Assembly: GCF_964204865.1 (NCBI RefSeq)
Contig: NC_135253.1
Location: forward strand, 15,376,001-15,440,000
DNA from: Styela clava
Lineage: Eukaryota
Length of the DNA: 64,000 nucleotides
Reading direction: 5' to 3'
Numbering within the stretch: the first letter of the stretch is position 1; each line of letters starts with the position of its first letter. Shown one piece after another: positions 1 to 64,000 of this stretch. Both the position numbers and the translations under genes were made by a program. The notes beneath the pieces were generated by a model. The model was given only the letters and a program-made list of their open reading frames with translations. It searched no databases and was not told where the DNA came from.

Positions 1-453
1 AGGAGCATCAGGCTGACGTAGGTATTTTACCTTGCTTGTGATAATTACTTTATGATGTTTTTGTGGATCATCGGTAATCTGCGCTGCAGGAGTTGGCGCA
101 GTTTTTATCCAGTCATGTTTTTTTGATAAATTATAGCTTCCAGGGCCTGGAGTCATGCGATGTTCTGATGCTATGTTAGCAAATCTGCGTTCTTGGTTAG
201 CCAGAGTGCGACCACCTCTTATTGAGAATTGAGGATTCTTAGGGTCATATGCTCCTGGACCAGGGGCGGCCATGACCGAGTCACCAACATGAAACATAGT
301 CTCTCTCCCAGACATTGATAAGAATGGGGCATATCCATCTGCTTTCAGCCACTTTGCGCTTGGTATACGAGGATCGTATGTACCTGGACCCACATTGTCT
401 TTTGTACTACCAACAAGATAGTTAGCTGTTGGTCTTGGAGCTCTATCATACAT
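1..453 (-). CDS. STPG2: Sperm-tail PG-rich repeat-containing protein 2, N-terminal part (runs off the left edge)
   Basis: Hand translation from ATG at 453: MYDRAPRPTANYLVGSTKDNVGPGTYDP...APFLSMSGRE...APGPGAYDP...TPGPGSYN, open to base 1. The MYDRAPR start, GPGxY repeats and APFLS match STPG2. Splice acceptor ttttccag lies ~25 nt upstream of the ATG. Confidence 0.88.
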   Translation of the reverse strand, partial: MYDRAPRPTANYLVGSTKDNVGPGTYDPRIPSAKWLKADGYAPFLSMSGRETMFHVGDSVMAAPGPGAYDPKNPQFSIRGGRTLANQERRFANIASEHRMTPGPGSYNLSKKHDWIKTAPTPAAQITDDPQKHHKVIITSKVKYLRQPDAP

Positions 454-1335
454 GATTCAATTTAAGTAAGATTTCGCCTGGAAAATATTTTTGTGGTACT
501 ATGTTATTCAATATATGGTTACCCAACGACAAGACTAGTAATTTCTACATTTTTACCATATTATGTTATATAAACTCTGAATTTATAGAAAATATAATAA
601 ATACACTATATAAATGCATACAAATCATTCATAATTCAAATTTATATTAACTCGGTAAAGTAAAAATATTTTAAAAGAATATTCGTTTCACTTTATATAA
701 AATATTTAAAGATAATAGCTAATATTTCTTTCGACCTAAATGTTTTGAAATAATTTGACTGTTGTCTGAGCCAGATAAAACTCATTTTATCGCAAAATTT
801 ACTTCACTATTTGATGAGTTTTGCTACTAAAAAACATGTTTCACTTGAGTAAATGAAATTTCGAAAGTGGGCCTGCAATCTATTAAGGTAAATTACTATC
901 TCAGAGCGTACAGTATTCTAACAACAAAACAAAGCCTAAATAATAAATGTTTCACACGTTTGTGTTCAAATAAAGAGTATATTTTACATCTTCAACCTTA
1001 ATCCGAGTGATATAATTTAGCAAAGCATTTATCATAAGAATCCCGCTAGGATATTTCAAGCCAAGTTATAAACGTGAATTGGTTAGAATTCGAAATTCAC
1101 ATCTATTGAATCGCAAGTCATTAAAACTCTTATCTCAATGTTACATCGGAAATATTGTGCTAAATACTCTAATGTTAAGTGTTGGCAGATTTAGAGCACT
1201 GCCACCAAGAGTACCGGTACCACGATTCGGCTAACAACACTGTCAGTGCTGCTCTAAAACAACATCGATAATGCGGAAAGACCTACTCGGCATAGTCGCG
1301 TAAAATGACAAAAGCTGTGGCATCCGAAGGCGAGC

Positions 1336-1348
1336 GTCGCTTGGCAAC
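1336..1348. promoter_or_regulatory. Candidate RFX X-box in the divergent STPG2/NUBP2 promoter region
   Basis: GTCGCTTGGCAAC resembles the RFX site GTYRCC(N0-3)RGYAAC and lies upstream of a ciliary/flagellar gene. Confidence 0.45.
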
Positions 1349-2503
1349 AAAACATGTAGTGACTGGAGTATATGAGGATAATAATGTTTTTGCTCTAAAC
1401 AAAATTAAATGATATCGTCATAGTTTCAAGTCGCGATGCGTAAATAAATGTTTGTGTATATATTATAACTTATCCAGGTAATGACTGATACCTCCTGGAT
1501 ACAGTATGCCAAGTATCGTATCGAAGGCATTGATAGTTTTAATAACTCTGATAAAAAAGGCCGCCACCAAGCATCGCAAATCAACTGTAACAATTGGCGC
1601 GACATAAACTGAAAATGCACAACAAGAGCCGACCATACGAAAATTACGTCACTACACTAGACCCCTGGTTTTCTGCTTACCGCACGCTTACCAAAGCATT
1701 TCAGTTGAGCGAGCAAAAAGTCTGCAAAATCGAACCCTTGACATCGTCCGACACGCATGGTGGTACTATAAAATCCGTGCTACCACCACAGAGATATATA
1801 AATATACATTTTTCCAGTTACCACAAATAAACACAAAACAGAGAAATTTGGGGTGAAATATCAGAACTCTAAAGTAAATTTAATCAATCCATCAATCATT
1901 TCATCTCTGAATTTGGGAATAAATAAATGGAATAGCCTTCTAGTGGTAGTTTAAAAACTACCACATGATATACATATATTATTCATCATAATTATACATC
2001 TCTTATCTATTAATCTATTTTATATCTCTCTGTGATAAAATAAAACAGCAATAAAGCGACAAACAAAATGCAGAGATACCTGTAAGGCGAGCATAACGTG
2101 AGAAAAAGTTAAAAACGTACATTACGTGCCCGTCCACCAAATCTACAGTATTTTTTTTTTTTTTTTTTTTTTCTTAAAGGTCCACGTTGTGGATTCATAA
2201 CAGTTTTGTAAAAATAAATAAATGATGAAAAAATCTACAGTATTAGTTTGAAAATTCAGCGTCTAAGCACTGCCCATACATCAATATGGACAAGAAAACA
2301 TTGCTCAAATATAATGGGCACAAAAGCCGCACATGCATGCAATTTGTCACATGAGAGTCGACTACTGAAGTCTTCGACTCTTCACATGCAGACATGTTAC
2401 CACAAGGTGCGCAATTTTTCATGCTTATGCTGTGATACTGCAATAGGCATATTTGGCAATAGCAGAATACTGGAATAGTGGAGATTGACTAAAAGATCTG
2501 AAG

Positions 2504-4322
2504 ATGGATAATTTGGAATCTGTAAAACATGTGATTGTCATTCTTTCGGGAAAGGGCGGTGTTGGCAAAAGCACCATTGCAACTCAGCTGGCATTATGTT
2601 TAACATATTCTGGTAAAAAAGTTGGTATTCTGGATGTGGATCTTTGTGGACCAAGTATTCCCATTATGCTGGGAGTTGCAGATGCTTCAATACATCAATG
2701 TGATGATGGTTGGGTGCCTGTTTTTGTTGACAAGGAGCAAAAACTTAGCTTAATGTCCATAGGTTTTCTTTTAAATAATAAGGATGATCCTGTTGTGTGG
2801 AGAGGGCCAAAGAAAAATGGCATGATAAAACAATTTGTTCAGGATGTTGTGTGGGATGAATTGGACTATCTCATTGTTGATACTCCGCCTGGGACAAGTG
2901 ACGAACATCTGGCTGTTTTAGAAAATTTGAGGTCACGAATAGACGGTGCAATCTTGGTTACTACACCTCAGGTAAATTTTAACTGACTCATTCATTATTT
3001 CAGTATTTATGCAATTTTAAACTGAGTATGGGGTGGTGTAGCCAGTCAGCGGACGATTTCATTCGAACCGCTATAAAGCAAAAACCAATATTTCTAACAC
3101 GTTAATTTTTTGACCTTAGGTGCTTTGGTATTTATTCTACACGCTTAACCTCGAATTAACTTTCTACGACCAGGGGTTAAAGGGTTAAAGCTATACAAAC
3201 CACTGAAGTATGACACTCTGAAGACATATTTGCGACCGAACGACCAGTGTGCGACCACGGATTTCAAGCCTTGAACATCGTTTCTGCTGCGTCGAGACTA
3301 GGGCATACACAGCCATGCGTGAAAAAAATGGACGCTAATTGCACTTCTGACCGTCATATATTTTAAGAACACATTTATTTCGAACAAAACTTGTCAAATT
3401 ATAAGCAAATCACAGCAATCAAACAGACAAAAACACGGGGGTTGCAAATTGGTCCACAAAGATATTATCGAGGTATTGGAAATGTGCACCCCCCTATTCC
3501 CACTCCTTTAAATGTAAAAATGCCAAACTTTAAAGATGGTTAAAAGAAACACAACGCTACCCACCTGCCAAGTTTCATCATTTTATCTTATATTTGTATG
3601 GTTTTTCAAGCTATTTCAAAGGGACAATGGGTAGTTAGCGACATGGAAAAATGGGTCGTTTTTTTTCTTCGGTTGGGTTTTCGGTCATAACTTTTTGTTT
3701 GTGGCCCCATTTTTGTGTAATTTCGCAGAGCCACGAGGGATAAGTGGACGATAACGCGTGAGAAAAATCATCGTGGTACTTTAATTTTTTCGGCAATAAT
3801 TTAATCGATGAAGTTGATGGTCGCAAATAGGTCGTGGCCGCAAAGTGGGTAAGCCACCCTAGTTAGTTCAGCAAAATGTTTTGCTTGTGTTCAAGAGTTA
3901 AGATTTATTTGGTTATCTAAACTAGATTGAATATTGAATGAGTGTAAAAATCAACCCTAAAAAATAATACATTTTCCGATATATATTATTTTTTTTTTCA
4001 GGCTGTTGCAATAGCAGATGTTCAAAGAGAACTAACTTTCTGCAGAAAGACAAAGTTGCCTGTACTGGGGATAATAGAAAATATGTCTGGATATGTGTGT
4101 CCGCATTGCTCTGAATGCTCTCTTGTATTTTCCCAAGGAGGCGGTGAAGAACTGTCTATCAGAGAAGATGTTCCATTTCTTGGGCGTGTACCACTTGACC
4201 CACAGTTAACATTATGTTTGGAGAATGGCCAAAGCTTTCTTGAGGCTTTCCCAAAATCATCAACAATAGACGCTATTAAGAAAATTTCTCAGAAATTTAT
4301 TGATGAGAATAGTATAAAATAA
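2504..4322 (+). CDS. NUBP2: Cytosolic Fe-S cluster assembly factor NUBP2/Cfd1; exons 2504-2971 and 4002-4322, 262 aa
   Basis: SGKGGVGKS Walker [31 protein letters not shown]|AVA joined by a phase-0 GT-AG intron, and [11 protein letters not shown]. It lacks the N-terminal Cys cluster of NUBP1. Confidence 0.95.
3030..3860. mobile_element. Possible MITE filling the NUBP2 intron
   Basis: Imperfect terminal inverted repeats ggggtggtgtagcca / tgggtaagccaccct; no coding capacity. Confidence 0.3.
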
Positions 4323-4605
4323 ACATGCAGTTTATCTGCTTTGAGAAATGAAGTTGACTTCTTTTTCAAGCAGTCATTTTAGTTGGGCAGATATTAGATT
4401 CATAATTGGCATGCTTCTGAAAATCGAGAAATCAATTTATTTTGCAATATAATAGAATTGATGAAATACTTAACTTTCATGTGAATTTATATTATGTCTT
4501 AGTCTCTCTTTTCTTAGCTTATATTATTTTACATATTTCAGTTATGTAGCATAACGAAAATATATAGGTTGAATAATCACTACTTATAAACAAATAACAT
4601 CAGGA

Positions 4606-5460
4606 ATGTGTATTGTATTTATACACTGCAATAATGATGTGGGAGCCAAATATAAGTTAATAATGGCCGCCAATAGAGATGAATACATGAGTAGACCAAC
4701 TAAATCTGCTGACACTCATCCCGATTTCTCACATATTATCTGCGGAATCGACATGGAATCTGGTGTGGAAGGGGGGACATGGCTTGGAGTTACAAAATCT
4801 GGAAAATTTTCTGCCTTGACGAATGTGTTGACTGGATCTCAAGATCCTTCCAAACTACCAAGAGGGAAACTGGTTATTAACTATTTGAAAGAGGAAGTTG
4901 ATCCTATGGATTATTTGAATTTACTGCAAGATAAGCAACATAGACAGTTCAACATGCTTGCAGGAAAAATTGATTCGTGTGGAAAAATTTGTCTGGGATA
5001 TTATAGTAACTGGGATGACAAAAATCCGAGGTTGTTGACAGACAAAACCAATGTAGTAGCATGTACGACCTTGAATGGAGATTGGAAGAAAATTGAACAT
5101 GGTCGAAAAACTTTTGATAAAATTATTGAGAATAGTCATGCCATGAGTCCAAATGATTTAACCAATTGCTTGTTAGAGTCTTTATTATCTGATACAACTT
5201 CATTATATCCTGATGAAATTGTAAGGAAACAATGCAATGGAGCTTTGGATGATACAATACTAGAAAAATATTGCTCTGTCATGATCAGTGGGTTAGGATT
5301 GTATGGCACTAGGGTACAAACTGTTGTTTTAATTGATGAAAACAATCAGCTACATTTCACAGAAATGGCGCTAAATGGATCTGATGGTGCAGATGAGACT
5401 GCCTGGTTGAAAAGTTCTTATACATTCACTGTGAAAGTAACTGATACTAGTTCAAGTTAA
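4606..5460 (+). CDS. TANGO2: Transport and Golgi organization protein 2 homolog (NRDE family), intronless, 284 aa
   Basis: MCI N-terminus, AANRDE, GGTWLG, RGKLV and YGTR motifs. Unpaired acceptors ttcttag (4517) and tttcag (4541) lie upstream. Confidence 0.95.
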   Translation: MCIVFIHCNNDVGAKYKLIMAANRDEYMSRPTKSADTHPDFSHIICGIDMESGVEGGTWLGVTKSGKFSALTNVLTGSQDPSKLPRGKLVINYLKEEVDPMDYLNLLQDKQHRQFNMLAGKIDSCGKICLGYYSNWDDKNPRLLTDKTNVVACTTLNGDWKKIEHGRKTFDKIIENSHAMSPNDLTNCLLESLLSDTTSLYPDEIVRKQCNGALDDTILEKYCSVMISGLGLYGTRVQTVVLIDENNQLHFTEMALNGSDGADETAWLKSSYTFTVKVTDTSSS

Positions 5461-6102
5461 TTTTCAGTAGAGTGGTCGTACGTAACTTTGCTCTGTTTTG
5501 TTAAGCACATATCCAAATTGAATTCAAATCCACATTAGTAATATTCGGATGTTAGAATCAGTCCCGTCAGCAAAAACAATATCATTTTGACATACATCTT
5601 TTGTTATATGTTCTCATGCCTAATGTATGCAATGTTGGTTATTTTGACATTTATATGCAATAATTTTTACAGCATACAGTACAGTATTTCCTCTTAGAAA
5701 TTGAAATGTTGTTGTTTGCTACAATTGTGTGAAATTAGCATTGTGTAAGGGATTTTTGTTTTTTTAAGTGAACCCAACTTTCTATGTTGATATAGTTTTT
5801 ATATGTCGCCAATGCGTCTGTAATTTCATATAGATAATTATTTATTCATAACAAATCTGTACAGACTTAGCGGGCATTGATTGTGGGGTCTGTAATTATA
5901 GTTAAACCATCAGTCCATGTCATTTACTGCTGATAATAATTTTATGATACCTTTCTTATAAATTAGTGTGAACATTTTTCTGCATCAGTAAATGTAGATA
6001 TTTGAAATCAATTTTTAAAAGCTTGTCAAATATTTAATAACATTATATATTTTTTTCCAGGTTATTGTTGAAATTAGCCTGAGAGTGTGACAATGACAAA
6101 AT

Positions 6103-6273
6103 ATGCCTTCTAGCAAAGATATAACTCTAATTGTATCATCGGTGAGCTGTTTTGTAATTGGGTTCATTGCTGGATATCAGTTTTGTTCTCAACGTAGAAG
6201 GTGGTTACAGTGGCGGCACGACAGGCTAAAAAAGAAATTGAATAGCACAAGGAAAAAACTAGATGTATCGTAG
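6103..6273 (+). CDS. MTLN: Mitoregulin homologue, 56-aa mitochondrial micropeptide
   Basis: MPSSKDITLIVSSVSCFVIGFIAGYQFCSQRRRWLQWRHDRLKKKLNSTRKKLDVS. Same length as human MTLN and aligns ungapped with about 23/56 identities against the human sequence as recalled (F17, G20, G24, Q26, RRR, L35, WR, RL, KL, T49, KKLD). Strong acceptor ttttttccag at 6051-6060. Confidence 0.9.
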   Translation: MPSSKDITLIVSSVSCFVIGFIAGYQFCSQRRRWLQWRHDRLKKKLNSTRKKLDVS

Positions 6274-6275
6274 CC

Positions 6276-7466
6276 ATGGCTACGACTTGGCATATTCAGA
6301 AAACTATTGCTCTCTGCTGTAACAAATTTTGTGGAACCATTGTCAGGTCAAAATTTAATTATTTTGGTTCAAAAAGCTTTCTGCAATATAGATATCTATC
6401 CGACAAGAAAATGTTATGTAAAAGGCAATATTCAAGTCGTCCGAGAGAATTAAATTTCTTGTCAGACATTGAAGAATATATTGAGCGTGATTTCGTTTTG
6501 AATGATCTGAAGAAAAAATTGGATGAGGAAAACTTGCCAGCATTAGTCACAACTTCCTCACTTTTAGAAAAGTGTCAAAATATTGATGATGTTTTGTTAG
6601 AAGTTCAAAATGCTGTCAGAGGTGGAAAATTATGGAAAGATGAACTGGTTTTGTACATTAACGCTCTTGTGAAAGTTAAACAGTCAAATTCCAATCAACC
6701 AAGAAGCGTTGATGATTCTATCAATCTAACACGAGAAAATCGGTTGCAGTTAATGGGAGATTTGAAGGTAGATAATGCTTCCATTATTGAACAAAGGAAA
6801 CTGTTGAATGACCCATATTTTCAATATCTTGTGAAGGAGGTTCTCTTACATTCATCTCGTTTTACTACATTTGATTTATCATTCGTATTTCTTAATTTTG
6901 TGATGCTACGAATTCCAAGTGACAGTGCAGTGATGTCCATTCTGGTAACAATTCTTCAAAGACGGATAAATGAATTCTTTCCATCGGATGTCACTAGATG
7001 TATTATGGCAATAAATATGATTGCACACCAACAATCTGTACAAATAGGTTCACTGTATGATGGGCTCTTTATGCATCTCGAGAATCAAGCCATTGATGAC
7101 CCAACCTTTGTTCGTATACTAACTCAAACTACTCTCATTCATCAAATTAAGCTGCTGAGGTATGCGGGCTCCTTGGCATCACCAAATTTGAGATCGACAA
7201 TATATTATTCTATTGTAGAGTCTGTTAAACGACGACGAGATATCAGATTTCATAACATACAAGAAGCCACTGCCATTTTGCTTGCATTAGCAACGACTCG
7301 AATCAAGCACCCTAACTTTATACTTGGTGTTGCAGCTAAATATTTTACTGAAAATGAGGGATCATTGAATACTGGTCATCGTATTTTGATACGGACTTGT
7401 CTTAGAAAGCTTCGTTTATCAGATAGTCGTCCGTTACAACAAATGTTGGCTATTTCTCAAGAATAA
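6276..7466 (+). CDS. FASTK-family (FASTKD2-like) mitochondrial protein, 396 aa, apparently lacking the C-terminal FAST/RAP region
   Basis: Basic, acid-free N-terminal presequence. The segment EQRKLLNDPYFQYLVKEV...FVMLRIPSDSAVMSILVTILQRRINEF resembles FASTKD2 (EKRLMFSHPAFNQLCEHM...[27 protein letters not shown], recalled). GCCATGG Kozak context; AATAAA overlaps the stop. Confidence 0.7.
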   Translation: MATTWHIQKTIALCCNKFCGTIVRSKFNYFGSKSFLQYRYLSDKKMLCKRQYSSRPRELNFLSDIEEYIERDFVLNDLKKKLDEENLPALVTTSSLLEKCQNIDDVLLEVQNAVRGGKLWKDELVLYINALVKVKQSNSNQPRSVDDSINLTRENRLQLMGDLKVDNASIIEQRKLLNDPYFQYLVKEVLLHSSRFTTFDLSFVFLNFVMLRIPSDSAVMSILVTILQRRINEFFPSDVTRCIMAINMIAHQQSVQIGSLYDGLFMHLENQAIDDPTFVRILTQTTLIHQIKLLRYAGSLASPNLRSTIYYSIVESVKRRRDIRFHNIQEATAILLALATTRIKHPNFILGVAAKYFTENEGSLNTGHRILIRTCLRKLRLSDSRPLQQMLAISQE

Positions 7467-7903
7467 ATTTGTAAATCTTTCATTTATTTTTGATTATTTG
7501 GGATGGGCAAGACCGATTTGAATTTTTAGTGAGAGCCTTTCAAACGAAAGTCTCCTAGGTGCACGGAGGGGTTTGGATTTGCTCAATCCCGTAAATGCTA
7601 TTCATGCGATGGTCGAGAGAAGATGAATGAGAACACAGCTACAGACATAGCTCGCTTCTTTCAATGAAGTGATTCGGTATTCTAACTAACTTAACGAACA
7701 GTTAAGAAGTTGACCAGAATATTTGAGTAAAAAATGCTGCGGTACTCGAACGGCAATTCGTTTTGTCGTCGCTTTTTCGGTCAAGATTCGTAATCTGTGG
7801 CTTCACTTATTGTTGTCAGCATATGCACATCTCTCCGTGGGTACCTGGATAAGGGAAAACCATATTCTACTGCTTGACGATATTTGGGTAATGCGCAAAT
7901 ATG

Positions 7904-8076
7904 TAGGATTTAGGATAGGATTTACATAATTATCCCGGGGGAGAAGAAAGCCGATAAGACGGCTTAATCATATGGCGAACCGCAGCCTCTCGACCGGTTA
8001 CCAGTCCAGGTCGGGCATGGGATCAGTTAGCTAGTTATTTGTTTTCGGAAGCTTGGACTTGATGGTGGAGGAAGTT
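7904..8076 (-). mobile_element. 3' part of a tRNA-derived SINE
   Basis: Reverse complement ends tctcccccgggataa..atgt..atcctatcctaaa, the same tail as the SINEs at 25880 and 43489. Confidence 0.6.
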
Positions 8077-8620
8077 CACAATTGTATTGCGTTTTTATAT
8101 ATATACTGTATATTAGAGATGTACCGATACCACTTTTGTCGCCGATACCAACTAAAAATGCCGATATTACAAAACAGCCGATATATATTCCGATACCGAT
8201 ACTATGTAAATATTACCTTAATTTAAGTGTGCTGTGTAGGGCAGACGGGTTAAAACAATGGTCTTTGATCGTTATTCATAGCACACAATATTTTAGATTG
8301 AAAAAGAAATATATATATCACATAATATGAAATTGATGATTGGTATCCACATGCATTAATTAATTCAGATGCTTTGTGCACCGACGTTAGTAATCTCGGT
8401 GTTGAATTAGAAAACTTATAGGCCGGGATGTGCAATTCCAATTTAGTATTAATATCGCGACCTTCGAATATCGTTTTTCGTGTTTAAAAGAATAACGAAT
8501 ATCACCCACGCATTCTAGCGCCGCCGCCCTACGTTTTAATTTAAAGCATTTTTAAAATATTTTGCTCTTTAATCGTAATCGCCGTGGCAATATATTACAA
8601 TCAAAATAAAAGGATATCAT

Positions 8621-8953
8621 CAGGCTTGTCCATGGGATGAAACAGCACACTTTTTTTCCCCATGGGACACGAAAACTGTATAATTTTCGGGGAAATGATG
8701 GTAAAACATTTCGTTATGGACTTCGTGTCCTTATATATGAGCATAGCTCTCTTGTTAGTTATGAAGAGTCCGTAAATTTTGTTGTTTTGCATGTCTCTTC
8801 GTACATTTAGTCCTATTTAGTAGACGCTAAACCTAAATTTAACAATTTTCATTTAATTTTATTCCAATGGGAATCCCATGGGATGGGATGGGACAGGCAT
8901 AATTGCCATGGGATGGGAATGGGACAGAAAAATATGTCCCATGAACAAGCCTG
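8621..8953. mobile_element. hAT MITE (CAGGCTTGTCCAT family) nested in the 8114-9997 element
   Basis: TIRs caggcttgtccat / atgaacaagcctg, TSD gatatcat/gatatcaa, internal atggg repeats. Confidence 0.85.
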
Positions 8954-9089
8954 GATATCAATCAGCACCGACTAGAAGTACCTACAAAACGTCGAGAATG
9001 TTTTTCATTTTACTATTTTATAATATTTCACAATTACCATCGTATATTTTGAGACATTTTAGGCTGCCACGCCAATAAATCTATGAGGA

Positions 9090-9775
9090 AATCGTGTTTT
9101 AAACAAAATTAAAATTACTGAAACCATAATATTTATTACCTGCGTAGAGGAATAATCGTGCTGGATTTAGTTTAACGACGTCGACAGACTAAATGACACT
9201 CGCGCTTGACGATAAATAGTCAGAATTCATAGCGTGCCAAAAAAGTGCATGTGCTGTAAAAAATAATTCATATTCCACTGTATAATTTAAAACTGGGCGC
9301 CTAATTGCTCATTTTTCTGGGCTGTGTTGATATATTTCTTCATAATCACTATGTATAGTATGTAGTATTAAAATGTCAATATAAAACTCTGGCAGCCATA
9401 ATAGCCAAATTAGTTGAGCTAGTGTTTAGTTGAGCTAGTTAAAATCGTGTTTTAAACAAAATTAAATTACTGAAACCATAATATTTATTACCTGCGTAGA
9501 GGAATAATCGTGCTGGATTCAGTTTAACGACGTCGACAGACTAAATGACACTCGCGCTTGACGATAAATAGTCAGAATTCATAGCGTGCCAAAAAAGTGC
9601 ATGTGCTGTAAAAAATAATTCATATTCCACTGTATAATTTAAAACTGGGCGCCTAATTGCTCATTTTTCTGGGCTGTGTTGATATATTTCTTCATAATCA
9701 CTATGTATAGTATGTAGTATTAAAATGTCAATATAAAACTCTGGCAGCCATAATAGCCAAATTAGTTGAGCTAGT
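9090..9775. repeat. Near-perfect tandem duplication of a ~335-bp unit inside the hAT element
   Basis: aatcgtgttttaaac...attagttgagctagt occurs at ~9090-9424 and ~9443-9775. Confidence 0.9.
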
Positions 9776-10262
9776 TTGGCTAGTAAATATTTTAAAACAG
9801 GTGAATCCTATTCCCGTTACTACTCGCGGGGGTGGGGAAATGCATGGCCCATAGTTCACGATCTCTCCGGACAAAAAATAAATTAAAAAGTAAAATTTTA
9901 AATCGGAAATATCGGTATTATTTTCGACGATACCGATACATGACCGATACCAAAAAATGGCCGATATTGCCGATACCGATACATCGGTACATCTCTACTG
10001 TGTATAATTTAAATCACCCAATTTGCTCCGGAATAAATTGATTTTTCAAAATGCTAAGCAAACATATATATATATAAAATAAATATGGGATTTTTTATGT
10101 ATTTCCCAACGTCTTGCGAACAGATGTCAGTTCTTTAAGAGAACGTTCCAGGCAAACATCGCGGTTGTTATGGTGTGAATATTTTGTTATTCATAAACCA
10201 GTCTACGTGGTGGAAGCATAGCAAAGCAACACTTCTCTATACTATAATATTAGTAGCCTACA

Positions 10263-24494: not shown

Positions 24495-25879
24495 GCCAGC
24501 ACAGATAACTTATACACCCGCTCTTCGCGTTGTCTGATGTCGTCTGCGTATCCTCGAATAGAGATTTAACGTTTAATACTGTTTTCTAATCATTTTCTAA
24601 TTAAAAGACCTCAAACTAGGGCGCATCTCTTGATTACTTTACTTGATTACTTTAATATCAACTAATGAATTCTGCTTATAACTGATAGAACATGCAGAAT
24701 CATTGTGTTACATAAACTGAATCCATTGAAATTCGGACTAAATGAAATGTGTAAGCAATTTACTACAACGCCATGCCTCGTTTTAAAAGTAGAATGTTAC
24801 AAAGATGGTTCCGTTAACGCCGGACGATCAGATTTGATTTGTTTGAAATTTTGGTGACGCTACAGTGTCTTGGTGAATATCTAGCTGCTAATCTAAATAT
24901 ACCAATAACATTCTGTTTGTTGGAGAAGAAGTTCGGTGGTACATTACAGACACTGCTGGCTATGCCCAGAAAACATGCAGCGTGTGATGACCCACGATTG
25001 CCCAAATTTATCAGCGCAAACATACGAAACCTTTCGTTGCGCTTTTCTGAATTTTGTCAAGGTTAAGAACATACAGAGTGGCTCCCATTATCAATAAAAA
25101 GCATTCTCTGCTATTCCGTCATTTGTTGTTTCCTGCTATCTTTATTCGCTTGGCGGACAGACTTGCATTGCGTAGTTTGGCATTTTTCATTTTACTGTAT
25201 GCGGATTTTCGAACTCCTGGGAGTCGGAATCGAAATTCTGATCCCTACGCTTGAAATGACCACAAAGTTGGCGGAGTATCACAAAAAATTATCACGTGAT
25301 CGACAGCTGATTCAGCATGAAAACGAAAACAATCGCCATTGTCTGATTGTGAATGCAGGGTTGTGCCATGTTATTCCGTTATTGCTGTTTTGTTACGCTT
25401 TACAGCTATTGCAGTATTGGGCTGTTTTGAATGAAAAATCTTCAATTTAGCCTAGTATTCCATAAGTCAGTTTTTATTTATTCATTTGAGTTATGATTTT
25501 GTTTTACGTTCGCCTTAGCAGTTGTTTAGAAATAATAATTTATATACCGGTAATAGTCTACATGTCTGCATGTAGATTTATAGCCTTATATGACATTCAG
25601 ACATTTGTGTATAGCCTAGTTAGGGTTACAGGGCTAGGATTGTACCAGAACCGAAGGTATGGGTATGGTATATGTTGCCACTGTGGTAAATAAATATTCA
25701 TAAATAAATCTTTAAAATTATTTTTAAACGACTCCTGAGGAAACTGAAAATTGAAGTCATACTGTCATAACTTGAACTCAAACTGATCAGAAAAGTCCAG
25801 AGGGCGAAAGCTGTAAACCGATCTGATATCCAGTATATCTTTCAAATTTATCTTAATTTCTGCACTTCACTTGATAAAC

Positions 25880-26089
25880 GCGGGCGTAGCGGTGGTGCTC
25901 ATCGTGCTAAGCATTAGGAATACGCTCGTCACCGCGTCTGTAATTACTGAATTAGTCTGCGTGGGTTCGAATCCCATGAGAGGATGGTTATGTGTGAGAG
26001 GATTGCTGGACTCCTCGCCGCGGTAGGGTGGTTCACATAACCGCTGGTCGGTACTCTCCCCCGGGATAAATATGTGCATCCTATCCTAA
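25880..26089 (+). mobile_element. tRNA-derived SINE
   Basis: A-box-like tggtgctcatcgtgctaag and B box gggttcgaatccc (25963-25975), followed by a non-tRNA body and atcct-repeat tail shared with 7904-8076. Confidence 0.7.
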
Positions 26090-26268
26090 ACCAATCAACC
26101 AATTCATTTTGGTGGCTCTAGTATAAAACAAAATTAAAGTCTTTTTGTTTGGTACCGTAACCTGATAACTGACTACTGGACTATGTCAAATACTGAAATA
26201 AGAGCTTTCTCTTTCATGACTTAATTATATCATTCCATGATTTTCGAGTACTAATGTAGAACCTAAAT

Positions 26269-28845
26269 TTGTCTTCTATGACGATGAGTTCCTATTGTGT
26301 GAGAAGATGTCTTGTAGTAAGGTCTTCAAAGGATTTAATTTATACGTCAAGATTTTCAATGTCATCTTATGAAATCAGAAAAAAGTTCATTGATTTTTTT
26401 CATAAACAACACAACCATGAATTCATTTCTTCATCATCGGTCAAACTTCTCAGCGATCCCTCATTACTTTTTGTCAATGCCGGAATGAACCAGTTCAAGC
26501 CAAAAATATTAGACACTATTGATCCAAATGACAAAATGTCTTCATTAAGACGAGCTGTTAACAGTCAAAAATGTATACGTGCAGGAGGGAAGCACAATGA
26601 TTTGCAAGATGTTGGTAAGGACACATCACATCACACATTTTTTGAAATGTTGGGTTCATGGTCTTTTGGAGATTACTTTAAAGAAAAAGCTTGCGAGATG
26701 GCACTTGAATTGTTGACTGAACAATTTAAATTACCCGTAGATAGATTGTATTTTACCTATTTTGGAGGGGATGATTTACAAAGACTAGACACTGATACGA
26801 GTACAAGAGATGTGTGGAAATCTCTTGGAGTACCCAGTAAGAACATTTTACCATTTGGATTTAAAGATAATTTCTGGGAAATGGGAGATAAAGGGCCATG
26901 TGGGCCTTGTACAGAGATTCATTATGATTATGCCGGAAACGGGCGAGATTTGGTAAATGCTGGTCATTCAGACGTTGTTGAAATATGGAATTTAGTATTT
27001 ATGCAATACAATAGAATTTCAAATGGAGATCTGGTATATTTACCAACAAATCATGTTGATACAGGAATGGGATTGGAACGAATTACTGCAATTTTGCAGA
27101 ATAAGAAATCAAATTATGATACAGATTTATTTCTACCTATTTTGAACCAAATTGGAGAAATTTGCAATTGTCCAAAATATCAAGGTACAAATACTCCTAT
27201 AGACGAAGCATACAGGATTGTTAGTGACCATATACGTATGCTAGTAGTTGCAATATCTGATCATGTTTATCCCGGGAATGCAGGGGCTGAGTTAATCTTG
27301 AGGAGAGTGTTACGTCGAGCTTACCTCAAATCAAAACAAATATTACATGCTCCTGATGGACTTTTATGTGAATTAGTTCCAATTGTAGTAGGTTCCTTAT
27401 CGTCACATTATCTGTACATGAAAGATCGTCAAATTGATGTAATAAGAATAATTCGCAATGAAGAAGATAGTTTCATTAATGTTCTAAAAAAGGGTGAAAA
27501 AATATTCAATAAAGCTATAAAGAATATTAGTAAGGAAAAAAATTTTCCAATGGAAACTGCTATTCTACTGTATAATCATTATGGATATCCCATTGAATTA
27601 ATAATAAATAATCTTAACGAGAAAGATATTGTTTTGGACATTGATGAATTCAATAGATATCAAGAAGGCCGAGAAGAGTTGAAACAATCAGGAAGAGAAA
27701 TCGAGAATAAACAAATGAAACAAAATATTGAAATTACATCAAATATTATCAATGATTTGAGGTCGAAAAATATTCCTGCCACAGATGCACAACCAAAATA
27801 TATTACTGTAAGAAATAATGATACTAGGTCATATAATTTTCCATCATTAGCTTCAAAATTGTTATGTGTTATTTCAAGCGAAGGCAAATTATTGGACACT
27901 GTCGAACCTGGTCTCCACTGTGCTCTTGTTTTTGATAAAAGTTCTTTCTATTATACTGATGGTGGACAAGTTGCAGACAAGGGATCAGTGGATGTTGATA
28001 ACACAGAAGCCTTCAGTATATTGGATGTCACTTATGCTGGAGGGTACATATTTCATCATGGATACATTTCTAGAGAATGTATGAGTCTAAAAGTTGGGGA
28101 TGAGGTTAAATTATCGCTAAATCCAGCAAGAAGACAGGCATGCATGCGGGCTCACACTGCAACTCATATTATTAACCATGCATGGAGAGAAATTATCGGA
28201 TCTGATATTATTCAACAAGGATCGAAAGTAGATGAAGATAGCTTTCGATTAACTTTGAATGGACCCACACCAACACGATCTCAACTCAATAAAATCTTAC
28301 AAGTAGTTCGCACTCAAATTTTATCAGATGGTAATGTGGTTGCCAGTAACATTGCTTTGAATGATGCTCTTGATGATGGTAACATCCGAAGACTAACAGA
28401 CAATATATATTCTGATCCAGCTAGAATTATTTCTATTGGTAAATGTTCTCAAAATAATCACTCTGTTGAATTATGTGGTGGCACACATGTTCAAAAAACT
28501 GGAGATATTGGGCAGTTTGTTATACTATCTTGCAAAAGTCAGGGATTAAATAGAACAACTGTTAAATGTTTAACAGGAAGGCCAGCTGAGGACTCAGAAT
28601 CATGCCTGAAAGATGTCCAGACAAGAGTTTGTAAACAAGTTGATGAAAACAAAAAATTATTGTCTGAAAATGATATCTCTGTTACGACGTACAAAGAAAT
28701 AAAAAAACAAATTGGACAATTGTATCATGAAGTTATTAGTGCTGATATTTCAACAATTTGCAAATCTGATATGCAGGCGAAGTTGCGTCATCAGTCACAA
28801 CAATTATCTACAAAAATCAAAAGAATCAGCCGAAAATCTGGTTGA
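26269..28845 (+). CDS. AARS2: Alanyl-tRNA synthetase, mitochondrial, intronless (true start probably ATG 26278 or 26284), copy A
   Basis: LLFVNAGMNQFK, HHTFFEMLG, GPCGPCTEIH, DTGMGLER, and editing motifs HTATH and ELCGGTH. N-terminal presequence; cytosolic/bacterial motifs GRGYVLRR and LYDTYGFP are altered to GAELILRR and LYNHYGYP, as expected for the mitochondrial type. Confidence 0.92.
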   Translation: MSSMTMSSYCVRRCLVVRSSKDLIYTSRFSMSSYEIRKKFIDFFHKQHNHEFISSSSVKLLSDPSLLFVNAGMNQFKPKILDTIDPNDKMSSLRRAVNSQKCIRAGGKHNDLQDVGKDTSHHTFFEMLGSWSFGDYFKEKACEMALELLTEQFKLPVDRLYFTYFGGDDLQRLDTDTSTRDVWKSLGVPSKNILPFGFKDNFWEMGDKGPCGPCTEIHYDYAGNGRDLVNAGHSDVVEIWNLVFMQYNRISNGDLVYLPTNHVDTGMGLERITAILQNKKSNYDTDLFLPILNQIGEICNCPKYQGTNTPIDEAYRIVSDHIRMLVVAISDHVYPGNAGAELILRRVLRRAYLKSKQILHAPDGLLCELVPIVVGSLSSHYLYMKDRQIDVIRIIRNEEDSFINVLKKGEKIFNKAIKNISKEKNFPMETAILLYNHYGYPIELIINNLNEKDIVLDIDEFNRYQEGREELKQSGREIENKQMKQNIEITSNIINDLRSKNIPATDAQPKYITVRNNDTRSYNFPSLASKLLCVISSEGKLLDTVEPGLHCALVFDKSSFYYTDGGQVADKGSVDVDNTEAFSILDVTYAGGYIFHHGYISRECMSLKVGDEVKLSLNPARRQACMRAHTATHIINHAWREIIGSDIIQQGSKVDEDSFRLTLNGPTPTRSQLNKILQVVRTQILSDGNVVASNIALNDALDDGNIRRLTDNIYSDPARIISIGKCSQNNHSVELCGGTHVQKTGDIGQFVILSCKSQGLNRTTVKCLTGRPAEDSESCLKDVQTRVCKQVDENKKLLSENDISVTTYKEIKKQIGQLYHEVISADISTICKSDMQAKLRHQSQQLSTKIKRISRKSG

Positions 28846-29257
28846 AGAATATATATATACCAACTTTATATTTTCATCTAAATGAGTAGTAAGGGTTAAA
28901 CTCCTAGGATTATAAATAAAGATATATCAATATGCTTTCGATCATTCAGCTGAAAATGATATTATTTCGACATCTTAATCTCAGTTCCTCTATCCAATAT
29001 GCAAATTCCAGGAATCTTGAATAATATAGTAAAAATAATACAAACATACAATTCAGTAAGAATCCCTTCTTCTGGGAAGTTTTCAACTAACTGTGTGCTT
29101 CAATTGAAAATTATTTTGGATATGAAAATGAATACCACTGTTATAGTTCAATTAACTTTGAATACCAATTTTGTGATTAAATAATTCTATCAATTTATTA
29201 TTATTAACATATTTGTTACTCCAATTTCTAGTGTAGAATTGTAATATTAAATTAATC

Positions 29258-30388
29258 ATGGGTCGTATCTTTCTCGAACATATTGGAGGTTCAAGATTGT
29301 TTGCATGTGCAAACTGTGATACATCATTGACAAATCGTGTGGAATTAATATCTATGAGATTTACTGGAGCTACTGGACGAGCATATTTGTTCAACAAGGT
29401 AATGCTGGTTAATAATGCTGGTTGCGAAATAAAGATCTGTACACAATTAAAGTAATTAGGATCCCAGTAATTACTATTTGATGCTTCGCTTGTTCAATTT
29501 CAAATATGGGTCTTAGATGAGATTCTCGTTCAGGCTGATTTCAGTCTCAATAAGGCTGATTTCAGTCTCAATATTACCGTTATTTTTACCAATAGTAACT
29601 AATTTTCTAATTACAGGTGGTAAACTTGACTTACAGTGAAGTTCAAGATAGAGTCATGTTGACGGGTCGTCATATGGTACGAGATGTTTGCTGTAGAAAT
29701 TGTAAGACTAAGCTGGGATGGATGTACGAGTATGCAACAGAAGAAGCACAGAGGTAAAGGATTGTTTTTTGTAATGAGAGTGTGCTAAAGGCAAGGTCAC
29801 ACACAATTAGAAGTGAAGGGATCTCATCTCTCCATAGCATTGCCGGAAGCTAAATCGAATTAATGGTGGTGTAAGAAAATACAAATTGATGTGAGGGTTG
29901 AAGTATTTCAAGTCAGTTCGTAGTGAATGAGGTAGAGAATTCCACATAACTATTGCTCTTGGAAAAACTTTTGGATCAAAAATTTCTTAGTCTTCATAGA
30001 ACATGGCTGTGTAGTCTTATACATACTCCAATGCCGATCTGATGAGTATTACCAATACATGACCACCTTCTTTTGTAAAATACTTGTTTAATACGTCTCA
30101 CACCAGTGTGCTTCATATTAATGATGACCAGTGTTGTAAAGAAGTAGTCAAACATTCTGACAGCTGTCTCCCTTTTTGATGTTTAAAATTGCACAAATAG
30201 AAATGTATATTTTCAGATACAAAGAGGGAAGAATAATATTGGAACGAGCTCTCATAATGGAAAGTGATGGATTTGAAGAAACACCAAAACCATCTGTACA
30301 TAGCATTAGAAAGAGAATGAATCAGGCAACTGTAACAACAAATTCATCAAACAGTGATGATGCTACAGGGGTATGGACCAGCGAGTAA
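29258..30388 (+). CDS. YPEL5: Protein yippee-like 5, copy A; exons 29258-29398, 29617-29753, 30217-30388; 149 aa
   Basis: [24 protein letters not shown]|[37 protein letters not shown]|[12 protein letters not shown]; GT-AG introns in phase. Confidence 0.95.
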
Positions 30389-31808
30389 CTGTTTTCGTAA
30401 CAAAACATAGTGAAACTGTTATTGTTGTTACGTGGGACATGTTGGACTGACTCGGTGAATGACAACGTATCGAAGTTTGCCAGAGGATGTTACTATCATA
30501 CACAAAAAATACTAGTGTTTGGCCTATGAATAATCAGGTACCAGGATATGCCAAGCCGCTGATGGGATTTTATCATTTATGTTTATATGTTCAAATTGAA
30601 ATTATGAAGAGAAGTTGATGCCAAACTAATAACTTGTTACAACATATGAATTACAGAAGTAGTTCTATTTTGTTTTCATGCTAACTTGTGATCAGATTAT
30701 GAGCATACTGCACCATTACGTCCGACCACATATAGAAATGTTACTGAGATCATGACATTTCTCTGTGAGGTATTCCCTCCCCATATCAATGTGGTAATCT
30801 AGTAACACATTATGATTACCTGGCAGCTGCTTGCCTACTTTGTGCAATAATTACTAATTAAAGAAGTTATTATTATCTTACATTTAATTTTTAAAGGTCT
30901 TTTTCACTTGCATGCATATAGACTAAGAACTATTGTTTTGTGTTTTTCTTCAATAAGGAAAAGGATATGGTCCTTTCAAAGTGATACTTTATCTATATAT
31001 TTCAGATCTATATTTATTCAATACATTATTACTTTTGATGTTCTATGATTGCGTATTCAAGCTATGGTTTAGGGTTAATATTAGCAAAGGCTGTGGTAGG
31101 CAATCAGTTCAGAGAGAACATCCACGACTGATTTTGTATGAGACAGGGTATATACCGTGTTTCTCCGAGATTCAATTTTCTTTCGAAAAATAAAACTAGG
31201 GCTTCTTTTTGGGGGATGTCTTTTATTTTCATTTATCAAAAACAAAATTACAAAGTAGAAAATCACAAGATATTCAAATATACAAAATATGGAACCGATA
31301 TCCATTTACTTATCAAATAACAATTTCTTTTTTTTAAAAACCAACTAGGGTCTATTTTAAGAGGGGGGGGGGGACATTTTTTTTTTCAAACAAGCTCCTA
31401 TTTTCGGGTAAACACGGCAGTAGCTGATGTGGTCAAACCTGAATATTTAATCACGGTATGATATTCATGATGACAATTATATATTCAAAATTTAGGGTCA
31501 TTTGTCAGTGGATCATAAATCATTGTATATTCTGGAATTTTCTTTTTTTTGTGCCCAAAACATTGTTTTGGTTGGTAATCTATTTTCTCGAGTTGCCTGG
31601 TCTTCCCTAATGGAACTAGTATAACTAATTAGGTAGTTGATTTGTTTTAGGATGATAAGTTGTCTGTTCCAAATATGTGAGAGTGGTGCTTTGGCTTTAA
31701 CTTCGGATTGTAAAGTCATAGTCAAGTTTATTTCTTCCATCTAGCAAAAATATCACGCTAAATTAAAGGACCGTGGAGAACCGAAGCTGGTTATTAAAGC
31801 AGCTACAC

Positions 31809-32277
31809 CAAGGGTCGGCAACCTACGGCCCGCGGGCCGGATGCGGCGGTTCACTGAATTATAGTAACAAAACAGCTGTTTTGACGACTATATTCTTTAC
31901 GTAATAGAATTTATTGTAAGACACGTGTAGACTAAATAACATTATAACCTAACAAGTATATAATTTACAATTATCGCTTAATGAGCCTATCAAATTGCAA
32001 AAAAACGCAGAAGTTGATGCTAAGTGAAAAGGGTTCAATGGCGCCGAAAATATTCAAATGGCATTTTTTTGAGATGCGATGAGGAAATAAATCTACTAAA
32101 TCTATATCTATTAAATCTATTAATAAATCTATTCGATAGATGTATCACTGCTTGATATTTATTATTATAAAAAGTATTATCCGTTCGGTTTTCAACTTTC
32201 TAAAAATATGTGCGGCCCGCCAATGACTTGCAAACCTTAATTTTGGCCAACGAGCGACAAAAGGTTGCCGACCATTG
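31809..32277. mobile_element. hAT MITE at the junction between the duplicated blocks
   Basis: TIRs caagggtcggcaacct / aggttgccgaccattg. The right TSD is interrupted after agc by another hAT-like end (caggggcgtatc at 32280). Confidence 0.75.
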
Positions 32278-32523
32278 AGCAGGGGCGTATCTATGTAAAA
32301 TGGCGCGCCCATAGCAAAACTCAAAATGCGCCCTCTTGAATTTTCAAGACTGTTGTTGAATTAAGATACTTGTGCGATTATTACTATTTAAATAAAAATA
32401 CGAGTATAATTGTTCTCCCAATTTGAAATTTTTTATTGAAACATTTTCCGATTGAACCTTCTCAATATTTAACGCCTCTCGACAAACGTGCATAATTGTT
32501 ATCTTAGTTCAGATTCAGATATT

Positions 32524-34627
32524 TTATTTCGTCAGGCCTGTAACATGACTGACATGGGGGGTTGAGAACCGAAAAGGTCGCCAATAACGCGTGCAATTGC
32601 CTTTTGCTGAAATTGATTGTTTTTGACATCGTGGCGTGTTATTTAGGTCGTAAACGTCTTTTACGTTGGTGCTTATTGTCTCTGAATCGCAAATTTTTCC
32701 ACAAATAACGATGATATTTATTTTATTTTTGTACTCGCACGGAATCGTGCATCTGGAGAATCTCCAACCTGGAACCGATGTTTGTTTCTTCCGTTTTCCT
32801 TTTATGTATTGCGTTTTGTTTTGATGGAATACAGTACATAATTCCAGGAGAGTGCCAATAACAACGAGAATTGTTAAGAATCCGAATATGCACCTGTTTA
32901 AATACATAAATCAGAATTTGAACTGCCCACGGAAGAATGCAAGGTTTGATTGAATCGCCGAACATATAGTGGAGATTTTACAGCAAACTGTTAAATTGTA
33001 CATTTTCGAATATAAAGTAAGTGGTAACGCTGAACATTAATTATTTTGTGAGTAATACTGTAATGAATTCAGTGCATAAAACTTTTTGGATATGTTGTCA
33101 CTATAGAATAATGATTATAGAACAATATGTATAACAAGATTATTAGGTAAACTATTTACAATATTTCCGTATTTAATTGTCATTTATTTTTTAAGTTTTT
33201 GGATAGTATTAAACTATACATTTGGTTATGTTTTTGCATGGTACATATTTGCTTACTCGACTGTTATTTTTTAATAAGCACAAGAACAAAGCACGCCAAT
33301 AACAATGCCAATGTCTAAATTAAATGAAAACGGTTATCATTATACCGACTCACATAGTCACGTAAAACCCATAACCATGCTCTTCGTCTTCTTCACATTG
33401 TGAGATGGAGTAAAGGGAGACATGTTTCGTAGAGTTTGTTTCAAAATGATCTAAAGGCAATTTATAAAATATAATATATATATATATTGAAGTGTGAGCG
33501 AGAGAGAGTAGACTATACGGCATATTTAGTACCTCCCAGTTCATTTTCCGGCATCTGAGTGAATTTGTGCCATATGTATTCCAGCATAGCTTGAAGCATG
33601 GATGAATTATGTCAAAGATTAGCATAAAAACATCCAATTAGTGTAACAAATATAATTATGTTTACAGGTTATTGTGATTTTAATCGCATTTACAATAGTT
33701 AGTATATATGTGCTAATTATACAAATATAATATATACAGGCTGTCTCAAACTAGTATCATATATAATAACCTTGAAATATAATCATTGCATAATTCGAAA
33801 CATCATTTTCGTGGCAATGCACAGGAATGCTCTGATATTTTGTCGCAATAACGCTATAATTTTTTGTCCAATCTATCTCACGAGAGATTAGATATCGTCT
33901 CTCAGGCTGTAGCAATCGTAGTCGACAATATCTTGTGCCCGATACCTTGCATTTTCGATAGATATCTACAATGGAGTTTGTGGGTGAGGTGTCAGCTGCA
34001 AAATATTTACACTTTACACACAAAGTTTACAGGCAATCTAATGTGCGCTAGTTATGATTGTTATTATGCTTACTTTGCTTTCCTTCGTGAACCAATACAT
34101 TTAACATTGATCACACTCACTCAAAATTTTCACATCATGAGTTTTGGAACAAGAAGTATACCTGTAGTTCCCAGTCGGTTGGTAAATACGTCGAACTAGC
34201 CCAGAAAACTTGTAGGACGACATGGTATGGATCAGGTGGAATCTTACGAAGATTACAAAAATATCCTAAACATTACACATATATAATAGAAGCGCAGATG
34301 TTATGGCGATAGGCGGCAGAACTTTTTAAAGTCTGCTGTTTTGTATCATCCTGATGGCTCGCGTAACGACCGTTTTTACTGTTAGGATTATCAATTAATT
34401 TATCATTATAAAGGATACTAACCAGATAATGCAGTTGTTGTAGCGTTTGTCTCAACCATTTCCGGGTTCGTCTTACAGACTGCCGTGATAAGGTTTTCGT
34501 CGGGGTTCACTGGGACATTTTGACGGCGATTTACGCCTTCATTAATAGACATTAATATTTGAGGAGTCAGTGCATTCACGCTCGACAAAGCAGTACAAAG
34601 AGTGATGTACAGTATCAATATATTCAT
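32524..34627 (-). CDS. Truncated duplicate of the NRF-6-like gene (exons 1-4 only, new C-terminus, ~298 aa); possibly a pseudogene
   Basis: Exons 1-3 and the 5' half of exon 4 match copy A. Homology stops at 32760 and the frame runs on into junction sequence to a stop at 32524. Confidence 0.6.
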
Positions 34628-35537
34628 GATCCTTACTATTTCAAGGAAAACAAGAGCTCGCTACTGATGAACTGTAAGACGGCACTGCTTTATAAACAAC
34701 GGACAGTATATGAGAAAAATACGAATTTTTAAAGGTTGCTTGCAACAACACATTCGGAACAACTAATCATTTGAAATATACCGTACTACCACATCAGCTG
34801 GCGAGAAAACGCACTAGTCTAACCCTAACTGAATAAATCTAACGATCCTTGGCAAGCACAAATAACTTATACGCCCGCTTCTTCGCGTTGTCTGATGTCG
34901 TCTGCGTATCCTCGAATAGAGATTTAACGTTTAATTCTGTTTTCTAATCATTTTCTAATTAAAAGACCTCAAACTAGGGCGCATCTCTTGATTACTTTAC
35001 TTGATTACTTTAATATCAACTAATGAATTCTGCTTATAACTGATAGAAAATGCAGAATCATTGTGTTACATAAACTGAATCCATTGAAATTCGGACTAAA
35101 TGAAATGTGTAAGCAATTTACTACAACGCCATGCCTCGTTTTAAAAGCAGAATGTTACAAAGATGGTTCCGTTAACGCCGGACGATCAGATGATATTTGA
35201 AGAAAAAGATTTGATTTGCTTGAAATTTTGGTGACGCTACAGTAGTGTCTTGGTGAATATCTAGCTGCTAATCTAAATATACCAATAACATTCTGTTTGT
35301 TGGAGAAGAAGTTCGGTGGTACATTACAGACACTGCTGGCTATGCCCAGAAAACATGCAGCGTGTGATGACCCACGATTGCCCAAATTTATCAGCACAAA
35401 CATACGGGACCTTTCGTTGCGCTTTTTGAATTTTGTCAAGGTTAAGAACATACAGATTGGCTCCCATTATCAATAAAAAGCATTCTCTGCTATTCCGTCA
35501 TTTGTTGTTTCCTGCTATCTTTATTCGCTTGGCGGAC

Positions 35538-38500
35538 CAATGACATTAAACAACATGATAGGCAACTCTGACGTCACTCCATAAGACTGCAGGCGAAAGA
35601 TTATATTTCATGATACGCTCCAATGCACGTATTTCTCGTCGCCTTTCGCGACCGTTTCTCGCTCGCTTTTGCTACTCGGCGTCTTCTTTGGGTGTAGTAC
35701 CTGCCTTTTTGCGCCTGTAACGAAAAATATAATCACTATATCTAAGAAGTTTTGCTCACTTGGTAAGCTGGAATAGCAGACAAGCTGTAGAGAGTAATTC
35801 TGGACATCATAGACGTTTTTATTATCAGAGAAGATTACAAACGCGATAGCGTAAAGATTTGAGTGGAACATTTTGCAGATAATGACAAAGTTCAAAGTTA
35901 GTAATTCTAATGTTTGCGCTTAAACATTGAAATTTCATTTTAAGAGGGTGTCATACAAAACAGCAAAACTGTTTTCACTTCTCCTAACGGTGCTGTGATA
36001 CAATTCCATAAAACAAAGTTTGCACCTATCGAACTTGCTTTAGTAGGTGAATTTATTAGACATATTACATATTCAGTTAATCGTAGGTAACATTGCTGGT
36101 ATATAATGCCTCGTAGATAGGTTTGTGTCTATATTTAGAAATTTAGCTCATAGCCCACTAATTAATATTATCTTCTGTGCAGGAGGTTGCAGGACTGAAA
36201 CTTAACTTGCAGCCTTACCGATCAGCTGACGATGCTCATTTAGTTTGGCTCCAGCAAGTCTTCATGAAAGACTTGTGTGAATGGAAACTACCCATATGTT
36301 TTTCTTTCCTCCGATTTTAGAAGACAAATTTATTCTGAGGGATTTCGCATATAATTCTCATTGATTGTTAGCTGTTTATAACTCCTATTAATTGTGAATT
36401 CTGATTATAACAAAGAGTTAAAAAATTTTTTACGTAATTCACTGGCACCTTTTTCTTGTCAATACTCCAAGCTGAGGTAATAAACAAGACAATACATTTT
36501 TTTCATCTGGGAGCAAAATATGCACACTAATTACAAGTTTGACACATTGAGATAATACATCATGACAGAAAATACAAGTTAAAGATATGTATGACCATCA
36601 CATGGTAATTAAAATTAAAAAAAATTATTAGGGGCTGTGGAGTATGAGAAGGTTCAAGACAAAGAAAAGAACAAAAATTCATATCTCATGAACTCTCAAT
36701 TTTGCCTTCATTGCTTTGTGAACGCCAATATATTTCGAGTGGCTGAATTAGTTTATCTTTATGATAGCAAAGATTTTGTATTTAATATAGCGAGATTTTT
36801 TTTCAATTTAATTGAAGTGATATTATTTCCCAAAGCAATGCTTGAATCGTCTAGAATCTACTCTAGATGGATCAGTGGTGTCAAACTCATGGGTTTTCGA
36901 GAGCCGTATTGCATTTTGGAAATTGTAGAAAGGGCCGCAAACAGTTTTTGATAATGTATACTTGAAAGATATTTTTAAGATAGTTTTAGTTTGTGACATA
37001 AATTGTGATGCAACTAAACAGTTGGATTAAGTTTTATAATTTTCTTCAATTACAAATGCAATTACATATTAATATTTGCATTCCACTATTATTGCAAGTT
37101 ACTGTATTTATTACAAAAAATCATAAAATTCTATGTACAACCATCAAAATCATTTTTGAACAAGCTTTGGATAAGGAAAGAATAATACATACACTAAAAA
37201 TGACTAAATGTAAATATATGGACCTAAAACTAACAAAAATACTACAGTATAAACTCAATCTTTTTTTTAATTACATTTGTCCTGACGTTTGGCATCTTTT
37301 TTTGTCACCAGCATACTAGGGCCAGGCTGAAATGATTTTATAGTATCAACTCTAACAAACGAGGTCACATGATCATGGGTTAATCTGGATCTTTGCGAAT
37401 GTTTAATTAATTCCAGTAATGCAAAAAAGTTACTTTTATCATTTCATGTATAGATCAGTAAAATAACAAATGACAGATTTTTTCGACAAGACATTTCGCG
37501 CCACATTGCGTGGCATAGGGTTGCTTGAATTATTATTGATATTGATTTTTAGTAACTAAGTCGTTGTATAATTATATTAATATACCAACACATGGAAATT
37601 TTCTGTTCGAAGTTGCTCTTCGAATTTGTCATATTGACTGCTGAGCTTATTGTGTTTTTTCATTGTACTGATGGAAATATGACAAAATAAACAATATCTC
37701 CAGAATTTTGCGAAATTCAGAAATATTGCAACTCCCAATTTCTTCGAAAATGCCACCTTCTTCTTGTACTTTGCGTTTAATTTAATCACTCAAGTGTTTT
37801 ATTCAAGTATTCTTTTGCTAGCCTGATGTGTATTCCTAATTAGGGCAAAATGTGAACAAAAAAAAATAATTTTTCAAAACTAATTTCAGTAATTTGTTTC
37901 CTGTGTGAATAATCAATTTCACTTTAAAAGGTTTGAAAAATCTATTACATTTAGATAAAAAAAAAACTTCCAAAATACTATTACAATTATTTTTAATCGT
38001 TCGAGGGCCGCACTGGAAGGTCTCTGGGGCCGCGAGTTTCACATCAAATGTCTTTGCATGCCTCCATTGGTTGTTCTTCTATTGCAAACATTTATGGAGT
38101 ACTCTAACTATTTTTGCTATTGCCTCTTGTGCTGCAGGAGTCTCACAATGCTTACCCAGGTTTGTCCACAACTTTCACATCTGAAGAAAGAGAGAAGATT
38201 TATTAATTTTCGTTAGGAATAAATAAATAATGTCTATATGATTTAGAATGGAAAAGCTAATAAATCCAATATCTCATGTTTTATGTAAAAAATGTTTTAC
38301 TGAATTTGGTATATAAACCAACTAATAAAGGGGTTTAGTCAGAAAATTACAAGCATTCGTGGCTCCAAATACTTGAGAGATCAGACTATACAATATAGAC
38401 CGGTATGAGTGAAATGTTAGGTGAACTTGTTAACCTTTTGATTCAATACGCAAATAAAAGTGAATGAGCAATAGTATTTTACAGCAATGAGTATATATCC

Positions 38501-38918
38501 TCACTGATTAAAAAAAATCTAAATGGAGGTGCATGAACTATTTGAAACCATAAAGGTTAGGTAAACATGCAATTTCGGCAAATGGGCAACTATGTATCGT
38601 GCTGAATTAATAACTTCGTAGTATTTGACAAAAGCTGGCTTTTCCAGATGTACTTAACAGTGCGATGCCCGGGTGTGATATACAACAATAGTATTCACCT
38701 TACCTTTTTCCGATTTCTTTTTACCTCAACTTTCCAAAATATCATTAAAATCGACAACAACTGTCAAAGCAGGCACGAACACCATTCGTGCTATGCCTTG
38801 AAAACAGCACACATCCGCTCGTTTTCGTCTCGTCAAGTATGTGCATTGGAGCGTGCTATTGGATACGATCTTCGGCCAAAAATGCCGGAGTTGCGCCTCA
38901 TGTTGTTTAATGTCATTG
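35538..38918 (+). mobile_element. Non-autonomous P-superfamily-like DNA transposon, left member of an inverted pair
   Basis: TIRs CAATGACATTAAACAACATGA / TCATGTTGTTTAATGTCATTG, flanked by ggcggac on both sides (35531-35537, 38919-38925). Confidence 0.8.
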
Positions 38919-38925
38919 GGCGGAC

Positions 38926-41900
38926 CAATGACATTAAACAACATGATGCGCAACTCCGGCATTTTTGTCCGAAGATCGTATTCGATAGCACGCTCCAATG
39001 CACATACTTGACGAGACGAAAACGAGCGGATGTGTGCTGCTTTCAAGGCGTAGCACGAATGGTGTTCGTGCCTGCTTTGACAGTTGTTGTCGATTTTAAT
39101 GATATTTTTGAAAGTTGGGGTAAAAAGAAATCGGTAAAAGGTAAGGTGAATACTATTGTTGTATATCACACCCGGGCATCGCACTGTTGGGTACATGTGG
39201 GAAAGCCAGCCTTTGTCAAATACTACGAAGTTATTAATTCAGTACGGTACGTAGTTGCCCATTTGCCGAAATTACATATTTACTTACCCGTTATGGTTTC
39301 AAATAGTTCATGCACCTCCAGTTAGATTTTTTTAATCAGTGAGGATATATACTCATTGTTGATTGCTGCTCATTGTAACATACTATTACGCATTCACTTT
39401 TATTTGCGTATTGAATCAAAGTGTTAACAAGTTCACCTAACATTTCACTCATACCGGTCTATATTGTATAGTCTGATTTCTCAAGTATTTGGAGCCACGA
39501 ATGCTTGTAATTTTCTGACTAAACCCTTTTATTAGTTGGTTTATATACCAAATTCAGTAAAATATTTTTTAAATAAAACATGAGATATTGGATTTATTAG
39601 CTTTTCCATTCTGAATCATATAGACTGCTTTATTTATTCTTAACGAAAATTAATAAATCTCCTCTCTTTCTTCAGATGTGAAAGTTGTGGACAAACCTGT
39701 CTAAGCATTGTGAGACTCTTGCAGCACAAGAGGCAATAGCAGAAATAGTAAGTATATCAATCAAGAAATAAGCCGACATAAGCAAAACTTTCAACTATTC
39801 AACTTTCAACTATAGCAGACGGGGAGATATCAGAAGTCTGGCGACATATCAGTGACAGTGTGATTCCAAGAAATATAATGCAATTGAAAATAGAAATATG
39901 CAATAGAAAAACAACCTATGGAGGCATGCAAAGACATTTGACCCTCCGGTAGAGTTGTGTATGGCCCCCACATCCTGCAGGGCTTGAGGAAAATAACTAA
40001 AAATTCCAAAGCGTAAGATTGCTTAAGCGGTCTTATTTGTAAAAAGGCACAAAACACGCCAGACATACTTAAAACAGCTTTAGAAATGAGGATTACGGGT
40101 ACCTCACTGCACCTGTGTTATATTTGGTTCATCAGCTTTTGATAGTACTATAGAAGAAATTCCGGAAGGGGTATAATCATCATTCATGATAAAATACTAT
40201 CATATATTTTTTGAACAACTTCAATCTAGACCAGGGATCTCAAACTCGCGGCCCCAGAGAACTTCCAGTGCGGTCCTCGATTAACAATAATTGTAATAGT
40301 ATTTTGGAAGTTTTTTTTTTTTTTTATCTAAATGTAATAGATTTTTCAAACCTTCTAAAGTGAAATTGATTATTCACACAGAAAACAATTTACTGAAAGT
40401 AGTTTTGGAATATTGATTTTTTTTGTCCACATTTTGGCCCAATTAAGAATACACATCAAGCTAGCAAAAGAATACTTGAATAAAACACTTGAGTAATTAA
40501 ATTAAACGCAAAGTACATGAAGAAGGTGGCATTTTCGAAGAAAATGGGAGTTGTAACATTTCTGCTCTTCACAAAATTCTGAAGCACATTGTTTATTTTG
40601 TCATATTTCCATCAATACAATCAAAAAACACAATAAGCTCAGCAGTCAATATGACAAATTCGAAGACCAACTTCGAACAGAAAATTTCCATGTGTTTGTA
40701 TATTAATATAATTATACAACGACTTAGTTACTAAAAATCAATATCAATAATAAATCAAGCAATCCTATGCCACGCAATGTAGTGCGAAATGTCTTGTCGA
40801 AAAAATCTGTCATTTGTTTTTTTACTGATCTATACATGAAATGATAAAAGTAACTTTTTTGCATTACTGGAATTAACTAAACATTCGTAAAGATCCAGAT
40901 AAACCCATGATCATGTGGCCTCGTTAGTTAGAGTTGGTACTATAAAATCATTTCAGATTGGCCTTAGTATGCTGGTGACACAAAAAAGATGCCAAACGCC
41001 AGGACAAATGTAATTATTAAAACATTGAGTTTATACTGTAGTATTTTTGTTAATTTTAGGTTCATATATTTAGATTAAGTTATTTTTAGTGTATGTATTA
41101 TTCTTTCCTTATTCAAAGCTTGTTCAAAAATGATTTTGATGGTTGTACATAGAATTTTACGATTTTTTATAATAAATACTGTAACTTGCAAATGTTGCAA
41201 TAATAGTGGAATGCAAATATTAATATGTAATTGCATTTGAAATTGAAGAAAATAATAAAACTTAATCCAACTGTTTAGTTGCATCACAATATATGTCACA
41301 AACTAAAACTATCTTAAAAATATCTTTTAAGTATACATTATCAAAAACTGTTTGCGGCTCTTTTTACAATTTTCAAAATGCAATGCGGCTCTCGAAAACC
41401 CATGAGTTTGACACCACTGATCTATTCTAGACAATTCAAGCATTGCTTTGGGAGATTATATCACTTCAATTAAATTGAAAACATCTCGCTATATTAAATA
41501 CAAAATCGTTGCTATCATGAAGGTAAACCAATTCAGCCACTCGAAATATATTGGCCTTCACAAAGCAATGGAGGCAAAATTGAGAGTTCATGAGCTATGA
41601 ACATTCGTCTTTTTCTTTGTCTTGAACTTTCCATACTCCACAGCCCCTATTAATTTTTTTTAATTTTAATTACCATGTGATGGTCATACATATGTTTAAC
41701 TTGTATTTTCTGTCATGATGTATTATCTCAATGTGCCAAACTATTAATTAGTGTGCATATTTTGCTTCCAGATGACATAAAAGTATTGTCATGTTTATTA
41801 CCTCAGCTTGGAGTATTGACAAGAAAAAGGTGCCAGTAAATTAGGTAAAAAAATTTTCAACTCATTGTTATAATCAGAATTCACAATCAATAGGAATTAT

Positions 41901-42700
41901 AAACAGCCAACAATCAGTGAGAATTATATGCGAAATTCCTCAGAATAAATTTGTCTAAAATCGGAGGAAGGCAAAAAATATAGGTAGTTTCCATCCACAC
42001 AAGCATTTCAAGGAGACTTGCTCGAGCCAAACTAAATGAGCATCGTCAGGTGATCGGTAAGGCTGCAAGTTGAATTCAGCCCTGCAACCTCCTGCATAGA
42101 AGATAATATTAATTAGTGGGCTAAATTCCTAAATTTAAACAAACCTCTATGATGCATTATGTACCAGCAATGTTACCTACGATTAACTGAATATGTAATA
42201 TGTCTAATAAATTCACCTACAAAAGCAAGTTCGATAGGTGCAAACTTTGTGTTATGGAATTGTATCGCAGCACAGTTTTGTATGACACCCTCTTTAAATG
42301 AAATTTCAATGATTAAGCGCAAACATTAAAATTACTAACTTTGAACTTTGTCATTATCTGCAAAATGTTCCACACAAATCTTTCCGCTATCGCGTTTGTA
42401 ATCTTCTCTGATAAAAAAAAACGTCTATGATGTCCAGAATTGCTCTTTACAGCTTGCCTGTTATTCCAGCTTTTCAAGTAAGCAAAACTTCTTAGATATA
42501 GAGATTATTTTGTTTCGTTACAGGCGCAAAAAGACAGGTACTACACGTAAAAAAGACGCCGAGTAGCAAAAGCGAGCGGAAAACGGACACGAAAGGCGAC
42601 GAGAAATATGTGCATTGGAGCGTATCATGAAATACAATGTTTTGCCTGTAGTCTTATGGAGTGACGTCAGAGTTGCCTATCATGTTGTTTAATGTCATTG
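38926..42700 (-). mobile_element. Non-autonomous P-superfamily-like DNA transposon, right member (inverted)
   Basis: Same TIRs, flanked by ggcggac (38919-38925, 42701-42707). THAP-like relic REDYKRDSGKICVEHFADND on the minus strand at ~42345-42409. Confidence 0.8.
40232..41419. mobile_element. hAT MITE nested inside the P-like element (counterpart at 36873-~38038 has lost one end)
   Basis: TIRs cagggatctcaaactc / gagtttgacaccactg. Confidence 0.7.
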
Positions 42701-43488
42701 GGCGGACAGACTTGCATTGCGTAGTTTGGCATTTTTCATTTTACTGTATGCGGATTTTCGAACTCCTGGGAGTCGGAATCGAATTTCTGATCCCTACGCT
42801 TGAAATAACCACAAAGTTGGCGGAGTATCACAAAAAAATGACGATAGGGTTCTTTTTATTATCAAGGAAATAATGAAAATGACGTGGGATCAAATTATCA
42901 CGTGATCGACAGCTGATTCAGCATGAAAACGAAAACAATCGCCATTGTCTGATTGTGAATGCAAGGTTGTGCCATGTTATTCCGTTATTGCTGTTTTGTT
43001 ACGCTTTACAGCTATTGCAGTATTGGGCTGTTTTGAATGAAAAATCTTCAATTTAGCCTAGTATTCCATAAGTCAGTTTTTATTTATTCATTTGAGTTAT
43101 GATTTTGTTTTACGTTCGCCTTACTGCCTTAACAGTTGTTTAGAAATAATCATTTATATACAGTATATAATAGTCTACATGTCTGCATGTAGATTTATAG
43201 CCTTATAAGACATTTGTGTATAGCCTAGTTAGGGTTACAGGGCTAGGATTGTACCAGAACCGAAGGTATGGGTATATGTTGCTACTGTGGTAAATAAATA
43301 TTCATAAATAAATCTTTAAAATTATTTTTAAACGACTCCCGAGGAAACTGAAAATTGAAGTCATACTGTCATAACTTGAACTCAAACTGATCAGAAAAGT
43401 CCAGAGGGCGAAAGCTGTAAACCGATCTGATATCCAGTACGGTATATCTTTCAAATCTATCTTAATTTCTGCACTTTACTTGATAAAC

Positions 43489-43698
43489 GCGGGCGTAGCG
43501 GTGGTGCTCATCGTGCTAAGCATTAGCAATACGCTCGTCACCGCATCTGTAATTACTGAATTACTCTGCGTGGGTTCGAATCCCATGAGAGGATGGTTAT
43601 GTGCGAGAAGATTGCTGGACTCCTCGCCGCCGTAGGGTGGTTCACATAACCGCTGGTTGGTACTCTCCCCCGGGATAAATATGTGTATCCTATCCTAA
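43489..43698 (+). mobile_element. tRNA-derived SINE (duplicate of 25880-26089)
   Basis: Near-identical to the copy A SINE, including the B box gggttcgaatccc. Confidence 0.7.
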
Positions 43699-43921
43699 AC
43701 CAATCAACCAATTCATTTTGGTGGCTCTAGTATAAAACAAAATTAAAGTCTTTTTGTTTGGTACCGTGACCTGATAACTGACTACTGGACTATGTCAAAT
43801 ACTGAAATAAGAGCTACTTTGCTATTAACACATACATATGATATATTTATTGTGACTAGTTCTCTTTCATGACCTAATTATATCATTCCATGATTTTCGA
43901 GTACTACTGTAGAACCTAAAT

Positions 43922-46498
43922 TTGTCTTCTATGACGATGAGTTCCTATTGTGTGAGAAGATGTCTTGTAGTAAGGTCTTCAAAGGATTTAATTTATACGT
44001 CAAGATTTTCAATGTCATCTTATAAAATCAGAAAAAAGTTCATTGATTTTTTTCATAAACAACACAACCATGAGTTCATTTCTTCATCATCGGTCAAACT
44101 TCTCAGCGATCCCTCATTACTCTTTGTCAATGCCGGAATGAACCAGTTCAAGCCAAAAATATTAGACACTATTGATCCAAATGACAAAATGTCTTCATTA
44201 AGACGAGCTGTTAACAGTCAAAAATGTATACGTGCAGGAGGGAAGCACAATGATTTGCAAGATGTTGGTAAGGACACATCACATCACACATTTTTTGAAA
44301 TGTTGGGTTCATGGTCTTTTGGAGATTACTTTAAAAAAAAAGCTTGCGAGATGGCACTTGAATTGTTGACTGAACAATTTAAATTACCCCTAGATAGATT
44401 GTATTTTACCTATTTTGGAGGGGATGATTTACAAAAACTAGACACTGATACGAGTACAAGAGATGTGTGGAAATCTCTTGGAGTACCCAGTAAGAACATT
44501 TTACCATTTGGATTTAAAGATAATTTCTGGGAAATGGGAGATAAAGGGCCATGTGGGCCTTGTACAGAGATTCATTATGATTATGCCGGAAACGGGCGAG
44601 ATTTGGTAAATGCTGGTCATTCAGACGTTGTTGAAATATGGAATTTAGTATTTATGCAATACAATAGAATTTCAAATGGAGATCTGGTATATTTACCAAC
44701 AAATCATGTTGATACAGGAATGGGATTGGAACGAATTACTGCAATTTTGCAGAATAAGAAATCAAATTATGATACAGATTTATTTCTACCTATTTTGAAC
44801 CAAATTGGAGAAATTTGCAATTGTCCAAAATATCAAGGTACAAATACTCCTATAGACGAAGCATACAGGATTGTTAGTGACCATATACGTATGCTAGTAA
44901 TTGCAATATCTGATCATGTTTATCCCGGGAATGCAGGGGCTGAGTTAATCTTGAGGAGAGTGTTACGTCGAGCTTACCTCAAATCAAAACAAATATTACA
45001 TGCTCCTGATGGACTTTTATGTGAATTAGTTCCAATTGTAGTAGGTTCCTTATCGTCACATTATCTGTACATGAAAGATCGTCAAATTGACGTAATAAGA
45101 ATAATTCGCAACGAAGAAGATAGTTTCATTAATGTTCTAAAAAAGGGTGGAAAAATATTCAATAAAGCTATAAAGAATATTAGTAAGGAAAAAAATTTTC
45201 CAATGGAAACTGCTATTCTACTGTATAATCATTATGGATATCCCATTGAATTAATAATAAATAATCTTAACGAGAAAGATATTGTTTTGGACATTGATGA
45301 ATTCAATAGATATCAAGAAGGCCGAGAAGAGTTGAAACAATCAGGAAGAGAAATCGAGAATAAACAAATGAAACAAAATATTGAAATTACATCAAATATT
45401 ATCAATGATATGAGGTCGAAAAATATTCCTGCCACAGATGCACAACCAAAATATATTACTGTAAGAAATAATGATACTAGGTCATATAATTTTCCATCAT
45501 TATCTTCAAAATTGTTATGTGTTATTTCAAGCGAAGGCAAATTATTGGACACTGTCGAACCTGGTCTCCACTGTGCTCTTGTTTTTGATAAAAGTTCTTT
45601 CTATTATACTGATGGTGGACAAGTTGCAGACAAGGGATCAGTGGATGTTGATAACACAGAAGCCTTCAGTATATTGGATGTCAATTACGCTGGAGGGTAC
45701 ATATTTCATCATGGATACATTTCTAGAGAATGTATGAGTCTAAAAGTTGGGGATGAGGTTAAATTATCGCTAAATCCAGCAAGAAGACGGGCATGCATGC
45801 GGGCTCACACTGCAACTCATATTATTAACCATGCATGGAGAGAAATTATCGGATCTGATATTATTCAACAAGGATCGAAAGTAGATGAAGATAGCTTTCG
45901 ATTAACTTTGAATGGACCCACACCAACAAGCTCTCAACTCAATAAAATCTTACAAGTAGTTCGCACTCAAATTTTATCAGATGGTAATGTGGTTGCCAGT
46001 AACATTGCTTTGAATGATGCTCTTGATGATGGTAACATCCGAAGACTAACAGACAATATATATTCTGATCCAGCTAGAATTATTTCTATTGGTAAATGTT
46101 CTCAAAATAACCATTCTGTTGAATTATGTGGTGGCACACATGTTCAAAAAACTGGAGATATTGGGCAGTTTGTTATACTATCTTGCAAAAGCCAGGGATT
46201 AAATAGAACAACTGTTAAATGTTTAACAGGAAGGCCAGCTGAGGACTCAGAATCATGCCTGAAAGATGTCCAGACAAGAGTTTGTAAACAAGTTGATGAA
46301 AGCAAAAAATTATTGTCTGAAAATGATATCTCTGTTACGACGTACAAAGAAATAAAAAAACAAATTGGACAATTGAATCATGAAGTTATTAGTGCTGATA
46401 TTTCAACAATTTGCAAATCTGATATGCAGGCGAAGTTGCGTCATCAGTCACAACAATTATCCACAAAAATCAAAAGAATCAGCCTAAAATCTAGTTAA
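43922..46498 (+). CDS. AARS2: Alanyl-tRNA synthetase, mitochondrial, copy B
   Basis: 858-codon intact ORF with 15 amino-acid differences from copy A; all catalytic and editing motifs retained. Confidence 0.92.
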   Translation: MSSMTMSSYCVRRCLVVRSSKDLIYTSRFSMSSYKIRKKFIDFFHKQHNHEFISSSSVKLLSDPSLLFVNAGMNQFKPKILDTIDPNDKMSSLRRAVNSQKCIRAGGKHNDLQDVGKDTSHHTFFEMLGSWSFGDYFKKKACEMALELLTEQFKLPLDRLYFTYFGGDDLQKLDTDTSTRDVWKSLGVPSKNILPFGFKDNFWEMGDKGPCGPCTEIHYDYAGNGRDLVNAGHSDVVEIWNLVFMQYNRISNGDLVYLPTNHVDTGMGLERITAILQNKKSNYDTDLFLPILNQIGEICNCPKYQGTNTPIDEAYRIVSDHIRMLVIAISDHVYPGNAGAELILRRVLRRAYLKSKQILHAPDGLLCELVPIVVGSLSSHYLYMKDRQIDVIRIIRNEEDSFINVLKKGGKIFNKAIKNISKEKNFPMETAILLYNHYGYPIELIINNLNEKDIVLDIDEFNRYQEGREELKQSGREIENKQMKQNIEITSNIINDMRSKNIPATDAQPKYITVRNNDTRSYNFPSLSSKLLCVISSEGKLLDTVEPGLHCALVFDKSSFYYTDGGQVADKGSVDVDNTEAFSILDVNYAGGYIFHHGYISRECMSLKVGDEVKLSLNPARRRACMRAHTATHIINHAWREIIGSDIIQQGSKVDEDSFRLTLNGPTPTSSQLNKILQVVRTQILSDGNVVASNIALNDALDDGNIRRLTDNIYSDPARIISIGKCSQNNHSVELCGGTHVQKTGDIGQFVILSCKSQGLNRTTVKCLTGRPAEDSESCLKDVQTRVCKQVDESKKLLSENDISVTTYKEIKKQIGQLNHEVISADISTICKSDMQAKLRHQSQQLSTKIKRISLKSS

Positions 46499-46905
46499 AG
46501 AATATATATATACCAACTTTATATTTTTATATATAATATTTTGATCCAAATGAGTAGTAAGGGTTAAACTTCTAGGATTATAAAATATATCAATATGCTT
46601 TTGATCATTTAGATAAAGTGGTATTGTTTTGACATTTTTTCTCAGTTCCTCTATCCAATATGCAAATTCAAGGCATATCGAATATTATAGTACAAATAAT
46701 ACAAACATAATATTCAGCAAGAATCCCTGCTTTTGAGAAGTTTTCAACTAACTGTGAGGCTGCGTTTAGCTTTGATTGGAAATTATTTTGGATATGAAAA
46801 TGAATAGGTCTACCAAATTTGTCATTAAATTATTCAAACAATTTTTTATTATTAACATGTTTGTTACTTCAATTTTTAGTGTAGAATTGTAATATTTAAT
46901 TAATC

Positions 46906-48044
46906 ATGGGTCGTATCTTTCTCGAACATATTGGAGGTTCAAGATTGTTTGCATGTGCAACCTGTGATACATCATTGACAAATCGTGTGGAATTAATATC
47001 TACGAGATTCACTGGAGCTACTGGACGAGCATTTTTGTTCAGCAAGGTAATGCTGGTTAATAATGCTGGTTGCGAAATAAAGATCTGTACACAATTAAAG
47101 TAATTAGGATCCCAGTAATTACTATTTGATGCTTCGCTTGTTCAATTTCAAATATGGGTCTTAGATGAGATACTCGTTCAGGCTGATTTCAGTCTCAATA
47201 AGGCTGATTTCAGTCTCAATATTACCGTAATTTTTACCAATAGTAGCTAATTTTCTAATTACAGGTGGTAAACTTGACTTACAGTGAAGTTCAAGATAGA
47301 GTCATGTTGACGGGTCGTCATATGGTACGAGATGTTTGCTGTAGAAATTGTAAGACTAAGCTGGGATGGATGTATGAGTATGCAACAGAAGAAGCACAGA
47401 GGTAAAGGATTGCTTTTTGTAATGAAAGTGTGCTAGGAGCATGGTCACACACACTCATAAGTGAAGGGATCTCATCTCTTAGTAAACAACTATGACATTG
47501 CCTGGAGCTAAATCGAGATAATGGTGGTGTAAGAAAATACAAATTGATGTGAGGGTTGAAGTATTTTAAGCCAGTTCGTGATGAGGTAGCGATTTCCACA
47601 TAACTATTGCTCTTGGTAAAACTTTTGAAATAAAAATTTCTTAGACTTCATAGAACATGGCTGTGTAGTTTTATACATACTCCAATGCCGATCTGATGAG
47701 TATTACCAATACATGACCACCTTCTTTCATAAAATACTTGTTTAATACGTCTCACACCAGTGTGCTTCATATTCATGATGACCAGTGTTGTAAAGAAGTA
47801 GTCAAACATTCTGACAGCTGTCTCCCTTTTTGATGTTTAGAAAATTGCACAAATAGAAATGTATATTTTCAGATACAAAGAGGGAAGAATAATATTGGAA
47901 CGAGCTCTCATAATGGAAAGTGATGGATTTGACGAAACACCAAAACCATCTGTACATAGCATTAGAAAGAGAATGAATCAGGCAACTGTAACAACAAATT
48001 CATCAAACAGTGATGATGCTACAGGGGCATGGACCAGCGAGTAA
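46906..48044 (+). CDS. YPEL5: Protein yippee-like 5, copy B; exons 46906-47046, 47265-47401, 47873-48044
   Basis: Same exon sizes (141/137/172 nt) and splice sites as copy A; 6 amino-acid differences. Confidence 0.95.
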
Positions 48045-48962
48045 CTGTTTTTGTAACAAAACATAGTGAAACTGTTATTGTTGTTACATGGGACATGTTG
48101 GACTGACTCGGTGAATGACAACGTATCAAAGTTTGCCAGAGGATGTTACTATCATACACAAAAAATACTAGTGTTTGGCCTATGAATAATCAGGTACCAG
48201 GATATGCCAAGCCGCTGATGGGATTTTATCATTTATGTTTATATGTTCAAATTGAAATTATGAAGAGAAGTTGATGCCAAACTAATAACTTGTTACAACA
48301 TATGAATTACAGAAGTAGTTCTATTTTGTTTTCATGCTAACTTGTGATCAGATTATGGGCATACTGCACCATTACTACCGACCACATATAGAAGTGTTAC
48401 TGAGATCATGTTGAAATGTTATTACATTTCTCTGTGAGGTATTCCCTCCCCATATCAATGTGGTAATCTGGTAACACATTATGATAACCTGGCAGCTGCT
48501 TGCCTACTTTGTTCAAAAATTACTAATTAAAGAAGTTATTATTATCTTACATTTAATTTTTAAAGGTCTTTTTCACTTGCATACAGACTGAGAACTATTG
48601 TTTTTTTTTTTTTTTTTGAATTTCGATAAGGAAAAGGATATGGTCATTTTAAAGCTTTCAGGAATCATGGCAGCTGAATTAACTTTCACTTCTAGTCAAA
48701 ATTTTTGACATGTGATACTTTATCTATATATTTCAGATCTATATTTATTCAATACATTATTACTTTTGACATTCTATGATTGTGTTTTTAAGCTATGGTT
48801 AGGGTTAGTGTGAATATTAGCAAAGGGTGTGGTAGGCAATCAGAGAGGAAACCAATTTTGCATGAGACGGTATATAATATCTGATGTGGCCAACACTGAA
48901 TATTACATTCTGAAAAAATTGGGATATTGAATACCCGTATATTCAAAATTTAGGGTCATTTG

Positions 48963-51900
48963 CAGTGGCGGCGCGTGGTCATTTTAACAACCGGGGCAAG
49001 CTACTGCGGGACCAAGTCACCCCCATCTACGGGGACAGGATGAGCGCTGTAAGTTCTCCCATCATTTTATGAGTATAAAAACCATTCCATCGGCAAAAGC
49101 GACAATTTTTAACGATAAGAAAGTGTCTTTAAAACCGGTCCAAGTCAAGGGATTAATAAATATATACATAGTTTATTTTGAAACCTCTTTCAAAAGGAAA
49201 GGCAATATTTACCCAGATAAATACAATGACATATTAACAGAAACTTCGGGAAAGCAGACAAAACCTAAAATAAGGTTTAAAACGTTACTATGAAGAAAGG
49301 AAAGTTAATGCAAAGATAAGGACATGCGTCGCTCACTCATAGATATATATGCTGCTAGACTTCTACTGCTTGAACATATATGCAACACGCCGCGGTTTCT
49401 TGGAAGCAAAATGCTCAATAACGCGCTGATTAAAGTCATGCATCCCAGAAATAACGTCTCTGTGAATGGATAAAACAGCCAAGGAATTTAATCTGTCTTG
49501 CTTCATTGTGTTTCTGAGATACGTTTTAATACGCTTCAGCGTGCTGAATGTTCGCTCTGCGTCGGCAAAAGAAATAGGCGTCGTCAAAATGATGTCCAGA
49601 AATTTTGCAGACGCCGCAAAGGTAGTTACTAGAGTGTTATCTATGAGGAACCCATAGAGCGCGCAAGTTGATGTGATGTTCAAAAAAGTTTGATTGGTGT
49701 ATATACATCGCAATTCATTTTCCAATTTACCCACGTTCATCATGGGGTAAAATTTGGAGATAGTAGCCAACAAATGGATGGGAAAATGACGTGCAAATTT
49801 TGAAAAATTTTTGGGGTTCATCAAAGAGAACGCGGCAAGGTGTTCACTGCGCAGACGATAGCCTATTTGATTCACCAGAATGTCACAGCATTCCTTTGCA
49901 GACAAAATCAAACGCTGCGTTGTTTACCCGCGGCGTAGAGAAGCACTCCATGTGTCGTCGTATTTTATTGTTTCCCTGATACGAGATACAGCATCGCAGA
50001 AGTCTGAAATACACGACTGCACAGACGCTCCATCCATTAGCCTTGACTGCAATGCGCCGTATAATACATCCACGTGATAGAATATTGTGGAGAAAAAATG
50101 AAAACTCACCATCTTCTAGCAGACGCTTTAGACCTGCCGCCTCCCTCACAGAGCGTTCGTCCCAAACCGGAGAGCTCTGAATGCCATTGAAACACTCAAT
50201 GAGCTCAGACCTAATTTCGGACACGCCCTGCACCACGCGTGATTGGAAGTTCCAACGTGTTGGTGCACAAGCTGGGAGACGGCGGCTACATATCTGGCGA
50301 AGGAAGTCAGAGCGCTTCGGCGAAACGGAAAAAAATGAAGAAAACCCCGAAACATTTGCAAAAAATATACGGACGAGAGGGGTATCAAGACACATATTTT
50401 TAATAACGAGGTTAAATTGGTGTGCATAACAATGTAAAAAATGCGCATGAGGAAAATCTTCTTTTATATAAACTTGAACACCATGTTTCGACCCACTCAT
50501 GACTGCCGCGCCGTCATAAGTTTGAGCTATCAATTTTGACTTCGCGTTGTAAGGCTGTAACACTTCTTTCAGTACAGCCGATATCCCGCAAGCCGTGCGA
50601 TCAACGATTGGTACAAAGCTGTGAAATCTCTCGGTAGGTTTACCATCTTTCACAAACCGAAAAATCACAGCCAGTTGGGAAACGCACGTGATGTCAGTTG
50701 TCTCGTCAGACTGAATCGAAAGGAACTGGCAATTCTCAATTTCCAGAGCCAAATGTTGTAAATAAATTTTATACATTGAGTCGAGCAAATCATTTTGGAT
50801 ATCCTTAGATGTCCCTTTCGAAACAGTTGCGGCACCAAGATGATCTCTCAATACTGTATCTAGCGATGCGGTGTATTCCACCATATCCAAAAATACCCCT
50901 CTATTAGAAGAGCCAGCCCGTTCATCGTGCCCACGGAGGGACAGCTCGTGACAACCAATGAACTTCAAAACATCTATCAATCGACCGCGAACATGGCGGT
51001 TTTCCTCGACGTTTTGGTTGTGCCTACGAATAGAAACCGCGCGTCCTTCATCCAACTGTGCTGCAATATTAACATTTCCGAATGTTCGGTATTTTACTGC
51101 ATTGTCCAGATGCTCTATAGAAGATTGATGATCCCTGGCACGCTTGGAAAGATGTTTAAGATCTCTAAAACCAAATTTACACCAACGTGAGTCACGGGCG
51201 GTAACAAAAAGTAGGCAATAAAAACAAAAAAGTGCATTTTTGTCCTCGCTGTAACACATCCATTCGTGTTTTTTATACCAAGTTTCTGCGCAGAATGTAC
51301 GCCGACGCTTTTCTCCGTCATTGGATTGTTCCCGTGAACAATTTTTTGGTTGATAAGGCCCAAGACGTTGTACCACTAATTTTTGTTCCAGCGGCAGCTG
51401 CGAAAACGGAGTGCGAAGTAGTGCATCAACCTTATTCATTATGAGGTCTAAGGCTAAGAAATGCGAAGCCGGAAAGAGGTGAGAAGCTCAAAAGGAATGT
51501 GGAAAATCGAAAGCAAATGGACCGAAGGTCTCTAACTGATTCAAATAGCGAAACAAGCGACAAAAACGAAGGCGAGGAAACTATCAACTCTTCAAGCAAC
51601 CAACAAACGAGAAGGAATGCGTGAATATGTCAACACGTTGTTGTAGGAAACGTCGGCATTGTGGCGTCATAATTTCGGGGCTAGCCCCGATCGGCCCCGA
51701 TGATTTAGTAAAAGAAACAGAAAACAAACGTGGCGAGTGGAAGATAAAAGAGAGAATACGATATACAATGAGCAACCGGGGCAAAATCGCCGTCGCCCCG
51801 TCGACGTTCGGCGAAGGCTTTGCGAGCGAAAAATGAACCATGTCGGGAGAATATGGCTAGTGTAGACAGTCTGTGCAACCGATATTGAGGTATTTTTCGA

Positions 51901-51968
51901 ATATTTTTAATTATACCGAAAAAAACCGGGGCATTGCCCCGGTTGGCCCTATTGACGCGCCGCCACTG
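48963..51968 (-). mobile_element. Full-length hAT DNA transposon (ZMYM1/DUF4371 type), present only in copy B
   Basis: TIRs cagtggcggcgcgt / acgcgccgccactg; imperfect TSD gtcatttg / (ga)ctcatttg; empty site at ~31497-31504. Confidence 0.9.
49363..51439 (-). pseudogene. hAT transposase with a frameshift (~50095) and a premature stop (49924-49926)
   Basis: TTF-type Zn finger (FCFYC...H), LRGHDE, SDETTD, QTYDGAAVMSG, HCYAHQFNL, PTRW and the hATC dimerisation motif AERTFSTLKRIKTYLRNTM, spread over three ORFs. Confidence 0.9.
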
Positions 51969-52212
51969 GACTCATTTGACAGTGGATCATAAATCATTGT
52001 ATATTCTGAAATTTTTTTGTGTGCCCAAAACGTTGTTTTGGTTGCTAATCTATTTTCCGAGTTGACTGGTCTTCCCTAATGGAACTAATAAAGTAGTTGA
52101 TTTGCTTTAGGCTTATTAGTTAAGTAGTATATATATGTCGAACACAACATGTTTTTGTTGTTGAAAACAATGGAAAACACAACATATTTTGTATATATTT
52201 TTGTATATATTT

Positions 52213-53373
52213 TTTTTTTACAAGAAATCGATAGTTCAACATATTATTTACCACAGAGATTCTTTTTCACAGACTTTACTGTTGTTTTTGATAATTTGTG
52301 AATGCAATCAGCATTTCAAGTACATGTACCCACACTACTTGCATTTTGAAATTTGGATTTCATCAATATTACGTAAGTCAGTACGTATATGTGAGTATTA
52401 TACGTCAGCGAAACATGACTGTATTCCTCATAGCAATGCTCGTATTAGAAGTGAATAAGATATGATTTATTTGATTAGCTTTTAGCATTGGCAGCTTTCG
52501 TTTATGTTCTTTAGCTTCCCAAATGTGTTAGTCATTAAATTTATGGTATATTTTGTATGTGTTTATATATTTGAGTATTGAGCAATATATATGAGGGACG
52601 GGTTTAAATCTTCTTTTTTGAGCCGAGTGATGCAGAGTGGTAATTTATTTCGTGTTTAGGAAATCATGCAATGTCGTAGTTAAGTTTTGTGCATCTGTTG
52701 ATTGGAAACAACCATAAGGATGTACTGACTTTAGTAGAAAATTGGCAACTGAGTTGACATAATTAAATTCAAAAAACGCATGTTTACTGACCGACGTATG
52801 TTAAAATAATTGAAAAACGATTGTTATTGGAGGTTTAGCGAGAAATAAAATGCAACAGGCTGCGCATCGGTTTAAAAAAGAAAAATTACAATATAAAACA
52901 GCTGACAAAAAAAAGGTCGTGTTTTCCGGTCTAGTCTTTTGATTTGTATTTTTACAGTTGTTTTCATTTTTTATTACTGTTTTATTTTATTTTCGGTTTA
53001 TTTTTAATTTTAAAAATTTTATTTTATTTTTTTTTTTTTTAAATTTTACAAGAAATCGATAGTTCGACATATTATTTACCACAGAGATTTTTTTTCACAG
53101 ACTTTACTGTTGTTTTTGATAATTTGCGAATGCAATCAGCATTTCGAGTACATGTACCCACACTACTTGCATTTTGCAATTTGGATTTCATCAATATCAC
53201 GTAAGTCAGTACGTATATGTGAGTATTATACGTCAGCGAAACATGACTGTATTCCTCATACCAATGCTCGCAAGTAGATTGTTCTTCCTCGTATTAGAAG
53301 TGAATAAGATATGATTTATTTGATTAGCTTTTATCATTGACAGCTTTCGTTTATGTACTTTAGCTTCCCAAAT
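52213..53373. repeat. Direct repeat of ~310 bp (52213-52524 and ~53043-53373), followed by a hAT-like end ggcaacccta
   Basis: ttttacaagaaatcgatagttc...ttagcttcccaaat is present twice. Confidence 0.85.
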
Positions 53374-54822
53374 AGGCAACCCTAGTGATTTCCCTACATT
53401 CCCCAGATGTGATGCCAGACTTCAATACCTAACTTCGGTAAAATTGTCTTTGAATATTCAGAAAATGGCATATTTATCAGTGTAGAGTAGATGGTCTGTC
53501 ATATACATAACACATTTTTATAAGTTGCAAATAGTTTCATCGCTATTGGCAAAATATTTACCACCCTCTAAATTTCGAAACACAACCCCCCAATAATGAA
53601 AATATATATATATCGGCTGCGATATATATCAGCTTCTCCTATCAAATCCTTCACCCAAATATATCTAAATCAATTTTGGAATACTTATATTTTGACTAAC
53701 ACTAGATATGAAACAAGCTTGCCTGGTGGAATGCCTTAAAATTCATCTCACTAATTTCTAGTATACGCCTGAAAAAAAGTACGAGTTTAAAAATAAATAT
53801 TTTTACAAATCTTTATAAGGTATTGAAATAATAACTATATATCTGTTGTTATGACTCACGCAGCGTAGGTAGCCATTACTTTCAATTATTTCATTTCCTA
53901 CTAAGCTGAAATGTGGGTGGAGTTTTTTCGTTCCACGCTCCACGTACTGCTTTAACCATGAACAAGAACAATCCTTTTCGAAACTTCAATGGTCATCTTA
54001 GAATTTAGATGGTGTTTCAAATTTTTATTGTTTGTTGTTGACATCAGCAAAACGTCAGTAAACATTTATATAGCGAATCTGAACAATCACTACATTTCTA
54101 TTGACAGTGGGGGAAAATGTACATTTTGAGTTGAACCTATGTGGCCTATTTTTGAGTAAATAAATCTATGCATTGGTATCAAAAATCTGCGCATTGGAAT
54201 ATTATTTTTCGCATAATTTATTCTGTATATCAAAGTCTCAAGCATTCGGAATGTTCGAGAGGAGGCCGAGATTGGAGAATCAACCTATAAGATCCAATAT
54301 TTTCATTTCGAGTTCAGATTTATAGTAAGATGTAAGGAGTTTTCTAGAAGCCATTCTTTTATTTTTAGGAATTCCTTCGATGCTCTCAACCCAATTTGGG
54401 TTTTTTATTATTCACAGCACGCTTTCATATAACATTCGTACAATTCTTTTAGAATTCGGTTGTAATTTTTGCTGAGATTGCGACGGTATTTTGAAGGTTA
54501 TATCCATAGATATATGTAAATACTGCTATATAAGTTTAATATGAAAGCAAACTTCCAACAAGCAGTGACTCAATAGCACGAGTTGTTTTCTACGAAAAGG
54601 AGCTCTATGTATTAGCATATTTCTGTATAAAAAGACCGAGTTGTCTGCATGATGATTTGGATGTATACCGAAAAAAAAAAAAAATAGAAAGAAATAAAAC
54701 ATACTTTGGAAAGATGCAAACAATCAATTTTAGCTATCATGCGAGAATATAGGGAGAACGCGGTCTTGATCTTACTGCGTATTTTATGCAAACGATTCGA
54801 CTTTCAAGCAAGCTCTGATATT

Positions 54823-54894
54823 CAGGCTTGTCCATGGGACACATTTTTCTGTCCCATTCCCATCCCATAGAAATTATGCCTGTCCCATCCCATC
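54823..54894. mobile_element. Truncated CAGGCTTGTCCAT-family MITE end
   Basis: Reverse complement of the right end of 8621-8953 and 13339-13767. Confidence 0.75.
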
Positions 54895-54994
54895 AGCGAA
54901 ATACAACAAATTTATAGATTTTATCAATGATTACACTGACAATAAAAAATTGGTAAATTTTGACTTTTCCTTATAACTATCAGCAAATATATAC

Positions 54995-55970
54995 CTTAGT
55001 TTTTACATCAACTTCATTTTCTAAACAAGCGAAAAATTACAGTTCATTACTATAAAAAATTATAAATTACTTTTTAAAGCTTTTGAAGAAAATAAAAATA
55101 CATTTTCAAAATTCATTAAACATTATTGATCAAAAATTAAATAAAGAACCTAATCACACTATAAAACTTCCACGCCCGAAGGACTAAGTTGTATATACTT
55201 ATCGCTTTGTGTAAAAACTTTCACTTGAATCGTTTTTTATTTTAATTTTTAAATTTTCACTTCATTGGACGCGAAATGGACGTGTCCTTTGTCCTGTCCG
55301 ATATCCATTTTGTTATTATGCTATTGTTGTAGTTGGAATTCTTCTTTTTGTTGTGAAGAAAAAATCGCGTTTCTCATTAACTACAAGACCAATTGCTTTT
55401 GCTTTGATTAGTTTCAAAGACTTGTGTGGTCTTTATGGAATTATTCATTCCAAAATTTTTAACTCTTAACTATATGCACATATATATTTGAGTTTTTACA
55501 CCAACTTCATCTTGCAGTCAAGCGAAAAATTACAGCTTATAATTAGAGAAAAATAAATTAGTTTTTAAAATTTTTGATAAAAAAAAACACACTTCTCTTA
55601 TTTTTAACATTCATAAAACAGTATTCATCAAAAAATAAATGAAGAATCTAATTATATTGCAAAACTTCCACGCCAGAAGGACCAAATAATATATACCTAT
55701 GAGAAATGCTTCGCGTCAGCATCTTTGTTTTGAATTGTTTTTTATTTCCATTTTGGAACTTCATTTTATTGGACACGAAATGTACCTATAATTGCTTTCT
55801 TTTTCATGTTATTGTTACGTTATTGTCGGTGTAATTTCACTTTTTGTCGCTTTTCTCTATCTATGGAACCAATTGCTTTGAATTTTGCAGTGGTTAAAGA
55901 TCGTTGTACTCTAATTAATTTAAAAAACTTTTGTGGGCTCTATGGATTGTATTTTTTTCATTCCAAAATT
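54995..55970. repeat. Diverged tandem duplication, ~480-bp unit
   Basis: Shared blocks agtttttaca.caacttcat, aagcgaaaaattacag, aaaacttccacgcc, accaattgcttt and cattccaaaatt occur twice in the same order. Confidence 0.7.
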
Positions 55971-58359
55971 AAAAAAAATGCGTCAGTCTGCTGATACTGT
56001 ACGATTATGATGCTATTTCATTTTGGCTTTCGTGTCCATATATTGGAGCATTGATCTTTTGTTTTTATAAGAGCAAGCAAGGCCATGCGCACTGACTCAG
56101 GAGTAAAGGAGACTGACCTCGATACATTGTACGAGTTAAAAATAAAATCTCCGGCAAATGTTGTTCATATGTCAAAAAAAAAACTTGAGCACATTGATTA
56201 TTCTACAAAATCGAATTTAATGAACAACCCCAGCAAAATCAGAACCAATATATCCTAGAAAATTTTCTGTCAGGGTTTTTTGACGTTGGCAAGATATAGA
56301 GATTTGAATTATACGTTTTTTTTTACTAAAATCGCGGCATTGGGCCTTTCAGCAAATCTTACGATGGAAATTTTGGACTTGCAGAATATTACGGAATCTG
56401 CAACGTAGAGTGTTCTATCCACTGTAAACATCACAAAGATAGAAACTATATTCATCAAATAAACTGTCGCAGGTTCAATTATTATTCGTTTTCATACGTT
56501 TTCAGTGTACGTAACTAATCAGTAGAGTAAATCCACATCTTGCAATCAAACTTGATTCTAAAAATATAAAAAATATGATTTGTCTCAATATTATTCCGCA
56601 TGATGCAAATGTATTTGGTGTACTTGCTTCTGAATCTACTTATTTTGGGGATTGCACTCAATACAGCATTCCACTTTTTAGATGTATATATTCGCTTTTA
56701 ACAAACTTTGAAGTTAAAGAGATTACAAAAAATTAGTCTTAAGTGACCACTAACTGTATGCAAATAAAAATTATTTTTTAAAGGCACAAGTTGATATGGT
56801 ATCACAAGAAGAATATTTTTTCGTCTGGAACAATTATGAAAAACGCAAAATGATAAATCGCTGATAAGAACACACTTCGGATTGAGAGTGCGCTACCGGT
56901 AAAGTTTTCTCGGATAGGATACGGTCGAACGAAAACTTTAACTTACCCTTGCCGGTATTTTTACGCAGGAACGTAGCAAAGTTGAAAATGTGTAATATTA
57001 GGCTGTGATTAAAGAGCATTGTTTTTGCACATATACTAAATCAAAAACACTCACTTGATCCTGTTGATTGCACCTCGGACGTAATTTTGGTAATGCGTAC
57101 TCAATTCTGTACTTGAATGCACTGGAAAATGGAACCGTTCCAGACCAATGTAGTTGTACTTCGCTGATTGAAATTATTGAGAAGATTTTAATAATATATC
57201 TGTCCTAAGGCTACCATAATAACAGAAACAAGAGAGCAATTTTCAAATATATGTACACGTTAACCAGAGCGAAGCAATGCTTATCTTTGACGCTACCGGT
57301 ACCCTCCAAAAATTTCCGAGTTACTCGTAGCTAGAATTTACAGTATCTAACTGGACAGCCAGAGTTCCCATGGATAAAATAATACAGCGAAATTTTGGAC
57401 GAAATATCAGATTTCATACGAAATTTAGACAATAGGAAAGTAATAGCCTTCTGGCAAAAAATCAATCTTTAACCACTGAAAATTTTAAAGCCATTGTCCA
57501 AGTATTCGAAGAGAGAAGCTATTTTTAATGATAATGATGACGAATAACAAGAACAACAACAACATAATATCGAAACAATCGCTCTGTCCATGAGCGTGTC
57601 CAAAAACAAAGACATTGGAAGAAAGGTAAGGTTTGTTTTTTCGTCCGGGTGTCAACGGATCGTGGAAGTACTACATCGAGTTACTCGTGGCGTCAAATTT
57701 AATACCCATTCGAAAACCGATGCTCTTTTCTTTAGCTACTGGACTAAACGCTTTCGAAATATAAGATGTTGAATATAGTGTCATCCTCTAAAAAAATTTA
57801 CTTTCCTTTTTACATGAATCATCAGGACTTCCTGTGCTCATTGTAACACCACATATTGTTTTAAGTTGAACTACGGCGTGGTTTTTCCGATGAGCCAATT
57901 TTCCGAGCAAGTATTAAAAATAGTGAGACAAAAATAGAACAATATAACAGAGTTGAACGATGATTTAGCAAAACTTTCCACAGGTTTATTCATGTTCAAT
58001 AGGCTACTGAGATGATAACTTTCATTTAGTTACAATAGCTTACTTTCATTGCATATTGCATTAAATGTTTCGTTTTATCATATGAAAGAGAGACCGCTTT
58101 CTTTACACCAGGCATCGTTATAAATATCAACTTTTTTGCGGTATTCAAAACTTCGCGAAGATCCTGAGGACCAAAAATAAAATGGAAAGTTGTTATCAAA
58201 ATTACCTTGACAGCGAACGTTCATTATGATTATTATAATATAAAATTAATGATATCGTGGTAAGGACATTCTCTAAAGTCTAAACTATACATTGTCAGTA
58301 ATCATAATTACATACCAATCAGTTCTTATTGGTGACAGCACATTTGAACCCACGTACAT

Positions 58360-59425
58360 TTGCACCCGCAAACTGCACCCAAGACATTTGAACCTCTATA
58401 CTATTGCATGTCTTTGTCTAATCCTGGCCACCAGAAATAACTTCGAGCCAAAGATTTCATTTTCACAATTCCAACATGACCATCATGCAATTCTTTTAAC
58501 AAACGTGATCTCAGAGAATTTGGTATGATTACTCTTGAACCCCACATCAAACAACCCTCATGTGCCGTTATTTCCCGTTTATGAAAATAGTAGGGCTTGA
58601 TACTGGGTTTTTGTGACTGGAACAACGACCACCCTTTCATTACAGAGTCATATACTTCCATTAAATCAGCGTCACAACAAGTTTGATTTCTAACTTGTTT
58701 GCACGTTATCGGCAGAGAGTCACAAATGGCAAAGCTGTTTACTGTAGCATCGGTAATATCGTCTTCAGTTTCGTTCTCTTGTGCTTCAAGCGGCATTCCA
58801 GATAACCCATCTGCGTTACAGTGTTTTGCCGTTGGTTTGAATTCAATTTCATAGTCCAAACCTGCTAGAAACAAAGCATATCTTTGTAACCTTGCAGCTG
58901 TTGTAACAGGGATACCTTTGTTTGGATGGAAAATAGACGTTAGAGGACGGTGATCGGTAACTAGAGTAAATTTCCTTCCACATACGTAACAATAGAACTT
59001 TTTGACTCCCCAAATAATTGCAAGGGCCTCTTTCTCTATTTGTGAATATTTCCTTTGTGTCTCGGTAAGCGATTTTGAAGCAAAAGCTATGGGACGTTTG
59101 GAACCATCTTTCATTACATGAGACATTACCGCCCCGAGACCATACTGTGAAGCATCACATGCCAGTTTTAAAGTTAATGAAGGATCATAATGAGTTAATA
59201 CAGTGCTCGAGGTCATAAGCTTTTTGGCTTCGAGAAACGCTTTTTCGCAGTATTTAGTCCACTTCCATCTGCAATTAGCCCTGACCCTGAGCAGACAATT
59301 TAAAGGATACAGTACAGATGACAAATTCGCAATAAATCTTTGATAGTAATTAACCATGCCAATAAATGATCTCACTTGACTGACATTTTCCGGCCTCGGT
59401 GCGTCACGAATCGCTTTAATTTTAG
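58360..59425 (-). mobile_element. Ty3/Gypsy pol relic (RT end, RNase H, integrase H2C2 Zn finger)
   Basis: KIKAIRDAPRPENVSQVRSFIGMVNYY, LACDASQYGLGAV, YSQIEKEALAI, TDHRPL, NADGLS and LHDGHVG...WWPG, then a stop. The 5' side is cut by a hAT end at 59426. Confidence 0.92.
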
Positions 59426-59837
59426 CAGTGGCGGCGCGTCAATAGGGCCAACCGGGGCAATGCCCCGGTTGTTTTTTCGGTATAATAAAAAATATTCGAA
59501 AAATACCTCAATATCGGTTGCACAGACTGTCTACACTAGCCATATTCTCCCGACATGGTTCATTTTTCGCTCGCAAAGCCTTCGCCGAACGTCGACGGGG
59601 CGACGCCGATTTTGCCCCGGTTGCTCATTGTATATCGTATTCTCTCTTTTATCTTCCACTCGCCGCGTTTGTCTCGTTTGTTTTCTGTTTCTTTTACTAA
59701 ATCATCGGGGCCGATCGGGGCTAGCCCCGAAATTATGACGACATAATGCCGACGTTTCTTACAACAACGTGTTGACGTATTCACGCATTCCTTCTCGTCC
59801 GTTGGTTGCTTGAAGAGTTGATAGTTCCCTCGCCTTC
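59426..59837 (+). mobile_element. 5' end of a second copy of the 48963-51968 hAT family
   Basis: Reverse complement of ~51567-51968 with few differences; begins with the TIR cagtggcggcgcgtc. Confidence 0.9.
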
Positions 59838-62800
59838 TGTAAATGATGGCTCAGCCGTCATTTTATTTATTGCCCTTTGTCGCTTCATTGTGGTACTTAG
59901 ATTGTTGCGCAAGTTTGTCTCGTGGTTGCGCCATTTTTCAGGATTTTGTTGAACAGGCTGACAGGGTTTGTGCTTCTCTGATTTGGTCTAATATATTATT
60001 CTTTTTCCATACAGTTAAGATTGTTTAAATGTTAAATATTGAAGTACCTGCTTGTTTGTGATATTATTAGCCGAAAAAATCGGTAAGTCATATTTTATGT
60101 GAAGATATTTCTGTATTTAGGAATTCATTTGCTGAGTGTTCCTACTTGCTTAATATATGATTTTCATTCCAAATTCATATTAGTATAAAATAAGTAAAAC
60201 ACTGTGTGGACAAGTTATTGTCTGCTCTTTATTCATAAGTTATTCATGCCTTCTTTATCGTGTGATCAAGTACCGGTAGCCTATACTGTATTTTGCCAAT
60301 GTCTCTGGTATTTTTAGATCATCACTGTTGTGTTTTGCTTATAAGTTTTACTCTTATTTTAATTGCAGTTTACACACTTCTTCAATTCATTGAGACTTTA
60401 TATTGGAACATTTCATCAGTCCACTGAGACACTATTTTGGAACGCTTCATAACATCTAAGTTATTTCATTTGGTCATTTTTGAACACGATTTGGAAGTAA
60501 CATCAAAACATTGTGTTGGACAGTTTCTTGGGGTTTCCAGGTTTCAGTGAGTGCAGCAGTGAGTTAAACGACGGTTATACCTACACGGCGGAACATACGA
60601 CTGCGAGTCTGCGACAAAAGGGTTAAATAGACTGTTAGATTCGTAGCATCGTGAACAGCGGCCGTAATAGTAAACGATTTTGTCGATTGCTAACCAAGTT
60701 AGTAAACGATTTGGCTTTACTAACCAAGTTAGTAAACAATTTTACACTATTGCAAACAAGTTGGTAAAAGATTTCAAGATCTACTAAGCAAGTCAGTAGA
60801 ACAATATCAGAATATTGATGATCAATAAACATGTTATTGTAATTTTGCGAAACTTCACCCTATCAGTGAATACAAGATATTTATACCAAGAAAAGGGAAT
60901 ATACATTATTAATCATGGCTACAGCAAGATCTACAAATGCAAGTGATGACGTGGACTCTAATTCTGGTAATGATATGAGAGAAAATCCCAGAAGGTCTGA
61001 ACGTAGCAGAACACTTACAGAAAAAGGACAAGAATATCAAGTTAAAATGCTTCTGGAAAGGTGTAAGTCGAAATTTGAATTGTTTTCAAAAATAAGAATG
61101 AAGCTCCTGAAAAGTATTGATGATGGTGTCTCATTGCGTACTATAAAAGACGATTTGAAAACCTTCGAATTATGTTTTCATGGCTATCGTACAGCACATA
61201 AGGAGTATGTAGCATTGTTAGTTGATGCCAATGCTATTAATGAAGAAAATGATATTTTCATAAATGCTCAACATTTGTTTGAAGAATTTCGTGCTAAAGC
61301 GATTGAAGAAATTAGAAGCATCGAGACTGATAAAGATGTCAGTTCTGTACATACCAGTCTTTCAAGATATTCTCATAGATCTTATTCTTCATCATCGAGT
61401 TCATCTGTGGCGTTTAGGCTGGCTGAAATAGCTGCCAAGAAAGCCTCATTACAAGCAAAAGCTAGTTTTGCTGAAACTGAAGTAAAAATTGCACAAGAGG
61501 AGGCAAAATTGAAATCAGAATTAGCACAAGCAGATGCAAAATTGAAGTCAGAACTAGCACAAACAGAAGCAAAACTCAAAGCTGAAGCTGTAAGGCTTCA
61601 AGCAAACGTACAACAAGCTGAAATACAATTACAAGCTGACAAGAGAAGAATGAATCTGCAAAAGGAAATTGCTAAAGCAGAAGCAGAAGAGAATATTTTT
61701 GCTCAAATTGATTGTGAAAATGATAGCTTTAGTAGACGTGATGTAACACATTTTGCACCGAACGAACCTTTTGTAGTAAGTCCGCATCAATTCCATACTG
61801 CTGAACAAACTGCTTTAACGAATGAAAATTTGGTACCGGCACCTGAAAATACAGCTGTACCATTTGTTACAAATCATATGAATGCAAATCCTGCTTATTC
61901 GAACACTGCTGAAAACGAAGTTTCAAATCCATTGAATTTGTCTACTGCACCACAAAACCCATCGGCAGATGGCGCTAGTAGTTCAGAAATTAAAAGATTA
62001 GTTGAAACAGTTGTTGATATTCAACAAAGGGCTTCATTGCCAAATGAAGAACCAGAAGTTTTTGATGGTAATTTATTGAAATTCCCTATATGGCTTGGAG
62101 ATTTTGAAGATCTTATTGAAAGAAATGTTCGAAACCCTAACAGGCGTCTTCGTTATCTTTTGAAGTATACGACTGGAGATGCAAGAAAGGCTATTGAAGG
62201 TTTCATGGGCATAGATGATGAAAATTCATATAATGAAGCAAAAGCGACACTAATGGAGTGGTATGGCGACTCAGCTACAATATCCAGAGCTTACAAGCAA
62301 AGACTGAAGCAATGGCCTATCATACCTATGGATGATGGCGGAAAAGGAATGCGTGAGTTTTGTCATTTTCTTACTAGTTGTAAGCTATTGGTAAAAAATT
62401 CTACGTTACTGAAGAAATTGGATGATGAAGACTTAATCCAAGTTCTTGTTTTGAAATTGCCAAAGTCGGCAAGAGATAGATGGTCGTCAAATGCATGTGA
62501 ATATCATAGAAAACATGGAAGCTTTCCACCATTTTCTGAATTCCGTGATCATGTCAAGAAAATATCGAAAGTAACTACACTTCCTCTGTATGGAACTGGA
62601 GTACTTGATGAACTTGTGGCTAACAATAAGAAAGCTGCAAATGTACCCGTTAGAAGAAGGACTTATAATAGAGGTTCTCACTCGTACTCTATTGATGCAA
62701 GCGAAGAAGTTCACAGTTCTCGACAAACAGCTAAGTCGAAAACTACCCATTTCTCAGATTCGTGTGTGTGTTGTAAAGGATCACATGATCTGAATGATTG

Positions 62801-64000
62801 TACAGCTTTTCTCAAGAAATCTTACAATGACCGAATCGAATTTATCAAGTCAAATGGCATATGTTTTGCATGTCTAAGAAAAGGTCATAGTTCGAAAGGA
62901 TGCACCAAAAGAAAGACTTGCAAAACTTGTGGTAAAGGTCACCCTACTGCCATACATTCAGAAGAATTCGTTCGCAAGGTCAAGACGAAGATAGATTCAA
63001 ATGAAGAAAATAGTTTAACGAATGCTGATTGTAAGAAAAGTATAATCTGTCATGCATCAGAAGCTCGAGAAGTTATTCGAACTACAAGGATTGTACCAAT
63101 ACAAATACTTTGTGCTGATCGACCAAGCAAGAAATTAAAAGTTTATGCAATTTTAGATGAACAATCTGATACCACATTCATTTCGGATGATGTCAGACGA
63201 AGCTTGGAATTAAATGGATTTAAGGTGAGATTGAACCTTTCTACTATGACCAGTTCGACTGTGGTGGATTCATACAAGATTATGGGCTTGCAAATTTTAG
63301 GTTGTAATGGCCACAAGATAGATTTGCCTCCATGTTACACAAGAGATTCCATCCCAGTAAATCGTAATCAAATTATAGACAAGAGGGTTCTGAACAAGTA
63401 TACAAAGTTCCAAGATATTCTAGATGAAATCCCGGACTGCGATCCTAATATTGATATTGGTATACTCATTGGCACTGATTGTATGCAAGCATTGCGTCCG
63501 TTGCAAATTATATCAGATGCCGTCACAGAAAGTTATGCTATCAAAACAGCATTAGGATGGGGAGTTGTTGGAATGATTGATGCAGTATGTGTTGGTGGAT
63601 ATGCTACCAAAACTTGTAACAAAGTGATATCACATGACCTGTATGCACCTGACATCATTTCTCCTCAATTTGTACCTATAAATCAAGTTAAAGAAGTCAT
63701 TAACCCTTGCATGATTTTGAGAAGTTTCGAACAAGATTTCATTGAATGCATGCACAAGAATAATATCAAAAAGCAAGAAATTGATGGTACATCGAACAAA
63801 CCTATTTCTATCGAAGATCGTAGATTTTTGCAGAAGTGTCAATCAAGTATTCACAGGACACAGGATGGTCATTATGAGATGTCTCTCCCTTTTCGAAACA
63901 AAGAAGTGAAGCTTTCAAACAACAAGCAATTAGCTCTCAGATGCTTACAAGGAATTAAGAAGCGTTTTGAGAAAGATGAAAGGTTTAAAGAGCTTTACTG
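59838..64000 (+). mobile_element. BEL/Pao LTR retrotransposon, 5' portion (LTR starts TGTAAA at 59838; LTR end not fixed)
   Basis: hAT homology stops abruptly at 59837 where TGT begins; a BEL gag-pro ORF follows. Confidence 0.8.
60915..63998 (+). CDS. BEL/Pao Gag-Pro(-Pol) polyprotein, open to the window edge (>1000 aa)
   Basis: RRSERSRTLTEKGQEYQ, coiled coil, LPNEEPEVFDGN..FPIW, three Zn knuckles (CVCCKGSHDLNDC, CFACLRKGHSSKGC, CKTCGKGHPTAIH), protease YAILDEQSDTTF...ILIGTD, and GHYEMSLPF. Its absence from the ORF track is consistent with no stop before the edge. Confidence 0.9.
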   Translation, partial: MATARSTNASDDVDSNSGNDMRENPRRSERSRTLTEKGQEYQVKMLLERCKSKFELFSKIRMKLLKSIDDGVSLRTIKDDLKTFELCFHGYRTAHKEYVALLVDANAINEENDIFINAQHLFEEFRAKAIEEIRSIETDKDVSSVHTSLSRYSHRSYSSSSSSSVAFRLAEIAAKKASLQAKASFAETEVKIAQEEAKLKSELAQADAKLKSELAQTEAKLKAEAVRLQANVQQAEIQLQADKRRMNLQKEIAKAEAEENIFAQIDCENDSFSRRDVTHFAPNEPFVVSPHQFHTAEQTALTNENLVPAPENTAVPFVTNHMNANPAYSNTAENEVSNPLNLSTAPQNPSADGASSSEIKRLVETVVDIQQRASLPNEEPEVFDGNLLKFPIWLGDFEDLIERNVRNPNRRLRYLLKYTTGDARKAIEGFMGIDDENSYNEAKATLMEWYGDSATISRAYKQRLKQWPIIPMDDGGKGMREFCHFLTSCKLLVKNSTLLKKLDDEDLIQVLVLKLPKSARDRWSSNACEYHRKHGSFPPFSEFRDHVKKISKVTTLPLYGTGVLDELVANNKKAANVPVRRRTYNRGSHSYSIDASEEVHSSRQTAKSKTTHFSDSCVCCKGSHDLNDCTAFLKKSYNDRIEFIKSNGICFACLRKGHSSKGCTKRKTCKTCGKGHPTAIHSEEFVRKVKTKIDSNEENSLTNADCKKSIICHASEAREVIRTTRIVPIQILCADRPSKKLKVYAILDEQSDTTFISDDVRRSLELNGFKVRLNLSTMTSSTVVDSYKIMGLQILGCNGHKIDLPPCYTRDSIPVNRNQIIDKRVLNKYTKFQDILDEIPDCDPNIDIGILIGTDCMQALRPLQIISDAVTESYAIKTALGWGVVGMIDAVCVGGYATKTCNKVISHDLYAPDIISPQFVPINQVKEVINPCMILRSFEQDFIECMHKNNIKKQEIDGTSNKPISIEDRRFLQKCQSSIHRTQDGHYEMSLPFRNKEVKLSNNKQLALRCLQGIKKRFEKDERFKELY

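What the first reader, a model, noticed from the sequence alone, without database searches (positions are those of the whole stretch)
35531..42707. 7.2-kb palindrome formed by two P-like transposons inserted in opposite orientation at one target site (TSD present three times)
Seen: ggcggac-[element 1]-ggcggac-[element 2, inverted]-ggcggac, while copy A has a single ggcggac (25152-25158), the empty site. Each element has its own 21-bp TIRs with CA...TG ends, and a THAP-like relic (KICVEHF) survives in element 2 (Cys changed to stop in element 1). The two differ by many substitutions and indels, so one is not a fresh local copy of the other. Known: 7-8-bp TSDs, CA termini and THAP mark the P superfamily (Galileo makes 7-bp TSDs), and inverted double P insertions such as Drosophila singed-weak are hypermutable. 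Inference: strong re-targeting of an occupied site or element end; the structure could form cruciforms or dsRNA just upstream of AARS2. A 5-bp TSD reading (gcgga) is also formally possible.
Basis: partly seen in the sequence, partly recalled or inferred. Interest (0 to 1): 0.7.

Follow-up and report, generated by a model that had tools for sequence, protein, structure and literature searches.

The report
Back-to-back P transposons, two-gene lineage
Two different copies of a jumping gene sit back to back in one 7-base target, a known by-product of P-type transposons that recurs at 12 places in this sea-squirt genome, and the copies are broken relatives of an element whose cutting enzyme is likely built from two separate genes.

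Summary
GGCGGAC flanks and separates element 1 (3,381 bp) and inverted element 2 (3,775 bp); the arms are 93.5% identical. Both belong to a family of about 550 non-autonomous copies with 21-bp ends and 7-bp TSDs (99 of 109 elements); the 5-bp reading fails. They are not sister copies (AU p=1e-45). The genome has 13 element-element junctions at 12 loci, in all orientations, and 5 element-plus-footprint junctions. Re-hit sites are strong targets, and the element's end recreates the preferred flank. This is the known P double-insertion mechanism. Special targeting of occupied ends, fragility and dsRNA are untested, and the reads were inconclusive.

The extra result is the family's coding relative, a 10.15-kb P element. 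Its transposase stops 67 residues after the catalytic Glu motif. A separate convergent gene is predicted to fold like the Drosophila transposase C-terminal domain (Z 10.7). This layout occurs in 25 of 34 informative metagenome loci. This scan had noted the two-gene layout before on other DNA, including this genome. I did not find it in the papers searched; Repbase could not be checked.

The parts
35531..35537 (+). Left copy of the 7-bp target site GGCGGAC
35538..38918 (+). Element 1: non-autonomous P-family copy, older lineage, 21-bp TIRs at 35538-35558 and 38898-38918, lacking 296-bp and 129-bp blocks found in most copies
   Evidence: nearest full copies 96%, one truncated sister (L054) 97.7-98.1%
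38919..38925 (+). Central target copy, spacer of the tail-to-tail (3'-3') junction
38926..42700 (-). Element 2: non-autonomous copy of the young subfamily, TIRs at 38926-38946 and 42680-42700
   Evidence: nearest copy L081 99.5%
42701..42707 (+). Right copy of the target site
25152..25158 (+). Empty target site, with no footprint, in the duplicated segment (copy A)
35776..35898 (+). THAP exon relic in E1 (Cys codon changed to stop)
   Evidence: tblastn with the master THAP exon, 68% over 41 aa, E 2e-12
42338..42496 (-). THAP exon relic in E2 (KICVEHF), not an open gene
   Evidence: tblastn 49% over 53 aa, E 2e-10
36192..36296 (+). Relic of the transposase catalytic core in E1
   Evidence: tblastn 63% over 35 aa
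41979..42086 (-). Relic of the transposase catalytic core in E2
   Evidence: tblastn 64% over 36 aa
39788..40240 (+). Relic of gene 2 (CTD-like exon), opposite strand to the transposase, in E2; largely deleted in E1
   Evidence: tblastn 44-51%, E 3e-16 and 2e-7
39059..39140 (+). Relic of gene 2 first exon near the element's right end (MVFVPALTVVVDF vs master MEPVPALTVVVDF)
   Evidence: read by eye
43913..46498 (+). Intact alanyl-tRNA synthetase ORF (copy B), about 1.2 kb from E2; copy A at 26260-28845 is also intact. The mitochondrial (AARS2) label was not tested

Best explanation
The palindrome is two separately derived, non-autonomous P-superfamily copies that share one 7-bp target written three times, most likely because a second insertion re-used the target copy at the 3' end of the first.

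Shown: 7-bp TSDs; unrelated partners; 13 such junctions in all orientations; stronger-than-average targets at re-hit sites; element ends that match the preferred flank (T-Y-R|GTYNRAC|Y-R-A); and footprints beside surviving partners at five other loci.

Inferred: E1 came first and E2 later; strand choice is random; arrays resolve by excision of one partner; and the mobilising enzyme is the transposase of the related two-gene P element, whose missing C-terminal domain is likely supplied in trans by the convergent second gene.
For: TSD 7 bp in 99 of 109 elements, 8 bp in 3, none in 7. A strict pattern allowing a 0-11-bp spacer gave 12 junctions, all 7 bp. A looser pattern gave 19 hits against a control of 2: 13 element-element, 5 element-footprint, 1 unrelated. 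Orientations: 4 tail-tail, 3 head-head, 6 head-tail (7 of 13 inverted, p=1). In 8 of 12 loci all target copies are identical and locus-specific. E2 is 99.5% like L081, and each partner ranks 62nd of 97 for the other. Sister status is rejected, deltaL 467, p-AU 1e-45. No conversion tract: 2 of 36 E2-private sites equal E1. Empty-site score 9.5 bits (8 arrays) vs 4.9 (78 singles), p=2.6e-5; the window's site scores 7.8. TTG ranks 3rd of 64 flank trimers. 17 of 19 footprints examined have an exact 7-bp TSD and keep at most 19 nt of an end. Master element: TIR 19 of 21 identical to the family's, PF21787/21788/21789, and THAP at E 4e-4 under the cut-off. The gene-2 model matches 6p5a_B at Z 10.7, rmsd 2.7, 112 of 118 residues, next hit Z 6.6. 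The mechanism is published for Drosophila P (PMC2577343, 10.1101/158386; passages).
Against: No contig spans the centre in the five contig runs laid. Only 2 Hi-C reads reach about 20 nt past it, and they could come from another double. The motif-only model expects 0.2-0.7 doubles against 13 seen, so a further factor is needed. The element end restores but does not clearly improve a site: mean bits rise 4.9 to 5.4 while the analytic mean weight falls 335 to 271. Four of 12 loci are not clean TSD arrays (L045, L047, L048, L052). The master is only 67-86% identical to the family, in blocks, so it is a relative and not the direct parent; it was the only intact copy found. Foldseek gave the CTD match only E 0.09, though as top hit. 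8 of 34 informative metagenome loci lack a detectable second gene.
Confidence: 0.9

Rival explanations
1. Resident element ends actively attract the transpososome (end tethering), so occupied sites are re-targeted beyond sequence and chromatin preference.
For: 13 junctions seen vs 0.2-0.7 expected from the 15-bp motif. One insertion lies 92 bp inside another copy's 3' end (L045) and two copies lie 179 bp apart (L056).
Against: Re-hit sites were already top-scoring before insertion. One nucleotide of an interspersed repeat is re-hit at several loci by different subfamilies. An accessible genome fraction of 1-6% would close the gap.
Confidence: 0.25
2. E2 is a local inverted copy of E1 (local hop or fold-back duplication) that later diverged.
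For: Local hopping is known for P (PMC7776569 passage); the arms are homologous end to end.
Against: The arms differ more (6.5%) than the flanking duplicate that holds the empty site (2.5%). E2 has 98-99.5% relatives on many contigs. The AU test rejects sisters.
Confidence: 0.02
3. The 7.2 kb is one foldback (Galileo-like) element with long arms that moves as a unit.
For: 7-bp TSD with a GT...AC consensus like Galileo's GTANTAC (PMC4168063 passage); both outer ends are 5' ends.
Against: The centre carries this locus's own target and occurs once in the genome. Most copies are single elements of about 3.8 kb. Other arrays have their own central 7-mers.
Confidence: 0.01
4. Assembly artefact (chimeric fold-back).
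For: No contig across the centre in five runs.
Against: The arms are different family members with 217 substitutions and 21 gaps. The target is present three times in direct orientation, and 12 other junctions follow the same rule. Those runs may be other animals in which the site is empty.
Confidence: 0.03
5. Context only: copy A is the other, uncollapsed haplotype rather than a tandem duplicate, so the double insertion is heterozygous.
For: A and B are 97.5% identical; both alanyl-tRNA synthetase ORFs are intact with 26 nucleotide differences; the centre is absent from public contigs.
Against: Both copies lie in one 25-Mb contig with different sequence between the shared blocks; read depth was not tested.
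Confidence: 0.3

Closest known systems
Drosophila P-element double insertions: singed-weak and tandem dimers (PMC2577343 and bioRxiv 10.1101/158386; passages read)
   Same: Two elements separated by one target copy; re-hit sites match the target motif better than single sites; the last bases of the TIR restore the motif; one partner can be lost by excision.
   Different: 7-bp rather than 8-bp target. Partners come from diverged subfamilies. Inverted arrays are not depleted here (7 of 13), whereas fly strains carried mostly head-to-tail tandems (55 of 85 strains vs 8 of 85 head-to-head; the authors allow for technical bias).
Galileo (P superfamily; PMC4168063 passages)
   Same: 7-bp TSD, sometimes 8; GT...AC consensus; 15-bp palindromic target motif.
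   Different: TIRs are 21 bp, not hundreds to thousands of bases; the long arms here are whole elements.
D. melanogaster P transposase / THAP9 (PDB 6p5a; PMC7776569 passages)
   Same: The master encodes THAP, RNase H and GTP-binding insertion domains; footprints keep long TIR remnants, as expected from a 17-nt staggered cut.
   Different: The C-terminal domain is not in the transposase; a CTD-like protein with a C2H2 finger is encoded by a separate convergent gene.

Membership tests
P superfamily | Transposase with THAP, split RNase H and GTP-binding insertion | tested here: met
   Master element: PF21787 E 5e-20, PF21788 6e-13, PF21789 5e-6, THAP E 4e-4 (under cut-off); relics in E1 and E2. 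The 55-aa relic from L060 alone hit no Pfam family.
P superfamily | Short TIRs with CA...TG ends | tested here: met
   21-bp TIRs
P superfamily | 7- or 8-bp TSD within a longer palindromic target motif | tested here: met
   99 of 109 elements 7 bp, 3 of 109 8 bp; 15-bp motif from 80 unique sites
P superfamily | Long staggered cut leaving TIR remnants at the donor site | tested here: met
   Indirect: 83 fused-end sites (control 0; 15 of the 50 listed are one multicopy form). In 19 examined the longest remnant is 19 nt. No site with two full 21-bp ends, whose 6 hits are at chance level (control 10).
P superfamily | GTP-dependent transposition | not testable with these tools
   needs biochemistry
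One-piece P transposase (D. melanogaster/THAP9 type) | C-terminal domain in the same polypeptide | tested here: not met
   Stop 67 aa after the Glu motif; the CTD-like fold is in the opposite-strand gene
Same-site double insertion (singed-weak type) | Target copy at the junction and at both outer ends | tested here: met
   Window and 7 other loci of 12
Same-site double insertion (singed-weak type) | Partners are independent insertions | tested here: met
Same-site double insertion (singed-weak type) | Hypermutability at this locus | not testable with these tools
   Only indirect: 5 element-plus-footprint junctions elsewhere
Galileo / Foldback | Long TIRs belonging to one mobile unit | tested here: not met
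   21-bp TIRs; the centre is locus-specific
Kolobok (THAP-bearing; TTAA target recalled, not from a call) | 4-bp TTAA TSD | tested here: not met

The most novel reading that the evidence does not exclude
A widespread animal lineage of P transposons uses a two-subunit transposase: a catalytic chain without the C-terminal domain, plus a separately encoded CTD protein. This family shows that the split enzyme keeps P-type chemistry in vivo (7-bp TSD, long-remnant footprints, target restoration, same-site re-insertion) and was recently active. The intact element at G000:C18 is a ready test system.
Probability: 0.6. Interest if true: 0.65.

Novelty: new variant of a known kind. Interest (0 to 1): 0.42.

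Why it matters
The palindrome itself is a known outcome of P biology and scores low alone. It does extend the Drosophila target-restoration and hot-site rules to a 7-bp family in a tunicate, with double, triple and resolved states in one genome. The higher value lies in the lineage. In the Drosophila structure the CTD contacts transposon and target DNA (PMC7776569 passage). A natural family that keeps P-type footprints while encoding this domain separately would allow its role to be tested by adding or omitting one gene. It would also add P to the transposon groups that use two proteins.

Tried and rejected
5-bp TSD: rejected.

Intact one-piece P transposases (L063-L069, L109-L111) as the partner: no DNA similarity to E1/E2 for L063-L074, and different ends.

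One search's constrained tree listed only 4 taxa and was trivially met; it was redone with all 24. The 24 were chosen by me from the 98 complete copies, and the 98 are enriched for relatives of E1 and E2.

One search's four 17+17 hits are one multicopy variant with changed ends (L191-L194) and were not counted as footprints. L195 was also left out of the 19. Nine of the 19 footprints were hand-picked.

L310 (8-bp spacer) is unrelated. Seven fetched loci held no complete element.

Reads: no verdict on the centre; no RNA holder was listed, so expression and small RNAs are untested.

Pfam gave nothing for the gene-2 CTD-like exon.

Termini were found for 1 of 3 other two-gene families searched here (L167, 7-bp TSD). 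Of 12 metagenome loci searched, 2 had TIRs with a 7-bp TSD (L267, L292).

Five paper searches (listings only) showed no description of a two-gene P element. A classification review I recalled was not held. Repbase and Dfam entries and supplements were not seen and may already record the layout.
Full report
Observation. GGCGGAC stands at 35531, 38919 and 42701, and once at 25152 in the duplicated segment. E1 (35538-38918) and inverted E2 (38926-42700) each have 21-bp CA...TG ends. They align at 93.5% with 21 gaps, while the duplicated flanks are 97.5% alike. The junction is 3'-to-3'. The perfect stem from the centre is 21 bp and the longest perfect run in the arms is 59 bp. The window lies in a 377-Mb genome; a protein 98% identical to one encoded by the master element is labelled Styela clava by its source.

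Family. The end has 471+461 exact matches and a DNA search gave 548 candidates, so there are roughly 550 copies, median 3.8 kb. TSDs are 7 bp in 99 of 109 elements, 8 bp in 3 and absent in 7; the 5-bp reading fails. Eighty unique single sites give a palindromic motif, gTYR|GTYNRAC|YRAc. This resembles the 7-bp, 15-bp-motif target of Galileo (PMC4168063, passages). The element's last three bases rank 3rd of 64 as a flank, as reported for Drosophila P (PMC2577343, passages). The end restores the site but does not clearly improve it.

Independent origin. E2 belongs to a young subfamily, with dozens of 98-99% copies and a nearest copy at 99.5%. E1's nearest full copies are 96%, with one truncated sister at about 98%. 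Each partner ranks 62nd of 97 for the other. Sister status is rejected on 24 selected copies (p-AU 1e-45), and there is no conversion tract. E1 first and E2 later is inferred from these distances.

Not a single case. A pattern allowing 0-11 bp between two ends found 12 junctions, all 7 bp. A looser one found 19 against a control of 2: 13 element-element junctions at 12 loci including a triple, 5 element-footprint junctions, and 1 unrelated hit. Seven of 13 are inverted. In 8 of 12 loci every target copy is identical and locus-specific; the other four are rearranged, differ at the centre, or lack a found outer end. About 25 of some 550 copies sit in arrays. Their original sites score 9.5 bits (n=8) against 4.9 for singles (n=78), p=2.6e-5, matching the hot-site result for fly P dimers (10.1101/158386, passages). 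A motif-only model still expects just 0.2-0.7 doubles. Open chromatin, base dependencies or end tethering must make up the rest, and I cannot separate them.

Excision. 83 sites show two fused end remnants (15 of the 50 listed are one multicopy form). Of 19 examined, 17 have an exact 7-bp TSD and 2 have one mismatch; remnants reach at most 19 nt. This fits the 17-nt staggered cut of P (PMC7776569, passage) and suggests that arrays resolve by losing a partner, as singed-weak does (passage). In yeast, 94%-identical inverted Alus 12 bp apart cause about 15-fold fewer rearrangements than identical ones, but still more than background (PMC10164571, passage). Some fragility here is therefore plausible but untested. 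Public reads gave no verdict on the centre.

The coding relative. Among P-transposase hits, G000:C18:4775463-4785616 (L185/L169) is a 10,154-bp element with nearly the same ends. It is itself in an inverted double with the target written three times. It carries a multi-exon gene with THAP, RNase H and GTP-binding domains; E1 and E2 keep relics of its THAP exon and core. The gene stops 67 residues after the catalytic-Glu motif. A second spliced gene (short first exon, C2H2 finger, 290-aa open frame) faces it; its relic is in E2. That frame matches the tail of a one-piece P transposase of this genome (E 4e-7). Its model (pLDDT 87) best matches the Drosophila CTD among 48,161 chains (Z 10.7, rmsd 2.7, 112 of 118 residues; next hit 6.6), and weakly by Foldseek (E 0.09, top hit).

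Distribution of the two-gene layout. Of 101 longer homologues of the core, 93 had the Glu motif. 75 end within 110 residues of it and none of these has a CTD match; 10 of the 18 long-tailed ones do. Named short-tailed hits include Hydra, sponges, molluscs, an echinoderm, a hemichordate, a priapulid and thrips. A profile of gene 2 finds 633 representatives; the 150 listed are almost all under 450 aa, some probably fragments. In 80 metagenome loci, 34 have at least 1.2 kb downstream: 25 hold a convergent CTD-like ORF, none holds one on the same strand, 1 holds it upstream and 8 show none (some loci are near-duplicates). Two are complete elements with CA...TG ends and 7-bp TSDs. Other families in this genome share the layout. 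That the two proteins act together is inferred from linkage, homology and fold; binding was not modelled.

Prior notes and literature. I reached the two-gene reading before the look-up. The scan had noted it in at least four genomes, and in this one; those notes are not used as support. Five paper searches (listings only) showed no description, but Repbase and most subscription journals were out of reach. All papers cited were seen as passages only.

Verdict. The structure is real and explained by known P behaviour (confidence 0.9). Interest 0.42 rests mostly on the two-gene lineage and on this family's in-genome evidence that it keeps P-type chemistry.

Noticed in passing
L048 (G000:C8:13934490-13944480), 614-8545: Head-to-head double whose central 7-mer is the reverse complement of the two outer TSDs, with a left flank from a different repeat; possibly inversion between the arms or a hybrid-end rearrangement.
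   Followed up: partly
L048, L049/L050, L298, L299; also L051/L094/L100 and L087/L101: Single nucleotides inside interspersed repeats are hit repeatedly by different subfamilies, in one case in opposite orientations; one such site carries a triple, a double and two element-plus-footprint arrays.
   Followed up: partly
L307 (G000:C9:13776112): Footprint with master-type ends next to a non-autonomous copy: a master-type element apparently left a former double.
   Followed up: partly
G000 C1, C3, C5, C6, C9: One 32-bp footprint-like form with the same filler recurs at 15 of 50 listed sites, probably amplified inside another repeat.
   Followed up: no
L045 (G000:C2:3745965-3755955), 1090-8774: A copy inserted 92 bp inside another copy's 3' end, with that end duplicated.
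   Followed up: no
L109-L111, L063-L069: A separate, apparently intact one-piece P family (ORFs of 822-834 aa, 5.4-kb elements, imperfect CAC ends).
   Followed up: partly
window 20823-30981 vs 32760-48654: Tandem duplicate (97.5% identical over the aligned 6.4 kb) with two intact alanyl-tRNA synthetase ORFs (10 synonymous, 15 non-synonymous codon changes); true duplicate or uncollapsed haplotype is unresolved.
   Followed up: partly
window 38606-39325 (+): A 239-codon stop-free frame crosses the palindrome centre, made of E1's 3' end and the start of E2's gene-2 relic; probably incidental.
   Followed up: no
window 49363-51487 (-) and 58401-59438 (-): A DUF4371-containing transposase (hAT-like, by recall) in two frames, and an LTR-retrotransposon pol fragment.
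   Followed up: partly
P0074: A 1,054-aa sponge-set protein related to the short-tailed clade carries a CTD match at its end; possible natural fusion or gene-model artefact.
   Followed up: no
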